Shown here piece after piece: positions 1 to 64,000 of a stretch of 64,000 nt of DNA. The position numbers and the translations under genes were made by a program. The DNA comes from Candidatus Shapirobacteria bacterium (GTDB lineage: Bacteria > Patescibacteriota > Microgenomatia > UBA12405), in NCBI GenBank assembly GCA_041665485.1, contig JBAYIT010000001.1, forward strand, positions 204,270 to 268,269. The letters are read 5' to 3'. Under the pieces are notes generated by a model, which was not told the DNA's origin, did not search any database, and worked only from the letters and a program-made list of their open reading frames with translations. Positions within the stretch are counted from its first letter, which is position 1; each line of letters begins with the position of its first letter.

Positions 1-809
1 AGGGGACAGTGGAAGCTAGGATCCCACCAAGACTGGAGATTAGAAAAGAGGCACTGATTGAATTACCACACATTATGGTATTAATTAACGATAAAGAGAA
101 AAATGTTATTGAAAAGACGAGAGGGGAAGAAGTGATTTACGATTTTGATTTAATGATGAACGGAGGACATGTTCGAGGGTGGAAGATTATGGATGAGAGG
201 GAGATTGAAAAAATAGCCGAGGCTTTAGAAAAATTGATTAGTAGTGATGGGTTTTTGTTTGCTATGGGAGATGGAAATCATAGCTTAGCAACAGCCAAAG
301 CCCATTGGAATAACTTAAAAACGACTCTGAGTAACCAAGAACAGGAAACTCATCCGGCAAGATTTGCGTTGGTAGAGTTGGTGAATGTGTATGATGATGG
401 TTTGGAGTTTGAACCAATACACAGGTTAGTTTATAAAGTTGAGAGTGACAAGTTAATCAAGTTTTTAGAGGGCGATGGGGAAGAAGTAGCGGTGATAATG
501 CCGGAAGGAGGAAAGAAAATCAGAATTAAAAATAGGGGAAGTAATTTGCCGGTGGGAAATTTGCAGATACTTTTGGATAAATATCTTGAGGAAAATCCGG
601 AAACAAAGATTGATTATATTCATGGCAGGGAGGCGGTGGAAAAACTGGCGAGTGAGCTTCAGGGAGTGGGATTTATTTTGCCGGGAATGGATAAGCTAGA
701 TTTATTCCCAACGGTGGAGAAAGACGGAGCCCTGCCACGAAAAACTTTTTCGATGGGTGAGGCACAAGAGAAGAGATATTACTTGGAGGCGAGGAAAATT
801 GTGCGATAA
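1..809 (+). CDS. Hypothetical protein, 5'-partial at the window edge; carries a 'GDGNHS' motif and may belong to the DUF1015 family
   Basis: ORF 9..809 stays open back to base 1 in the same frame, so the N-terminus lies outside the window. The family assignment rests on motif memory only. Confidence 0.35.
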   Translation, partial: GTVEARIPPRLEIRKEALIELPHIMVLINDKEKNVIEKTRGEEVIYDFDLMMNGGHVRGWKIMDEREIEKIAEALEKLISSDGFLFAMGDGNHSLATAKAHWNNLKTTLSNQEQETHPARFALVELVNVYDDGLEFEPIHRLVYKVESDKLIKFLEGDGEEVAVIMPEGGKKIRIKNRGSNLPVGNLQILLDKYLEENPETKIDYIHGREAVEKLASELQGVGFILPGMDKLDLFPTVEKDGALPRKTFSMGEAQEKRYYLEARKIVR

Positions 810-816
810 TGAGAGG

Positions 817-1248
817 TTATGGAGTACCTTTGGTAATATTCCAAAGAAGATAAAAGATTTGTTTTTGGGTGGTGGCGATTTGTTGATTTTTGACCTCGAC
901 GCCAAAATACTCGTGGTTAAAAATGTGGTAAAAGGCGAAAATGTCGTTATAAATATAGGTATCATGGTTGAGAGTTAGCTTGGCTTTGGGAATAAATCGG
1001 TGTTGATAAAACTTGTTAAAATAGTCCTTGTTTTTGGTAAAAGAATTGTTTTGAGTGGGGTCGTTGCTGATTTCTTTGTTAATAATTTGGCGGTTGAGAT
1101 ATTCTTGGCGTAAAAACTCGGCATATTGGAGACCAACACCTTGATTCCAATCAAGATAGCCGTAACCGACAACTTCGTTGGTGGCGGAGAGGGTGTTGTA
1201 AAGAAGTTGCTTGAGGCCATCAACCCCGCGATAATAAAGAATCTTGGT
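817..1248 (-). pseudogene. 3' (C-terminal) fragment of a trmB-family transcriptional regulator gene, separated from its 5' half by the inserted element
   Basis: A 140-codon open frame on the minus strand contains no Met codon, so the ORF track missed it. It begins right after the recombinase stop region and reads 'IQRCSPTKILYYRGVDGLKQLLYNTLSATNEVVGYGYLDWNQ…WNITKGTP*'. This resembles the C-terminal domain of TrmB-family regulators. It lines up in-frame with the N-terminal half at 8553..8909 through a shared 'ctccccc' core. Confidence 0.6.
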
Positions 1249-2782
1249 GGGGGAGCATCGTTGAATTTATTGGCTGATTTAGGAAGATGTAATACGCTTT
1301 TTTCCAGTCCAATCCGAGTTTTCCGTCTTTCCACACCAAGTTCTCACAGAAAATGTCTACCATCTCTCTTTTGTTGTGGGGTAGTGCGATCCTTAATCTT
1401 TCAGTAACGTATTTGATGTTGTCTAAAAATGCGTTCATTAGGTCGTCTAGCTCGCGTTCAATGTTTTCGCATTTAATAACAGTATTTTTTAATGACGCTT
1501 CTTTTAATTCACTATCTTTTGTTAAACTATCGTAAGCTCCTTTTGTGATCTCTCCGGAAGAAAACTTTCTTCCTATGTTAATTTGTGCTTGTTTCTCAAC
1601 AGAGATTTTTTCTCCCAACTTCCTAATTTCCGCCTTGATTTTTATTAGTTCCGGTTGATTGAGTTCAGTTACGTAACCACGACCGGCACTCCAACCCTCC
1701 TCGTCCAGTTCGATAGATCCGAATGCTTTCATCAAATCATTTTCTAAATTTGACTCTGTTACGTAGCTAGTTCGCTTGATTTCTTTACACGGAGAGTTTT
1801 TCTTTCCGCATCGATAATACGTTATACCCTTCTTGTGTGTTCCCGAAAGCCAACCTCCACATAGCCCGCATTTTATGAGTTTGTTGGAGTAAGCGTAGTC
1901 TAACAAAGTTTCTTTTGGATGTTCGTTATCAGACAATACCTCTTGGACTCGGTAAAATAATTCGGACGAGATAAGCGGCTCATATTCTCCTTTTATTCTT
2001 CCACCCTCATGATAAAAGATTCCGGTATATTGGATATCTATCAATCGATTTCGCCATGTATTTTTTGAAAACTTTCCTGTTGTTGTTTTTGAGTTATTTG
2101 ATCTTAAGCCAATATCATAAGCAAAATCGGCAATTTGTTCGAAAGTAAATTCACCAGTAGCAAACTGTTCAAAAACCCTTTTAACGAGCGGCCCGGTCAC
2201 TGAATCAACCAACCACTTTTTCTGACCTGTTGGGCCTTCTGTTTTATACCCTAAGACAGGCGGTCTTGCAGGATGCTTCATATTATTAGCTTTCGACCTC
2301 ATCCCTGCTTTAGTTCTGATTCCGGTTTCGTCACTAGATTTTTTCGACATCGCAAATTCTATTGCGACCATCAACTGATCAGATGACGAATCGGTAAACA
2401 CTTTTGACGGGGTGTAGATTCTTTTTATCAAACCACTTTGTAAAAACCACAATATCTTACCACCGTCGCCAAAGTTACGTGCCAATCGACTAATTTCAGT
2501 ACACACAATCCCATCAATTTCGCCTCTGTGATCTTCGAGAAAAGTTAACATGTCACCAAAACCATCTCGAACGTAGGCTTCATATCCTGTTTTATCATCC
2601 TTAAAGGTTTTAATAATTGGTTTTAATTGATACTGCTGTGGTGCTTTCCTTGCAAATTCTAATTGATATTCAAGCGAATTCAGTTGCTTGTGGGCTTCAC
2701 CATCCTTGTTGTCTTCCGACGATTTCCGGATATAAGCTACCACTCTATCAAACTTTTGATTATCGTCGCTTGTGGATGTCAT
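1220..2782 (-). CDS. Large serine recombinase (integrase) with an N-terminal resolvase-type catalytic domain, a recombinase domain and a Cys-rich Zn-ribbon
   Basis: The N-terminus 'VVAYIRKSSEDN…' carries the catalytic Ser and has a resolvase-like layout. The central recombinase domain is followed by 'CGLCGGW…YYRCGKK…C' (Zn ribbon) and a C-terminal coiled-coil. 520 aa. Confidence 0.8.
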   Translation of the reverse strand: MTSTSDDNQKFDRVVAYIRKSSEDNKDGEAHKQLNSLEYQLEFARKAPQQYQLKPIIKTFKDDKTGYEAYVRDGFGDMLTFLEDHRGEIDGIVCTEISRLARNFGDGGKILWFLQSGLIKRIYTPSKVFTDSSSDQLMVAIEFAMSKKSSDETGIRTKAGMRSKANNMKHPARPPVLGYKTEGPTGQKKWLVDSVTGPLVKRVFEQFATGEFTFEQIADFAYDIGLRSNNSKTTTGKFSKNTWRNRLIDIQYTGIFYHEGGRIKGEYEPLISSELFYRVQEVLSDNEHPKETLLDYAYSNKLIKCGLCGGWLSGTHKKGITYYRCGKKNSPCKEIKRTSYVTESNLENDLMKAFGSIELDEEGWSAGRGYVTELNQPELIKIKAEIRKLGEKISVEKQAQINIGRKFSSGEITKGAYDSLTKDSELKEASLKNTVIKCENIERELDDLMNAFLDNIKYVTERLRIALPHNKREMVDIFCENLVWKDGKLGLDWKKAYYIFLNQPINSTMLPHQDSLLSRG

Positions 2783-3122
2783 CGTTTACTGCTTTGTATA
2801 GCTTTCGACCAAGTAATAATAAATCTTTGGGTTTATTGACACTCCTGTCGACGAGCTTCATTACTTCTTGTAAGTCTGTCTCAACTACTCGATCCTTATG
2901 GATTTTCTCGCCTACTAATCTCTCTCTATAATAAATCCGCGCTTGTGGTTCGGTGTAAACTTTCTTGATTACTTTTACAAATCTTTTCATATCACCAAGT
3001 AGCTTGGCGATGTCAGTCTCACTCAACCCCGGATCGCGTTTTCGCAGGTAGCTTACAAACCTTTTTTGAGCCGGTGTATTGTTGTCCATATTCACGTAAC
3101 TGATTATACAATTATCGGACAC
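2760..3122 (-). CDS. Small hypothetical protein upstream of the recombinase gene, overlapping its start; possible directionality or regulatory factor
   Basis: 120-aa ORF on the same strand, overlapping the recombinase start by 23 nt (operon-like). No recognisable motif. Confidence 0.4.
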   Translation of the reverse strand: MSDNCIISYVNMDNNTPAQKRFVSYLRKRDPGLSETDIAKLLGDMKRFVKVIKKVYTEPQARIYYRERLVGEKIHKDRVVETDLQEVMKLVDRSVNKPKDLLLLGRKLYKAVNDDIHKRR

Positions 3123-3456
3123 TCGTTAATTTCCCACAAACTATTTACTTTGGTTTACTTCTTTTACAAAGGCAAAACGAGTGACATTTATTCAAGATTC
3201 AGTCCCTTAAAAAAATTTCAGAATGGCGATTTCACCCCCATCTCACCCCCATTTTACCACCAGTCTCCTGCCTGACTTTTGTTGACGAATAAAAAATCAT
3301 TTTGTCGATTTTATAACGTTTTTACTACGCTTTTTTTACCATTTGTTTGATGGAAAATTGAGTATACGAAAAATATGTAATTCTTTTTACTTTCTTTTAC
3401 CCAAATAGACAATAAAAGAGGTAGAATACGACAATAAAGATAATATAGATTTTATT

Positions 3457-6321
3457 ATGAAAAAGAATCGTTTTGAGGTAGAAAACTTCAAGTTCAAATT
3501 TTTACCAGATACTCCTCTATCTTCTACAAAAGACACTGTTATGTTTGGTCACGAGCAAGTCGCTAAAGCACTCCTCAATATCGTTGTAGGGTCAACTCCT
3601 CCTTTTACAATAGGGCTTTATGGGGGTTGGGGGTCAGGTAAGTCAACTGTCATCAATTTATTAGCAGAAGAACTGGATAACATAAACGTAAAACATGTCG
3701 TGTTTGATGTTTGGAAATATAGTGAAGATTCTCTCCGTCGCCAGTTTCTCATCGAGTCTGCAAGACAATTAGGACAAACATCCAAAGTAAAAAAACTTAC
3801 GGAAAAGTTCGTATATTCTCTTACTAAAAAAATTGAAACAATCCGGTTTACACCCAAAAAATTTATCGTAAGTATCATCCCCATTGTTTTATTCTCACTA
3901 GTTTGGAGTTGGGTAACAGGGGATATAAACCAATGGAAAAGTATCACAATTCTATGCTTAGGGGGAGCATTTATTTTTCAAAAATATCAAGACAAATTGT
4001 TGATAGTTGATGATAATGTCTTAACTAGAGATAAAATATCCCAACCGGAAGAATTCGAAAATGAATTCAAAGAGATCGTTAATGATAGTAATGAAAACAA
4101 ACTCTTGTTTATTTTTGATAATTTAGACAGGGCTCCGAGGCAAAAAGTTGTCGAACTATTAACCACAATAAAAACATTTCTAGAAATAAGGAAGTGCATA
4201 TTTCTTGTTCCTTGTGATGAAACCGCAGTAAGGAAGCACATTAGCTCTGCCCTTTTGTCAAATGACTCAAAAAAAATATCTGATCAAGATAAACAAGATT
4301 ACGCTGATGAGTTTTTGCGGAAGTTCTTTAATACAGTTGTGAGGATGCCAAAGGTCGAGTATCTAGATCTTGACGTATACACTACATCTCTGTTAAATGA
4401 TACCCAAATAGAACTTTTCAATAAAAACCCAGACTTACTCGAATTAATTACATACTCCTTTAAGAATAATCCGAGGGAGATTAAGCAATTTATTAATTCT
4501 CTGATATCGCTAATAATTATTGTTTATGAAAGATTTGATGAGAAAATAACTAAAAAATTATCCAAAAACGATATTGCATTTTTTGCAAAAGTTCTTATTC
4601 TAAAACAGAAATACCACGACATTTATACAAAGTTGGAAGAGAGCATCTTAAATGATGCCATGGATTGGACTGAAGCCGAAAAAGGAGTCTTGAGGGGAAC
4701 GTTGGAAGAGTCAATGAAGTTTTTGAAAAATACATATTACATCACTCCCGATACTCTCAATGTAGGATCATATATTACATTAAAACAGTCGAAGGAGGAG
4801 ATTTCGTTACCCGGCTGGGAACAATTTATTCAAGCGTGTTTAAGTAGAGATGTCGAATCTGCCTCTAAGTTCGTAAATTCATTCATTAAGCAAGACAAGA
4901 TTAGTATCTTTGAAAACTTTTTACTTTATTATCTAAAATCTAATAGTCAGAGACAGGCTTTAATCAGGCCAATTTCTTCAACATGTGTGAAAGTATTTTC
5001 TGATATCTTAAACACGTCTATTCCTCCTAAGGTTGCTCGTGAATTAGCACGACAGATTTCTGGCCCACTTCTTAGGCCAGACACCTACGAGGATTACCCA
5101 ATACAAAATACAATAAAAGTTGTCAAATCGGGCATTAATAAAACTCAGAACAAAGAGCTTAGTCAAGCCTACATAGGCCTTTTTAATCATGCTGATAACA
5201 ATAGCCGGCTTATACTCAAAGAAGACTATGCATTGTCCATTCTTAATCATGTTTCTACAGATATAGAGTATTTCCAATCATCAATTCGTAATGTTAAAGA
5301 TCTTTTGAAAGATAGATTAAACTCAAGAAAATATATTGAAGTGTTTATCGATAAAGATAATCTTGAAAAGTTTATTTCCAATGAAACAATAACCAACTAT
5401 ATAACAAGAAACTTTGACGCAGGAACACTCAATGACGACGATGAATTGAGAAAAAATCTTGGCCTTTTAAATACAATCGGAGAATTAGACGAAGGACAAA
5501 TAAGGTTAATAGTTGAGAAGGTTAAAGAATTAATTGCCGCAGAATCAAACAATCCACCTGATAGAAACCAGAGAGATGTTTTAATTGAGTTCTTAACAGG
5601 TTTCATTGAGAAATTCCTTGATACTATTTCTACAGCCGAAGTTGAATATGTCAGTTCAAATATCGGCGTAATTTCAACATCAGCGACAGCTTGGTATAAC
5701 AACTCTTCATGGAGCATAAAAACAAAAGTGTTTTTACTTTCTCTCATACTCCGAAAAATTGACAAAAACGATAAAAACACAACTCTAGAAAGTTCTATAA
5801 TAAAGCCGTTTATTCAAAATGCTCCATATGATGAGGCATTTTCTACTTTAGATGAAAAGGTCGTTGAGGAAATAATTTCAAAAAATTATCCAGAATATAT
5901 CAAAGGATGTATGCGGTCATATGATTTTTTTACTAAAGGTTTTAAGTATTTATCATCCGATCAAAGAGGACAAATAGCTCTATCCATGATGTCGTCAAGT
6001 TTGGAGTTCTCTGTAAATGCTATTAAGAAATCTAATTATTTGATTGGTGCATCTACTGTTAGTGTGTTAAATGAACTATTCAATCGACTTGATTCCCAAG
6101 ACGAGAACTTCAAGGCTAATGTTTTCGAAATTGCATATAAAACACATTGTGGAAAAGACCCTGCTGTGGAAGAGAGATTTTTTAATGAGTTAAAGAATGT
6201 AAAGGGAAGTGATTTTGGAGACAGGATGATAAAAAAATATGTCAAAAAGCAGGGGAGGTTGTTTAGTAAAAGTCAGAAAAGTGATTTGTTAAATGTCACG
6301 CCAATACCCGCCGCTTCCTAA
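3457..6321 (+). CDS. KAP-family P-loop NTPase, 954 aa
   Basis: Walker A 'GLYGGWGSGKST' followed by 'FDVWKY'. A hydrophobic insert sits inside the NTPase domain ('IIPIVLFSLVWSWV…ILCLGGAFIF'). Walker B 'LLFIFDNLDR'. The C-terminal region is long and weakly conserved. This architecture is typical of KAP NTPases. Confidence 0.8.
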   Translation: MKKNRFEVENFKFKFLPDTPLSSTKDTVMFGHEQVAKALLNIVVGSTPPFTIGLYGGWGSGKSTVINLLAEELDNINVKHVVFDVWKYSEDSLRRQFLIESARQLGQTSKVKKLTEKFVYSLTKKIETIRFTPKKFIVSIIPIVLFSLVWSWVTGDINQWKSITILCLGGAFIFQKYQDKLLIVDDNVLTRDKISQPEEFENEFKEIVNDSNENKLLFIFDNLDRAPRQKVVELLTTIKTFLEIRKCIFLVPCDETAVRKHISSALLSNDSKKISDQDKQDYADEFLRKFFNTVVRMPKVEYLDLDVYTTSLLNDTQIELFNKNPDLLELITYSFKNNPREIKQFINSLISLIIIVYERFDEKITKKLSKNDIAFFAKVLILKQKYHDIYTKLEESILNDAMDWTEAEKGVLRGTLEESMKFLKNTYYITPDTLNVGSYITLKQSKEEISLPGWEQFIQACLSRDVESASKFVNSFIKQDKISIFENFLLYYLKSNSQRQALIRPISSTCVKVFSDILNTSIPPKVARELARQISGPLLRPDTYEDYPIQNTIKVVKSGINKTQNKELSQAYIGLFNHADNNSRLILKEDYALSILNHVSTDIEYFQSSIRNVKDLLKDRLNSRKYIEVFIDKDNLEKFISNETITNYITRNFDAGTLNDDDELRKNLGLLNTIGELDEGQIRLIVEKVKELIAAESNNPPDRNQRDVLIEFLTGFIEKFLDTISTAEVEYVSSNIGVISTSATAWYNNSSWSIKTKVFLLSLILRKIDKNDKNTTLESSIIKPFIQNAPYDEAFSTLDEKVVEEIISKNYPEYIKGCMRSYDFFTKGFKYLSSDQRGQIALSMMSSSLEFSVNAIKKSNYLIGASTVSVLNELFNRLDSQDENFKANVFEIAYKTHCGKDPAVEERFFNELKNVKGSDFGDRMIKKYVKKQGRLFSKSQKSDLLNVTPIPAAS

Positions 6322-6344
6322 TTCTAATTGAAACGGACAGATTC

Positions 6345-6563
6345 CTAAAACGGAAATAAATCTTGGACTTTCACATTTAACGCTTTGGCTAGGCGGTATA
6401 CAGTTTTTAACGATGGTTTTCGACTACCTGCCTCAATAAATTGGATATACTTCGTACTCAACCTGACTTTTTCCGCTAGTTGATCTTGAGTAAATCCAGC
6501 CAACTTTCTATATTTTTTAATTCTTTTTCCGAGTTTTAAATCATTTTCAGTAATCATACCCAT
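6345..6563 (-). CDS. XRE-family (Cro/CI-type) helix-turn-helix transcriptional regulator
   Basis: 72 aa. 'LGKRIKKYRKLAGFTQDQLAEKVRLSTKYIQFIEAGSRKPSLKTVYRLAKAL' is the canonical HTH_XRE pattern. Confidence 0.8.
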   Translation of the reverse strand: MGMITENDLKLGKRIKKYRKLAGFTQDQLAEKVRLSTKYIQFIEAGSRKPSLKTVYRLAKALNVKVQDLFPF

Positions 6564-6574
6564 AGGGTATGGGT
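6558..6574. promoter_or_regulatory. Perfect palindrome ACCCATAgggTATGGGT overlapping the XRE start codon; candidate operator
   Basis: Inverted repeat read directly from the sequence. A second inverted repeat, AAAAACAgctTGTTTTT, lies at 6619-6635 in the same divergent intergenic region. Confidence 0.35.
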
Positions 6575-6662
6575 AATGTGATGTTGATAGAACCTACTGT
6601 GTGTATCTGTTTAGATTCAAAAACAGCTTGTTTTTACACCAACTGTCTGTTACTATTTATTT

Positions 6663-6899
6663 GTGAAAGAAGAATATGTTTGTAGGAATTGTGGTTATAT
6701 CGGTGAAGCTGATAAAAAGGTTTCAGGATCATTTTTGGTTGAGGTTTTACTTTGGTGTTTGTTTATTCTCCCCGGAATAATTTACAGTATTTCTAGGTAT
6801 GCCAAAAAAGTCTTGATTTGTCCTGAATGTGAGAAAGAAACTTTAATCCCTACTTCATCAAAAATGGGAATAAAACTCGTAAGAGACATGGGTAGGTAA
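6663..6899 (+). CDS. Small Zn-ribbon membrane protein (CxxC…CxxC with one TM helix); GTG start
   Basis: 'CRNCGY…' and 'CPECEK' flank the hydrophobic segment 'FLVEVLLWCLFILPGIIYSI'. The only in-frame start is GTG at 6663. Confidence 0.45.
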   Translation: MKEEYVCRNCGYIGEADKKVSGSFLVEVLLWCLFILPGIIYSISRYAKKVLICPECEKETLIPTSSKMGIKLVRDMGR

Positions 6900-6936
6900 T
6901 TTGGTAAAATACACTTAATCTAGACATTTAATTTCT

Positions 6937-8415
6937 ATGTTTTGGCATGATGTAACCCTAGGAACATTTGACCCGATCAATAAAGGTGTTGGATTAGATT
7001 ATCGTAATCTTTTTCATGACCCCATCTTGGTCGAAACAATTCTCGCACACGAAGGAACCCATTATGCGATTTCTGAGACAACTGAATTCGGTCAAGCTAC
7101 TCATAGCCTCTTTAAATTACAGGATTCAATAGTTAAGATTGACCCAATTGAGTATGAGAATATGTTGGGAATCATTTACAATAGCCAGATCGCAGTTCAA
7201 GAAGGTTTCGCTACTTTGATGGAATTACTAAGACGCAAATCTAAAACTTCAAAAGCAGAAACACTTAGTTGGGCTTCACAAAATTTACCACTAGAATATC
7301 AACGGTGGGTCAATCCAATGTTATTTGTACTCGATTTATCAAGTTCATATCGTGATCAATTTACAGCAAAGGTGTCTCATTTAGCTATGACCACATCAAT
7401 TAGACGAGATATTCCAAAATTAAACCTTCTTTCAGATATCAATAAATTGAGAGACTACCTTGACGAGGATGACAATAATCCAAACAAAAGACTAAACCTA
7501 CTAGTTAATACCCTAAGTTCGAGACCATGGATGTGTACAAAAGATAATAATACTTTACTTAAAGAATCAGGTTTATATGTTCGGGAATCAGTTACAAAAC
7601 CGGAAATAGCGTCATTCTTAACTTACCTTACTTCATTTACAGACAACCCATACAATTTTTCAGAAACAGACATTGGTGACCCTGTTCCTGATAGTAGAGT
7701 GTTCATAGATGCTTTTAACAATACATTTGTTGCGAATATGAATTTAGATTTCACGAAAAATGGCGTTGTTATTTATGATCATAATAAATACGTAATCGAA
7801 TCGAAAAACTTTGAGGCAATAACTGCATTTCCCAGAGAAGGTAGACCTGATTTGACAGACTACCTTAGACGAGTTTCAACAGATGAGCCTGAAGTTGATA
7901 TTATTGGTTTTACAAAAACAGGTACCAGTTTTCTCACTACTACTTCCAAGAAAAAAGCGAAAACACTTATTGAAAGTTTGGATTGTCCATTTTTTGTCAG
8001 ATATGGTGATTTTGATAATCAAAAAAATACCCTGTTTTGGATGCCAGACCTTAAGACACCAGATTTTATTGTCTATAGATATCCGGAAAACTTAAATAGA
8101 TGTTTAGGAGAAATTTTAAAAGCAAGACCAGCCCAGTCTTTTAAACATGTTCATATTGGATCATCTGAGGGGAGTCCTTTACAAACATTGATCGTAAAAT
8201 CTGAGGGTATAAAAACTTTCCATGTGGTAAACACATATGGAAATGTAAAAGTAGGGGAAATAATAAAATCAATCCAAGCACAATCAGCAATAATGAGTAA
8301 CGACGATATCAACAATCTAAAAACACCGATCAATTGTTTCTTTTCTATATGGTCGGGGATGGGATGGAAATTAGATTGGGTAGAAATACTAACTAGCCAA
8401 CAATCTGAAACTTAG
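6937..8415 (+). CDS. Hypothetical 492-aa protein with an N-terminal HExxH motif ('AHEGTHY'); possible Zn-metallopeptidase, speculatively ImmA/IrrE-like
   Basis: The HExxH motif sits near residue 38. The rest shows no recognisable similarity. Confidence 0.4.
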   Translation: MFWHDVTLGTFDPINKGVGLDYRNLFHDPILVETILAHEGTHYAISETTEFGQATHSLFKLQDSIVKIDPIEYENMLGIIYNSQIAVQEGFATLMELLRRKSKTSKAETLSWASQNLPLEYQRWVNPMLFVLDLSSSYRDQFTAKVSHLAMTTSIRRDIPKLNLLSDINKLRDYLDEDDNNPNKRLNLLVNTLSSRPWMCTKDNNTLLKESGLYVRESVTKPEIASFLTYLTSFTDNPYNFSETDIGDPVPDSRVFIDAFNNTFVANMNLDFTKNGVVIYDHNKYVIESKNFEAITAFPREGRPDLTDYLRRVSTDEPEVDIIGFTKTGTSFLTTTSKKKAKTLIESLDCPFFVRYGDFDNQKNTLFWMPDLKTPDFIVYRYPENLNRCLGEILKARPAQSFKHVHIGSSEGSPLQTLIVKSEGIKTFHVVNTYGNVKVGEIIKSIQAQSAIMSNDDINNLKTPINCFFSIWSGMGWKLDWVEILTSQQSET

Positions 8416-8552
8416 TATTCAAGTCCACTCTTGCTACTATGTTTGAGCAAAATTATGCGATAGGGGATGATTACCGAGGCAATTTACTAGAATCGAAACA
8501 TCGTACTCCGAAGCTGGAATTGGTGTAAGCAACTGTTTGATATAGTACCTTC

Positions 8553-8909
8553 TCACAGCTTCCAACCGTCGGAGGGGGAGGAACTTTCGAGTTGTTGGAG
8601 ATTGGGGAGGAGAGAGGTGAGCGATTGATGGAGAGTATTGAGTTCAATTTGTTTATTTTGAAGAACAAGTTTTAGTTTTTCTGGAGGGGAGGCGGAGTAA
8701 CGGGTGGTTTTATGGTCGAGGATTTCTTCGACGAGGCCAAGGCGGGAGAGGTGTTCAAGAAGGCGATAAAGAGTGGTGCGGTTTATTGGTAAAGAGCGGG
8801 AAAGAGAGAGGGCGGTTTGGGAGGGTGATTGGAGGAGATTAAGGTAAACTTGGGATTCTTGAGTGGTAAGCCCAAAAGCCTCTAGTTCTGATACTAAGTT
8901 GTTCATCAT
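8553..8909 (-). pseudogene. 5' (N-terminal wHTH) half of the trmB-family regulator gene disrupted by the element
   Basis: 'MMNNLVSELEAFGLTTQESQVYLNLLQSPSQTALSLSRSLPINRTTLYRLLEHLSRLGLVEEIL…' is a TrmB-type winged helix followed by a coiled-coil. The frame ends in a stop 18 nt after the 'ctccccc' junction core. The ORF-track entry 8553..9194 is an artefactual upstream extension. Confidence 0.6.
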
Positions 8910-8958
8910 TATGAACAACAGTTTAACAAATTGGAATATGGGATGTAAAGTAGGGGGT

Positions 8959-9342
8959 ATGAAAGAACAGCTTGGTGGGATTTTGAAAACTAGAAGGGAA
9001 TTGATTAAGTATGATCCATCTTGGTGGGTAGTGGCCACTAATGGTAGGGAGCATGTAGGGGAACACGATTGGGCGGTGCCAATTTCGGGTGGAGAAGAGG
9101 GTGTTTTGTTGTTCAGAGTTAATGGTGATGAATATCTTGATATGACGGTAGAAGTAGGAGAACGAAAAATGTCTATTAGAAAGGTTTGGCCCAAGAATGG
9201 TGAACTTGAATGGGAGGTTAAACTTACTATGGAGATGGCGGGTGAATTGGGCGGAGTATTGAGCGAGGTGGGAGAGTTAATGCAGAAGTTAACGATAGAT
9301 CAAAAGAGAGCGACGGCGTTATGGCCGGTGGGAATTAGATAA
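8959..9342 (+). CDS. Hypothetical protein transcribed divergently from the trmB-like gene
   Basis: ORF 8863..9342. The start was chosen at MKEQ (8959), which is preceded by 'gtaggggg'. No known motif. Confidence 0.35.
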   Translation: MKEQLGGILKTRRELIKYDPSWWVVATNGREHVGEHDWAVPISGGEEGVLLFRVNGDEYLDMTVEVGERKMSIRKVWPKNGELEWEVKLTMEMAGELGGVLSEVGELMQKLTIDQKRATALWPVGIR

Positions 9343-9448
9343 TATTCTGGCTTAAGATAGACTAAATAAAAGATAGGCTTCACTAAAGGCCCTAGGAATG
9401 AAGATAGGTGTTAGATCTTAGTTCTTAGATCTTGGATCTTAGATTAGG

Positions 9449-9479
9449 TTGACACAAATAAAACCCGAAATGGTATTAT
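9449..9479 (+). promoter_or_regulatory. Candidate sigma70-type promoter upstream of radA: TTGACA, 19-nt spacer, TGgTATTAT
   Basis: -35 at 9449-9454 and extended -10 at 9471-9479. The -10 lies only 6 nt from the radA GTG, so the transcript would be leaderless. A long spacer lowers confidence. Confidence 0.3.
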
Positions 9480-9485
9480 TAGAAT

Positions 9486-10868
9486 GTGAAAAGTAGAGAA
9501 GAAACATTGTTTGTCTGTAAGAGCTGCGGCAATGAATTTGGGAAGTGGAGTGGGCAGTGTGGAGCGTGCGGGGAGTGGAATTCTTTAAAGGAAGCACCAA
9601 TAACCAAAAAACAATTTCCAAACAAATCCCAATTTCCAAATTCCAAATTAACAAACAGGAAAACGGAATCTATTAATTTGGGGGAAGTGGCCGAGTCAAA
9701 CTCGGTGAAAGATGATAAGGAAATGGTGTTTAAAACTGAAATTGAAGAAGTAGACAGAGTACTGGGGAAGGGAATAGTGGCCGGAGGGGTGATATTGCTG
9801 GCCGGTGAGCCGGGAATTGGCAAGAGTACATTAGTTACTCAAATTGTGGGGAAAATTGGTGGGGTGTATGTGTCAGCAGAGGAGTCGGCTCAACAAGTGG
9901 CGATGCGAGTAAAAAGGCTAGGACTGCCAATGGGGAATTTTGAGGTGTTGGAAACCAATAACGTGGAGGAAGTGGTGGGGTTTGCTGATCGAACAAATAA
10001 AGTGTTCAAATTAATGGTGGTGGACTCGGTGCAAATGTTATTTTCAGAGCAGGGAGTGGGGGCGCCGGGAAGTCCGGGACAAATTAAACAAGTGGCATTG
10101 GCATTAATTGAGATGGCCAAAAGAAAAAATGTGGCGGTGATAATTTTGGGGCATGTGACCAAAGAGGGGGAGATTGCCGGCCCCAAACTTTTGGAGCACA
10201 TGGTGGACACGGTGTTGTATTTTGAGGGAGACAAAAATTCGGACTTGCGGATTTTACGATGCCAAAAAAATCGATTTGGGGCGACGGATGAGGTGGGAAT
10301 TTTCAAGATGTTAGATGTTGGATTGGTAGATCTTAGAGGGGAAGATATAAATTTAACTGGCGATGGTGGAATAAAAATCGGGAGTGCTTTGACAGTGGTG
10401 ATGGAGGGAACCAGGCCGATGATGGTGGAAATCCAAGCATTGGTAACTGAGAGTTTTGCCCCTCAACCGAAGCGGGTGTTTTCGGGGATTGATTATAATC
10501 GAGGGCAACTTTTAGTGGCGGTGGCTCAAAAAACTTTGGGGATGCCACTGTATAAATATGATGTGTTTGTGGCAGTGACGGGAGGAATTAGGACTGAGGA
10601 TACTGGAGCGGATTTGGCAATAATTGGAGCGATGTGGAGCTCTTATAAAAATGAGCCAATTAAAAAATCAAAAATCAAAGATCAAAAATTAATTCAAAAT
10701 TTAAAAATTTCTGGTTTGGTGTTGGTTGGTGAGGTGAGTTTGCTGGGAGAGGTGAAGAAGGTGAGGGGATGGGAAAGACGGGAGAGGGAGGCAAGAGCGC
10801 TGAAAAAGGAATTGCTATATGTAAATAGTATAAGAGAACTTAAGGGTTTGGTAATTGGTAATCAGTAA
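9486..10868 (+). CDS. radA: DNA repair protein RadA/Sms
   Basis: N-terminal C4 zinc finger 'CKSCGNEFGKWSGQCGACGEW'. RecA-like Walker A 'LLAGEPGIGKST'. RadA-specific 'KNRFG' motif. Lon-protease-like C-terminal domain. GTG start. An in-frame repeat insertion lies in the linker ('KKQFPNKSQFPNSKL'). Confidence 0.9.
   Translation: MKSREETLFVCKSCGNEFGKWSGQCGACGEWNSLKEAPITKKQFPNKSQFPNSKLTNRKTESINLGEVAESNSVKDDKEMVFKTEIEEVDRVLGKGIVAGGVILLAGEPGIGKSTLVTQIVGKIGGVYVSAEESAQQVAMRVKRLGLPMGNFEVLETNNVEEVVGFADRTNKVFKLMVVDSVQMLFSEQGVGAPGSPGQIKQVALALIEMAKRKNVAVIILGHVTKEGEIAGPKLLEHMVDTVLYFEGDKNSDLRILRCQKNRFGATDEVGIFKMLDVGLVDLRGEDINLTGDGGIKIGSALTVVMEGTRPMMVEIQALVTESFAPQPKRVFSGIDYNRGQLLVAVAQKTLGMPLYKYDVFVAVTGGIRTEDTGADLAIIGAMWSSYKNEPIKKSKIKDQKLIQNLKISGLVLVGEVSLLGEVKKVRGWERREREARALKKELLYVNSIRELKGLVIGNQ
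9595..9650. repeat. Family-B dispersed repeat ('aaaaacaatttccaaacaaatcccaat…') inserted in-frame in the radA linker
   Basis: Near-identical copies occur at 45181-45240, 48545-48612 and 60358-60462. Confidence 0.7.
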
Positions 10869-10900
10869 TCGGTAATTAGTAAATCAGTAAATTGTTTTCC
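10856..10900. repeat. Tandem heptamer microsatellite (ggtaatc / ggtaatt)n
   Basis: 'ggtaattggtaatcagtaatcggtaattagtaaatcagtaaatt'. A similar array occurs at 59758-59800. Confidence 0.7.
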
Positions 10901-11040
10901 ACATGATGTTGAAAGGGGAGAGTTGGAGGCGTTTTTTAACCTAATTTGCTATGTAAGAAAGATATAGGGATATGTGATTTTGAGAGAGATAATTTATATA
11001 GGGTATGGACAGAAATAAAGAGTGGGGTTATATTGAAACT

Positions 11041-11151
11041 ATGAACTGGTGGAAGAAGATAAAGCAGGCACTGTTAGGAAAGAAGCGGGACAAATGGGTG
11101 GAGGATCAAATTAGAGGAATGGCGAAGTTGAAGGGGAGGTTAGTTCTTTGA
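11041..11151 (+). CDS. Possible small basic protein, 36 aa (MNWWKKIKQALLGKKRDKWVEDQIRGMAKLKGRLVL)
   Basis: Short ORF followed 10 nt later by a strong hairpin. Absent from the ORF track because it is under 60 aa. Confidence 0.2.
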   Translation: MNWWKKIKQALLGKKRDKWVEDQIRGMAKLKGRLVL

Positions 11152-11161
11152 AAAATGAGAT

Positions 11162-11202
11162 AACCCCGATATTGTGCTTCGCATCATCGGGGTTGTGTCT
11201 TT
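11162..11202 (+). terminator. Candidate intrinsic terminator: 9-bp stem aaccccgat/atcggggtt followed by a gtgtcttt tail
   Basis: The hairpin is read directly from the sequence. The U-run is weak. Confidence 0.3.
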
Positions 11203-11465
11203 AGGAAAATTTTGTCCTTTTAGTCCAAAATTTAACCTAAAGAAACGAAAAAGAAACAACCTTATCGATATTCTCAAAGCAGGTGGAACACGAATATGGT
11301 TGTTTCTTCACTTTCTAAAATACGGGGTTGACAGGAAAATGTCAAATCCGGGGTTCGACTATGTAGATGAGAGTGGCAGAGGGGGCAGGTCTGCCACTTT
11401 CAACTATGGAGTGGAAGGAAAGATAACTAGTTGTGGCAAATTTTTTTTGTGATTATAATGAATGT

Positions 11466-13013
11466 ATGAGAAAGACTTTTGTGGTGGTGATGGTTTTGGG
11501 AATGTTGTTTTTTGGAGTGGGAGTAAGAGGGGTAATGGCGGTGATGCCGGGTGACGCTAGTGGTAATAATGATGTGGGACTTGAGGATTTAGCGATTTGG
11601 AGAGAGGAATATGGTAAGACCGGACTTAGATCTGATTTTGATGGCAGTGGTGCGGTGGGTTTTGAGGATTTAAGAATATGGAAAATGGCTTATATAGAAA
11701 AATTGAATTCGGTGGATTGTGACAGATGTAGTGTTTTTTATGATAATCAACGGACCAGGTGGAGAGCGTCTGATTGTAATAAATCTCCTGCTTCGTGGGT
11801 GGTAGTAGAAAGGATTTATGATTCAACCTGTAGGGCACCGGCTTCGACTAAGAAAATGAATACCTGCCAGAGGTGTAGCACGGTAAATCAAGGACAGTAT
11901 GTGTGGTGGGAGATTGTGGAGGGAGAAAGTTGTAGCCGTGATCCGGGAACGGGAACCAGTGTTTATCGGGCAGAGGGGGTGACGATGTGCCAGATATCGG
12001 GACCATCCACGATTGATTGTGATCGATGTAGTCTTCTTTATGATAATCAGCGGACTAGTTGGAGAGCGACAAATTGTGATGTCTCTCCGGGGGATGGAGT
12101 AGTGGTAGAAAGAACTTATGACACGACTTGTGTGGCACCGGCTTCGACAAGAAAAGCCAATACTTGCCAAAGGTGCAGTAAAGCCGGAAATGGGCAATAC
12201 ACCTGGTGGGAGCCAGTAAGTGGAGTGGGCTGTGAAGTTGATCCGACAGGAGAGGTGATGAAGACGACAGTTGGATCGGTGACGATGTGTAATATAAATA
12301 CGTCAGAAACTTGTCCAGGTAGCTGTAAGTCTCAAACACCTCAAAAGCCGGATTGTGGATCTTACGGAATGGATAATGGGGTGGGATCATGTTCTGATCC
12401 GATGTCTAGATGTTGTGTAAATAAATGCACCCGATGTAGTCTTCTTTATGACAATCAAATGACCAGCTGGGTGGCAGACAACTGCGATCTTTCTCCGGCT
12501 TCGGGAGTGGCAGTGGAAAGAACCTATGACACGACTTGTGTGGCACCGGCTTCAACAAGAAAAGCCAATACTTGCCAAAGGTGCAGTAAAGCCGGAAATG
12601 GGCAATACACCTGGTGGGAACCAGTAAGTGGGGTGGGCTGTGAAGTTGATCCGACAGGAGAGGTGATGAAGACGACAGTTGGATCGATTGCCATGTGTAC
12701 TGAAACGGGTAGATGTGAAAGGTGCAGTACGGTTTATCCGAATCAGAAAGTGGCCTATTTGGGAGATTGTAGTAAGCCACCAATGCCGGGAATTGAGGTA
12801 GAAAGAATTTATGACATTGTTAATTGTGGATTGGGGAAATTTACGCCGACACCGGGGGTAACTGTGTGTCAGAGGTGTAGCGAGACGGTTTCGGGGCAAT
12901 ATGTGTGGTGGAAAAAGGAGGATGGCAAGACCTGTAATGATGACCCGGGGGCGGGAGTGGAGATACAAAGAACCGACCCGCGAAAGAATCGATTGGAGAA
13001 TTGTCACGGATGA
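11466..13013 (+). CDS. Secreted protein with an N-terminal pair of dockerin-like modules and four Cys-rich ~100-aa repeats
   Basis: Signal peptide 'MRKTFVVVMVLGMLFFGVGVRGVMA'. Modules 'DVGLEDLAIWREEY' and 'DFDGSGAVGFEDLRIWKMAY'. Four repeats of the form 'C(D)RCS..YDNQ.T.W.A..C..SP…VER.YD.TC.APASTKK.NTCQRCS…GQY.WWE'. Confidence 0.6.
   Translation: MRKTFVVVMVLGMLFFGVGVRGVMAVMPGDASGNNDVGLEDLAIWREEYGKTGLRSDFDGSGAVGFEDLRIWKMAYIEKLNSVDCDRCSVFYDNQRTRWRASDCNKSPASWVVVERIYDSTCRAPASTKKMNTCQRCSTVNQGQYVWWEIVEGESCSRDPGTGTSVYRAEGVTMCQISGPSTIDCDRCSLLYDNQRTSWRATNCDVSPGDGVVVERTYDTTCVAPASTRKANTCQRCSKAGNGQYTWWEPVSGVGCEVDPTGEVMKTTVGSVTMCNINTSETCPGSCKSQTPQKPDCGSYGMDNGVGSCSDPMSRCCVNKCTRCSLLYDNQMTSWVADNCDLSPASGVAVERTYDTTCVAPASTRKANTCQRCSKAGNGQYTWWEPVSGVGCEVDPTGEVMKTTVGSIAMCTETGRCERCSTVYPNQKVAYLGDCSKPPMPGIEVERIYDIVNCGLGKFTPTPGVTVCQRCSETVSGQYVWWKKEDGKTCNDDPGAGVEIQRTDPRKNRLENCHG
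12118..12693. repeat. Intragenic tandem duplication: 12118-12287 and 12524-12693 are about 98% identical
   Basis: Direct comparison of the two stretches. Both encode the identical peptide 'YDTTCVAPASTRKANTCQRCSKAGNGQYTWWEPVSGVGCEVDPTGEVMKTTVGS'. Confidence 0.8.
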
Positions 13014-14935
13014 AGCGGGTAGGATTTCTTATCGGACTGATTGGTTTGGTGTTGATGGTGGGCCCACCTACGCTAAAGCTTCGGTGGGTAAAAGCGGTGG
13101 GAGCGGTGGAGAAAGTGAATTTTTCGATTGAGGAAGGTGTAAAAGAAAAAGTAACAACAATAAAGTGTGCTAAGGATGATGTACCTGATGCTCCAGCGAG
13201 AGCTTTTGTGGATAGTAATGGGTCGGTTCAATTGATTGCGGCAAGTGGGGTTTTGTATCGATATGTTGGCGATAATTTGGATGATGCTCCGGTAAATAGA
13301 GATGAATGTAGAAGGTCGTTCTTGAGTCATGTTAGCGCCGACCCGAGAAATTATAATGATTTTGAATGGGTGGCTTCGCCATACACTGTTGATGGTAAGA
13401 CTGTTTATTCTTTGGTTCACACTGAATATCACGGTTGGTACCGTAATGATTGTAAGTACACCCAACCAGGAGATTTTTGGAAATGTTGGTGGAATTCAGT
13501 TAACTTGGCAAAGTCGGATGATGGTGGCCGGGCTTTTTACCATCTTGACCCACCTTTGCAAAATATTTTGAATTCCCCAATTGATTATGATCGAAATTTG
13601 GAAAACAATTTTCGGGGCTATTTTGAGCCGAGCAATATAGTTAAGAGGGGTGAATATTACTATGCTTTGGTGATGTCGATTAATAATGTTCCCAACGACC
13701 CAAGTAAAACAGGAATGTGTGTGATGCGAACTAATGATTTAGCTGACCCAAAAAGCTGGCGATTGTGGGATGGAAATGGATTTAATTTGCCCGGCGATAG
13801 GGCGGTTTGCCAGCCGGTGGCTTTACATATTGGCGGGAAAGCTAACCCGCACTATTCTTTGACTTACAATAATTACTTGGGAAAATATTTGGTTATTGGT
13901 TGCCAGCCGGATAATGCTCCAAACAATCCGGGGTGTGGATACAGACTTTCGGATGACTTAATTAATTGGTCTGATGAGGAGAGGATCTTTGCAGTTCCAA
14001 ATACGGCCGATTGGAAATATTACTGTTCTTATGGATCTTTGATTCAGCCGGGGGATGCAACCAGAAATTTTGAGGAAAGTGACCGGTCGCCTTGGTTTTA
14101 TTTTGGTTCACCAAGAGATGGTAACAGTTGTAATTATGACTTTGGTTTAAGTAATTTAGATCATGGTTTTAACATGGGAGAGCAGAATTTATGGCGGGTG
14201 AGGGTAAGATTTAATAAACCGGAGGACGTGGGAAAGTATGAGATTTTGGACCTAAGATTTAATGAAAAGAGAATTGACAAGACGCTGGATTCTTCTTTTT
14301 ATGGCAATAACGGAAAAACAATCGGGATTAATTTTGGCCAGGAGGGAGAGAGAAATTTTTTGAGATTTACCGGTGGTAATGGTGAGCGGGTGGAAGTGGC
14401 CGGTTCCGAATCGTTAAGGTGGAGTGGAGATTTGACGGTTGAGGCGGAGCTTAAAGTGAGAGGTGGTAGTAGTGAGAAAAAAGCAATAGTGAGAAGTGAA
14501 GAGAAAGATGGTTTAGGGTTATACTTGACGGGAGAAGGTAAGCTTAGATGGGAAGTTGGGGGAAAAGGTCAGGACAGCACGTTGACGATTACTGATAATC
14601 AGTGGCATAAAATAGCTGTGTCTTATCTGAGAAGCGGGAAAGTTGATTATTACGTTGATAATGTTTTGGCGGGGAGCTTTGATTATGGATCAGGAAAGGG
14701 AGAGATGTTGGGTAGGAACAAAATGATAATTGGAGACATGGGGTTGGTGGGGGAGATTGACGGAATTAAAATATTAAATTATGGCGTGGTAGTGAATGAA
14801 AAAATGGAACTGGAAGATTTGTTGATTTGGAAGAAAGAGTATAAGACGGGAAAATCTGAAAAGGCAGATTTTGATAAAAATGGTAAAGTTGATTTAGGAG
14901 ATTTGTTAGTATGGAAAAAAGGATACATAGAATGA
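13010..14935 (+). CDS. Secreted or membrane-anchored protein with an unknown ~400-aa domain, a LamG/concanavalin-like domain and a C-terminal dockerin-like pair
   Basis: Start ATG 13010 overlaps the upstream stop as ATGA. N-terminal TM/signal segment. LamG-like 'LRWSGDLTVEAELKV…DNQWHKIAVSY'. C-terminus 'LEDLLIWKKEY…DFDKNGKVDLGDLLVWKKGY'. Confidence 0.55.
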   Translation: MKRVGFLIGLIGLVLMVGPPTLKLRWVKAVGAVEKVNFSIEEGVKEKVTTIKCAKDDVPDAPARAFVDSNGSVQLIAASGVLYRYVGDNLDDAPVNRDECRRSFLSHVSADPRNYNDFEWVASPYTVDGKTVYSLVHTEYHGWYRNDCKYTQPGDFWKCWWNSVNLAKSDDGGRAFYHLDPPLQNILNSPIDYDRNLENNFRGYFEPSNIVKRGEYYYALVMSINNVPNDPSKTGMCVMRTNDLADPKSWRLWDGNGFNLPGDRAVCQPVALHIGGKANPHYSLTYNNYLGKYLVIGCQPDNAPNNPGCGYRLSDDLINWSDEERIFAVPNTADWKYYCSYGSLIQPGDATRNFEESDRSPWFYFGSPRDGNSCNYDFGLSNLDHGFNMGEQNLWRVRVRFNKPEDVGKYEILDLRFNEKRIDKTLDSSFYGNNGKTIGINFGQEGERNFLRFTGGNGERVEVAGSESLRWSGDLTVEAELKVRGGSSEKKAIVRSEEKDGLGLYLTGEGKLRWEVGGKGQDSTLTITDNQWHKIAVSYLRSGKVDYYVDNVLAGSFDYGSGKGEMLGRNKMIIGDMGLVGEIDGIKILNYGVVVNEKMELEDLLIWKKEYKTGKSEKADFDKNGKVDLGDLLVWKKGYIE

Positions 14936-16866
14936 GAAAGCTGTTGATGGTGATACTAATACTGATGTTTTGGATATCCAGAATGGAAGTGGAAGCGGTG
15001 GGGGAGAAGAAATTCTATTCTTATGATATTTCCAAAATTAACATGGATACGGATGAGGGTTATGACCAGGTGTCGTTTATAGTGGCTTTGCAGGGATTGG
15101 TTAATAGAAGTGGGCCAAGACTCTATTTATACAAGGCTAATTATTGGCCATTGGGGCCAAGTGTTAGAGCAGATGTGGAGCAATATTGGATGGAAAAATT
15201 TAAAAGACCAGGCGAATGGTTGGCCGATTATGAGGAAATCAAACTGGGGAATTTGGATGAATTAATTAATGTGTTTAAAGGTGATATTAAAGGGGTGGTG
15301 GCTTGGGATTCGAGGGTTGACTCAACAGTTAATGTGGCGACAACAGTGGCGGGAGTGGAGGGAGGAGTGGTGGTGATGCATGGAGGCGGGTTGTATCGAA
15401 AATTAGTTGAGAATTATAAGTTGCCGGTGTTGGTGGATTTGTTTGATAAGAATTTTGGTGATACATCGAGGGTCCCGGAGACAAGTTTGGCCAGCTTTCA
15501 TAGTTCGAAGGCGAATGCTTATTTGTGGCTGATAGAAAAATATCTTAAAACAGGAAAAGTTAATAGGACTGTTTTTGGATATTTGGAGGATGCTTATAGC
15601 CGGCATGATCCAGCTGGGGACTCGGCAGAACAAGTAACAGCCAAGGACTGGATAGTGATGAAAGGGGCGCTGGTTTTTGATTTGTCTCCGATGAATGCTG
15701 TTCCGAACGATGACTCAAACCAGAGAACAGGAGTAGACAGGGAAGTCTTTGAAGAGATAATGAAACAGGCGAGAAATCTGGTTCCAGACGGAAAAATGTT
15801 TGAGGTGTTGGGATTTTATGCTTGGTATGATAAATATAACAAGCTCAAGTCGAGCGCCAATTTTACGACTGCCGAAGTGGAAGAAGCATCAGTTAAATTA
15901 TTTAGCAAATATAATGCTGGGTTGATACCGGTTGACCATGTGCCGGCAACCAACTTGAGTTTTCATTTCCATGCCCCGAGAAATCAAACTTGGAAACAAA
16001 ATAATCCGGTAAAATCGACAATAAAACTAGAAAATAAAACCTATTTGCTTTACTACATGGGAGATTACGACCCAATTTCTTGGCTGAGTTTTGTGTTGCC
16101 GACTTATTGGGAAGACAGCAAAAGAGGATCTTTACCATTGGCTTGGAGTGTTGGGACTTATGATGGTTATTATCCAGACATGATTAATTACCTCTATAAG
16201 ACTAAAACAAAAAACGATTATTTTGTGGCGCCATTTTCGGGCTGTTTGTATGTTTGGCCGGAATTGTTGATGAACAGTTCAAAATATGCCGAGAGGTGTA
16301 AGGAGGAATACCAAAAAAGAGATTATAAATTTACAGGGATAACTAAGGGAGAGGTAGGGGAGTATTTTTCAACTTTTTCGGGTGGAGGGGTGGGAATGGA
16401 GATGCCGGTGATCGTGGGCGAGAAAACAATACCAAGCTTTTTGATTGACGGAACGCCGTTTGTGAGAGGAGTGAGTTTGGTTTATGATCGTAACCCGGTG
16501 GGGGAATTGGTGTATAAAATTAAAGGTGAGTGGCGGGAGAATGGATTGGCGCCGGAGGCAGGGAAAAGGCCGAATTTTATTGTGTTGAGACTATCGCCTT
16601 GGACGCCGTCGCAGGTGGCTGATTTTGACAAGAGACTAAGAGAATCTGAACCAGAACTAAATTTTGAAGCAGTTGACGCTTATACTTTTTTTGGGTTGGC
16701 GAAAGCTTCGCTTTCAGGGGTAACGACAGGAGCGGAAGTGGTGGTGGGTGATAATAAAGTAGCCGATTTAGAAGATTTGTTGATTTGGAAAAGGGAATAT
16801 TTGGCGGGGAAAGCAACATTAGAGGACTTGTTGACTTGGAAAAGGGAATATACACAATCAAGGTAA
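14932..16866 (+). CDS. Secreted hypothetical protein with a C-terminal dockerin-like pair
   Basis: ATGA overlap with the upstream stop. Signal 'MRKLLMVILILMFWIS'. C-terminus 'DLEDLLIWKREYLAGKATLEDLLTWKREY'. Confidence 0.55.
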   Translation: MRKLLMVILILMFWISRMEVEAVGEKKFYSYDISKINMDTDEGYDQVSFIVALQGLVNRSGPRLYLYKANYWPLGPSVRADVEQYWMEKFKRPGEWLADYEEIKLGNLDELINVFKGDIKGVVAWDSRVDSTVNVATTVAGVEGGVVVMHGGGLYRKLVENYKLPVLVDLFDKNFGDTSRVPETSLASFHSSKANAYLWLIEKYLKTGKVNRTVFGYLEDAYSRHDPAGDSAEQVTAKDWIVMKGALVFDLSPMNAVPNDDSNQRTGVDREVFEEIMKQARNLVPDGKMFEVLGFYAWYDKYNKLKSSANFTTAEVEEASVKLFSKYNAGLIPVDHVPATNLSFHFHAPRNQTWKQNNPVKSTIKLENKTYLLYYMGDYDPISWLSFVLPTYWEDSKRGSLPLAWSVGTYDGYYPDMINYLYKTKTKNDYFVAPFSGCLYVWPELLMNSSKYAERCKEEYQKRDYKFTGITKGEVGEYFSTFSGGGVGMEMPVIVGEKTIPSFLIDGTPFVRGVSLVYDRNPVGELVYKIKGEWRENGLAPEAGKRPNFIVLRLSPWTPSQVADFDKRLRESEPELNFEAVDAYTFFGLAKASLSGVTTGAEVVVGDNKVADLEDLLIWKREYLAGKATLEDLLTWKREYTQSR

Positions 16867-16932
16867 CTGTACACATATAGTATGTACTTGGGTACTTGAA
16901 ATATAGGATAGTGTTGTGTATTATATGTGTAT

Positions 16933-17772
16933 ATGAAAAGAAGAGAGTTTTTAGTGCGTGGGGGTACTGTTGCTGCTGCTGCTGCTGCATTATTTGCTAT
17001 TGGAGCGACTCCAGGAGGAGCTCAAGCTGCACCCGTAGGGCCACAAGGGGGGGATGGTAGTGATAGACGACCGGATGCGTTTGGGGGAGTGCCTGCCACT
17101 GTGGCTCCAAGGGTTCGGGCTATTGGACCAGAAAGGACACAAGGAGGAGATGGTGGTGTGGAGAGTGCGATGACTGGATTGGGAGAAATGGTTGATGCCA
17201 GCAATGTTGAAGGTTTGGAAGATATGGTTTGGGGGAACCGAATTGTATATCAAGAGATGGAGCTTGAATTTGCGACTTTACCTTGGGGTGGATCTGAAGG
17301 TGTTGGTTATGCTAGAAATATCGCTCCGGGGTCGAATCCAAATCTTTTATATAGACTTACAACTGATAATCATGCTTTTGTGAGCGAAGGGATGCCAATA
17401 CCTGCGATTTATAATGGTGTTTTGTGTGTGGTAACCCTGACTCGATTTGTAGATAGTAGAGAAGGTAGAATTACCTTTTCTGAATATACAGGCCACCATG
17501 GTTTTGCCTATCGACCAATGGTTGGAGTATATAACGTTGATACTTTAGATGAATTTGGAGTTTCTGGTAATGGGGAAACACTTGACACACGTTTTAGTTA
17601 TTTGAATGGTGCCTTTGGAACACCTATGTTTGATGTTAATCGCCCTTGTGCACCACCTGAAGTTGTCCCTATGGTGATCGAGTTCCATGATGGTGTTTTT
17701 GACCCAATGAAGTCGTTATATGATCGTTCTAAATGCAATTCACTTTTTGTGCCACTTGGAGTGAGACAATAA
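16933..17772 (+). CDS. Secreted hypothetical protein with a twin-arginine-like signal (RREFLVRGGTVAAAAAALFA)
   Basis: ORF 16927..17772. The motif R-R-E-F-L plus an Ala-rich h-region resembles a Tat signal. Confidence 0.45.
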   Translation: MKRREFLVRGGTVAAAAAALFAIGATPGGAQAAPVGPQGGDGSDRRPDAFGGVPATVAPRVRAIGPERTQGGDGGVESAMTGLGEMVDASNVEGLEDMVWGNRIVYQEMELEFATLPWGGSEGVGYARNIAPGSNPNLLYRLTTDNHAFVSEGMPIPAIYNGVLCVVTLTRFVDSREGRITFSEYTGHHGFAYRPMVGVYNVDTLDEFGVSGNGETLDTRFSYLNGAFGTPMFDVNRPCAPPEVVPMVIEFHDGVFDPMKSLYDRSKCNSLFVPLGVRQ

Positions 17773-17787
17773 ATAAGATTTGGGAGG

Positions 17788-19353
17788 TTACTGCAAATAG
17801 GACTGCTTCCATGCCATAAGGTCGGTGAGGTCGACGAGTTGGTCGTGATTGAAGTCGGCGGTGGGGGAATAGACTCCGGAAGAGTAGGCGTCTTTCCAAA
17901 AAGCCAGATCGAAAAGAGTGAGTTTAGTGAAATTGTAAATATCGGGTAGAGGTGGGGGCGGGGCAACAGGCTGAGAAGTCATTAAATTGTTAAGAAAGCC
18001 GGCACACCAGTTTTTAATTTGGGAATTACGACAATCGGGAGTGGTATCGTCGGGATTGAAGTAGTAATATTGGCCGTCTTTGTAAAATTCCTCTTGGAGA
18101 GTGAGATAGGCGGATTTATCGCCAACCAGAGCGGAATTGACAGCTTTTTCAATGGCGGTTTTAGCGACTTGGTCGCCACCCTTACTAGCCCAATAGTCTT
18201 TACTAAAAAACCAGGAACCGCCGGGCTCGTAGCCATGACGGGTGTTGGGATAATTGGCAAATTTTGGTTCATAAAAATAACTTTGTTGGGGGCCAAAGCC
18301 ATTAAATTTAAACCAAACCCGACTGCCATAAGTTTGATGAGCCCAGGTCATGATTTCCTGGCTAACCCGGCCGGAATCGGAGGGGCCATTGCCATATTGG
18401 TAGACAACCGGAGTGGGGCTAAAGATTTTGACATAGCGGGTAATCTGATCTTTCATGGCTTGGATAAAATAATCATCAGCAACATAGCAGAATTGTTTGT
18501 GCTGGGTGGGGCAATTTTGAAAACAGGGGACGACCTTTTCACCTTCACCGGTGGCGGGATTGTAGCCGGAGTTGCAGTAGCTTTGTTGAGCCAATTCGTT
18601 TTTGGGCTTTTTGGTGACAGAGGAGAGTGATTCAAAAATAGAACAATTGGGGTTAAGAACGTCTTTTAGGAAACAGGAAGTGTCGGTGACGGCACATTTG
18701 GGGCCGATGTTGCCTTCGCCGTAAGTGCCACCGGACATGATGTTGACAGCTTCAATAGTGCCACTGGCAAAGTCTGTAGCAAAGTGGTTTTTCATAGCCA
18801 TTAGAGCATTGGAAAGAAGAGAGCGGTAGGTTGGGTCCCAGATGGCAGGAATCGAGTGGATGGCTTTAACGTTATTTTGGGTAATTTCGACAATATCTTG
18901 GGGATTAATAATATCGGAGGACATATTGGCTGGTTTAGGAAAAGTAACGTTTTTGCCGGAGCAACGAACTTGGAGCATTTGAACACCCTGATTGATGGCC
19001 CAGGAGGGGACATTTTGGAAACCGGAGAGGTCATCGGAGGTTTGAATTTGAAGCCAAATGTTTTTGTTTCTGTCTCTGGCTTGGGAAACGATCTGGTCCA
19101 TTTGAGACCAATTGTATTGGCCTTGGTAGCGTTCAACGGCGGCCCAGCTGTCGCCTCCAGATAGGTCGCTGAGGGTAGATGATGAATAGCCGAATTTAAC
19201 TTCGGGGCGGGAAAGAAAGGGATCGGTAATAGAATGGGCCTGGCCAAGCCCCAGCCCTAAAACTGGAGCCGGATGAGGAAGAATTAGAAATAAGAAACAA
19301 GAAACAAGAAATAAGATGATAGTTAAATATAACAAGATATTTAAATTTGACAA
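17788..19353 (-). CDS. Secreted protein, possibly glycoside-hydrolase-like, with a C-terminal dockerin-like pair
   Basis: N-terminal TM/signal segment. C-terminus 'LTLFDLAFWKDAY…DFNHDQLVDLTDLMAWKQSY'. The hydrolase assignment is speculative. Confidence 0.45.
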   Translation of the reverse strand: MSNLNILLYLTIILFLVSCFLFLILPHPAPVLGLGLGQAHSITDPFLSRPEVKFGYSSSTLSDLSGGDSWAAVERYQGQYNWSQMDQIVSQARDRNKNIWLQIQTSDDLSGFQNVPSWAINQGVQMLQVRCSGKNVTFPKPANMSSDIINPQDIVEITQNNVKAIHSIPAIWDPTYRSLLSNALMAMKNHFATDFASGTIEAVNIMSGGTYGEGNIGPKCAVTDTSCFLKDVLNPNCSIFESLSSVTKKPKNELAQQSYCNSGYNPATGEGEKVVPCFQNCPTQHKQFCYVADDYFIQAMKDQITRYVKIFSPTPVVYQYGNGPSDSGRVSQEIMTWAHQTYGSRVWFKFNGFGPQQSYFYEPKFANYPNTRHGYEPGGSWFFSKDYWASKGGDQVAKTAIEKAVNSALVGDKSAYLTLQEEFYKDGQYYYFNPDDTTPDCRNSQIKNWCAGFLNNLMTSQPVAPPPPLPDIYNFTKLTLFDLAFWKDAYSSGVYSPTADFNHDQLVDLTDLMAWKQSYLQ

Positions 19354-19448
19354 AATTCTAGGTAATAAAATCTAGATAATTATCGGTGTCTATAATTTGA
19401 AAAGAGTAGTGGTTAGGGTAGGACTCCAGCCATTTCCTCAAATTTGGT

Positions 19449-19706
19449 CTACTTGTAAATTTGGTGGGTACCGACGGAAAGAAACCAGATGGTTGATTCG
19501 GATTCGAATTGAAAAATAATTCGATAGTGATAATCGATACTAAATGACCAAAAGTCTTTGAGTTTGCCAGAGAGTCGGTGGGTTTTTAATTGGGGATCGA
19601 ATGGGTTAAGACGAAATATTTTTTCCCGTTTTTCGGCTTTTAATTTAACTTGTTGGGGGATTTTACGATATTCTTTGGCGAATTGGGGTGAGTAGATGAT
19701 TTCCAT
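19449..19706 (-). CDS. Type II toxin, RelE/ParE superfamily
   Basis: 85 aa. 'LSGKLKDFWSFSIDYHYRIIFQ' is the characteristic RelE/StbE core. Confidence 0.75.
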   Translation of the reverse strand: MEIIYSPQFAKEYRKIPQQVKLKAEKREKIFRLNPFDPQLKTHRLSGKLKDFWSFSIDYHYRIIFQFESESTIWFLSVGTHQIYK

Positions 19707-19921
19707 TGACGCAACCCCTTAAGAGAGCGTAGCACCTGACCCTGACCTTTGGCAATTTGGGATTGGCTCGTTTTAAGATGTTTAAGGGCTTCGGATTCGG
19801 AGTATTGACGCAAGAGATAGCGGAAAAATTCGCTTTTGGAGGCGTAGTTACCAGCGACAACATACTCCTCAACAAGAGAGGAGAGGGTTTCCGGTAGAGA
19901 GATATTAATGATAGAGCGCAT
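19640..19921 (-). CDS. Antitoxin, ribbon-helix-helix/ParD-like; the ORF overlaps the toxin start by 67 nt in another frame
   Basis: 'MRSIINISLPETLSSLVEEYVVAGNYASKSEFFRYLLRQ' has an RHH-type pattern. It lies immediately upstream of the toxin. The real C-terminus may be shorter. Confidence 0.5.
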   Translation of the reverse strand: MRSIINISLPETLSSLVEEYVVAGNYASKSEFFRYLLRQYSESEALKHLKTSQSQIAKGQGQVLRSLKGLRQWKSSTHPNSPKNIVKSPNKLN

Positions 19922-19928
19922 GTAATAA

Positions 19929-20000
19929 ATTGTATTACAGGAGAAGATTGTTTGTCAACTAGTACAAAAATTTGACAAAATAGGTAAGGGGGGTTAAAAT
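19929..20000. promoter_or_regulatory. Back-to-back divergent promoters whose two -35 TTGACA boxes form the inverted repeat TTGTCAA-N13-TTGACAA
   Basis: The rho side reads TTGACA(19972-19977), 17 nt, TAAAAT(19995-20000). The toxin-antitoxin side on the minus strand reads TTGACA (complement of 19953-19958), 18 nt, TACAAT (complement of 19929-19934), and that -10 ends 8 nt before the antitoxin ATG. Confidence 0.4.
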
Positions 20001-20065
20001 CAAAAAGAAGAATTAAGTTTTCCCCCTTTTGCCTTGTTTTCCTTATTATTTTGTTTTTTTCATAA

Positions 20066-21217
20066 ATGACTGGAGAAAAAATTGAAGAGCCATCAGTGGT
20101 GGCGGGTGTTGGTGTTGAGCAAATTATTGGTTATTTGGATATTGCCAATGATGGTGGCGGGTTTGTTCGGCCATTGTTTACGCCAAGTATTCGTGATGCC
20201 TATCTGCCGGCGATGCAGATTAGGAGATATGGATTAAGGATGGGAGATTTGATAGTAGGGCTGGCCAAGGCACCAAAAGAAAACGAAAAGTATTGGGGGA
20301 TAGTGAGAATTTCCAAAGTTAACGAAGTTGATTTAATGGCAGCGGGGCGGAGGCCGGACTTTAGGGATCTGGTGCCAATTTACCCAACAAAACAGGTAAA
20401 ACTAGAAAGTGACCCGGAGATAATATCGACGAGAATTATTGACCTTTTTTGCCCAATCGGCTTTGGCCAAAGAGGAATGATTGTTAGCCCGCCGAAAGCT
20501 GGTAAAACAACACTTTTAAAGGAGATTGCCAGTGGAGTGGCGAAAAATTATCCAGAGATTCATTTGATGGCGGTGCTAGTGGGAGAGAGGCCAGAAGAGG
20601 TGACCGATATGCAAAGATTTATTAAGGGGGAAGTAGTGGCCAGTAGTTTTGACCAAAAACCAGAGGAACAGACAAAGGCGGCGGAAATTGCGATTGAAAG
20701 AGCTAAAAGATTGGTGGAGCAGGGAAAAGATGTGTTTATGGTGTTTGACTCGATTACCAGGTTGGCCCGGGCTTATAATTTGGCGATTCCAACTTCGGGA
20801 AGAACATTGTCGGGAGGATTTGACCCAGCAGCTTTGTATCCGTCGAAGAAATTTTTCGGAGCAGCCAGAAAGATTGAAAACGGTGGAAGTTTGACGATTA
20901 TCGGAACGGCTCTAGTAGACACCGGCTCAAAAATGGACGAATTAATTTTTGAGGAATTTAAGGGAACCGGCAATATGGAATTGAGACTGACAAGAGAATT
21001 GGCGGAAAGAAGGATTTTTCCGGCTTTTGATGTGTTGAAATCGGGAACAAGAAAGGAAGAGTTACTGCTTGACGATAGTACTTTGGGAAGAATTGTTTCA
21101 ATTAGGAGAATGTTTGATACTTTGGGGAATACCGATGAAGCAGCGGAGATGATTATTGACCAAATGAGAAAAACCAAAACCAATGCCGATTTCTTGGCAA
21201 AAGTGGTTAAAAAATAA
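20066..21217 (+). CDS. rho: Transcription termination factor Rho
   Basis: Cold-shock-like RNA-binding domain 'IIGYLDIANDGGGFVRP…GDLIVG'. Walker A 'SPPKAGKTTLL'. RecA-type ATPase core with Q- and R-loops. 383 aa. Confidence 0.9.
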   Translation: MTGEKIEEPSVVAGVGVEQIIGYLDIANDGGGFVRPLFTPSIRDAYLPAMQIRRYGLRMGDLIVGLAKAPKENEKYWGIVRISKVNEVDLMAAGRRPDFRDLVPIYPTKQVKLESDPEIISTRIIDLFCPIGFGQRGMIVSPPKAGKTTLLKEIASGVAKNYPEIHLMAVLVGERPEEVTDMQRFIKGEVVASSFDQKPEEQTKAAEIAIERAKRLVEQGKDVFMVFDSITRLARAYNLAIPTSGRTLSGGFDPAALYPSKKFFGAARKIENGGSLTIIGTALVDTGSKMDELIFEEFKGTGNMELRLTRELAERRIFPAFDVLKSGTRKEELLLDDSTLGRIVSIRRMFDTLGNTDEAAEMIIDQMRKTKTNADFLAKVVKK

Positions 21218-21257
21218 GAATTTACGAATTTACGAATTTACGAATCTGGAAAGATAG

Positions 21258-21632
21258 ATGGAGAACAAAACAATCAAATCCTTTACAGATCTTCTTGTTT
21301 GGAGACAAGCTCATGAATTGGTGTTGGAAATCTATAAAGTAACAAAAACGTTTCCTACAGAGGAAAAATATGGATTGACTGATCAAATAAGAAGAGCAGC
21401 AATTTCAATAACCAGTAATATTGCCGAAGGATTTTCTCGTGGCGGTTACAAAGAAAAATGTCAATTTTACTATATGTCTTTGGGTTCTTTGACTGAGGTT
21501 CAAAATCAATTACTGGTTGCTAGGGATGTTGGATATATTAGTAGTTTAGAATTTAATCGGATGGCGGAGAAAACTATTTCAGTACAGAAATTATTAAATA
21601 GATTTATTTCGACAACAAAAAGTTTTATCTAG
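21258..21632 (+). CDS. Four-helix-bundle protein of the 23S rRNA intervening-sequence / Avd-like family
   Basis: 124 aa. 'LLVWRQAHELVLEIYKVTKTFPTEEKYGLTDQIRRAAISITSNIAEG' is typical of the TIGR02436/PF05635 family. Confidence 0.75.
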   Translation: MENKTIKSFTDLLVWRQAHELVLEIYKVTKTFPTEEKYGLTDQIRRAAISITSNIAEGFSRGGYKEKCQFYYMSLGSLTEVQNQLLVARDVGYISSLEFNRMAEKTISVQKLLNRFISTTKSFI

Positions 21633-21664
21633 ATTCTAGATTCGTTAATTCTAGATTCTTAATT

Positions 21665-22774
21665 ATGGAAATAATAGGAAGAAGGAATATAAAAATAGAG
21701 TGGGGATTGATCAAGGAGTTTTTGAGATGTCAGTGGCAACTTTTGGCAGTGATAGCAACCGCCCTTTTGGGTTGGTCGGTGATAATCAAGGGGACTTTGA
21801 CGAAGTTAATGTATCGACAGAGGGGGAGATTTTCTCAAGGTTTTGTGAACGCCAGCTTGGCGGGAATGGTGCTACTGGTGTTAACTTTTTCGGGAAAACT
21901 TGAGGAAATAATTTCTAAAAGCCAGAGTGGGAATGAAAACCAAGGGGGAAATTATTATTTGCTGGCGACGGAAGGGGGGATGGATGTGGGGACATTGGTG
22001 TCTAACTCGCAAAAGGGTGAGGTGACTGAGTATCGGGTGGAGGCAGGAGATACAGTTTCGAGTATTGCCCAAAAGTTTTCGGTAAGTATTGATACGATTC
22101 TCTGGGAGAATAATTTGAAGTCGGCTGACAGCATTAAAGAAAAACAAATTTTGAGAATTTTGCCGGTGACGGGGCTTCGTTATAAGGTGGCCAGAGGAGA
22201 AACGATTTACAGTGTGGCAAAAAAGCTTCAAGTTGACGCCCAAAACATTATTGATTACCCATTTAACAGTTTTAGCAATGACGAAACTTTTGCTCTATTG
22301 GCGGGACAGGAATTAATTGTGCCAGACGGAATTAAACAGAAAGAAATAGTGGTGGATACCAACAGATATTTGGCTAGGACAGTGGCGCCGATTCCGGGAG
22401 TGGTGGGGGAGGGTAACTTTATGTGGCCGACTTCGGGGAGGATTAGCCAAAAGTATTATTGGTATCATCCGGCGGTGGATATTGCCAATGCCTCGGGCCC
22501 GGATATTGTGGCGGCCCAAGGGGGGACAGTGGTGACGGCTGGTTGGAACGCCGGAGGCTATGGTAATTATGTGATAATTGACCACGGAAATGGTTTTAAA
22601 ACTCTATATGGACATATGGTAACCGGATCGCTTTTGGTGTCGGCGGGCCAGAAGGTTAATCAGGGACAAAAAATTGGAAGAATGGGAAGTACGGGGAGGT
22701 CGACGGGGACACATTTGCATTTCGAAGTGATCGGGCTAAAGGGTAAAGTTGATCCGTTGGGAGTACTTAAATAA
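21665..22774 (+). CDS. LysM-domain M23-family peptidoglycan endopeptidase
   Basis: Two LysM repeats ('YRVEAGDTVSSIAQKF…', 'YKVARGETIYSVAKKL…'). The C-terminal M23 domain has 'HPAVDIA', 'YGNYVIIDHGNGFKTLYGHM' and 'GSTGRSTGTHLHFEV'. Confidence 0.85.
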   Translation: MEIIGRRNIKIEWGLIKEFLRCQWQLLAVIATALLGWSVIIKGTLTKLMYRQRGRFSQGFVNASLAGMVLLVLTFSGKLEEIISKSQSGNENQGGNYYLLATEGGMDVGTLVSNSQKGEVTEYRVEAGDTVSSIAQKFSVSIDTILWENNLKSADSIKEKQILRILPVTGLRYKVARGETIYSVAKKLQVDAQNIIDYPFNSFSNDETFALLAGQELIVPDGIKQKEIVVDTNRYLARTVAPIPGVVGEGNFMWPTSGRISQKYYWYHPAVDIANASGPDIVAAQGGTVVTAGWNAGGYGNYVIIDHGNGFKTLYGHMVTGSLLVSAGQKVNQGQKIGRMGSTGRSTGTHLHFEVIGLKGKVDPLGVLK

Positions 22775-22887
22775 AATTTTTAATTTTTAATTTTTAATTT
22801 TAAATCAATTTTTAATTCATAATTTTAAAATTAGAAAATTATATTTTGACTAAAAATTTCAAATTTTAAATTTAAAATTAAATTGTC

Positions 22888-24915
22888 GTGGTGGGGGCGG
22901 GGGATGTGCGGAAAAAAGACCTAGGTGGTGATAGACAGTGGGCGGATGATTTGTTAGTCTGGCTTATGATAAAGAAGATTTTTATATGGTATGTAGTAAT
23001 TGCTAACTGCTTATGGCTGGTGGCTTGGTTACCAGTGTCGACTGACCCGTTTGGATGGGGAAAAAATTGGCTATTGCTGGCAACTTTGGTAATAGGCTGG
23101 TGTTTGTGGACGGTGGCGAATCTGACGGGTGAAAGAAAACTAAGAGTTAATCGATATGCGATTTGGTTGCTGGCGTGGTTGGCATTAGCACTGGTGTCAT
23201 GGTGGTTGTTGCCGGGGCTTGGGGCAAGAAATAGGTCAATGTTAATTCCGGGTGGAGTGGGAACTTTAATTGGAGTAGTGTTGTGGTTTTGGTTATGGCT
23301 TCAGGGTGGGAAACAATTAAGGAAAGGACAATTTTTGGGATTGACAGTGGTGGCGGTGATAACGGTGGTGGTGGGGGTGGTGACTTTTATGATCCCGGAA
23401 AAGAGTTTACCGATTTTATGGCCAAAAGATAATCCAATTTTGGCGATTGGCCAGGGTTGGTCGATGTTTGGTTCTTTGTTGTCGGAAGTAGTATTTTTGG
23501 CAGTGATGGCCGGATGGTGGATCAAACGGGTGATTGGCAAACTTCGAGTTAACGAGAGTGGTTATGTGGTGGAAGCGATCGTGGCCGGGGTGTTGATTTT
23601 GGGATTGGGAGTGGATGTTTTTAGGATATTTAAATTGGGAGTGGTGGTTTTAGATTTAAATAGTAGTTGGGTAATAGCCTTGGAGGCAATGAAGAGAAAT
23701 CAATGGCTGGGAGTGGGGGTAGGGAATTATATCGAGGCTTTTAATTTGTTTAAGCCGGCATCTTTTAATTTGGGGCAGACCTGGACAACGGTTTTTTCCG
23801 GAGCAACAGTAGCCTTAATTCAGTGGTGGACGGAAATGGGATTAGCGGGAATGGTGCTGATAGGAATTGTGCTGACAATGGCGATTAAATCAAGAAGCCC
23901 GGGGGTAATTTTGGCAATGGCAATGTTCTTTTTACTGCCGGTAAATCAGGTGGTGTTGATGGTAGCATTAATGTTGTTGTTTTGGTCGGTGGAAACGACA
24001 AAAAGTGAAGTCCGGGTGGCAGTAGGAGAAAAAGGAGTAAATATTGGGCCGGTATTGATGGCTTTGGTGGTTTGGGGTTTGGCAATTTGGAGTAGCTATA
24101 ATTTAGGTAAGGTGTTGTTGGCGGAAGTGAGGATGAGGAGTTCGCTTTTGGCAATGGCAAAAAATGACGGGGTGAGAACTTATAATGAAGAGATATTGGC
24201 GATAGGGCTTAACCCCAATGATAGTGATTACAGGAGGATTTATTCGCAAACTAATTTAGCTTTGGCAAAAAATATTTTAGCCAATAAAGATCTAACTGAT
24301 GAAGACAAACAGAGGGCGTCGACTTTGGTGGAGCAGTCGGTTAGGGAAGCGAAGGTAGCAGTAAGTTTGGATAATTTAAACTCGGCCAATTGGGCAAATT
24401 TAGCGGTGATTTATCGCGAGTTGGTGGGGTTGGTTGACGGAGCGGCAGATTGGAGTTATCAGGCCTATACCCAAGCGGTGGCGCTGGATCCGACTAATCC
24501 GACTTTGAGATTAAATTTTGGTGGCTTACTTTATGCGGCTAATCGCTTTGAGGAGGCGGACAGGATGTTTGAGCAGGTGGTAACAAACAAGGCCGATTTG
24601 GCTAATGGCTGGTATAACTGGGCATACACGGCAAAAAATATGAACAAACTTTCGGAGGCAGTGGCAAGGCTGTCACAAGCTTTGACTTTGGTGCCGGTTG
24701 ATTCAACTGACAGGACAAAAGCAGAGGGAGAACTGGCGGGGTGGAAGAAAGAGCTGGAGGCTTTAAATCAGAAGCAAGGACAGGTGGGGCAAGTGACCGG
24801 AGAACCAACTCCGACACCAACAGAGGTGTTGAAGGTGGCAGAACCATTGCCAACGGCAAGCGAGGAGACAAAAGTAGTAGTGCCGACGGGGAGCTTGGAA
24901 CCACCGAAGAATTAG
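22888..24915 (+). CDS. O-antigen-ligase (Wzy_C)-like polytopic membrane protein with C-terminal TPR repeats
   Basis: At least ten TM segments. 'EAMKRNQWLGVGVGNYIEAF' is the ligase-loop motif. The TPR-like C-terminus is 'ADWSYQAYTQAVALDPTNPTLRLNFGGLLYAANRFEEA'. The true start may be the internal ATG at 22966. Confidence 0.6.
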   Translation: MVGAGDVRKKDLGGDRQWADDLLVWLMIKKIFIWYVVIANCLWLVAWLPVSTDPFGWGKNWLLLATLVIGWCLWTVANLTGERKLRVNRYAIWLLAWLALALVSWWLLPGLGARNRSMLIPGGVGTLIGVVLWFWLWLQGGKQLRKGQFLGLTVVAVITVVVGVVTFMIPEKSLPILWPKDNPILAIGQGWSMFGSLLSEVVFLAVMAGWWIKRVIGKLRVNESGYVVEAIVAGVLILGLGVDVFRIFKLGVVVLDLNSSWVIALEAMKRNQWLGVGVGNYIEAFNLFKPASFNLGQTWTTVFSGATVALIQWWTEMGLAGMVLIGIVLTMAIKSRSPGVILAMAMFFLLPVNQVVLMVALMLLFWSVETTKSEVRVAVGEKGVNIGPVLMALVVWGLAIWSSYNLGKVLLAEVRMRSSLLAMAKNDGVRTYNEEILAIGLNPNDSDYRRIYSQTNLALAKNILANKDLTDEDKQRASTLVEQSVREAKVAVSLDNLNSANWANLAVIYRELVGLVDGAADWSYQAYTQAVALDPTNPTLRLNFGGLLYAANRFEEADRMFEQVVTNKADLANGWYNWAYTAKNMNKLSEAVARLSQALTLVPVDSTDRTKAEGELAGWKKELEALNQKQGQVGQVTGEPTPTPTEVLKVAEPLPTASEETKVVVPTGSLEPPKN

Positions 24916-24965
24916 ATCCTAGTTCCTAGTTCCTAGATCATAGATCCTAGTTCCTAGATTTTGGA
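24916..24965. repeat. Family-C repeat (tagatcctagttcc…) in an intergenic position
   Basis: Same heptamer-based element that encodes 'SNIQDLRSK' inside genes at 25330-28365 and 41290-42020. Confidence 0.6.
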
Positions 24966-25325
24966 TTTTAGGTATTTGATGAGAGAGTTCAACATTTTAC
25001 CGATTTGGTTGGACATTTCGATTAAGTGGTTATACTCCAGTATTTTGATATAACCTAAATCTTTAGCAAGTAAGAGGTGATACTTGGTTTCGGCTAAAGA
25101 ACCCTTGGAGGTGTATAGAAATTGAATATACTCTTTTTTCGTTTGGCGTTCGTTTCCTTCGACGATGTTGGTGGCAACAGAACTGGACGATCTTTTAACC
25201 TGATCCGTTAAAGAGTATTTTTCTTCGGGTGGAAATGTTTTAGTTGCTTTGTAAACTTCGACAGTAAGTTGGTGAGACAATTGCCATACCCTTAAGTTTT
25301 CAAAACTGTTTTGTTCTGTTTCCAT
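24954..25325 (-). CDS. Four-helix-bundle protein (Avd/23S-IVS family), second copy
   Basis: 'LRVWQLSHQLTVEVYKATKTFPPEEKYSLTDQVKRSSSSVATNIVEG'. Confidence 0.75.
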   Translation of the reverse strand: METEQNSFENLRVWQLSHQLTVEVYKATKTFPPEEKYSLTDQVKRSSSSVATNIVEGNERQTKKEYIQFLYTSKGSLAETKYHLLLAKDLGYIKILEYNHLIEMSNQIGKMLNSLIKYLKSKI

Positions 25326-25353
25326 CTAACATCTAGGACCTAGCAACTAGGAT

Positions 25354-26508
25354 CTAATTAATAATCCACCACTTGAATTCAATGTCTTCGGTAACAGGGG
25401 AGTCGAGGCCGACAATAAAGGAGCCGGGTTGTTTGGAGAAGATTTGAAGGTTTTGATTTTTGCCACCTTTTGTTGTAGTTAGGTAGATTTGGGATAGGGA
25501 TGAGACGTGGGAGTTGGTGATAGTTAGTTGCTTTTGATTGGCGGGTAGGGTGCTGTTGCCGGAGAGAGCGTTGCTGTCGGATTGATTAACAACAGAGATC
25601 TTTTTGTCGGTTTCGGGAGAGGCGATGATGGGGCCATTGGGAATTGAGGCTTCGAGAAGAGGACCTTCGGGAGAGATGGTAGATCCTGGATCCTGGATCC
25701 TGGATGGGAATGAAGTGGGATTATTATTTTTATTTTGCGACAGTAAATTTTCCAGGGCGGATTTTTCCGAAGAAACAACTTGAATTTGGCTTTGGTCGGT
25801 AAGGAGGGGAAGGAGGCGGGTGTAGGTGGCTAGGGCCTCTGGTATTTGGCCAATTTGTTGTTGGAGGCGGGCGAGATCGTAAAAATTCTGAGCCTTGGTG
25901 GGTTCGAGACTGACGGTGGCCATAAGGTATTGGAGAGTATTTTGGGCATCGCCTTTTTTAGCATAGAGCGAGGCCAAAAGGCGAGATATTTCGGCAGAAG
26001 ACGGATTTAGTCGATTGGCGATGGAAAAATCGGCTAAAGCAGAATCGATAAATTGAGGCTGGGAGTCGGAAAGAGATTGATAGATACGGGCGCGTTGTTC
26101 GTAACCACGGAAATCTTGAGGGAATAATTTGATGGCATCGGTGGCGGAGAGGATGGACTGATTGAGAAGGTCGATAGTAGATGGTCGATCGTTGATCGTC
26201 GATGTTGGTTTTTGTTGTTGGAGGGCGAGGGCCTGTGAGAAGTATGTTTGGGAGGCGAGGAGGTAATGTTGGATGGACTTGGGAACTTGGGTGGGAATGA
26301 TTTGGATCTTAGATGGTAGATCTTGGATCTTAGATGAAGGATTTTGATTAGATTTGAGGAGGACGAGACTGCCAAAAGAGATAATGGAGAGGCCGGAAAT
26401 GGAGAGGAGGGGGAGCACGGAGTTCTTAGATCTTGGATGATAGATCTTAGATGGTTGAGAGAGGCCGAGAGAAGAGAGTTTGGTGATTTGATCGGGAGTG
26501 AGATACAT
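25354..26508 (-). CDS. Membrane-anchored TPR-repeat protein with the C-terminal 'WWIIN' domain
   Basis: N-terminal TM 'LPLLSISGLSIISFGSLVLL'. TPR-like repeats. The C-terminal ~60 aa, '…IVGLDSPVTEDIEFKWWIIN', are homologous to the C-terminus of the giant protein. Confidence 0.6.
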   Translation of the reverse strand: MYLTPDQITKLSSLGLSQPSKIYHPRSKNSVLPLLSISGLSIISFGSLVLLKSNQNPSSKIQDLPSKIQIIPTQVPKSIQHYLLASQTYFSQALALQQQKPTSTINDRPSTIDLLNQSILSATDAIKLFPQDFRGYEQRARIYQSLSDSQPQFIDSALADFSIANRLNPSSAEISRLLASLYAKKGDAQNTLQYLMATVSLEPTKAQNFYDLARLQQQIGQIPEALATYTRLLPLLTDQSQIQVVSSEKSALENLLSQNKNNNPTSFPSRIQDPGSTISPEGPLLEASIPNGPIIASPETDKKISVVNQSDSNALSGNSTLPANQKQLTITNSHVSSLSQIYLTTTKGGKNQNLQIFSKQPGSFIVGLDSPVTEDIEFKWWIIN

Positions 26509-26566
26509 GTGAGAAAATTTTAAATTCTAAATTCTAAATTTTAAATTTTAAATAAAAACAAGATAG

Positions 26567-26908
26567 TTATTTTTTAATTAGAGCAATTTTAGAAAAAATA
26601 AGAGAAAGTTCGTGAGCTTCTTGGTAAAGAATAGCAAAAATAGCATGTTGATTTGGGATTGCTTTAAAAAACATCTTTAACCAGTAGCGAGTTTCCATTG
26701 ATTCTCTTTTACAAATTAGGATTTTATTACGAAAATCTTTGGGACTTGAAGCTCCATTGGCTTCAGAATAATTAGCACCAATACTGGTAGCACTACGAAT
26801 TATTTGTTTGATTAATGGTAAGGTAATGGCTGTTTTGGGTAATTTTTGGCACAGATCAATAATATCTTCGCTAAATTTTTCAGTTCTTTTTTCTAAGTTG
26901 TACTCCAT
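26567..26908 (-). CDS. Four-helix-bundle protein (Avd/23S-IVS family), third and more divergent copy
   Basis: 'IIRSATSIGANYSEANGASSPKDFRNKILICKRESMETRYWL'. Confidence 0.6.
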   Translation of the reverse strand: MEYNLEKRTEKFSEDIIDLCQKLPKTAITLPLIKQIIRSATSIGANYSEANGASSPKDFRNKILICKRESMETRYWLKMFFKAIPNQHAIFAILYQEAHELSLIFSKIALIKK

Positions 26909-27020
26909 GAGATATAAGAAAATTTTAAATTCTAAATTTTTTAATTTTAAATAAAAACAAAAATAAAACTTATAATCACTGATTATTTTAGAATTTAGAA
27001 TTTAAAATTTAGAATTGTTT
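26909..27020. repeat. AT-rich intergenic repeat family (aatttaaaatt / tagaattt)n
   Basis: Similar blocks occur at 22775-22890, 26509-26566, 43375-43452, 48600-48711, 50040-50170, 51836-51968, 58500-58560 and 59900-60060. Confidence 0.6.
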
Positions 27021-30000
27021 TTAGTTAATGATCCACCAATTAATATCAATATTATGATCGAGGGGGTTGTCGATGGCAATGGTGAAACTAGATTTTAGAT
27101 CTTGGATGTTAGATGTTGGATCAATGTATTTGTCTTTAATATAAATGACTTGATTGTTAGTTGAGCCGACGGGGGTGAGGTAGACCATGGAAGCAGAAGT
27201 GAGTTGGTTGTTGAGGATGATGATTTCGGTTTGGCCGGCGATGAGAGTAGTGGTGCCGGCGGTAGTATTGGAAGCGATTTCCGCCGATTGGGTAGCAGAT
27301 TCACTCGGATCGGCTTGGGCGATGGCGACGTTGGGGAGGATGGTTAACTTGTTAGATCTTAGATCCTGGATGTTAGATGTTAGAGCGGTGAGAGAGGTGG
27401 TTTGAATATCGGAGGCAGTTATAAGATAGGTGGAGAGGGAACCCGAAATTGTGGCAGTTTGAGCGGTTAAGGTGCCGTTTAGATAGATATTTCCATTAAC
27501 AGTGACATCGCCGTTGTCGGCAATAATAAGAGTGTTGTTCATGATGTTAATAGTGCCAACTTTGGAGGGTTGAATGTAGAGAACCGAGGCGGTGGTTTCA
27601 ATAAGATTGTCTTTAATGATAATTTGGCCGGATTGGAGGGTGCCGGAAATTAGGGCGTCGGCCAATTCGGCTTGGCCGGCGACGGCCAACTGCCCAGCAA
27701 CAACCAGATTGTCGGTAAGAGCCAGAGAGCCGGTAATTTGAGCCGAGCCGGTGGAAATATCAGCCAGCCAGTTTTCTGATTGAGAGAGTAAGACGTCTTC
27801 TGGGGGAGTAGTAACAGTGGATGTGTCGATGATTTTCTTGACTTCGTCGCGGAGGGCGGAGATTTTTTGAGTCATCAGGTCGCCAAAGTTACCTTCACGG
27901 CTGATGATTTGATCGGCGTAGAGGATGCCACTGATGGTGGCATCTTTAGATCTTAGATCCTGGATGTTAGATGTTAGAGCGGTGATAGCGTTGGCGGAGA
28001 GAGTGGTAACACCGATGTCTTGGGCGGTGATGGTTTTGGATTTTAGATCCTGGATGTTAGATGTTAGGGAGTCAAGGTGATCGACATTAAGGCTGGGGGT
28101 TTTAATGTTTTGAGCGAAGAGAGAGCCAATAACTTCGGTGTCGCCGCCGATTTTGAGAGTAGAACCAATACCGGTGTTAGAGATTGGTGTAATAGTTTGT
28201 GTTTCGATATCATTAGATACTAATTTGGAAGTATTAATGATTCCTGCCTTTAGATTGGCAATAAGAGCTTGACTGAACTGTCCAAGACGGGTAACGGCGG
28301 AGCCGTTACTGGATGTTAGATGATAGATCTTAGATCCTGGATCTTGGATGTTAGTTTCTGGTGAAGTGACGATCTGGCCGAGGGTGTCGAGAGTAAGGAG
28401 GGTGTCGGGGTCAAACCAGCTAGGTTGGACTAAAGCGAGAATAGTGCAGTTACCCGGGTCAGAGCAGGAAGATGAGCTTTCCAGAGCTTTACCGATAATT
28501 GGCCCCGAGGTGGTGGCTTTTTGGGCACGGCCTTCGATGGTGGTAGAAGCAGTGAGCGGATCTCCAGGGCTAATAGCTCCATTTTCGAGGGTGATTTTAA
28601 CTGGCACTCGGCCGGAAAGAGCGATGGGGTAGACATTTTGGGAGGTTTCCGAAGAGCCAAGAAGAAGACCGGGATTAGTAGAAACGACACCGACGAGTTT
28701 TTGACTGCCGGCTTGGGCGCGGAGGACATGGCCAGTGTTTTCGAGATCGAAGGTAACAAGTTCGCCGGTGGAGAGATTTTGAGTAGAGGGGTAATTTTCG
28801 GCCAAATCGGCGTTGGCGGTGTCAACCGAGCCGATGTGTAAGACACTGCCATAGTTATTTTGATAATACTGTTTGAAGTACATATCGACGGCGGTATAGC
28901 TGGCGGTGTCCCAGACTGAACCGTTGTAGTAACCAGCTTGGCCTCCAGTATAGGTTGAACTACTATCTTTTTCTCTGACATTGATGTAATTTGATCCGTC
29001 TCCACCAGTGGAGGTGGTGGTAACAAGACAGTATTTGGTACCGGCTTGGAGATAGGGCTTGGTAGAGAAGGTGAGGGAATATTCGGCGCCAGGAGAAGCG
29101 GTTTCGCCAATGCTGGTGTTGGCGATATTACTCGAGGTGGCGACGACGGTTCCGTTTGGTTGGTTGCCATCGCAATTTTGGAGCTGAACAGAGAAGTTGT
29201 AGGAACCGGCACCGACTTTCCATAACTGGAGAGTAACTTTTGACAAGCTACCACTGGCTTGGGGAGTGAAACTTTGAGAAAAAAGACGAGTGCCGTAAAC
29301 AGCAAAACTATTGTTGGGGCCAGTGAAGCCTTGGTCGAGGGTTTCGGCGCCGGCAGCAGTGGAAACATCAATTCGGGCGCTGACGGAACCGTCGGATTTA
29401 TAGAAATAGAAATCATTACCACTGCCGGCCCAGAGACGAAGATCGTCAGTGCCACCTTGTTTGATGTCGCCACCGGCAACAATTAAACTACTACCAACGC
29501 TTAGACTGGTGGATAAATAACCATTGCCAACAACCTGAAGTTTGTAGGTAGGATTGGTAATGCCGATACCGACATTGCCGGTAGAATTTTGGATAAATAA
29601 TCTTGAATTTCCATCCTGATCAATATGGAAGGCGCTGGTAGTGGTTGGCTGTGACAATGTCCAAGTGCTTCGACCAGTTTCAACTAAGATAAACTTTGGC
29701 GTTGTCCCGGCAGTAGTCAAACTGTATATCGTGTTATTTGATTTAATGATGCCATTTACATCGAGGGTATAGCCTGGTGCGGTGGTACCAACACCAACAT
29801 TGCCGGTAGTGTAAAGGTTAGTAAAGCTAGCGGTGCCACCGACATTGAGAAGATAGAGAGCGTTGGTGGAGCCAATACCAAGGCGAGTAGAGATTAAGGC
29901 ATCGCCATTAACTTCTAGTTTGTAGAGGGGATTAGTTGTACCAATACCGACATTTCCGTAATTTGTTATTGTCATTGCTCTTGATAATCCAGCGCTAGCA

Positions 30001-33000
30001 TTACCTACATCGAAACCTAATGCGGAATTCACCCAGCTTGACCCTCTTTCAAATCCCCCAGTTATTCTTGATGCACTTCCAATCCAACCGGCACTACTAC
30101 CGTCATTGTTTTGAAAGACAATACTTGGGGAATATCTTCCGGGAGAGGAAGGAGAGCTGGTTAGAGTAAGTTGGGGATTATTGGCTGAGCCTGTAGTACT
30201 ATATAGGTGTAGTGAGCTTGTCGGAGCAGTTGTTCCAATACCAACATTGCCACTAGCATGAAGATTAGTAAAGCTAGCGGTGCCACCGACATTGAGAAGA
30301 TAGAGAGCGTTGGTGGAGCCAATACCAAGGCGAGTAGAGATTAAAGCATCGCCATTGACATGGAGTTTGTAGAGAGGAGCGGTGGTACCAATGCCAACAT
30401 TGCCGGTGGAATTTAGAAAAAGCTGGTTATCCCAACCGGTGATATCACCAGTGGTAGAAGTGGAAGAAGCAAGAAGTAATCCGTTACTATAGCCACGAAT
30501 TTGAGTGGCGGCGTTACTGACAATATGTCTTAGTGTACTACCAACGGCGACAGCATTAAAACGGATGGAACCACTTTGGTAGAGAGAGAGAGAACTGTCG
30601 CTAATTGAAGTAGAGTTAGATGTGTTGAAGTAGTAAGCGGTATTGCCAATGTCGACGAACTTGGTGCCAGTGATGATGCCGTTGGCGCTGATGGTGGCGG
30701 AGGAGCCAACACTTAGAGTGCCACCGATACTAAGATTGGTGGTAAAGTTGCCATTACCGATGACGTTGAGTTTAGCGGTGCTAGTAGCGCCGATGCCAAC
30801 ATTACCACCAAACATAGCATTGCCATTAATGCGTAAGTTAGCAGTTTGATCAGCGGTAAATTGATTTTGGACGAAGTCACCGGTGTTACCAATATTTAAA
30901 TAATAACTACCATGTTGGCCATCGAGGAGATCAGCACTTAGGTTGGTGACAGTGTTGGTGCTACCGACAGAGACAAAAGTACCACCGATGGTTAAGTTGG
31001 TGGTGATATTGGCAGAACCACTAACGTTGAGCTTGTAGGAAGAATTGGTTGCGCCGATTCCTAATGGTCCAAACATACTGACAGATCCGTATTTAAGATA
31101 ATCGTTGTAATTTGTAGAGAAAGCGTTGGCTTGATCGCCTTCGTAGAGCGAAACTGAATCGATCCAATCTGTATCACCGGCATGGGAAGTGCCGGTGTTG
31201 GTTAACATGAATATACTTATGGTTTTGTCGTCACCGATGGTGAAATTGGTTGACTGCCAGTGCCAGGCGTCGTCTTTAATGAGAGTTTGGTTGCCGTAGG
31301 CGACAATATAAGAGGTTCCATCATAAACACCGAGTTGAAGAGGGAGAGTGTTGGTTGAGCTAGATTTATACCAAAAGTTTAAGGTGTATTTTCTGGCCGT
31401 TGTCAGAGTGCTTCGAGGAGGGACGGTGTATTTTGCTCCTTGCCAGGCGCCACCATCAACCATTTTTAAAGAGTAGGTTGACTTATAGCCGGTGTCTCGG
31501 GAGAAGGTGCCACCATTGGATATCCAGGCGTCGGGAATGGATGAAGTGCCGATATTCCAATAATCAAAATTGCCATTGTTGATTAAATTGGCGGGAGCAT
31601 TGGTGCCGTCGCCACCAACCAGGTGCCCGGATAGATTAAGATTGCCGGAAATATCAACTTTTTGAGAGGGGGCGGTGGTGCCAAATCCGACATTGCCAGA
31701 AGAGGCGATGTATAAAGCCTGGGTGTTGGAATTGATACCTAAGAAAGAAAGGCCAAAAGAAGAAACACCAATGTTGGTGTTTTGAGTTAGTGTTCCTCCT
31801 AGTCCAACAGAACTGGTGCCGATGGATTGAAGGCCATTGGTGGCAGCAATAAAGTCATTGGCGCCATTTTTATCCCAAGCAGTAGTGTCTAAATAACCAA
31901 CTAAACCACTATTACCACTCAAGAAAGCAGCCACACTTGATCCACCAATGGCAGTATTAGAAAGGTTTAAAGAAGCAGTGGTGGTGGTGGTGCCAACACT
32001 TAAATCAGCGTTAGTGTAGATAGAAGCGGTTGAAGTTCCACCTACACCTAGTTTAGTAAAGACACCTTCACCAGTAACATGGAGCTTGTAAAGAGGATTG
32101 GTGGTGCCAAGGCCAATGTTGGTGCCGGAGTCATAGATAAGAGAGTTGGTAATGCTGACAGTGGCAGTAGTGCCAGTGAATTTAGTGAGGTAGCCGGAAA
32201 TAGGGTTGTTATCAACCAAGGCGATGTCTTTGTAGGTGGTATAGGCGGCGGTGCTACCGAAACTGCCTTGGTAAAGACGCATTCCCAAGCTAGACTTGTT
32301 AAATTCGAGGAGGTTTTGATTTCCACCTGAACCATCGAGATATGAATTAAGATGGAGGAAGTCTGCCCAAGGGCCGGCACTATTGTTGTTGTAGGCAGTA
32401 AAACCGAATTTTAGATTACTAGTGTTGACTTCAGTAGGACCTATTGAACGGTTGTCTTCCCCGTAGAGGCTAAGAGCTGGCCCACCTTCAGCGTTGGAAG
32501 TGGCGTAATTACCAGTAGTTTGAGTGCCGAGAGTAACATCTCCCCAAGAAAGATCACCATGCATAAGTTGGTTGACAGTACCGGAAGTGCCAATGAGTTG
32601 ATTGGTGGCATTGGTTCTAACCAGAGTGTTGGCGGTGACATTAGTTAGAGTAAGAGTATTACCAATAGAAAGAGTATTGCCAAAAACAGAAGCACCACTA
32701 ACACCAATGCCACCCGAGCTGATAGTTAAACCGGCAAAAAGAGGGGTAGCCCCGGTGTGGATGTTTTGAGGCAGGGAAAGGGTAACGGCTCCGGTGGGGT
32801 TGGAAGCAGTAATTTGATTAGTGGTACCAAGAATGCTGGTAACACCAATATTACTAAAGACATTGGTACTAGAAAGACTAATACCAACACCGGCGGTGTA
32901 AAGAGTGCCAGCACCACTAGTAAAAGCGCCAGCTCCTAAAACATTTTTGTATAAGTTACCAGATGAATCAATAAAAACGGCGGTGGTGCCGACGCCGGTT

Positions 33001-36000
33001 GTGCCAATTCCTAAACCAGAAAAATTAACAGTTCCGCCAACTCCCAAACTTCCAGTTCCACCGACTTGGAGAGTGTAAGAAGGGGTGGTAGTGGCAATAC
33101 CGACTTTACCGGTGGCATCGATTACTAATGCTACGCCACTTGCAAAAGTTTCAGAACCGTATCCAATCTTAAATTTGTGACTATCAGAGCCATCTCTACC
33201 AATCGACCATGAGGTACTTGTATTGGATCTAAAATTTATAACGCTATTGTTTGTAGATTTACCTTGTAAATATAGTAATGCGTTACCAGAGGCGACGTTG
33301 TCTATCATTACCCCAGAAGTCCCCACTATATCTAGGTTAACTCTTGGCCCCGTCGTTCCAATGCCAACATTGCCATTAGCCTTTAAATAAAGTGATTGAG
33401 TATTACCCGTACCCAGGAAAGAAAGATTGTAGGAAGAAAGATTAATGTTGGTGTTTTGAGTAAGTGTTCCACCTAGGCCAATAGATAGTTGATCAGTGCC
33501 AGAGATAGAAGTACCAATACCATTGTAACCAAGAATAGAAGCAGTATTACCAAGACCAATAGATTGAGCAGTACCCAGGGAACCAGCCAACATCCAACTA
33601 ACATTGGCTGATTGAGCATAACGATTATCAAGATCAACAGTGGCCAAAGAAGTGAGATGACCAAGACCATCAAGACCAATGTCTTGAATGACAATACCAT
33701 TACTGTTGTCAGAGGAAGCTTGAGAGGAAGTATCGGCGTGAGAGATAGTGGCACCAACTCCAGTACCGGTAACCACCATACTAGTTCCAGCTTGGAGATT
33801 AAGTAAACCATCAAAGGCCAGACCATTTAAAGCTCTTTTACTAACCACATTATTACTATCGATAAACAAGGCAGTGGTACCAGTACCAGCGACAGTGGAG
33901 GCACTTAAAGTTAAAGTACCACCGATGCCGACATTGGCAGAGAAAGAAGAAGTACCGGTAATACCAATACCACCACTGTTAATGAAAAGTGAATAGGTAC
34001 TATGAGTAGCTCCAACACCTAGTTTAGTAAAGACACCTTCACCAGCTACTTGGAATTTGTAGAGTGGGGCAGTGGTACCAATGCCGACATTACCAGCTGA
34101 CAAGATAGACATGGCATCTACGGGAGTGCCAGCAGTTCGAGTTCTAAAAAAGATACCGCCTAAAACAGCACTATTGTAAGTATTGTCGATATATAGGTTG
34201 GCAACACCATTACCGTTATAGTGAATGAGACCTTGGTAGGCAGCGTTGTTACCAATGGCGACCGAGCCATTATATGCTTGTGCCCCACCGATTGGATCCC
34301 AACCGTTGAACGTTGCTTGGGTGACGGAATTACTATAAACATTAAATGGACTAGTTGGATTAGTCATACCGATGCCTACATTGCCATTGGTAGTAATAGC
34401 CAGGGCTTGGGTGTTGTTATTAACACCCATGATGTAGAGATTGTTAGCACCAGTATTAATGAAAGTATTTTGAGTTAATGTTCCACCTAGACCAATAGAT
34501 AGTTGATCAGTGCCAGAGACAGAAGTACCAATACCATTGTAACCAAGAATAGAAGCGGTATTACCAATACCGACTTGTTGAGCAGTACCAGTATTGCCAG
34601 CCAACATCCAACTAATGTAAGTGTTGTCTTGAAAGGCTAATCCACCTAAAGCTCTTTTACTAACCACATTATTACTATCGATAAACAAGGCAGTGGTACC
34701 AGTACCAGCGACAGTGGAGGCACTTAAAGTTAAAGTACCACCGATGCCGACATTGGCAGTAAAAGAAGTATTGGGAGTAATGGTTAGTCCAAGTCCGGCG
34801 ATAGTAGTTAAGTAGGAAGCATTACCAAAGGTAACAGTAGCACCATTACCCATAAACAAAGGTGACTTGGCAGCAGTAGTAGCAGTAAGAGTGTTGCCAA
34901 CAGAAAGTGTGCCGGTGACACTACCATTACCAGTGACAGACAAAGAAGCGGTAGTAAGAGTGGTGCCAACAGAGAGACTGTTACCAAACACCGAAGCACC
35001 ACTAACTCCAATACCACCAGCGCTGATGGTCAATCCGGCAAAGAGAGGAGTGGAAGAAGTAGTTAGGTGTTGACCAGTGTTAAAGGCAAGTTGGCTGTCA
35101 CCAATAGAATCACCAATGATAGCCAGGGAGACACCAACTCCTTCACCGGCAGTACCAGTAACCCCAATTTGACTATTACCGATAATGGTAGAAACATAAT
35201 TACCGGCAGTTTGAGTGCCGAGAGTAACATCTCCCCAAGAAAGATCACCATGCATAAGTTGGTTGACAGTACCGGAAGTACCAATGAGTTGATTGGTGGC
35301 ATTGGTTCTAACCAGAGTGTTGGCGGTGACATTGGTTAAAGTGAGAGTGTTGCCAATAGAAAGAGTATTGCCAAAAACAGAAGCACCACTAACACCAATC
35401 CCACCCGAGCTGATAGTTAAACCGGCAAAAAGAGGGGTAGCCCCGGTGTGGATGTTTTGAGGAAGAGTTAAAGTAACAGCTCCGGTTTGAGCAGTAGCCG
35501 TAGTGCCATTGGCTAGTATTTGATTGGCAGTGCCAGTTAAAGAAAGGACACCAGTATTAGTAATGGTCAAAGCATCGGTACCGGAAATGGAAGTGCCAAT
35601 ACCACTACCAGCTAAGAAAGAAGCAGTATTACCAAGACCAATAGATTGAGCAGTACCCAGGGAACCAGCCAACATCCAACTAACATTGGCTGATTGAGCA
35701 TAACGAGAATCAAGATCAACAGTGGCTAGGGAAGTCAAATGACCAAGACCATCAAGACCAATGTCTTGGATGACAATACCATTACTATTGTCAGATGAAG
35801 CTTGAGAAGAAGTATCGGCATGAGAGATGGTGGCACCAACTCCGGTACCAGTAACCACCATACTAGTACCAGCTTGGAGATTAAGTAAACCATCAAAGGC
35901 AAGACCATTTAATGCTCTCCGACTAACAACATTATTACTATCGATAAACAAGGCAGTGGTACCAGTACCAGAGACAGTAGAGGCACTTAAAGTTAAAGTA

Positions 36001-39000
36001 CCACCGATGCCAACGTTGTTAGTAAAACTTGAATTACCAGTAACACCAATACCACCAGCATTAACAAAGAGATTTTGAGCAAAGGTAGATCGGCCAGTGA
36101 CAGCCAGAGTACCACCGATACTTAAGTTACCAGTGAGATTACCATTACCACTAACATACAAAGCATTAGTATCTGTTCCTCCTACACCTAACTTAGTAAA
36201 GACACCGGCACCAGCAACTTGGAGAGGGTAAAGAGGGGCAGTAGTGCCGATACCGACGTTGCCACCACTTTTAATAGTGACATTTGCAGTATTATTCGTC
36301 CCCAAAATAACGTCATTAGTACCATAAGTTCCTATTACTAAACCTCTTCCCGTTCCACCATTAGGGTTATTTATAATAAAATCATTGGCGTTTCTAGCTG
36401 CTCCCAAAATTGAAGCTACATTATTATTGACACCTGGAACCATAAAAGCCAGGTACTGTCCAGTCGTATCTCCTACCATAAAGCGAAAATCAGCATTAGT
36501 TCCTGTACTTGTATTTTTCATCTGAACCCCTGATATACCGTCCACGTTGTCGCTAATTAAAACCTTTGGAACTGATCCAGAAAGTATGGGGGTAGTAATC
36601 AGACCTCCAATATCAAAAGTGGCATATGGACTTGTAGTCCCAATACCAACATTGCCATTGGTAGTAATCGCCAGAGCTTGGGTGTTGTTATTAACACCCA
36701 TGATGTAGAGATTGTTAGCACCAGTATTAATGAAAGTATTTTGAGTAAGTGTTCCACCAAGGCCAATAGATAATTGATCAGTGCCAGAGACAGAAGTACC
36801 AATACCATTGTAACCAAGGATAGAAGCGGTATTACCAATACCAACTTGTTGAGCAGTACCAGTATTGCCAGCCAACATCCAACTAATGTAGGTGTTGTCT
36901 TGAAAAGCGAGTCCGCCGAGAGCTCTCCGACTAACAACATTATTACTATCGATAAACAAGGCAGTGGTACCAGTACCAGCGACAGTGGAGGCACTTAAAG
37001 TTAAAGTACCACCGATGCCGACGTTGGCAGTAAAAGAAGTATTGGGAGTAAGAGTAATTCCGGAACCAAGAATGGTGGTTAAACCACTGGCATGACCAAG
37101 AGTAAGAGCACTACCATTGTTACTAAAGATGGGAGAGAAAACAGAGGCAGAGAAAGTAGGAGCATTAGTAGTACCAATGGTGACAGTAGAACCAGAGATA
37201 GTATTTAAGATGTTAGTGCCATTGGCAAAATTAACAGTAACACCAACACCGATAGCAGTACTACCAGCACCAGTAGCTTGCAAAAACCAACGATCATCAC
37301 TACCACTCTTATCCCAACTACTAGTATCAAGATAACCAATCAAACCACTATTACCAGAAAGGAAAGCCGCCACACTTGATCCACCAATGGCAGTGTTACT
37401 TAGATTTAAAGAAGCAGTGGTGGTGGTGGTGCCAACACTTAAATCAGCATTAGTGTAGATAGAAGCGGTTGAAGTCCCACCTACCCCTAGTTTAGTAAAG
37501 ACACCAGCACCAGCAACTTGGAGGGGATAAAGGGGAGCGGTGGTGCCGATGCCGACATTGCCAGCCGTAGTAATCGCCAAAGCTTGGGTGTTGTTATTAA
37601 CACCCATGATGTAGAGATTGTTGGTGCCAGTGTTAATGAAAGTGTTTTGAGTAAGTGTTCCACCTAGGCCAAATGTAATTTGACTAGTACCAACTGAAGT
37701 AGAGGTAATACCATTTAGACCAGTAAAGGATAAAGTGGTGCCACCACTGATGGTTTGATTACTAGAAGCTTTAGCAATCCAGTTGTAGGTACTAGCAGTA
37801 CTATCGAGGAAAGCTAGAGCACCTAATGCTCTTTTACTAACGACATTATTACTATCAATAAACAAAGCAGTGGTACCACTACCAGCAACAGTGGAAGCAC
37901 TTAAAGTTAGAGTACCACCGATGCCGACGTTGTTAGTAAAACTTGAATTACCAGTAACACCAATACCACCAGCATTAACAAAGAGATTTTGAGCAAAGGT
38001 AGATCGGCCAGTAACAGCCAGAGTGCCACCAACATCAAGGTTGGTGGTAAATCGACCACTGCCGGTAACATCAAGTTTGTAGGCGGGGGAAGTGTTGCCA
38101 ATACCAACCGAGCCGTTGGCTTGAATGTAAAGATTGGTGTTGGCGCCAGATCCGGAAGTAATTTTGAGAGAATAATTGGAGGAAGAGGTGGAGCCAATAT
38201 CGAGATTGAGACCATTGCCGGAAGAATTTGACGAAACAAGAGAGGCAAGGTTACCAGAGCCTGATGAACCGATACTAAAAACAGTGCCAGTGGCTTTGGT
38301 GTAAAGCTGGGAGAGGTTAAGAATGTTGGCAGTGTCGGAACATGATCCGGAAGACTCGGTGCATTTGGAGGAGAAATTGACCAAGGGGTTAAGGATACTA
38401 AGACTACCGCCGGTGGCTGGTTGGAGAGAAACGGTGGCGCCGGCCCAGATGGAGAGGGTGTTGATGGTGTAACTACTGCTGGTGTTAGCGGCGCCGATTT
38501 GGTAACTGGCAACTCCGGTCACTTGATTAATGCCCTGATTCCAGAGAGATGTTTGCCCGGCTCCAAGGGTAACTGTTCTAACGTTATTAACAGACAGAGT
38601 GGAAAAAACAATTTCTGAAGCATTACTACTAGTGCCGATGGAAAGGTTGGTATTCATGCCACTGGCGGTAGTGGCAACGCCAATAGGGGTAATTTGATTA
38701 ACATTGTAAAAACTGGCAGCGCCGGCGACGAGGCTGGCAGCTTGACCGGACATGGTGATTCCGATGCTGTAAGTGCCAGGAGTAGGGGCAACCAGATACC
38801 AAATATCGGCCCAGGTTTGAGTGCCGGAGGCGGTGGTGGCTTTGGTGAGTGGGGTACCGTTCCAGTAAATGCCGGAAACGGTGCGGGTAAGACTGTTTTG
38901 ATAATTGACACCGACAATTAAAATGTTGTTGGAGTTATTGCCAACTGTGTGGTTGAAATTGAGATTGGTGGTATTACTGACACCGATGGAAGAATTGGCA

Positions 39001-41522
39001 TCGGCGGTGATGGTGGCGCTTCCGCCGGTTATATTGGCGGTTAGATTTCTTAAAACCGAGAGGTCATTATTATTGACAGTGGAATTTCCGGTGTAAGTGG
39101 TGTCGTTGATAATATCTAACTTATTAGTGGGGCTGGTGGTGCCAAGGCCAAAATTGCCGGTGCCAAAAAAGCCGAAGTTATTGCCATTAAGATCGATTTT
39201 GGTGAGTTGGTTGAGAGTGCCACCGAGACCAACAGTTCGAGAAGTTTCAGTTAAGCCGTTGTTGAAAGTATAGGCACTGCCAAAAGCCAGAGCACCAAGA
39301 ATGTTTTTGTATAAATTGCCAGAGGCATCAGTAAAGACGGCGGTGGTGCCGGTGCCAGTAGAACCAAGGCCTAAACCACTAAAATTAACCGTACCACCAA
39401 CTCCCAAACTTCCTGTTCCCCCGACTTGGAGTCTGTAGGTAGGATTGGTGGTGCCGATACCAACATTGCCGATATTTGTAATTGTGACCCTATCGTTAGT
39501 TCCTAAAGCACCAGTGTTGTTAGAAAAGGTAAACGCCCCCGAATTACTATTATCAGCTCCAATTGTCCAAGCGTTTGCTCCCTGAGTGGTATCAAAATAT
39601 ATAGATGGGTCTCCGGCCAAACCTCCTGCAGTTTTAATTATAATTCCTGCGTTAGAATTAGCCGTGTTACTGGTATTTTGTATCGTCATTCCATTGTTGC
39701 CACCTGAGTTACTACCACCAACTGTGAATGCAGGTAATCCGTTTGCGTTTATGGTTACAGCTCCAGTGAAGTTGCCATCTCCAGCAACATTAAGAAGGGC
39801 AGTAGCGTGGGTACCACCAATACCTAATTTAGTGAAATTACCAGCACCATTAACGTCAAGAGTGTAGAGAGGGAGGGTGGTTCCAATTCCGACATTGCCG
39901 GATCCGTCGATAGTTAATCTTCGGGTAGCATTTGTATATAAACTAAATTTGTTGTTTCCGGCAACACCGATTAGTGCATTTGTGGCTGTTCCTGAATCAA
40001 AGCCCGCATCACTTCCCCAATAAGATAAAGCCGTACTACCGACTTTTAAATATTGATAGGTTCCACTGGCAGCTACGCCGTTGATGGTAATTGCACCTGA
40101 TACTTCTATTTTTGTAGTTGGGTTGGTTGTTCCGAGGCCGACTCGGCCAGTGGCGTAATCGAAATACATAACTTCAGTATTACCAATATTAAGTCTGGTA
40201 TTTTGGGTGAGGGCGCCGCCGAGGCCGAAAACATTAGTAGAGATAGCGGATAAACCATTGGTGGTGGAGTAAGTCGTGCCGATGGCGGTGTCGGAGAAAG
40301 CCAGAGAACCGAGAACACGGCGGGTGATAATGTTGGTGGATGGATCAATGAAGAGGGCGGTGGTGCCGGCGCCAACGATAGTGGAGTTTGAAAGGGTTAG
40401 AGCGCCACCAATGTAAACGTTGCCGGAGGCGCCAACGGAAAAACGAGTATTCAATTGAGTGTTGCCAACCCCTAAATCGTAGTTTTGAAATTGAAGAAAA
40501 TTGTAATTATTGGAATAGTTACTTCTGACGATGCCGGAATAAAGATTACCGGAAACCATGTTGGCGTCGGCTTCGGCTTGAACAAAGCCACCAACAGCAG
40601 GGGCGTTCATTTCAAAAGAAAGATCAAGAATGCCGCCAGCATCGGGGTTGATGGTGATGTTGCCACCACTGCCGTCGCTAGCTTTGAGGAGCATGGCTTG
40701 GCCTTCGATGCCAAAAGTGCCGGAAACTGATTTGATGGTGGGGGAGGTTTCGCCAAGGTTGAGGTTGCCAGAGTTATCAAAAACAGCGACGGTATTTTTG
40801 TAACCGATGCCGGAGGTGCCAAGGCCCAAACCCTGAAGAGTTTCGGAATTAAGGGCATAGGCGACGGTGGCAATTTGCTGGCGGGGGTCCATTACTTCGG
40901 TGCCGGCGGTAATTTCTAGCCAAACTTCGGCGTTTTCAGAGAAAACGCTGGGAGGGATTTCAGTGCCGTGAGTTTTGCCAATGACGACATTAAAAATGCC
41001 ATTGTCGTCGGGTTTAACAACTTGACTATTGCCGGTGCCGGAGGTGTAGAGAGAGGTGCCGGCGCCAAGCGTGCCATTGTTCCAGAGTTTAAAAATAATG
41101 CCGGTTTCGGAAGTGATGGGATTGCTGTAGGAATCGGTGAGACGGCCTTGAAAGGAGAGAATTCTGCCGGGGCGGATGGGGGAGGAGGTGGTGGAATAGG
41201 CAAGGTTTTTGCGGGCTTTGAGGATGGTTTGGGAATAGAGGCCGTAGGTGAGACCGGCGAATAATATGAGGAGGGTGGAGAGAACGAGATAACGACTAAA
41301 TGAGATCCTAGATGTTAGATCCTGGATCCTAGATTGGAGGTTGGATGGGGTTGGGGATGGTGGTTGGTAACTGGTAATAAACTTCTTTTTAATTAAGAAT
41401 TTTTTGAAGACGGAGATAGAGGAGAGCTTGCGGTTGATGGTGGCGGGGGAAAGATTTTGGGACTTTAAGTAGTCTTGGTAGGAGGAGAGACGAGAATGAT
41501 CGAAATACTCTTTGAGTTGCAA
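27021..41522 (-). CDS. Giant (4833 aa) membrane-anchored surface protein with tail-fibre-like repeats, an N-terminal integrase core-binding-like domain and the C-terminal 'WWIIN' domain
   Basis: Single uninterrupted ORF. N-terminus 'SYQDYLKSQNLSPATINRKLSSISVFKKFL' (tyrosine-recombinase SAM-like motif), then TM 'YLVLSTLLILFAGLTYGLY'. More than 4000 aa of G/T/S/N-rich repeats with 'GNVGIGTT.P.YKL.V.G'. Five 'SNIQDL(R/K)SK' motifs. C-terminus '…IDNPLDHNIDINWWIIN'. Confidence 0.8.
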   Translation of the reverse strand: MQLKEYFDHSRLSSYQDYLKSQNLSPATINRKLSSISVFKKFLIKKKFITSYQPPSPTPSNLQSRIQDLTSRISFSRYLVLSTLLILFAGLTYGLYSQTILKARKNLAYSTTSSPIRPGRILSFQGRLTDSYSNPITSETGIIFKLWNNGTLGAGTSLYTSGTGNSQVVKPDDNGIFNVVIGKTHGTEIPPSVFSENAEVWLEITAGTEVMDPRQQIATVAYALNSETLQGLGLGTSGIGYKNTVAVFDNSGNLNLGETSPTIKSVSGTFGIEGQAMLLKASDGSGGNITINPDAGGILDLSFEMNAPAVGGFVQAEADANMVSGNLYSGIVRSNYSNNYNFLQFQNYDLGVGNTQLNTRFSVGASGNVYIGGALTLSNSTIVGAGTTALFIDPSTNIITRRVLGSLAFSDTAIGTTYSTTNGLSAISTNVFGLGGALTQNTRLNIGNTEVMYFDYATGRVGLGTTNPTTKIEVSGAITINGVAASGTYQYLKVGSTALSYWGSDAGFDSGTATNALIGVAGNNKFSLYTNATRRLTIDGSGNVGIGTTLPLYTLDVNGAGNFTKLGIGGTHATALLNVAGDGNFTGAVTINANGLPAFTVGGSNSGGNNGMTIQNTSNTANSNAGIIIKTAGGLAGDPSIYFDTTQGANAWTIGADNSNSGAFTFSNNTGALGTNDRVTITNIGNVGIGTTNPTYRLQVGGTGSLGVGGTVNFSGLGLGSTGTGTTAVFTDASGNLYKNILGALAFGSAYTFNNGLTETSRTVGLGGTLNQLTKIDLNGNNFGFFGTGNFGLGTTSPTNKLDIINDTTYTGNSTVNNNDLSVLRNLTANITGGSATITADANSSIGVSNTTNLNFNHTVGNNSNNILIVGVNYQNSLTRTVSGIYWNGTPLTKATTASGTQTWADIWYLVAPTPGTYSIGITMSGQAASLVAGAASFYNVNQITPIGVATTASGMNTNLSIGTSSNASEIVFSTLSVNNVRTVTLGAGQTSLWNQGINQVTGVASYQIGAANTSSSYTINTLSIWAGATVSLQPATGGSLSILNPLVNFSSKCTESSGSCSDTANILNLSQLYTKATGTVFSIGSSGSGNLASLVSSNSSGNGLNLDIGSTSSSNYSLKITSGSGANTNLYIQANGSVGIGNTSPAYKLDVTGSGRFTTNLDVGGTLAVTGRSTFAQNLFVNAGGIGVTGNSSFTNNVGIGGTLTLSASTVAGSGTTALFIDSNNVVSKRALGALAFLDSTASTYNWIAKASSNQTISGGTTLSFTGLNGITSTSVGTSQITFGLGGTLTQNTFINTGTNNLYIMGVNNNTQALAITTAGNVGIGTTAPLYPLQVAGAGVFTKLGVGGTSTASIYTNADLSVGTTTTTASLNLSNTAIGGSSVAAFLSGNSGLIGYLDTSSWDKSGSDDRWFLQATGAGSTAIGVGVTVNFANGTNILNTISGSTVTIGTTNAPTFSASVFSPIFSNNGSALTLGHASGLTTILGSGITLTPNTSFTANVGIGGTLTLSASTVAGTGTTALFIDSNNVVSRRALGGLAFQDNTYISWMLAGNTGTAQQVGIGNTASILGYNGIGTSVSGTDQLSIGLGGTLTQNTFINTGANNLYIMGVNNNTQALAITTNGNVGIGTTSPYATFDIGGLITTPILSGSVPKVLISDNVDGISGVQMKNTSTGTNADFRFMVGDTTGQYLAFMVPGVNNNVASILGAARNANDFIINNPNGGTGRGLVIGTYGTNDVILGTNNTANVTIKSGGNVGIGTTAPLYPLQVAGAGVFTKLGVGGTDTNALYVSGNGNLTGNLSIGGTLAVTGRSTFAQNLFVNAGGIGVTGNSSFTNNVGIGGTLTLSASTVSGTGTTALFIDSNNVVSRRALNGLAFDGLLNLQAGTSMVVTGTGVGATISHADTSSQASSDNSNGIVIQDIGLDGLGHLTSLATVDLDSRYAQSANVSWMLAGSLGTAQSIGLGNTASFLAGSGIGTSISGTDALTITNTGVLSLTGTANQILANGTTATAQTGAVTLTLPQNIHTGATPLFAGLTISSGGIGVSGASVFGNTLSIGNTLTLTNVTANTLVRTNATNQLIGTSGTVNQLMHGDLSWGDVTLGTQTAGNYVSTIIGNSQIGVTGTAGEGVGVSLAIIGDSIGDSQLAFNTGQHLTTSSTPLFAGLTISAGGIGVSGASVFGNSLSVGTTLTTASLSVTGNGSVTGTLSVGNTLTATTAAKSPLFMGNGATVTFGNASYLTTIAGLGLTITPNTSFTANVGIGGTLTLSASTVAGTGTTALFIDSNNVVSKRALGGLAFQDNTYISWMLAGNTGTAQQVGIGNTASILGYNGIGTSVSGTDQLSIGLGGTLTQNTFINTGANNLYIMGVNNNTQALAITTNGNVGIGMTNPTSPFNVYSNSVTQATFNGWDPIGGAQAYNGSVAIGNNAAYQGLIHYNGNGVANLYIDNTYNSAVLGGIFFRTRTAGTPVDAMSILSAGNVGIGTTAPLYKFQVAGEGVFTKLGVGATHSTYSLFINSGGIGITGTSSFSANVGIGGTLTLSASTVAGTGTTALFIDSNNVVSKRALNGLAFDGLLNLQAGTSMVVTGTGVGATISHADTSSQASSDNSNGIVIQDIGLDGLGHLTSLATVDLDNRYAQSANVSWMLAGSLGTAQSIGLGNTASILGYNGIGTSISGTDQLSIGLGGTLTQNTNINLSSYNLSFLGTGNTQSLYLKANGNVGIGTTGPRVNLDIVGTSGVMIDNVASGNALLYLQGKSTNNSVINFRSNTSTSWSIGRDGSDSHKFKIGYGSETFASGVALVIDATGKVGIATTTPSYTLQVGGTGSLGVGGTVNFSGLGIGTTGVGTTAVFIDSSGNLYKNVLGAGAFTSGAGTLYTAGVGISLSSTNVFSNIGVTSILGTTNQITASNPTGAVTLSLPQNIHTGATPLFAGLTISSGGIGVSGASVFGNTLSIGNTLTLTNVTANTLVRTNATNQLIGTSGTVNQLMHGDLSWGDVTLGTQTTGNYATSNAEGGPALSLYGEDNRSIGPTEVNTSNLKFGFTAYNNNSAGPWADFLHLNSYLDGSGGNQNLLEFNKSSLGMRLYQGSFGSTAAYTTYKDIALVDNNPISGYLTKFTGTTATVSITNSLIYDSGTNIGLGTTNPLYKLHVTGEGVFTKLGVGGTSTASIYTNADLSVGTTTTTASLNLSNTAIGGSSVAAFLSGNSGLVGYLDTTAWDKNGANDFIAATNGLQSIGTSSVGLGGTLTQNTNIGVSSFGLSFLGINSNTQALYIASSGNVGFGTTAPSQKVDISGNLNLSGHLVGGDGTNAPANLINNGNFDYWNIGTSSIPDAWISNGGTFSRDTGYKSTYSLKMVDGGAWQGAKYTVPPRSTLTTARKYTLNFWYKSSSTNTLPLQLGVYDGTSYIVAYGNQTLIKDDAWHWQSTNFTIGDDKTISIFMLTNTGTSHAGDTDWIDSVSLYEGDQANAFSTNYNDYLKYGSVSMFGPLGIGATNSSYKLNVSGSANITTNLTIGGTFVSVGSTNTVTNLSADLLDGQHGSYYLNIGNTGDFVQNQFTADQTANLRINGNAMFGGNVGIGATSTAKLNVIGNGNFTTNLSIGGTLSVGSSATISANGIITGTKFVDIGNTAYYFNTSNSTSISDSSLSLYQSGSIRFNAVAVGSTLRHIVSNAATQIRGYSNGLLLASSTSTTGDITGWDNQLFLNSTGNVGIGTTAPLYKLHVNGDALISTRLGIGSTNALYLLNVGGTASFTNLHASGNVGIGTTAPTSSLHLYSTTGSANNPQLTLTSSPSSPGRYSPSIVFQNNDGSSAGWIGSASRITGGFERGSSWVNSALGFDVGNASAGLSRAMTITNYGNVGIGTTNPLYKLEVNGDALISTRLGIGSTNALYLLNVGGTASFTNLYTTGNVGVGTTAPGYTLDVNGIIKSNNTIYSLTTAGTTPKFILVETGRSTWTLSQPTTTSAFHIDQDGNSRLFIQNSTGNVGIGITNPTYKLQVVGNGYLSTSLSVGSSLIVAGGDIKQGGTDDLRLWAGSGNDFYFYKSDGSVSARIDVSTAAGAETLDQGFTGPNNSFAVYGTRLFSQSFTPQASGSLSKVTLQLWKVGAGSYNFSVQLQNCDGNQPNGTVVATSSNIANTSIGETASPGAEYSLTFSTKPYLQAGTKYCLVTTTSTGGDGSNYINVREKDSSSTYTGGQAGYYNGSVWDTASYTAVDMYFKQYYQNNYGSVLHIGSVDTANADLAENYPSTQNLSTGELVTFDLENTGHVLRAQAGSQKLVGVVSTNPGLLLGSSETSQNVYPIALSGRVPVKITLENGAISPGDPLTASTTIEGRAQKATTSGPIIGKALESSSSCSDPGNCTILALVQPSWFDPDTLLTLDTLGQIVTSPETNIQDPGSKIYHLTSSNGSAVTRLGQFSQALIANLKAGIINTSKLVSNDIETQTITPISNTGIGSTLKIGGDTEVIGSLFAQNIKTPSLNVDHLDSLTSNIQDLKSKTITAQDIGVTTLSANAITALTSNIQDLRSKDATISGILYADQIISREGNFGDLMTQKISALRDEVKKIIDTSTVTTPPEDVLLSQSENWLADISTGSAQITGSLALTDNLVVAGQLAVAGQAELADALISGTLQSGQIIIKDNLIETTASVLYIQPSKVGTINIMNNTLIIADNGDVTVNGNIYLNGTLTAQTATISGSLSTYLITASDIQTTSLTALTSNIQDLRSNKLTILPNVAIAQADPSESATQSAEIASNTTAGTTTLIAGQTEIIILNNQLTSASMVYLTPVGSTNNQVIYIKDKYIDPTSNIQDLKSSFTIAIDNPLDHNIDINWWIIN

Positions 41523-41568
41523 ATTTAATAATTTAAAAATTTAAGAATTTAAAAAATTTTGGAAATTG

Positions 41569-42025
41569 TTAATTTGTGGGTTGTGAATTTGTCCATGTGA
41601 TATATTGGCGTAAATCAGAGATGTAGTTTTTGATAGTTGAAGGGGTGGCATGGTGGGTGGAGAGATAGGTAGCAAACTGTGATATAAGTGCATCAGGGGT
41701 GGGTGGAGGCGGGGAGGCAAGAGAATGGCGAATTTTCTTGAGGGGATTGTGGTCAATCAATTTTTGGTCGAGGGCAAATTGGCAGAAAGAGGAAAGAGAT
41801 GCTAAATACCTCCGGTAGTTAGAATTGGCGGATACTTTGTTAACAAAATCGGAAATTACTTTGGAGTCAAATGGATTACCTTGGCCAACCGAGTCGAAAT
41901 AGGTATAGAGGTCGGAGAGGTAGTTGCGGATAGTGGAATCGGAGTAAGACTTGGATGAAAGCCAGGCACGATAGGAGTTAGAGATCTTAGATCTTAGATC
42001 TTGGATGTTAGATGTTGAGGACATG
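41569..42025 (-). CDS. Stand-alone protein made of integrase N-terminal SAM-like (core-binding) domains, with no catalytic domain
   Basis: 'YSDSTIRNYLSDLYTYF…NYRRYLASLSSFCQFALDQKLIDHNPLKKI' and a second 'ATPSTIKNYISDLRQYITW' match the XerC/D core-binding pattern LSP.TI..Y…L..F..F…NP. Starts 'MSSTSNIQDLRSK'; the ORF track used a TTG start at 42042. Confidence 0.6.
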
Positions 42026-42260
42026 GTTAGCGCCAGAGCCAAACAAAGGAGGTGGCAATGATTAGAAAGGGAATGAGCCGTTCAACTACCGGTTTTACCG
42101 AATATAAAATTTTAGCTTCAAAATTAGACTTTTTAGACATTGTTATCAGTTATTAATAATTAATAATTTAAATATCTACTATATTGAAAAAGCTGTCAAG
42201 AAGGGGAAATTAAGCATTAAATGATGTAGATAGATAGGATCAATTAAGATAGTTTTCAGT

Positions 42261-42286
42261 TACGAGTTACGAGTTACGAGTTTCAC
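42261..42286. repeat. Tandem heptamer repeat (gttacga)3
   Basis: Related heptamers (tacgaat, ctagaat) occur in tandem at 21222-21248, 51616-51646, 54436-54470 and 56641-56690. Confidence 0.6.
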
Positions 42287-42565
42287 GGAGGGTTAACACG
42301 ATGATTTGCCTACTTTAGAAATAGGTCAAACTATTTTAATCAATAGCTTTATTGAGGAATTGGAGATAAGAGCAGTGCGGAGATATGCGGTTTATGATGT
42401 TTGATGTTAGTTGATATATTAGTTTAATAACCAATTTTCAATTTTCAAATACCAATGAATGACATAATGAATTAATTTTTAAATTAAAACATTAAATAAT
42501 TGTAAATTCATTGAAAATTGGATTTTGGAGTTTGAAAATTACTCGGTAATGGTATAATTCTTCTA

Positions 42566-42985
42566 ATGAAAAGTTCGAAGTTGATAGTTTACGGATTGTT
42601 GATGGTGGTGGGAGTGGGATTGATTTATTTCATGACAACACAAGTAATTCCTCGGGCGTTGGTGTCGATGACTAAGGCAGCGCCAAGCCAGAGAGTATCG
42701 TTTACTAATTCGTTGATTTTGGGAGAGAGGGTGTTGGTGACAGCAGATGGAGTGGAAAATGCTAAGGTAAATGTATTCGTAATGGATGATTCAGGCAAGG
42801 GAATACCGAATAGGTCGGTTGAATTATCAGGTCAAGCTGATAGTTCACCAGTAACAGCAACAACTGACGGCGAGGGGATGGCAAGTTTTGAATTTAGTTC
42901 AAAGAAAGAAGGAGTGATTGAGGTGACGGCGAGTATTGAGGGGGTGGATTTGGGCAAGAAGATGCGGGTGACGTTTAGGAATTAA
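42566..42985 (+). CDS. Small membrane-anchored protein with one Ig-like/Big-type domain
   Basis: N-terminal TM 'LIVYGLLMVVGVGLIYF'. The domain 'VLVTADGVENAKVNVFVMDDSGKGIPNRSVELSGQ…' is paralogous to the convergent gene. Confidence 0.5.
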   Translation: MKSSKLIVYGLLMVVGVGLIYFMTTQVIPRALVSMTKAAPSQRVSFTNSLILGERVLVTADGVENAKVNVFVMDDSGKGIPNRSVELSGQADSSPVTATTDGEGMASFEFSSKKEGVIEVTASIEGVDLGKKMRVTFRN

Positions 42986-43398
42986 TAAAACGTAATTTTG
43001 ACTGTCTGGGGTAAAACGGTGGAATTGATTTGGGCTTTGAGGGTGTAGGTGCCGGCTTCCGGAGAGGCGAGGTCGAAGGTGGCTTGGCCGGTGTCGTTGG
43101 TGGTGTCGGAGCTATTGATGGTGATGAGGGGTGAGGGCTTATCTAGAGAAATAAGGAGGTTGGGAATACCCAGACCGCGGGAGTCGAGTAAGAAGACAGT
43201 CAAGCGGATGATTTCTTTGCCGTCGGCTTTGGCAGTTAAGGGAGAGGCGAAAAGATAGGAGTTTTGGCTAAAATCGGTGGTGGTGGGGGAAGAGGAGGCA
43301 CGGGAGTTGAGGTTAGTGGTGCGGTAGATGAGAAAGAGGGTGGCGCCGAGGGCACAGAGGAGAATGAGGATAACGATAAAATTTTTAATTTTAAATTT
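42982..43398 (-). CDS. Convergent paralogue of the Ig-like protein; open frame with a TM segment but no canonical start codon
   Basis: The frame is open from the TAA stop at 43405-43407 and reads 'NLKFKIKNFIVILILLCALGATLFLIYRTT…LTVFLLDSRGLGIPN…KITFY*'. The only Met-like codon is TTG at 43203. The stop codons of the two convergent genes overlap (ttaa). Confidence 0.35.
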   Translation of the reverse strand, partial: KFKIKNFIVILILLCALGATLFLIYRTTNLNSRASSSPTTTDFSQNSYLFASPLTAKADGKEIIRLTVFLLDSRGLGIPNLLISLDKPSPLITINSSDTTNDTGQATFDLASPEAGTYTLKAQINSTVLPQTVKITFY

Positions 43399-43452
43399 TA
43401 AATTTTAAATAAAGATATTGATTTTATTATATCTGTTTTTAGAATTAAAAAT

Positions 43453-44262
43453 TTAGAATTTAGAATTAGACTGAAAAGGGATTAGGCTTTTGGGGAAAAG
43501 AGCAGGAAAGTAGTGCTTGGATTTCTTTTGATTTAGTAGAACTAAAACGATGAGAGTAATGAGGGTGAAGAAATAGCAGAGGAGGAGGATAATTGATAAG
43601 AGGTTACTTTCCGACTTTAGTCGGTAATTCAGGGAGAAAGAGTTAGGAGATGGACTACTGTTAATGAGGGTAGTAGCGAAAAGGCGGTATTGTCCGTAAT
43701 GATCGGTGGGGAGGGAGAAACTAAATCGACCTTGTTGGTTGCTTTTAGTTTCCAGGGGAGGGAGACTGGCGGCGTGGGCTTCGGGGATGAGAGAACGAGT
43801 GGAGCTAACTTGGTAAAAGTGAATCAGAACCAGCGAATTGGGAATTGTTTGGCCAGAGGCCGGAGTGGTGGCGTAAGCTTTGAGATTATCAGCGTCGAGA
43901 GTGAGGGTGGGAGGGAGGATGATGGGGCCTAGGTCAGTGTGATAGTTGTTGGGTGGAGGAGGGGGAATGCAAACAGGAAGAGATCGACGGGAGGATTCGT
44001 CGGTGCTGGAAAGACAAAGATCGGAGGGATTTTCCGGTAATATGGTTTTAGTAAATTCAAAATAGCCATTGGGGTCGGAAAAAGTGAGGGAGTAGACACG
44101 GGGGCTGGTTATTTCAACCCGGGAATTGGGAGAAGTGTAGCCAAAAATAGTTGCTTGATGTAAACCAATAGTCGCGGATATGGAAACGGATTTGACGGAT
44201 TCAATAGAAAACGACGAATTAGGGTTTAGAAAAAAAAGAGCGAAAAGGAGAATTGGGCCCAC
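43453..44262 (-). CDS. Secreted protein with a C-terminal TM anchor and Cna-B/carboxypeptidase-regulatory-like β-sandwich repeats
   Basis: Signal peptide. 'PNGYFEFTKTIL' and 'NQQGRFSFSLPTDHYGQYRLFATT'. C-terminal TM 'LLSIILLLCYFFTLITLIVLVLL' followed by a basic tail. Confidence 0.5.
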   Translation of the reverse strand: MGPILLFALFFLNPNSSFSIESVKSVSISATIGLHQATIFGYTSPNSRVEITSPRVYSLTFSDPNGYFEFTKTILPENPSDLCLSSTDESSRRSLPVCIPPPPPNNYHTDLGPIILPPTLTLDADNLKAYATTPASGQTIPNSLVLIHFYQVSSTRSLIPEAHAASLPPLETKSNQQGRFSFSLPTDHYGQYRLFATTLINSSPSPNSFSLNYRLKSESNLLSIILLLCYFFTLITLIVLVLLNQKKSKHYFPALFPKSLIPFQSNSKF

Positions 44263-44264
44263 AA

Positions 44265-45266
44265 TTATTTGTCCTTATACTTGTTTTTGAGAGAATCGAG
44301 TTCTTTTTCTAGCTCTTCGATTTGAGCGCTAGGAGGGCCTTGGCGGGTGAGGAGTTTGACGATGGCAATGATGATGACGACAGCCAGAAGGGAGAGGATG
44401 ATGAGCTTCCAGGGGATAATCCAGAAGAAGAGAGTGGCGGTGAGAATACCGCCAGCGCTACCGTAGCCGGTAGTTAAATTAGCTTGATAACGGCCAAAGA
44501 GCCATTTGCGGTTTAATTGATTTTCGTAGGTGCGATTGGTGTAAGGAAAAATATTGACCGATTCTAAAGGTAGTTGAGCCGTTTGGCCATTGAGCCAGTT
44601 TTTAATAGTGATTTCGCCGATGGGAGCGATGTGAATATCGGAGAGGTTGTTGATGGTGGTTTTGAAATCAACCGGTCCGTACTCCTGAAAATTAGGAGCA
44701 GTAAATTGGCTAACTTTAGCTTCTTGATTGATTGGCCCGGCAACGGTGATGTAGATGAGGCTACCGACGTTAGTGAGAATGGTGGAGCCGGTTTGAGAGA
44801 GAACAGCTTCGTTGTTGGGAGAATGGAGGACCATGGCATAGTGGCCGCCGGGAGTAGCGTCGTTGGGAGCAATAACGGTTAAAATAAGTGATTTAGTTTC
44901 ACCCGGTTTGAGTTTAAGGTTGGTTTCGGAAACTTGGAGCCAATTAGAAGCGGCCCAGCGATTTTGTTCGGCTGACTTAGCATCGATTTGAGTGGGAGTG
45001 CCAATGTCATTGACGACAACGAAGTCTTTGGTGGAAGTGGTGATAAATCTTTCGACGTTGGATTCGTTTCTGACTTTGAGCTCTTTGGAAACAACTTCTC
45101 CCGGTTTAACGGTGATTTCCAGGCGGGGAGGAATGGCGGTTAGGCCAAGAGCCGACTGTGCGCGTATACCAGTCGGAATTTCCAATGACCAAAAAACAAT
45201 TTCCAAACAAATCACAAAAGCCAATTTCCAAAGAGAATTTGAGTATGAGTTTTGAGATTTGATCAT
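44265..45266 (-). CDS. DUF916/DUF3324-like (CscA-like) cell-surface protein with a C-terminal TM anchor
   Basis: 'LTAIPPRLEITVKPGEVVSKELKVRNESN' is a DUF916-type N-terminal domain. C-terminal TM 'LTATLFFWIIPWKLIILSLLAVVIIIAIVKLL' followed by a charged tail. The signal peptide is encoded by the family-B repeat. Confidence 0.5.
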   Translation of the reverse strand: MIKSQNSYSNSLWKLAFVICLEIVFWSLEIPTGIRAQSALGLTAIPPRLEITVKPGEVVSKELKVRNESNVERFITTSTKDFVVVNDIGTPTQIDAKSAEQNRWAASNWLQVSETNLKLKPGETKSLILTVIAPNDATPGGHYAMVLHSPNNEAVLSQTGSTILTNVGSLIYITVAGPINQEAKVSQFTAPNFQEYGPVDFKTTINNLSDIHIAPIGEITIKNWLNGQTAQLPLESVNIFPYTNRTYENQLNRKWLFGRYQANLTTGYGSAGGILTATLFFWIIPWKLIILSLLAVVIIIAIVKLLTRQGPPSAQIEELEKELDSLKNKYKDK

Positions 45267-45310
45267 TGGAGCTTGTTTGGAACTTGTAGATTTGTAATTT
45301 GTTTTTTAGG

Positions 45311-46771
45311 TTAAAAGGTTGCTGTAGCAGTATAGGTTAACTGATTTTCGTAATTGCCAGCGGGTTGAGTGCTGGAAGCAACTAAACGATAGCAAATATA
45401 GGCTTGTTCGGTGGCAGCGGGAGTACTGGCGTTACTCATGATAGATTGAGCTTGAGAATAACTTTTACCGAAAGCTTTGTAGAGAGAAGTGGAGCCGACC
45501 CCAACAGTGTTGGCGCTAATATTTTGTAGGGTGTAACCCCAGCTGGATTGGGTAACGTCGGTGACCCAGGTATTGCCAACAGAATAGGTGCAGGTGCCGG
45601 CATCGCAGTTGGTGTCGGGAATAGTGTTGCCGGTGCCAAAATCTTTCATTTGGTCGGTTTCATAGACAGTAACAACATAGCCGTTATCGGCATTGGTAAC
45701 ACAGGAAAGGCGTTGGGCGAGATTATTGAAGGCGGCTAGATTAAGAGAGCCGAAAGCGACGGCGGTAGCGGTGGTGTTGGCAGCATTGGAGCCGAGAGTG
45801 TTACCGCAAACGACGTTAGAAGCACTGGTGCCGACAGCGTCGACGTAAAAAGTAATTGAGGGATCGACAGTGGCGGTGACACGAACACTTTCAACAACAG
45901 CAATTTTGCCTTCGATGGTGTCATCGGTGATAATGGCATCGGTGTCGTCTAAATGGCGAATGAAGAAAGAGTAAGTATCGGCAGTGGAGTTGGCTTGACC
46001 TTCAGTGTGAGATAGAGCCGGAGCCGGATTAATAAGTTGACTACCGGAAGCTAGGGCTCGGCCGATAGTGACGGTTGCGCCAACTCCGACGGGGTTGGTG
46101 ACGCCGGCGGCCAGGTCGCAGAGAATGACGTGATAGCTATTACTATTAATAACGGCGGTGGTGCCAACGGAGGCGGTGCCAAAGGGGCAAGAAACGTCGG
46201 CAGCAGTTAGCCGTGTGCCAAGGCCGGCGGAGCCGGAGCTGGGAGTAGTGGCACCGAAGTCAAATCCTTGCTGATCAGGAATACCGTCGTTGTAAGTTTC
46301 TCCGGAGCGACTAGTGGCTTTGATTAAGAACTGCCAAGCACCGGCAGTTTTGTTTGATTGAGGAGTAAAGGAAATAGTGTGAATAGCAGAGCGGGTGGCG
46401 ATAACGGCGTTGCCAACAAACGAGGCGAGGTGGGAAACAGTGGTGCCGATTTGAAAAGTGGCAGTATTACCAAGACCATTAACAGTGTAGGTGTTGAGGG
46501 TGGTGGCGCCACTGGTGCCGATGGCAATAGTATCGCCAACAAAAAGATTGTTAGTAGTGTTGCTGGGATTGGCAGTAAGGGCAATTTTGAGGATGGTGTC
46601 GTTTATGGTGTTACCGGTGCCCAGACGGGCAAAATAAGAGAGTTGGGAGGTGGAAAGAGTGTCTTTAACGTTGATAGGGCGGACTGATTGAAGCTTTTGA
46701 GGGCGAAGAGAAATAAAAATAGAGGCAATAATAAAACAGGCTAGGGGTAAAAAAATTTTTTGATGTTTCAC
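45311..46771 (-). CDS. WxL-like surface protein, 486 aa
   Basis: Signal peptide. Thr/Gly/Ala-rich low-complexity body. The C-terminal '…PAGNYENQLTYTATATF' resembles the WxL-domain terminus (AG.Y…LTWTL…P). Confidence 0.45.
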   Translation of the reverse strand: MKHQKIFLPLACFIIASIFISLRPQKLQSVRPINVKDTLSTSQLSYFARLGTGNTINDTILKIALTANPSNTTNNLFVGDTIAIGTSGATTLNTYTVNGLGNTATFQIGTTVSHLASFVGNAVIATRSAIHTISFTPQSNKTAGAWQFLIKATSRSGETYNDGIPDQQGFDFGATTPSSGSAGLGTRLTAADVSCPFGTASVGTTAVINSNSYHVILCDLAAGVTNPVGVGATVTIGRALASGSQLINPAPALSHTEGQANSTADTYSFFIRHLDDTDAIITDDTIEGKIAVVESVRVTATVDPSITFYVDAVGTSASNVVCGNTLGSNAANTTATAVAFGSLNLAAFNNLAQRLSCVTNADNGYVVTVYETDQMKDFGTGNTIPDTNCDAGTCTYSVGNTWVTDVTQSSWGYTLQNISANTVGVGSTSLYKAFGKSYSQAQSIMSNASTPAATEQAYICYRLVASSTQPAGNYENQLTYTATATF

Positions 46772-47604
46772 TTTGGTGATTTAATATTAGTAGTGGGCCG
46801 AAAGGTTGTCAACAGGCGAATTATTAGGAGAAAAGTAATTAGGATCAGGGGAGAAAGAGGGAGGATGTAAAAATTAACCGATGTTTGGCCAAGAGTGGCA
46901 GTATAAAGCCCTGGCCAAAAGGGTGGTTTAAGAAAGCAATTAACCGGTAATTTTTGAGAATCGAGGCAGCGAAAGGGGCGGGAATTATTGGCTAAAATGT
47001 TATCTGGGGCCAGAGTGAGGCGGGAAATTTCCAGATTATTTTTGGTGATAATAATTTGATCTTGAATTTTAGTGAAATGGGAAGTGGAATTAGTGATTTG
47101 GCCGGAAAAGTTTAGAGGAGTAAGAAATATGTCTTTGATTTGAGGGGAGATAGTAAAGATGGTGGTGGTTTTCTGGGGCAGATTTTGGGAGGGAGAAAAG
47201 GAGAGGAGGAGGTGGGAGCCAATACGGGCGGAAACAGAGGTGGAGTTGCCGTCGGCGACGGCCGATGGCTCTTGAGATATAAATAGGGTGTAGTAGGCAT
47301 CGGTGGGAGCGAAGTTGGTATCAGAGGAAATTTTGAGAACCAGTTGTTGACTTTGGCCTGGTCCGAGGCGGAAAGGTTGACCAAGCCGAAGGTCGCTATT
47401 ATTGAGTTCAAAATAAATGCCGGGGGGAGTGGTAACAGAGTCGTAGGTAACCGAGCCATTGGAGCCTTTGGGGAGCCAAGGGAGAATGGAGGTGGTGACT
47501 ATTTGGGGCGAATCGGAGAGATTTTGGATGTCAAAGGCTTGGGTGACTTTAATTCCGGGCTTGATGACTAGTTCGACTTGGGCAGGGGAGATGGAGAGTT
47601 TCAT
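46768..47604 (-). CDS. DUF916/DUF3324-like (CscA-like) protein lacking an N-terminal signal peptide
   Basis: Starts directly with 'MKLSISPAQVELVIKPGIKVTQAFDIQNLSD', the DUF916-type domain. C-terminal TM 'FYILPLSPLILITFLLIIRLL' followed by a basic tail. ATGA overlap with the GxxExxY gene. Confidence 0.45.
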   Translation of the reverse strand: MKLSISPAQVELVIKPGIKVTQAFDIQNLSDSPQIVTTSILPWLPKGSNGSVTYDSVTTPPGIYFELNNSDLRLGQPFRLGPGQSQQLVLKISSDTNFAPTDAYYTLFISQEPSAVADGNSTSVSARIGSHLLLSFSPSQNLPQKTTTIFTISPQIKDIFLTPLNFSGQITNSTSHFTKIQDQIIITKNNLEISRLTLAPDNILANNSRPFRCLDSQKLPVNCFLKPPFWPGLYTATLGQTSVNFYILPLSPLILITFLLIIRLLTTFRPTTNIKSPK

Positions 47605-47885
47605 ACAGATTTACACGAATTTATAACGGATTTACACTGATCTTTAGCGGATTCACACGGATCCATTGTCCACACCAGTCTCTTGATGTAGAGCTTGGAA
47701 GCACCGAAGTTAATCAAAAGTCCGAGTTGATAATTGGTTGATTTTAGATAATGAAGAAGTTGTTGTTTGGTTTGATAGACTTGCTCTTTGTGACCAAAAC
47801 CAAGACTGTTGTAGACATTAAACACTGCCCCCCGAATGGAGTAGGACAAGTCGGCGTAAATCAGCTTTTTATCTGTGGTAATCAT
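47601..47885 (-). CDS. GxxExxY-family protein
   Basis: 'LIYADLSYSIRGAVFNVYNSLGFGHKEQVYQTKQQLLHYLKSTNYQLGLLINFGASKLYIKRLV' matches TIGR04256. The gene sits between the WxL and DUF916 genes with taATG / ATGA overlaps. Confidence 0.6.
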   Translation of the reverse strand: MITTDKKLIYADLSYSIRGAVFNVYNSLGFGHKEQVYQTKQQLLHYLKSTNYQLGLLINFGASKLYIKRLVWTMDPCESAKDQCKSVINSCKSV

Positions 47886-48649
47886 TAGTACTTAGGAATG
47901 GCAGTAAAATTAATAGAATTTTGGTATTGGCCCTCGGGTTGGAGAGGGGAGATGTTAACTTTGTAGGTGATTTGATTGATATGATCTTTGACGGGGGAAT
48001 TTTCTGAGGCAATGATTTGGGGAATTTCGCTAGTTGCTTGGTTGGCAAATTGGCGGTAGTGGGAGGTGGTGGCAAAATAGGTGGTGGCGCCGGGGCCGGA
48101 GGCGCCGATGCCAAAGCCGTATTTGGAATCGTCGTCCCAAAGAGCGGAGGTGGTTTCGGAACAATTGGCAAGATTGCAAGTGGTGTCGGGAATGGTTTGA
48201 CCGATTGAATTGGTGAGGGGGTGATTTTGAGAAACAGTGACGTCGTAGCCATGACCAGAGGGCGTAGTGATGGTGAGAGTGTTGGTAAGAGTGGTGCCAA
48301 CATTGGGGGTAAGGGAGCCAAAATTTAGATCGAGATTATCAATTTCAAAAGAAAATTTATTAATTAGGATGTCGTAGATGTATTGAAAACCCATTTTGGC
48401 AGTGTAGCCATTGGAATCAAATTGGCCGGGGGCATTTTGACCAACGGTGTCGGTTAAAGAATAGTTGTTGGATGATTTTTTGCCGGATGTCATATTGAAA
48501 TTACCCCAGTCGATAGTGTAGGTGGCGGATTCAAAATGTTGGGATCGCGCCGGAGGCGGAAATAACAAATTACAAAAAACAATTTCCAAACAAATCCCAA
48601 TGACCAAAACCGGCAAATTTTTAATTTTTAATTTTAAATTTTTAATCAA
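47885..48649 (-). CDS. WxL-like surface protein, 254 aa
   Basis: Signal peptide encoded by the family-B repeat. C-terminal '…QPEGQYQNSINFTAIPKY' is WxL-like. Confidence 0.45.
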   Translation of the reverse strand: MIKNLKLKIKNLPVLVIGICLEIVFCNLLFPPPARSQHFESATYTIDWGNFNMTSGKKSSNNYSLTDTVGQNAPGQFDSNGYTAKMGFQYIYDILINKFSFEIDNLDLNFGSLTPNVGTTLTNTLTITTPSGHGYDVTVSQNHPLTNSIGQTIPDTTCNLANCSETTSALWDDDSKYGFGIGASGPGATTYFATTSHYRQFANQATSEIPQIIASENSPVKDHINQITYKVNISPLQPEGQYQNSINFTAIPKY

Positions 48650-48711
48650 TTTGAAATTTTCAATTTTAAAAATTATTTAGAAATTAGAAATTGGAAATTA
48701 GGATTTAGACT

Positions 48712-49350
48712 TTAAATGTCTTCCGATTTATCATCAATTTCAGAAGTTAGTTTTTGGGAGGAATTTAAAAGAGACTTGGCCGAGTCTTTGACGAATTTGA
48801 GTTGTTCTTTTTGGGTATGAGGGAGAGTAGGGTTGGAAAGAAGGACAGAAGTGGTGTCGATTATCTTGACAATGCCGGTTTTGAATTTAAGGGTGAGCCA
48901 GAGAAAAAAATCGGTTTCGTCGGTGGCTAGAGTGGAGGTGAGACGCTGGTTTTGGAGGAATTGATGGCCAATAAACCAAGCGAGTGGAGTAACAAAAACG
49001 ATGGAAATTAAAGGGATAACAGAGGGAGGAGAGTTGAGTGATTGAGAAAGGAGAATAACTTGAGTAAAAGAGAGGGCCATGGTGGTGGAGGGAGGGTTTT
49101 GGAAGGAAACGGTAAAGAGAAGAAAGTAGATCAGAAAGAAGAAGGGCGAATTGAGACCACCAGTGCTAAAAACAACCAGATGACAGATGATGGATAGAAA
49201 GTAATTTAAGCTTCGGGAGTATTTTTTAACAATAAAGGGAGTAATGATGCCAGTAATGGCAATGAGCTGGGGAGCGAGATTTTCAAAGGGAGTGAGAGTA
49301 AAGAGAAAGGGGATGGCGGCAGTGAGACAGAAATAGATGATGGAGAACAT
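48712..49350 (-). CDS. Polytopic membrane protein, hypothetical
   Basis: Five to six hydrophobic segments and a C-terminal hydrophilic tail. Confidence 0.45.
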   Translation of the reverse strand: MFSIIYFCLTAAIPFLFTLTPFENLAPQLIAITGIITPFIVKKYSRSLNYFLSIICHLVVFSTGGLNSPFFFLIYFLLFTVSFQNPPSTTMALSFTQVILLSQSLNSPPSVIPLISIVFVTPLAWFIGHQFLQNQRLTSTLATDETDFFLWLTLKFKTGIVKIIDTTSVLLSNPTLPHTQKEQLKFVKDSAKSLLNSSQKLTSEIDDKSEDI

Positions 49351-49423
49351 TTATTTAGTCTAAGTTAAAAAGTCCAAAAAGTCCAAAAAGTTAGAAAGTC
49401 TAAAACTAGTTTAGAATTAAGTA

Positions 49424-50053
49424 ATGAGGAAATTGGTTTTGACCGATGCGATGTTAGTGCTGGGATTGGGGCTAATTGTGGCCGGAATGGCGATCAATTT
49501 AAAATCTTCGAATACTTCTCAATCAAAAAAACTAGAGATAATTAAGGCCGGGGTATCAGCTACGCCCACCCCGGCAAGCTCGTTTTTAGTGGATGTGTCA
49601 GGGGAAGTGATTAGGCCTGGAGTTTACAAACTAGGGGGTGAGGCACGGATTAATGATGTGTTGGTGGCCTCGGGTGGGCTGACGGCTAAGGCGGATAGAG
49701 AATGGGTGGAGGCCAATATTAATCGAGCGGAAAAAGTGAGGGATGGAATGAAGATTTTCGTGCCGAAAATAAATCAACAAGTTCCAAAAAATCCGTCTGA
49801 GACGGACTCAACTTCGTTTCGCAATTTCCAAACAAGTTCCACGTACCAAGTTCCAAGTTCCAAAACAATTAGTTTAAATACAGCGAGTTTGGCACAGTTG
49901 GATAGTTTGCCAAAAATTGGGCCGGTAATCGGGCAAAGAATTATTGATTATCGAACTAAAAATGGGGGGTTTAAAAATGTTGAGGAGTTGAAATTAGTGA
50001 CGGGAATTGGGGATAAAATGTTTGAGGAAATTCGGGATTTAATTACTTTGTAA
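49424..50053 (+). CDS. comEA: Competence protein ComEA (SLBB domain plus helix-hairpin-helix)
   Basis: N-terminal TM. SLBB 'VDVSGEVIRPGVYKLGGEARINDVLVASGGLT…GMKIFVP'. HhH 'LNTASLAQLDSLPKIGPVIGQRIIDYR…'. The family-A repeat is inserted in-frame in the linker. Confidence 0.85.
   Translation: MRKLVLTDAMLVLGLGLIVAGMAINLKSSNTSQSKKLEIIKAGVSATPTPASSFLVDVSGEVIRPGVYKLGGEARINDVLVASGGLTAKADREWVEANINRAEKVRDGMKIFVPKINQQVPKNPSETDSTSFRNFQTSSTYQVPSSKTISLNTASLAQLDSLPKIGPVIGQRIIDYRTKNGGFKNVEELKLVTGIGDKMFEEIRDLITL
49791..49838. repeat. Family-A palindromic repeat (ccgtctgagacggactc…cttcg.ttcgcaatttccaaac) in-frame inside comEA
   Basis: Copies occur at 60181-60232 and 60388-60428, plus a partial copy at 51887-51912. 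When in-frame, each encodes 'PSETDS(T/A)S(F/L)RNFQ'. Confidence 0.7.
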
Positions 50054-50189
50054 TTTTCAATTTTCAAATTCCAAAATCCAATGAATTTATTAATGTTTTA
50101 ATGTTCAAATTGAAAATTTTAAAATTTAAACATTCATTGGTATTTGAAAATTGGAGTTTGAAAATTAACTATGGTTTGGGGTTTAGGCC

Positions 50190-50990
50190 ATGAGAGAGTA
50201 TTTTTTGGAAGTAGTTTACAGGAGTCTACCTCCACAAGAGGCGGGGTTAATGGCGGGGATGGTGTGGGGAGACAGAAGTGGGTTTTCTCTCGAATTAACC
50301 AACAGCTTGAAGGATAGTGGGTTGTGGCATTTGGTGGTGGTGTCGGGAGCCAACGTGATGATTTTGGCTCGGATGTTGGTAGAATTATTGGCGCCTCTAA
50401 TTGGCCGAAAAAAAGCAATTGGGGTGATGATGGTTATGACTTGGGGGTATGCCGGAATTGTGGGGTGGGAGATGCCGGTGGTGCGGGCGATAATTCTGAT
50501 GTCGATTTACTATTGGGCCCAAGTCTTGGGGAGAAAGTTTGATGTTTGGCGGTCTCTCATGTTGACTGCTATTTTGGTGTTGGTGGCTGACCCGGAGGCG
50601 GTAGGGAGTTTGAGTTGGTGGTTATCGGTTGTCGCCTTTATTGGAGTAATAACTGGGAAAAATTTAAATACTTTTTGGCAGACGATTTGGGTGGGGGTGT
50701 GGGTGACGCCACTTTTGGCAGTGGCCATAGGCAAAATAAGTTGGATATCGCCGTTGGCCAATGTGGCAGTATTGTTTATGGTGGAAGTAATAACTGTAAT
50801 AGGGTTGATAGGGACATTAACGGGGGGTTGGCTATTGTGGGCGGCAATGCCGTTACTGAGGTGGTTGCTAGTGGTGGCCGGGGCAGCAGGGAAGGCAGGG
50901 GTGGTAAATTATCAATTTAATTGGCTGATGGTTATTGGTTGGTATAGTCTACTTTTTTGGTATTTATGGAAAAACAAAATTAAATCTTAA
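50190..50990 (+). CDS. comEC: ComEC/Rec2, N-terminal 'competence' channel domain
   Basis: 'GLWHLVVVSGANV' corresponds to the ComEC 'HLLAISGLHV' motif. Multiple TM helices. Confidence 0.75.
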   Translation: MREYFLEVVYRSLPPQEAGLMAGMVWGDRSGFSLELTNSLKDSGLWHLVVVSGANVMILARMLVELLAPLIGRKKAIGVMMVMTWGYAGIVGWEMPVVRAIILMSIYYWAQVLGRKFDVWRSLMLTAILVLVADPEAVGSLSWWLSVVAFIGVITGKNLNTFWQTIWVGVWVTPLLAVAIGKISWISPLANVAVLFMVEVITVIGLIGTLTGGWLLWAAMPLLRWLLVVAGAAGKAGVVNYQFNWLMVIGWYSLLFWYLWKNKIKS

Positions 50991-50997
50991 AAAAATA

Positions 50998-51089
50998 CGT
51001 CATTGCGAGGAATAGTTACAAAAGTGACGAAGCAATCTCGATGAGATCGCCAGGTCTCCCGATAGTTATCGGGATCCTCGCGATGACGT
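50998..51089. repeat. 99-nt palindromic element (terminal inverted repeats acgtcattgcgagg / cctcgcgatgacgt) between the two comEC ORFs
   Basis: A second copy lies at 57133-57217. Internal hairpins are cccgata.ttatcggga, and gacgaagcaatc in one copy is present as its reverse complement gattgcttcgtc in the other. Both flanking ORFs are in the same frame (50190 ≡ 51090 mod 3). Confidence 0.7.
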
Positions 51090-51101
51090 GTGTATTGTTT
51101 T

Positions 51102-51854
51102 ATGAAACTTAAAATAAGTTGGTTGGTAGTTGCTGTCTGGCTCTTGATGGTTGGTTGGGTGGCGTGGGGGGAATTTAAAAAACCAAAACAGGTGGTAATA
51201 TTTTGCAATGTCGGGCAGGGGGATATGGCGATTGTGATTGACGGCGGATTTCAGATGATAGTTGACACCGGCCCGACAGGGAGAGCTGGTGTTGAGTGTC
51301 TTGAACGAAATTTACCAATTTGGGACAGAAAAATTGAAGTAGCGATTATTACCCATGGAGATGCTGATCATAGTGGTGGGTTAGTAGAAATTCAAAAAAG
51401 TTACTTGGTGGAAAAAATAAATGTGAGTGAAGGTGATGTGGTGAGATATGGTGAGGTGGAGTTTAGAGTGATTAGCGGGTCTCTCGACTTTGCTCGGGAT
51501 GAAAATGAGGGGAGTATTATTGGAGTTTTGGAATATGGGGATAAAACTTTCTACATGATGGCGGATGCGACGGCGGAGATGGAACAGGGACTGGTTTGGC
51601 GACAGAAGTTAGAATCTACGAATTTACGAATCTACGAATCTAGAGTTTTGAAGGTGAGTCATCATGGCTCGAGGGACGGGACGACGAAAGAATTGTTGGA
51701 GACGATAAAACCGGCAGAGGCGGTGATTAGTGTGGGGAAAAATAATTACGGCCATCCGGCGACGGAGACAATAAAAAGACTGGAGGAGTTTGAAGTGAGG
51801 GTGAGGAGGACGGATCGGGAGGGGGATATCACTTATAAAATTTTAAATTTTTAA
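51102..51854 (+). CDS. comEC: ComEC/Rec2, C-terminal metallo-β-lactamase domain
   Basis: TM helix, then 'VIFCNVGQGDMAIV' and 'HGDADHSGG' (the HxHxDH motif). The ORF-track start GTG 51090 lies inside the palindromic element, so ATG 51102 was preferred. Confidence 0.75.
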   Translation: MKLKISWLVVAVWLLMVGWVAWGEFKKPKQVVIFCNVGQGDMAIVIDGGFQMIVDTGPTGRAGVECLERNLPIWDRKIEVAIITHGDADHSGGLVEIQKSYLVEKINVSEGDVVRYGEVEFRVISGSLDFARDENEGSIIGVLEYGDKTFYMMADATAEMEQGLVWRQKLESTNLRIYESRVLKVSHHGSRDGTTKELLETIKPAEAVISVGKNNYGHPATETIKRLEEFEVRVRRTDREGDITYKILNF

Positions 51855-51968
51855 TTTGAAATTTTTAGTCAAAACTAAATGTTTTAATCCGTCTGAGCCG
51901 GACAAGTTTTAAAATTTAAGAATTTAAAATTGATTAAAAATTAAAAATTGTAAATTAAAAATTAGACT

Positions 51969-52949
51969 TTACTGATTTAGGGAGACTTGTTTGTAGACCA
52001 GGTCGGCGATGCCACGGATGGTGGCGGAAAGTTTGTTGAAGTCTTGGCCCCGAGTCATAATGCAGATGAGGTAGGGTTTTTGAGGATGATAGACGATACC
52101 GCAGTCGTGGAGTTGTTTGAGGCTGGTATCAAATTTTCTTTCACCATATTTGTGGGAGCTTTTGATGTTTTTAGGAGTCACAGCAGTAAGGCCTTGATTA
52201 AACGTGCTTTGGGAGAGAAGAGAAAGAAGTTTTTCGGAGTTGGTTTGATTTAAATAACTGGCGTTGTAAAGAATACGGAAAAATGAGGCATAATCCTTGA
52301 CGGAAATGATGTTGCCGCCTGGGTCGGAAAAACCCTTACTGATGTCAATGCCTAAATCAGAATAGGTTTTGACGATTTCTTGGTTGTCGATGGATTTTTC
52401 GAGAAGTTCGTAGGCAACATTGTCGGAATATATAATCATCCTTTTTAGTAATTCTTCAACAGAGTAAGTTTGATTGAGTTCGAGTTTAGTTTCGGGTTGA
52501 AAATTTTGGTTTTGATATTCGGAGAGTGAGGTAACGGAAAGCTCTTTGGTAAGAATTTGAGGGTCAGATTCTGAATGTTTAAGATAAGTGATGGCGGTGG
52601 GCACCTTAACCAGAGAGGCGGGAGAGAAAAATTCGTCTTGATTGATACCAAACCAGGGGCCATTATTGAGGTCACGAAAATAGACAGCAACAAAATCGAC
52701 AAGGCCAGAAGATTTAAGAGAGTCGATTTTTTGGGAAATAGCGTCTTCAAGAGAGTGAAGAACGCCTTTTGACGAGCTTAGGGCCGGGTCACACTCGATG
52801 AGGGGATTAATAAATTGGTACTTTTGGGGATTACGAGTTTCAGAAAAACTAGATTGAAGTGAAGAAGAGAAAATTTTAGTTAAACCGATGCCCAGGGCAA
52901 GGCCGAGAGTGAGAGAAATGACGATTATCGGGACTTGGCGATTAAACAT
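51969..52949 (-). CDS. Serine β-lactamase / penicillin-binding-protein-like (class A-like) secreted protein
   Basis: N-terminal TM/signal segment. 'SLVK' (SxxK) and 'YSDN' (SDN) motifs with 'HKYGE' in place of KTG. About 326 aa. Confidence 0.5.
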   Translation of the reverse strand: MFNRQVPIIVISLTLGLALGIGLTKIFSSSLQSSFSETRNPQKYQFINPLIECDPALSSSKGVLHSLEDAISQKIDSLKSSGLVDFVAVYFRDLNNGPWFGINQDEFFSPASLVKVPTAITYLKHSESDPQILTKELSVTSLSEYQNQNFQPETKLELNQTYSVEELLKRMIIYSDNVAYELLEKSIDNQEIVKTYSDLGIDISKGFSDPGGNIISVKDYASFFRILYNASYLNQTNSEKLLSLLSQSTFNQGLTAVTPKNIKSSHKYGERKFDTSLKQLHDCGIVYHPQKPYLICIMTRGQDFNKLSATIRGIADLVYKQVSLNQ

Positions 52950-52964
52950 TTCTAGGTGTATAAT
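52935..52964 (+). promoter_or_regulatory. Candidate promoter for the leuS leader: TTGGCG, 18 nt, TG-TATAAT
   Basis: -35 at 52935-52940 and -10 at 52959-52964. The predicted TSS lies close to the leader-peptide ATG at 52972. Confidence 0.4.
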
Positions 52965-52971
52965 AGCAAAT

Positions 52972-53004
52972 ATGTTAATTAACCTCCTTCTCTTGTTGGC
53001 TTAA
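52972..53004 (+). CDS. Leu-rich leader peptide MLINLLLLLA (10 codons) upstream of leuS
   Basis: 'atg tta att aac ctc ctt ctc ttg ttg gct taa'. Six of the ten codons are Leu, five of them consecutive. Confidence 0.45.
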   Translation: MLINLLLLLA

Positions 53005-53007
53005 AAG

Positions 53008-53054
53008 GCGGGGGTTAAAGGAAAAGCACAACCCCGCAAGAGCGGGGTTTTTTA
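53008..53054 (+). terminator. Attenuator: antiterminator (53008-53016 with 53030-53037) alternating with an intrinsic terminator (53030-53037 with 53042-53049, followed by a T-run)
   Basis: Segment 2 'gcgggggtt', segment 3 'aaccccgc', segment 4 'gcggggtt', then 'tttttag'. Segment 3 can pair with either partner. leuS starts at 53071. Confidence 0.5.
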
Positions 53055-53070
53055 GTTTAAAATAATAAAA

Positions 53071-55623
53071 ATGGCGGAAGAAAATAAATTTAAAGAAATT
53101 GAATCTAAATGGCAGGATTATTGGAATAAAAATCCTGATTTATATTCGGCTAAAGATAATTCGGATAAACCTAAAAAATATGTTTTAGTGGAGTTTCCGT
53201 ACCCGTCTGGATCGGGGTTACATATCGGTCATGCTTTTTCGTTTACTGGGGGAGATGTCTATGCTCGGTTTAAACGGATGCAGGGGAATAATGTGATGTT
53301 TCCAATGGGTTGGGATGCTTTTGGCTTACCGACAGAAAACCATGCAATAAAAATGAAACGCAGGCCACAGGAGGTAACTAAGGAAAATACCGATAATTTT
53401 AGAGAGGAGATGAAAAAGCTGGCTTTTTCGTTTGATTGGAGCCGGGAAGTAAATACAACCGACCCTGATTATTATAAATGGACACAGTGGATATTTATAA
53501 AATTATTCGAGAAGGGGTTGGCATATAAGCAAGAAATGCCAATTAACTGGTGTCCTAGTTGTAAAATTGGGTTAGCAAACGAGGAAGTCATCGATAATAA
53601 ATGTGAGAGATGTGGGGCGGAGGTATCCAGACGTAATATTAGCCAGTGGGTGGTAAAAATTACCGATTATGCGGATAGATTAATTGATGGTTTGAAAGAG
53701 ACGGATTTTATTGAAAAAGTAAAGCAGGCACAGATTAATTGGATTGGACGCTCGCAGGGAGCTCGCATTAAGTTTCAAGTTAAAAGTTTGTCAAGTTTAT
53801 CAAGTGTTAGAAAGTTAGAAGTATTTACCACCAGGGCGGATACGTTGTGGGGAGTAACATTTATGGTGATCAGCCCGGAACATCCATTCGTCGCTTCGCT
53901 CCTTAAGTCGAAAGTTATAAAGTTAGAAAGTTTGAAAGCAGTTGAAGATTATGTAAATCAGGCGAGGAAAAAGAGTGATTTAGAGAGGGCGGAATTGCAG
54001 AAAGAAAAGACAGGAGTGTTTACTGGGGTGTATGTGGTTAATCCGGCTAATGGCAAAGAAATTCCTCTGTATGTGGCCGATTACGTGTTAATGGGTTATG
54101 GAACAGGGGTGGTGATGGGTGTGCCGGCGCACGATCAGAGGGATTGGGATTTTGCCAAGAAATATAATTTGGAAGTAATTCCGGTGATAGAAGATGGTGG
54201 ACATGATTATGTAAAAGAAGCAATGGTGAGTGTTGATAAAGGCAAGATGATTAATTCCGGGTTTGCAACAGGAATGGAGGTGAAAGAAGCGATCAATAAG
54301 GTTAATGAGTGGGTGGAAAAGGAGGGGATAGGCGAGAGAACCAATATGTATCATTTACGAGATTGGATATTCAGCCGGCAACATTATTGGGGAGAACCTA
54401 TACCAATGATTTTTTGCGAAAGTTGTGCAAAAAATCAGAATCTAGAATCTAGAATCAAGAATCAAGAAGAAAACAGAAAAAAAATAAATGCAGGGTGGTA
54501 TCCGGTTCCGGAAGAGCAATTGCCGATTAAATTGCCCGAGGTAGAGGCTTATGAACCGACAGATACAGGGGAGTCGCCACTGGCGAAAATGACTGATTGG
54601 GTTAAAACGACATGTCCTAAGTGTGGTGGGGAGGCAAAAAGAGAGACAGATACCATGCCCAACTGGGCTGGATCAGATTGGTATTTTCTAAGATACTGTG
54701 ATCCTGTTAATGATACAGAATTAGCTAGTCAGGAAAAGATAAAATACTGGATGCCGGTGGATGTTTATGTGGGTGGAGACGAACACAATACTTTGCATCT
54801 ACTTTATTCTAGATTTATATATAATTTTCTATTTGACTTGGAGGTAGTACCAACACCAGAGCCATATAAAATAAGAATGTCACACGGTGTCATACTAGGT
54901 CCAGATAGCCAGAGGATGAGCAAATCGAGAGGAAATGTGGTGGTGCCATCAGTAGTGGCGGACAAGTACGGAGTTGATGTGCTAAGGTTGTATTTGATGT
55001 TTATGGGACCATTCGATTCGACAATGGTATGGAATGAAAAAACGGTGATGGGAGCAAAAAGGTTTCTTGATCGCTTCGCTCAATTTATCAAAATCCAATT
55101 TTCAATTTTCAATGAAACTGTAGAAAGTAGCAAGGAAGTTAAGGTGATAATTAATAAATTGGTGGCGGGAGTAACGAGGGATTTGGAGAGTTTTGGCTAT
55201 AATACGGCCATAGCAAAGCTTATGGAAGCTTTGCATAAATTTTCAAAATCCAATTTTCAATTTTCAATTGAGGACATAAAAACGCTGATTAAGTTATTGG
55301 CGCCGTTGGCGCCGTACACTGCAGAAGAATTGTGGAGTCAAGTTAGAGACAAGGATGATGATGATGTTTCGGTGCATGTGGCGCCGTGGCCGAGGGTGGA
55401 GGAGAAGTACTTGGTGGAGGAGACTGTGACTATGCCGGTGATGGTAAATGGGAAAGTGAGAGAGCAGATCGTAGTTGATAGATCGTCGATCGTAGATAAG
55501 AAGAAAATAGTTAAAATGGCGAAGGAGAAAGAGAAGATAAAAAAGTGGTTGGAGGAGTGTGAAATATTAAAGGAAATCTATGTTCCAGGGAAACTAGTGA
55601 ACTTTGTTGTCAGTACAAAGTAG
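53071..55623 (+). CDS. leuS: Leucyl-tRNA synthetase
   Basis: 'HIGHAF' (HIGH motif), 'RMSKSRGN' (KMSKS motif) and a Zn-binding 'CERCG' editing-domain layout. 850 aa. Carries in-frame repeat insertions (see findings). Confidence 0.95.
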   Translation: MAEENKFKEIESKWQDYWNKNPDLYSAKDNSDKPKKYVLVEFPYPSGSGLHIGHAFSFTGGDVYARFKRMQGNNVMFPMGWDAFGLPTENHAIKMKRRPQEVTKENTDNFREEMKKLAFSFDWSREVNTTDPDYYKWTQWIFIKLFEKGLAYKQEMPINWCPSCKIGLANEEVIDNKCERCGAEVSRRNISQWVVKITDYADRLIDGLKETDFIEKVKQAQINWIGRSQGARIKFQVKSLSSLSSVRKLEVFTTRADTLWGVTFMVISPEHPFVASLLKSKVIKLESLKAVEDYVNQARKKSDLERAELQKEKTGVFTGVYVVNPANGKEIPLYVADYVLMGYGTGVVMGVPAHDQRDWDFAKKYNLEVIPVIEDGGHDYVKEAMVSVDKGKMINSGFATGMEVKEAINKVNEWVEKEGIGERTNMYHLRDWIFSRQHYWGEPIPMIFCESCAKNQNLESRIKNQEENRKKINAGWYPVPEEQLPIKLPEVEAYEPTDTGESPLAKMTDWVKTTCPKCGGEAKRETDTMPNWAGSDWYFLRYCDPVNDTELASQEKIKYWMPVDVYVGGDEHNTLHLLYSRFIYNFLFDLEVVPTPEPYKIRMSHGVILGPDSQRMSKSRGNVVVPSVVADKYGVDVLRLYLMFMGPFDSTMVWNEKTVMGAKRFLDRFAQFIKIQFSIFNETVESSKEVKVIINKLVAGVTRDLESFGYNTAIAKLMEALHKFSKSNFQFSIEDIKTLIKLLAPLAPYTAEELWSQVRDKDDDDVSVHVAPWPRVEEKYLVEETVTMPVMVNGKVREQIVVDRSSIVDKKKIVKMAKEKEKIKKWLEECEILKEIYVPGKLVNFVVSTK

Positions 55624-56117
55624 AATACTAACATTTAGCAAAATATAGTTTTGTCTGCCAAAGGAATTTTGTAGTTAATTGTATTGGACTTTTGGCTATA
55701 AAGTTGTTTGTTGTTAATTGATTGTTGGTTGTGGAAAAGTCGGTGGGTATTTTATTAATTTGTGGGCAGATAGTATTGGAGCGGGATCTTTGAAGTAATA
55801 GCTAGCAGGCTTTTTAAGCTGAAGAGACAACCGTGAAATATTATTAAAAATAGCTTTTGATGTGGAGGCAGTATGTAGAAATGACAATAGGAAATAGATA
55901 GAGTTGGTGGTCGACAATGGTTGGTTTGGCTTTGAATGCGGTTTATGTGATCTACTAAATTAGATAAAGATAATACTTCGATGTATCTGTTTTTATCTTT
56001 TTACGGTTATTGACTAGAGAGGAAAAAAGAGTAAAAACGATGCAGAGAAAATACGGAGATGTTAGAAAAAGATGCGGAGATAGTAGACTAGATGGATTCA
56101 ATCGGTACGGTAATTGT

Positions 56118-56190
56118 GTATCCCCAGGTGGAAACGAACCACCATTTCAGGTTTAGGAAACCCGCGTTCTATCCATTGAACTATAGGGAC
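56118..56190 (-). tRNA. tRNA-Arg (anticodon CCT)
   Basis: Manual cloverleaf: acceptor GTCCCTA/TGGGGAT, D-arm GTTC-AATGGATA-GAAC, anticodon stem CGGGT/ACCTG, loop TTCCTAA, T-arm GGTGG-TTCGTTT-CCACC. No encoded CCA. Confidence 0.7.
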
Positions 56191-56285
56191 GAGAACAAGT
56201 TTGAAAGTCCAAAAAGTCCTAAAAGTAAAAAGTAAATTATCATTTGCTTTCAACTTTCTAACTTTGAAACTTTTTGGACTTAGAG

Positions 56286-56358
56286 TCGGGGACGCGGGAT
56301 TCGAACCCGCAACCTCACGATCCCGAACCGTGCGCGCTACCAGTTGCGCTAGTCCCCG
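56286..56358 (-). tRNA. tRNA-Pro (anticodon CGG)
   Basis: Manual cloverleaf: acceptor CGGGGAC/GTCCCCG, D-arm GCGC-AACTGGTA-GCGC, anticodon stem CACGG/TCGTG, loop TTCGGGA, T-arm GCGGG-TTCGAAT-CCCGC. Confidence 0.7.
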
Positions 56359-56772
56359 CCTACGCTCTTCGAGCTTCGGCGGGCAATGCCCGCTTCTACT
56401 CGTAGTCAAGGCTACGGCAGGTAAACCCGCTCTAGCCTTGTAGGTATGAGTATTATAAATGATAAATAGGACTTTTGAATTACAGGATAGGTGGGGTAGT
56501 GATGGCTTTGTTTATATAGATTTATCTTAAATAGTGTTTTGATATATATATTGAAATCTTGGTTAATAAAAATTAGCAGGAGCGGGAGATGAATGCCAGA
56601 GAACTTAATGGTTAATTGGGGTGGGGGGTAGGGGGGAATTTAGAATATACGAATCTAGAATCTAGAATCTAGAATTACGAAATAAGGAACAAGTTTGTAA
56701 ATAATTAATTATAAATATAGGATATTTTAGGATGGGCTTGACAAAGGAGGGGAAAATACCTAGACTTAATTT

Positions 56773-57123
56773 ATGAATAATCAAGATAGAAATACTAGAA
56801 CTTTGATCGTTAGTTTTGCGATTGCAATTATGGCTCTGGTGCCTCTTCGGATGGTAGAGGTAGGGCAGATGGCGAGTTTTATGGAGGTCAATAACCCGGT
56901 GGTTTTAGGTGAGTCGACGGTGGCCGAGCAGCCGGTGGTGAAAAGCGACACCCTATTAGAAGCTCCTTATCGGGAGATTGAAGAGAGGTGTGCTAACGAT
57001 GTAGTTTTGAATGAAAGGATAAAAGTGTTGGAAGCCAAATTGAACCAAAGTGGCTGGACGGAAGGCCAAGTGGGAGAAATGCTGAAGGGGATTAAAGAGA
57101 TGGAGATGGAGAAATGTCGGTAA
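56773..57123 (+). CDS. Small membrane-anchored hypothetical protein
   Basis: 116 aa. N-terminal TM 'LIVSFAIAIMALVPL'. Confidence 0.4.
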   Translation: MNNQDRNTRTLIVSFAIAIMALVPLRMVEVGQMASFMEVNNPVVLGESTVAEQPVVKSDTLLEAPYREIEERCANDVVLNERIKVLEAKLNQSGWTEGQVGEMLKGIKEMEMEKCR

Positions 57124-57132
57124 ATCAAAATC

Positions 57133-57217
57133 ACGTCATCGCGAGGCCGAAGGCCGTGGCGATCTCGTTTGGGATTGCTTCGTCTTCCCGATAAATCGGG
57201 ACTCCTCGCAATGACGT
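57133..57217. repeat. Second copy of the palindromic element (acgtcatcgcgagg … cctcgcaatgacgt), exactly between convergent gene ends
   Basis: See 50998-51089. Here it fills the 104-nt gap between the stop codons at 57123 (plus) and 57228 (minus) and could act as a bidirectional terminator. Confidence 0.7.
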
Positions 57218-57227
57218 TAGAAACTTT

Positions 57228-58433
57228 TTACCTAATCGTAATGGCGTAGAGGTTTTCGGGGGCGCTGTCGTAGGGTGAGATAACAGTAACCAGATCAAGG
57301 CCGTTGGTGGAAGTGGCTAGAACCAGAGCCATAAACTGGCCTTTGAAGAGAGTTTGGCGGTTGGAACCATCGGAGTCAGAAGCGTAAATAGTGTCGGTGG
57401 TGGCTAAAATCAGATTGTCGCTATTGGGGAGCCAAAAAAGATGGGAAAACTGGCCATTATCGGCGATCAGATAATTGGTGTCGTTTTTGAGGTCATAAAC
57501 ATAATATTTTAGAGGTTCAATTTGGCGTTGCTGGGGAAGATTGTTTTGGCTGGGTGGAGTAACAGTGAGGATAGGAGAAAGATTAATTTTTTTGTTTGCA
57601 AGATAGAGAATTTTCGATTCATCGGGAGAAAATTGAAGATGAGAGGAACTTTGGGTAGAAATTGCCGATTGAAGTGAGGATGGCAGACGGGAAATTTGAG
57701 AATTAATGAGGGTAGTTTGTTGAGTTTGCCATTCCTCTTTAATAATAGGTATTTGGGTGGTGACATCAAAAAGTTTGCCAGAAGTGATGGCAGAATCAAG
57801 TTTTATTAAGTAGTTGATGGCAGGTTTGAGGCTGGTGGCGAGAATGGATTTGCCGTCGGGAGCAAAAATAAAACTAAAGTGAGACCAATTAATACCAACA
57901 AAGTCGGGGGCGATTTGTTTGGGGGTGTTGTGGCCGAAAGAGAGAGGATAGCCCTGGTCTTCAAGGAGGTAGAGGCCATTGTCTTTGGTGGCGGAGGCGG
58001 ATGCAACAGCAAAGACTATTTTGGTATTGTCGGGGCTGACGGTGGGGTTGATGGCTCCGACGAAAGTAACCGGTTTAAGATTGGGGGCAGAACGAAAGAG
58101 TTGAGCACTAACCGGGCTGACAATTTCTTTTTTGATAGTGACCAGTTTAGCCCAAGGGAGATAACCATCTTTGGCAATCCTGACTTGGTAATTTCCCGGG
58201 ACGAGATTGAGAGTGTCGTCGGTGGCGGTAACTAGGCGGTCGTCGAGATAGACGGAGGCAGATTTGGGGGAAGAAGTGGCGGAAAGAAGACCGGTGGCTT
58301 GAAATTTTGGGCCATTGCTAAAATTAAGACGATAGCCTTTGCCAAAAACCACCAGGATGTAGGTGCCACAAACAACGAAGGTAAGAACAGAAAGGAGAAT
58401 AAGGAGACTCCTGTTATCTGATGGACGGGACAT
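57228..58433 (-). CDS. Membrane-anchored PEGA-domain protein with a TolB-like β-propeller
   Basis: N-terminal TM. PEGA motif 'PGNYQVRIAKDGYLPW'. Propeller-like repeats 'SPDNTKIVF', 'APDGKSI', 'SPDESKILY'. Confidence 0.55.
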   Translation of the reverse strand: MSRPSDNRSLLILLSVLTFVVCGTYILVVFGKGYRLNFSNGPKFQATGLLSATSSPKSASVYLDDRLVTATDDTLNLVPGNYQVRIAKDGYLPWAKLVTIKKEIVSPVSAQLFRSAPNLKPVTFVGAINPTVSPDNTKIVFAVASASATKDNGLYLLEDQGYPLSFGHNTPKQIAPDFVGINWSHFSFIFAPDGKSILATSLKPAINYLIKLDSAITSGKLFDVTTQIPIIKEEWQTQQTTLINSQISRLPSSLQSAISTQSSSHLQFSPDESKILYLANKKINLSPILTVTPPSQNNLPQQRQIEPLKYYVYDLKNDTNYLIADNGQFSHLFWLPNSDNLILATTDTIYASDSDGSNRQTLFKGQFMALVLATSTNGLDLVTVISPYDSAPENLYAITIR

Positions 58434-58577
58434 GAAGTTAGTATAAAGGATTAAGAGATAAGATGCAAGAACTAAGAGATAAGAAATGGTGGAGATTTAC
58501 AGACAAATTTTTAATTTGAAATTTGAAATTTTTAATCAATTTTTAATTTTAAATGTTTAAGTGTGTAAAATGAGGAG

Positions 58578-59579
58578 ATGAGATTATTTAAAAGATTGGG
58601 AATAGATCTTGGGACTTCAAACACGGTGATTTGGACTGAAGGAGAAGGAATAGTCTTAAATGAATCAACAATGGTGGCGGTGGCGCTTGAGGACAAACAG
58701 CTGTTGGCAGCCGGGGAAGAGGCAAAGAAAATGTCGGGGAAAACTCCGGATTATATTGAGGTTATCCGACCAATGAACGAGGGGGTGGTGGCTGATTTTG
58801 AGGTAACGGTGGCAATGATGAGGTATTTTTTGAGAAAAGTAATGGGAAAACTGTGGATGTTTGGCCCGGAAGTGTTGGTGTCGGTGCCAAGCGGAGCAAC
58901 TGAAGTAGAGCTAAGGGCGGTGATTGATGCAATCCTGGCAGCCGGAGCAAGAAAGGTTAATCTAATCGATGAGCCATTGGCGGCGGCCATTGGAGCAAAA
59001 ATTCCGATCGCTGAGTCTTTTGGGAATATGGTGGTGAGCGTGGGTGGCGGGTCAACTGAAGTGGCAGTGATAGCTCTTGGCGGAGTGGTGGCTCATAGTA
59101 GTATTCGGGTGGGAGGAGATCGAATTGATGAAGCGATTGTGTCCTATTTGAGAAAAAAACATAATTTATTGGTGGGGGAGCAGACAGCCGAGGCGATAAA
59201 GATAAAATTAGGGAGTGCGGTGAAGTTGAAACGTCCGGAGACGATGGAGGTGTCGGGGAGGGATGTGGTTAATGGTTTGCCGAAGAATGAGGTGGTTGAT
59301 TCGGACGGGGTGTATGAGGCGATTTTAGGAGTGTTGGAAGTGATTGTGGGGGCGGTGAGGCAGACACTTGAAGTGACACCGCCGGAGTTAGTGTCGGATG
59401 TGGCCGACAGAGGAATTGTGTTGTGTGGTGGGAGTGTTCAGTTGAGGGGATTTGACACTTTAATGACTCGGGAAATTGGGGTATCGACTCATGTGGTTTC
59501 TGAGCCGCAAATGGCGGTAATCAGGGGGGTGGGGATGGCGGTGGAGAATTTGGAAATCTATAGGCAAGCGCTACGGTGA
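58578..59579 (+). CDS. mreB: Rod-shape-determining protein MreB
   Basis: 'GIDLGTSNTVIW', 'IDEPLAAAIGA', 'VGGGSTEVAVIALGG' and a C-terminal 'GGGSV…' actin-fold motif. 333 aa. Confidence 0.85.
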   Translation: MRLFKRLGIDLGTSNTVIWTEGEGIVLNESTMVAVALEDKQLLAAGEEAKKMSGKTPDYIEVIRPMNEGVVADFEVTVAMMRYFLRKVMGKLWMFGPEVLVSVPSGATEVELRAVIDAILAAGARKVNLIDEPLAAAIGAKIPIAESFGNMVVSVGGGSTEVAVIALGGVVAHSSIRVGGDRIDEAIVSYLRKKHNLLVGEQTAEAIKIKLGSAVKLKRPETMEVSGRDVVNGLPKNEVVDSDGVYEAILGVLEVIVGAVRQTLEVTPPELVSDVADRGIVLCGGSVQLRGFDTLMTREIGVSTHVVSEPQMAVIRGVGMAVENLEIYRQALR

Positions 59580-60091
59580 TACATTCCAAAATCTTAACTT
59601 GTAATATTTTGGAATAATTTCTAATTTCCAATTTCTAATTTCCAAAAAAAGACAATATAAATCTAAATTAGAAATAAGAGATAAGAGATAAGAATTAAGA
59701 TAGTTTCTGTTGATATATAGATAAATAGTTTGAGTAAAACAGTTGTTCAATATGATTAGTAATTGGTAATTAGTAATTGGTAATTGGTAACTTATAATAA
59801 GTTTGGCGAAGAATAGGTGATATAGTTATGTAAATAGACTTATAAAGTGATAGTTTTTGGGGCGAATTTTAGCTTATAATGGTGAAAAATTAAGAATTAT
59901 AGAGAGATTTGCTAAAAAAAATTTAAGAATTTAAAAATTTAAGAAAATGGATTGGTTTGAACTAGAGAGGAAAGTGGAGTTTGATATAGTTTTATTAAAA
60001 AAATAGATAAAATTTTAAATTTTAAATTTTAAATTGAGGCTGAAGATAGCTAGTTTTTATAATATTTTAGTTTTGGCAGGAGGGAGAGGGA

Positions 60092-61006
60092 GTGCTAAGG
60101 GTTTATAATCATAATATGAGAAGTGGGTTTAAAGCTTGGGATTTGTGGGGAGTACCCCTCTTTGTAGGTACAAAGAGGGAAATTTTTCCGTCTGAGACGG
60201 ACTCCGCTTCGCTTCGTAATTTTCAACCATTTTGGATTGCGACGGTCAATCCGGAACATGTGATGAAGGCGGTTGAGGATAAGAGCTATATGGAGTTGTT
60301 GAACAAGACGGATATAAATGTGATGGATGGGATTGGTCTCCTGTGGGCTAAAGCCCTGCAGGAGAAGTTCCAAATTACAAAAAACAATTTCTCCGCCAGA
60401 GGCGGACTCCGCTTCGCTTCGCAAACAAGTTCTAAAAAACAATTTCCAAATTTACAAACTATTTTGAAAAAGTTATGGATTGGGTTTTGGGTGGGGATAG
60501 AAATTTTGGGAGGGAAACATAGGGAGGGGTTGATAGCGGGAAGTGAGTTGATGAAGGAAATGATTGAGGAGGCGGGAAGAACGGGGAAGAAGGTCTTTTT
60601 ATTGGGGGGGTGGGGAGACCGAGCCGCCGTTGCGGCTCGAAATTTTAAATTTTTAATTTTTAATTTTAAAAATAATTTGAAAATAGAAACGTGCGCGGGG
60701 GAGCCGGTCGAGTCAAACTCGATGGTAATTGAAAAAATAAATAAGTTTCAGCCGGATTATTTGTTTGTGGCCTATGGGATGAAGAAACAGGAGGAGTGGA
60801 TTTTGAAAAATAAAGATAAATTGAAAGTGGGGATGGTGATGGGGGTGGGGCGGAGCTTTGACTACTATAGTGGCGACCTAAAAATAGCGCCAAAATGGGT
60901 GAGAAGAATGGGATTAGAGTGGCTTTACAGCCTGATTCAGGAGCCTAAACGTTGGCGCCGTCAGCTGGCGTTGGTGAGGTTTGTGGGGAGGGTGATTTTG
61001 AGTTGA
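60092..61006 (+). CDS. WecB/TagA/CpsF-family glycosyltransferase carrying three in-frame repeat insertions
   Basis: 'IATVNPEHVMKA', 'GIGLLWA', 'KVFLLGG', 'GVGRSFDYYSGDLKIAPKWVRRMGLEWLYSLIQEP'. Insertions at about 60172-60235, 60358-60470 and 60640-60690 add 'REIFPSETDSASLRNFQ', 'QITKNNFSARGGLRFASQTSSKKQFPNLQ' and 'RNFKFLIFNFKNN'. Confidence 0.65.
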   Translation: MLRVYNHNMRSGFKAWDLWGVPLFVGTKREIFPSETDSASLRNFQPFWIATVNPEHVMKAVEDKSYMELLNKTDINVMDGIGLLWAKALQEKFQITKNNFSARGGLRFASQTSSKKQFPNLQTILKKLWIGFWVGIEILGGKHREGLIAGSELMKEMIEEAGRTGKKVFLLGGWGDRAAVAARNFKFLIFNFKNNLKIETCAGEPVESNSMVIEKINKFQPDYLFVAYGMKKQEEWILKNKDKLKVGMVMGVGRSFDYYSGDLKIAPKWVRRMGLEWLYSLIQEPKRWRRQLALVRFVGRVILS

Positions 61007-61007
61007 A

Positions 61008-61031
61008 AAGCCTGCCTGCCGGCAGGCAGGT
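61008..61031. terminator. Perfect 20-bp palindrome cctgcctgccggcaggcagg between convergent gene ends; candidate bidirectional terminator
   Basis: 9-bp GC-rich stem. The 'cttttc' run is weak on the minus-strand side and the plus side has 'tccaaaaatg'. Confidence 0.35.
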
Positions 61032-61064
61032 CCAAAAATGTTCTTTGAGAGGGGATTTTGGCCT

Positions 61065-61832
61065 TTAACCTTCATATAAACGATAGAAACATTTTTGAAA
61101 AGGACGATGTTCTCTGAGTCTGTCAAGGGCTGATTGGAGGTTGTCGATAGTAAGTTGGGTAATTTGAGCTGGAGAGGTTCGTTTGGTTTGAATAAGGCCG
61201 GCGGATATGGCTTGTTGGGCTGAGGCTAGGTGGCTTAGACAAATACCGTGTTCGAGCCCGTAACGTAGGTGTAAGATCAAACGTTGGGTTGGGGTTATGC
61301 CGGGACGGGGGGTAGCTCCTCTTTTGTCGTGCCCTCGGTTGATGAGATCATATTCTGTGGCTGTGTCTAGTGCTCTTTTAATAGCATTTAGTCTATCTTG
61401 ACGAGCAAAGGGTAAATCGAAAACTGGAAGAGGACGATCAAATAATTCTTTAATGAGCCATGTTTCTGGGCCAATGGCGAGGTATTCTAATATTCTATTG
61501 ACACCGGGTATGACCTTGGTTTTACTCCGACGATCTTCGTGAAGTGTCAGAGTGGTATCGGGTGATGCATGGAGGATATCTCCGAGAGTAACTATTCCAT
61601 ATTGTTTGGCTAGCCCCTCAAGATACTTCGGAGAGATAATGTAGGAGGGGGTATGGGTGGCTGAATCGTATGGTAGACCTATGCTTGTGAGTGGATACAT
61701 CAACACTTCTGGTGAAGGCGGGTAGGCAATAAGTTGTTGTCGGATATTTGGATTGATAGAAACTTGGAAAAAACTGTCTGGCCTGAATTGGCTGAAATCG
61801 AGCCGTGGTTGAAGTAGTCCTTCTTTAAACAT
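61065..61832 (-). CDS. Hypothetical protein; noticeably higher GC than its surroundings
   Basis: 255-aa ORF with no clear motif. The C-terminal 'ITPTQRLILHLRYGLEHGICLSHLA' could be HTH-like. Confidence 0.35.
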   Translation of the reverse strand: MFKEGLLQPRLDFSQFRPDSFFQVSINPNIRQQLIAYPPSPEVLMYPLTSIGLPYDSATHTPSYIISPKYLEGLAKQYGIVTLGDILHASPDTTLTLHEDRRSKTKVIPGVNRILEYLAIGPETWLIKELFDRPLPVFDLPFARQDRLNAIKRALDTATEYDLINRGHDKRGATPRPGITPTQRLILHLRYGLEHGICLSHLASAQQAISAGLIQTKRTSPAQITQLTIDNLQSALDRLREHRPFQKCFYRLYEG

Positions 61833-62026
61833 GAATTTGATTATATATGGTGGTGGAAAGAATATAATTATTTATATGGCTGGAGAGCGGGAGTGTGTGG
61901 TGGGGGATGTGGAAAAATTGCCGTGGTATGAAAAAGGCGGGGTGCAAACTTGCCCGTTTAAGGGAATGATTGAGGTGAGGGTTGGAATGCAAAGAGAACA
62001 GGTTGGAGGCAAACTTTGCTTGGCAA

Positions 62027-63058
62027 TCAGGGTAGAGCAATGCCCAGTGGGGAGGTTGTGGAAGTAGAAATTTTATCTTGAATTTGGTTTTGTATTGTTC
62101 GCCAATCTAGGTAGTAATCCCAAGACTCGTCATCATCTCCGGCTAGCCAATACCAAAAAACACCAGTGCGTAAACGGTCGGCCAATATGAGGTCAGGTAG
62201 GAGTTTGTCAAATTGACGTAAATAATTTTGGATAACGGTTTCCTCGTCGACAATTGGCGATGAGGCAATAACCTCTGGGGCTTCAAGCCGTTCAGGTGTG
62301 ATGTGCTGAACAGCCCACCGCCAAACATCGTCAAAGACATTAGTTGGTCTGGCTGTTTGGCCTGGCTGAGGCAATTTAAGCCCGGGCATGTCAACAACAA
62401 CAATGGGAGGGCGGTTACCGTTCTCAAATAATTTACAGAATTTGTCGAGGGCGAGGTTAAGGTTCCATTTTTCGGTTGTAGAATTGTTTTTGGGGTTCTG
62501 TTGCCAATATTGGTTGATGGCGGCGACAGCCGCTTTGATATCTAATGGTTGATTATTTAATAAACCAGCCTGATTTAAAATGTCGGTGTATAAAGAAATG
62601 TAGTCAATAGAAGAGAAGCCGGCTAAACTAACGACTTGAATTATTTCTGGTTTATTTTGGTGAGCGATAGCAGTGGCTAGGATGCTTTTGCCCATATTGC
62701 TTAGGCCGCCAAGGGCGACAACAGCTGGGGCTTGAACATCTTCGTTTGGTTGACCATATTGAGCGATGAGGTTAGCTTTGATTTGGAATAAGTCTCTGTC
62801 TCGATTTTTGTGGGCAAGGTGGCAAGCGGCAAGTAGCGGTAAGCCAAGATCTGACATGGCAAAAGCCATAATTTCGAGAGTATTTTGAGAAAGTTGAGGT
62901 TCTGTTTCGGTGGTAGTTGTTTTAGTTGTTGGTTGGGGGAAGTGTTTAAGAAGAGGTAGAAGGACGGTTCTGGTGCTGTCAACATCGCGCAAGACAGCCA
63001 ATTGGGCATGGTTTGCTAGCACCGGTAGAACAATAACTTCTCTATCTTCGGCGGCCAT
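62027..63058 (-). CDS. P-loop NTPase, hypothetical
   Basis: Walker A 'ALGGLSNMGKSILATAIA' and a Walker-B-like 'PIVVVDMPG'. Overlaps the upstream gene by 17 nt. Confidence 0.45.
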   Translation of the reverse strand: MAAEDREVIVLPVLANHAQLAVLRDVDSTRTVLLPLLKHFPQPTTKTTTTETEPQLSQNTLEIMAFAMSDLGLPLLAACHLAHKNRDRDLFQIKANLIAQYGQPNEDVQAPAVVALGGLSNMGKSILATAIAHQNKPEIIQVVSLAGFSSIDYISLYTDILNQAGLLNNQPLDIKAAVAAINQYWQQNPKNNSTTEKWNLNLALDKFCKLFENGNRPPIVVVDMPGLKLPQPGQTARPTNVFDDVWRWAVQHITPERLEAPEVIASSPIVDEETVIQNYLRQFDKLLPDLILADRLRTGVFWYWLAGDDDESWDYYLDWRTIQNQIQDKISTSTTSPLGIALP

Positions 63059-64000
63059 AGGAAATAACGGTTAGTTGATAACCAACCTTGGGAATGGTTT
63101 GGATTTGGTAGCGGGAGAGTTTGTCGTTTAGACGGCGCATGGTTTTGGCAATGGCTTGATCGGAAAAGCTGTCGTATTTACCCTGGCCCCACTTAAGATC
63201 AGAAATTTGCTCTTTATTGATTTCAAACTGATGAAGAAGCATAAATTCAAGAATATCTTTTTCGATTTTATTGAGCCGGTGGGGGGAAGGGATGCCAGCT
63301 TCACTGAAAGACAGGTCGAAATTGACAGTAATGGTGATTATGTTTTGTTGATTTTTTTTGATAAATTGGTCGAGAAGTGGGCTTTTAATGTCTTTAACTT
63401 GGTCTGATTGACAGGAGAGGTAAATTTGGGCAATGGGTTTGAGGATGCGGTCAAGATTGTTAATAGTTTCGGGATTGGAATTTAGAGGATAATTAGTGGC
63501 GACGAATTTGGTGAGCTGGACAATGCCGCCAGTTTCGGAGTAAATTTTGAGGTAATCATCGGGCTTAAGTTTAATGCCAAACTGACTGATAACTAACTTT
63601 TCATCTTTAGGAGACAGGGGTGGTAGATAATAAGTTTTATAAAGGTGATTGTGGTATTTGGAGAGTTGAAATTCAGAGCTGTGAATGAAGCCGGGGTTGG
63701 TGATGGCTAGAGCAAAATTTTGGCCAATTTTGGCTTGGGCAAAATACTGGTCGGCAATTGAAGAAGCGGTTTGAGGTTGCTGATCGAAACCGAGGTTAAG
63801 AATATTGAAGTCAGACAATGGTTCGTTTTCTTTTTCAATATATTTAATTTTTTTAGCGTGATGTTTTTCAGCAAACGATTTAAGAAGATGAGTGAGCCCC
63901 ATGCCAGGGAGGGATAAGAGGAGGATGCTGGTTTTAGTGTCAATGGAGTGGATTAGCTCTGATTCGAGTTGTTGATAGGCTTCAAGATCATAAGTGGCCA
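63042..64000 (-). CDS. OmpR/PhoB-type winged-helix DNA-binding protein with an N-terminal NTPase-like region, 5'-partial (continues past the window end)
   Basis: The C-terminus 'DILEFMLLHQFEINKEQISDLKWGQ…AIAKTMRRLNDKL…IQTIPKVGYQL' is a trans_reg_C winged helix. The frame stays open to base 64000 ('…ILLLSLPGMGLTHLL' is P-loop-like). Confidence 0.5.
   Translation of the reverse strand, partial: ATYDLEAYQQLESELIHSIDTKTSILLLSLPGMGLTHLLKSFAEKHHAKKIKYIEKENEPLSDFNILNLGFDQQPQTASSIADQYFAQAKIGQNFALAITNPGFIHSSEFQLSKYHNHLYKTYYLPPLSPKDEKLVISQFGIKLKPDDYLKIYSETGGIVQLTKFVATNYPLNSNPETINNLDRILKPIAQIYLSCQSDQVKDIKSPLLDQFIKKNQQNIITITVNFDLSFSEAGIPSPHRLNKIEKDILEFMLLHQFEINKEQISDLKWGQGKYDSFSDQAIAKTMRRLNDKLSRYQIQTIPKVGYQLTVISYGRRR

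Follow-up and report, generated by a model that had tools for sequence, protein, structure and literature searches.

The stretch analysed here, called the window in what follows, is 64 kb of DNA from a Candidatus Shapirobacteria bacterium (CPR, Microgenomates). It contains tagA, a gene for a glycosyltransferase of the WecG/TagA/CpsF family, and within the reading frame of this gene there are three sites that hold repeated DNA. Two kinds of repeat are involved. One consists of short arrays with a period of 7 nt, the other is a 30-nt module with a hairpin, here called the A-core, which corresponds to the "family A" of an earlier, sequence-only reading of the same DNA. The features in and around the gene are:

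60010..60035, unstranded: intergenic (AAATTTT)x3.7 array upstream of tagA, its unit identical to that of tagA site 3
60092..61006, forward strand: intact tagA open reading frame, WecG/TagA/CpsF glycosyltransferase, 304 aa from a GTG start (the NCBI protein, P0001, has 296 aa)
60156..60179, forward strand: 10-bp hairpin in the coding sequence (PLFVGTKRE), followed directly by AAATTTTT and A-core copy 1
60181..60226, forward strand: site 1, a segment in place of the native coding sequence of helix alpha-1, with residual AATTTT-type flanks around A-core copy 1 (codon alignment)
60187..60216, forward strand: A-core copy 1 (TCCGTCTGAGACGGACTCCGCTTCGCTTCG), translated PSETDSASL
60365..60391, forward strand: left heptamer-type array of site 2, the left half of the earlier "family B" (repeat scan, codon alignment)
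60392..60421, forward strand: A-core copy 2 (TCCGCCAGAGGCGGACTCCGCTTCGCTTCG, which equals the cross-lineage consensus), translated SARGGLRFAS
60422..60459, forward strand: right heptamer/14-mer array of site 2, the right half of "family B"; AAAAAACAATTTC is found at both 60379 and 60434
60620..60639, forward strand: 8-bp GC hairpin in the coding sequence (RAAVAAR), with the AAATTTT array directly 3' of it
60640..60685, forward strand: site 3, (AAATTTT)n in tandem, with variant units of 6 to 8 nt that keep TAA out of the reading frame, encoding NFKFLIFNFKNNLK
61010..61034, unstranded: hairpin CCTGCCTGCCGGCAGGCAGG 3' of the tagA stop codon

The gene had been described as tagA/wecB-like, and database matches bear this out. 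The open reading frame matches PF03808 with an E-value of 9e-43 and TIGR00696 with 121.6 bits (cut-off 69), and the protein matches TagA of T. italicus (7mpk) with an E-value of 2e-37. The catalytic motifs were said to be intact, and all 34 invariant columns of a 120-sequence family alignment are indeed retained in the window protein. Its residues T51, D79 and Q233 are, by alignment to 7mpk, what we take to be the equivalents of Thr37, Asp65 and Gln167 in the T. italicus enzyme. P0001, from a Candidatus Shapirobacteria MAG, is 100% identical over the aligned 97% of the open reading frame. It is encoded on a 410,903-bp NCBI/JGI contig, and the gene call on an ENA contig (ERZ27249449 k141_1025756, 411,674 bp) is also 304 aa long, so the tagA cores are seen in two assemblies of one population. 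The gene order PEGA protein, MreB, TagA is conserved in all six relatives with contigs that reach that far. The possibility that the gene is a pseudogene in relatives was examined, and the orthologues are syntenic and have intact reading frames. The tagA gene of the window is itself intact and not a pseudogene. Low-complexity repeats can mislead assemblers, and the region could in principle be an assembly artefact or a decaying pseudogene. This is hardly credible here, as the same tagA sequence is present in the ENA contig, the identical protein P0001 is encoded on the NCBI/JGI contig, an identical protein for another gene that carries the module, comEA, is found on a Logan contig (L050) that comes from a different sequencing run, and the uninterrupted reading frame of tagA, with every invariant residue in place and with intact, syntenic orthologues, yields a confident TagA-like model.

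The A-core is a 30-nt unit in which a hairpin (6-bp stem, 3-nt loop) precedes a CTCCGCTTCGCTTCG tail. The earlier description of its core as a perfect palindrome (CCGTCTGAGACGG) is wrong, since the stem of 5-6 bp encloses a loop of 3 nt. The stem reads CCGTC/GACGG in copy 1 and in the comEA copy, and CCGCC/GGCGG in copy 2. Here CCGCCAGAGGCGG stands against CCGTCTGAGACGG, a compensatory change from T:A to C:G, and the covariation in the hairpin amounts to this single double event. The T..A variant of the stem would create a TGA in the reading frame that copy 2 uses. The consensus of the A-core is free of stop codons in all six frames, and because its length of 30 nt equals ten codons, the frame is kept wherever it is inserted. 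An 18-mer within it, GGACTCCGCTTCGCTTCG, is found exactly twice in the window, starting at 60199 and 60404 and both times in tagA, where the expected number is 0. The readable part of the source contig (~82 kb) contains three full cores, all of them intragenic and two of them in tagA, with no further core in the ~18 kb that flank the window. The probability that two of three cores fall inside a single 915-nt stretch is ~0.03. The sequence-only reading was thus right that this family is real and that it recurs in comEA, an unrelated gene. It also held that the family always encodes PSETDS.S.RNFQ. This is true of copy 1 and of the comEA copy, two of the three, and does not hold for copy 2, which is read one frame over. 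A fixed reading frame is therefore not supported in this genome, where two frames are in use.

To see what the repeats have done to the protein, the lengths of the three sites were compared with those in 119 orthologues, and seven syntenic orthologues were subjected to codon alignment and a lag-7 scan. Strong 7-nt periodicity is present in all seven and is confined to the positions that match residues 30-42, 89-120 and 182-203 of the window protein, where the units differ. The orthologue alignment that had been suggested earlier as a check thus reveals heptamer-like segments at the same three sites with differing units. Site 1 has 23 residues in the window against an orthologue median of 22, meaning that there is no net insertion. 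In distant orthologues this site is non-repetitive and encodes a normal helix (VLKKVEDWL). Among the three closest relatives, in segments of similar length, it is occupied by the A-core (window), by GATTTAA/GAAGTAA (L042) and by (AATTTCY)n (L045). A normal helix in distant orthologues together with different repeats of similar size in close ones makes site 1 a replacement of native sequence. Site 2 is where the protein has grown, with 51 residues against a median of 28, the longest of all. Heptamer-like arrays are present at this site in all seven orthologues, and in L047 it also holds a hairpin, CCTGCCGGCAGG, which is read in frame (MPAGRQVS) and belongs to the same hairpin family as the one 3' of the tagA stop codon in the window. 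In T. italicus TagA just nine residues align with residues 89-148, and most of that difference is clade-wide. Site 3 has 29 residues against a median of 25, a gain of four. Its units are (GAGTTAC)x3.5 in L042 and L045, (GAATTAC) in L047, (AAAAATC) in L043, of the AATTTTC type in L048, and (AAATTTT) in the window, and in L046 the site is non-repetitive and reads FFKKKYPTLKV, as in canonical TagA. Altogether the window TagA has gained ~28 residues over the median orthologue (the whole protein has 304 aa against a median of 285).

These numbers change the picture of three insertions adding about 60 residues that had been drawn from the sequence. One of the three is a replacement and another amounts to just four codons. 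The figure of ~60 fits only a comparison with the 244-aa T. italicus enzyme, where most of the excess is common to the whole clade. The AT-rich third insertion does exist as an (AAATTTT)n array at 60640-60685, but it is a heptamer array and no separate mobile family. That repeated DNA lies in frame inside an intact gene is supported, and on the whole the earlier observation is partly confirmed and its interpretation partly supported.

Arrays with a period of 7 nt are found in other genes and in spacers of the window as well. In a scan of our own, which required at least three units per array and used shuffles made locally, there were 22 period-7 arrays in the 64 kb against 0 in the shuffled sequence, while other periods within 4-12 gave hardly any. 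Tandem Repeats Finder reports dozens of period-7 arrays in the window. In non-coding DNA the self-identity at lag 7 is 0.353 over a baseline of ~0.295, with further peaks at lags 14 and 21. The unit vocabulary is small (AAATTTT, AATTTCY, AGATCTT, AGATCGT, GAATCTA, GAGTTAC, AAAAATC, CAAGTTC and ATTGGTA), and the same unit can be found both in genes and in spacers of the same or a sister genome, as for GAATTAC in L047 (10505 and 12525) and for AAATTTT in the window (60640 and 60010). Repeat features elsewhere in the window that bear on the argument are:

9609..9655, forward strand: "family B"-like array in RadA, in frame (KKQFPNKSQFPNSKL), from the repeat scan
49792..49821, forward strand: A-core in the linker of comEA, translated PSETDSTSF; exactly these 30 nt are missing in the orthologue at locus L053
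49822..49870, forward strand: (CAAGTTC)n-type array 3' of the comEA core, with a shorter array on its left side at 49776-49791
51888..51903, unstranded: degenerate A-like hairpin (TCCGTCTGAGCCGGAC) within an intergenic heptamer spacer (sequence match)
54437..55497, forward strand: LeuRS span with four in-frame heptamer arrays (54437-54468, 55080-55113, 55238-55269 and 55466-55497)

The "family B" of the sequence-only reading dissolves into this background. It is heptamer/14-mer array DNA of the CAAnTTC and AAACAAT types, present also in RadA and comEA, and it has to be rejected as a discrete element. The nesting of two mobile families (B-A-B) is likewise unsupported, as the A-core simply sits between units of a heptamer array. 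Genes with PF05635/PDDEXK_3 were considered as a partner of the repeats. Three array-bordered PF05635 genes are present in the window, but the neighbours of arrays in Bacteroidales are ordinary housekeeping genes, and in this weak test the partnership is unsupported.

Arrays inside genes bear the marks of the reading frame. They lose perfect periodicity where a perfect repeat would place an in-frame stop codon, for example by a change from AGAATCT to AGAATCA in LeuRS and by units of 6 to 8 nt in site 3 of tagA. Consensus units that are free of stops make up 5-6 of nine in-gene arrays, against 7 of 36 strand orientations of intergenic arrays (p 0.04-0.01). A unit length that is no multiple of three, in a gene with a role in the synthesis of a cell-envelope polymer, brings to mind phase variation. 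In that case tagA would be a contingency gene, in which the gain or loss of one unit shifts the frame and switches a surface glycopolymer on or off. There is a precedent in Haemophilus, where heptanucleotide repeats are reported to drive phase variation. We nevertheless consider this very improbable for tagA. The arrays are short (at most 4.4 units) and imperfect, whereas contingency loci have long perfect repeats with on and off alleles, equivalent arrays are found in LeuRS and RadA, genes whose silencing would do harm, and all seven orthologues are in frame.

How the A-core lies in such arrays can be read from comEA. In the closest relative (P0122, 69% identical, locus L053) the gene aligns base for base on both flanks and is without exactly 30 nt. 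In the window, the core lies where two pre-existing 14-nt units meet, CCAATTTCCAATAA on one side and CCAATTTCCAAACA on the other. The alignment of the filled and the empty site contains no target-site duplication. Direct repeats that flank cores might be taken for such duplications, and this explanation was rejected, as they are already present as array units in the empty comEA site. This comparison shows that the A-core behaves as a precise insertion, a presence/absence difference of 30 nt between array units. No transposase, RAYT or reverse transcriptase was found in ~82 kb (41 open reading frames of the window and the gene calls in the flanking 18 kb), and with no transposase-like gene there, the evidence for mobility consists of a single filled/empty comparison and the distribution of the core.

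This distribution is wide. An exact-pattern scan of metagenome contigs gave 23 loci with one core each, in hosts with a GC content of 35-71%, and the use of an exact pattern means that this sample is biased towards near-identical copies. In-frame internal cores are found in YchF, in PurC (in an organism with 62% GC), in a VirD4/HerA-like ATPase and in triosephosphate isomerase. In YchF the context is NIENWNL-RSEAESASGG-KIENL, with AATTTTC heptamers on the flanks. In at least six genes the core lies immediately 3' of the start codon, in the order ribosome-binding site, spacer, ATG and then CGAAAC..., and the hosts include ribosomal protein S6, a heliorhodopsin, an SdpI-family protein and a Berkelbacteria open reading frame. 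The orientation of the core relative to the host gene is variable. The reverse frame RSEAESASGG is used in 10 of 14 independent intragenic cores (p ~1e-5). A frame bias is thus present in the wider sample, though absent in the window. These frame statistics exclude the high-GC metagenome variants (the L021-L039 group), which lie in compound GC-rich repeats where long open reading frames are unreliable. The Bacteroidales MAG JADJHD01 has 27 cores at nine loci, all intergenic. Some form tandem units of 39 nt, and the cores alternate with heptamers of the types (CACATCT)n and (AATTCTC)n. The association between core and heptamers is therefore not specific to CPR. Searches of viral contigs, plasmids and Rfam gave no match to the A-core, and full-text literature searches found no report of such repeats in CPR bacteria.

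The effect on the protein can be judged from an AlphaFold2 model of TagA made with 120 homologues (pLDDT 88.8, pTM 0.87). Foldseek matches the model to TagA/TarA structures with target-normalised TM-scores of 0.81-0.87. The only stretches of low confidence are site 1 (65), at the expected position of helix alpha-1, and the tip of a helical hairpin at site 2 (62-68). This helical hairpin is clade-specific (helices 81-103 and 121-139), with site 2 as its tip and the peptide of the core in a low-confidence loop. Site 3 has a pLDDT of 85-92 and comprises a helix end, a loop and a strand, so its arrays encode a structured segment and are not mere filler. The stem-loop property of the module and the peripheral location of the sites are supported, the latter as far as a predicted model goes. 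Could the encoded peptides themselves be what is selected, tuning TagA, ComEA and other proteins by way of new N-termini or of loops that are flexible or disordered? The bias towards RSEAESASGG could be read in this way, and so could the N-x-L-[KR]-[VI] pattern that site 3 arrays keep despite their different units, and the extension of the helical hairpin by site 2 in the model. Selection on the peptides is improbable all the same. The core is read in two frames within this genome, there is no peptide conservation between orthologues, DNA of an identical kind is abundant in spacers, and the frame bias is explained equally well by purifying selection acting on what proteins tolerate.

Selection could also act on the DNA or RNA, with hairpins and arrays as functional cis-elements (a pause site or terminator, a binding site for nucleoid proteins or one linked to methylation, or an element for mRNA stability) and translation as a side effect. 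At two positions in tagA a hairpin is followed by a T-rich array (60156-60186 and 60620-60667), and a scan reported terminator-like sites. The window has 11 distinct GC-rich hairpins with stems of at least 6 bp, and three of these are in tagA. Two further observations agree with this explanation, namely the near-identity of the core across phyla, which fits recognition by a conserved partner, and its repeated location directly after an ATG. Yet the terminator-like hits are not in excess of those in shuffled sequence (2 against 1.3), the orientation to the host gene is not constant, and at one and the same site the units and even the presence of the core vary between close orthologues. The RNA structure prediction that had been proposed earlier was carried out. 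It singles out the region of site 2 (z = -3.0) and the hairpin 3' of the stop codon, and the other folding energies are no better than those of shuffles. Folding z-scores are thus mostly unremarkable, the energy of the A-core hairpin is unexceptional and there are no Rfam matches. We regard a cis-acting function as unlikely, if less so than selection on the peptides.

It is useful to compare these repeats with systems that are already described. The sequence-only reading had pointed to an analogy with Rickettsia palindromic elements (RPEs), which are ~150 bp long, have a palindromic core and lie in frame in housekeeping genes that are unrelated to one another, where their positions agree with the fold and function of the protein (PMC10969869). 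The analogy holds for behaviour, as the A-core is inserted in frame into unrelated genes (TagA, ComEA, YchF, PurC and S6) at sites that the fold tolerates. It fails for size, for the peptide and for the range of hosts: RPEs have ~100-150 bp and a long palindrome, while the A-core has 30 nt and a 6-bp stem; the RPE peptide is conserved in one frame, while the A-core uses at least three (two in the window and a third in the wider sample); and RPEs are confined to Rickettsia, while the A-core is found from CPR to Bacteroidales, inside heptamer arrays. The A-core is thus not a member of the RPE family. REP/REPIN/BIME sequences are dispersed, imperfect palindromes of ~20-40 nt, sometimes in tandem clusters and mostly extragenic (PMC3116915). 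The A-core is likewise a short, imperfect and dispersed palindrome (three copies here and 27 in the Bacteroidales MAG, where they are extragenic like REP), but its tandem copies are direct and not inverted pairs, and its CPR copies are intragenic. RAYT, the Y1 HUH transposase that is the cognate enzyme of REP, was not found among the 41 open reading frames of the window or the gene calls of the flanking 18 kb. MITEs such as ERIC, Correia and BOX are also non-autonomous repeats that are sometimes translated within host reading frames. They differ in being longer than 100 bp, with terminal inverted repeats and target-site duplications, neither of which is seen at the empty site of comEA.

By analogy, the repeats appear closest in kind to the cyanobacterial STRRs and SDRs, the latter compared by their description. 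Elhai et al. are said to have described in 2008 the SDRs of Nostocaceae ("very small mobile repeated elements") as having hairpins and as nested in other repeats, including heptamer arrays. SDRs and the A-core have in common that they are dispersed repeats of well under 100 nt with precise insertion, and SDR5 inserts inside HIP1 (PMC4390886, PMC5861425). The A-core corresponds to this in its length of 30 nt, its precise position between heptamer units and its nesting in arrays, in CPR as well as in Bacteroidales. SDRs, on the other hand, have 21-27 nt and are reported only from Nostocaceae, and in-frame insertion into coding sequence is not a described hallmark. STRRs are heptanucleotides repeated in tandem, mostly in intergenic DNA and with several types of unit in one genome. 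Their length and sequence differ between close relatives at the same locus, and an origin by polymerase slippage has been proposed (PMC4692102). They are also found within a functional RNase P RNA gene (Vioque 1997, as quoted in a paper that cites it). The window resembles this in having period-7 arrays of several unit types far above chance. It differs in that the genome belongs to CPR and that the arrays lie in frame at orthologous sites in the protein genes TagA, LeuRS, RadA and ComEA.

Taken together, the reading that we prefer, with a probability of roughly 60%, is that of selfish or neutral, very small repeats at the DNA level that are tolerated at peripheral sites of a working enzyme. 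The three peripheral sites of tagA hold the repeat DNA that is typical of spacers in this lineage, period-7 arrays and the 30-nt A-core, and both would be transcribed and translated as tolerated filler. Array turnover probably involves slipped-strand mispairing as well as exchange from one array to another, and selection would purge those versions that bring stops, frameshifts or damage to the fold. The A-core may be a non-autonomous repeat of very small size that spreads by copy-and-paste, with heptamer arrays or (A/T)TG sites as its targets, and the bias towards RSEAESASGG in the wider sample may reflect which insertions proteins tolerate. One observation is hard to square with neutral junk. 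The core is near-identical in hosts with a GC content of 35-71%, which suggests sequence-specific recognition or function. A more far-reaching proposal is that the A-core and the heptamer arrays belong together, as the two halves of a single cross-phylum repeat system, present in CPR Microgenomates and Berkelbacteria, in Bacteroidales and in scattered others, that would edit protein-coding DNA by frame-neutral insertions of ten codons, by length-preserving replacement of native segments and by new N-termini after insertion behind the ATG. We put this forward as a tentative idea, well behind tolerated repeats in likelihood. If it is true, it would imply an undescribed copy-and-paste mechanism with sequence specificity, since no transposase-like partner is visible.

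To our knowledge, heptamer repeats of the STRR type (since 1990) and SDRs (2008) still have no known mechanism or function. With a matching architecture in CPR and Bacteroidales, independent lineages are at hand that can be compared and used to trace the responsible genes by phylogenetic profiling. There are also consequences for annotation. Where peptides such as RSEAESASGG, PSETDSASLR, NFQFSNF and YDLRI turn up in CPR proteins, they are the signature of repeat DNA and no conserved motifs, and repeat-derived peptides inflate the apparent divergence of orthologues. For the organisms themselves, tagA demonstrates that coding sequence can be rewritten by very small repeats and still yield an unbroken protein. 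Repeat units that are not multiples of three can persist in essential genes (TagA, LeuRS and RadA) and even encode structured segments, and in-gene repeats are in this way a route to fast change of protein sequence in very small bacterial genomes.

Heptamer arrays, the period-7 tandem repeats typical of the spacers of this genome, are also found in frame inside genes. As an example, the leucyl-tRNA synthetase gene (LeuRS; window 53071-55623, +) contains four of them, and in one (55466-55497, AGATCGT units) the encoded residues belong to the conserved VNGKxR...V strand region at the C-terminus. Many 7- to 9-nt tandem repeats are also present in a single spacer that holds two tRNA genes:

56119-56190, minus strand, tRNA gene
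56286-56358, minus strand, tRNA gene

Arrays also border each of the three PF05635 genes in the window, whose family is that of the 23S rRNA intervening-sequence protein (bAvd-like):

21258-21632, plus strand, PF05635 gene
24954-25325, minus strand, PF05635 gene
26567-26908, minus strand, PF05635 gene

The second of these is enclosed by 36-nt inverted repeats (24910-24945 and 25324-25359, 89% complementary), both made up of TAGATCC-type arrays, and together with them it resembles a small cassette. Two further features appear to be what is left of small selfish genes, namely a fragment at 41569-42042 (-) that has only the SAM-like N-terminal domain of a phage integrase, with an AGATCTT array close to its start, and a short ORF at 47601-47885 (-) with a partial match to PD-(D/E)XK_3. 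Two adjoining larger genes possibly belong to an integrated element (1220-6321):

1220-2782, minus strand, large serine recombinase
3457-6321, plus strand, KAP-family P-loop NTPase

Very long ORFs are present as well. One of 4,833 aa (window 27021-41522, -) contains numerous internal repeats of 48-300 nt, and close to one of its ends hairpins are followed by TAGATCT arrays (27924-27944 and 28291-28309). A second giant gene, called at 11,461 aa, is found on the source contig just outside the window. The positions covered for these giant genes are window 27021-41522 and locus L051 1-4913. At window 44265-46771 (locus L049 4917-7264) the minus strand has long ORFs (333 and 486 aa) that match nothing in Pfam, and the coding assignment here is uncertain because the gene calls of ENA show several small genes on the plus strand instead.

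The 30-nt stem-loop core found in tagA and comEA also varies between hosts. In some of them an outer inverted repeat, GGTGC ... GCACC, encloses it and CACCTTCRG comes next (the tagA orthologue locus L047, 13926-13957; the metagenome contig L032, 2430-2475), which suggests that a longer variant of the element exists. In the high-GC metagenome contigs L021, L023-L025, L028, L030, L034, L037 and L039 the core takes the form CCGCCTGAGGCGGACTCGCCTTCGGCTCGG and is surrounded by compound GC-rich repeats of CCCTTCGACAGGCTCAGGGCGAGCGG type.

Downstream (3') of comEA, the ComEC domains are divided between two adjoining plus-strand ORFs, Competence first (50190-50990) and metallo-beta-lactamase second (51090-51854). 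In comEA itself, alignment A3 of the orthologues P0127 and P0138 shows a GC-rich insertion of seven residues, IPVGRGQ, in one of these two close relatives, in the same ComEA linker that holds the core in the window, suggesting that other small modules use this site too.
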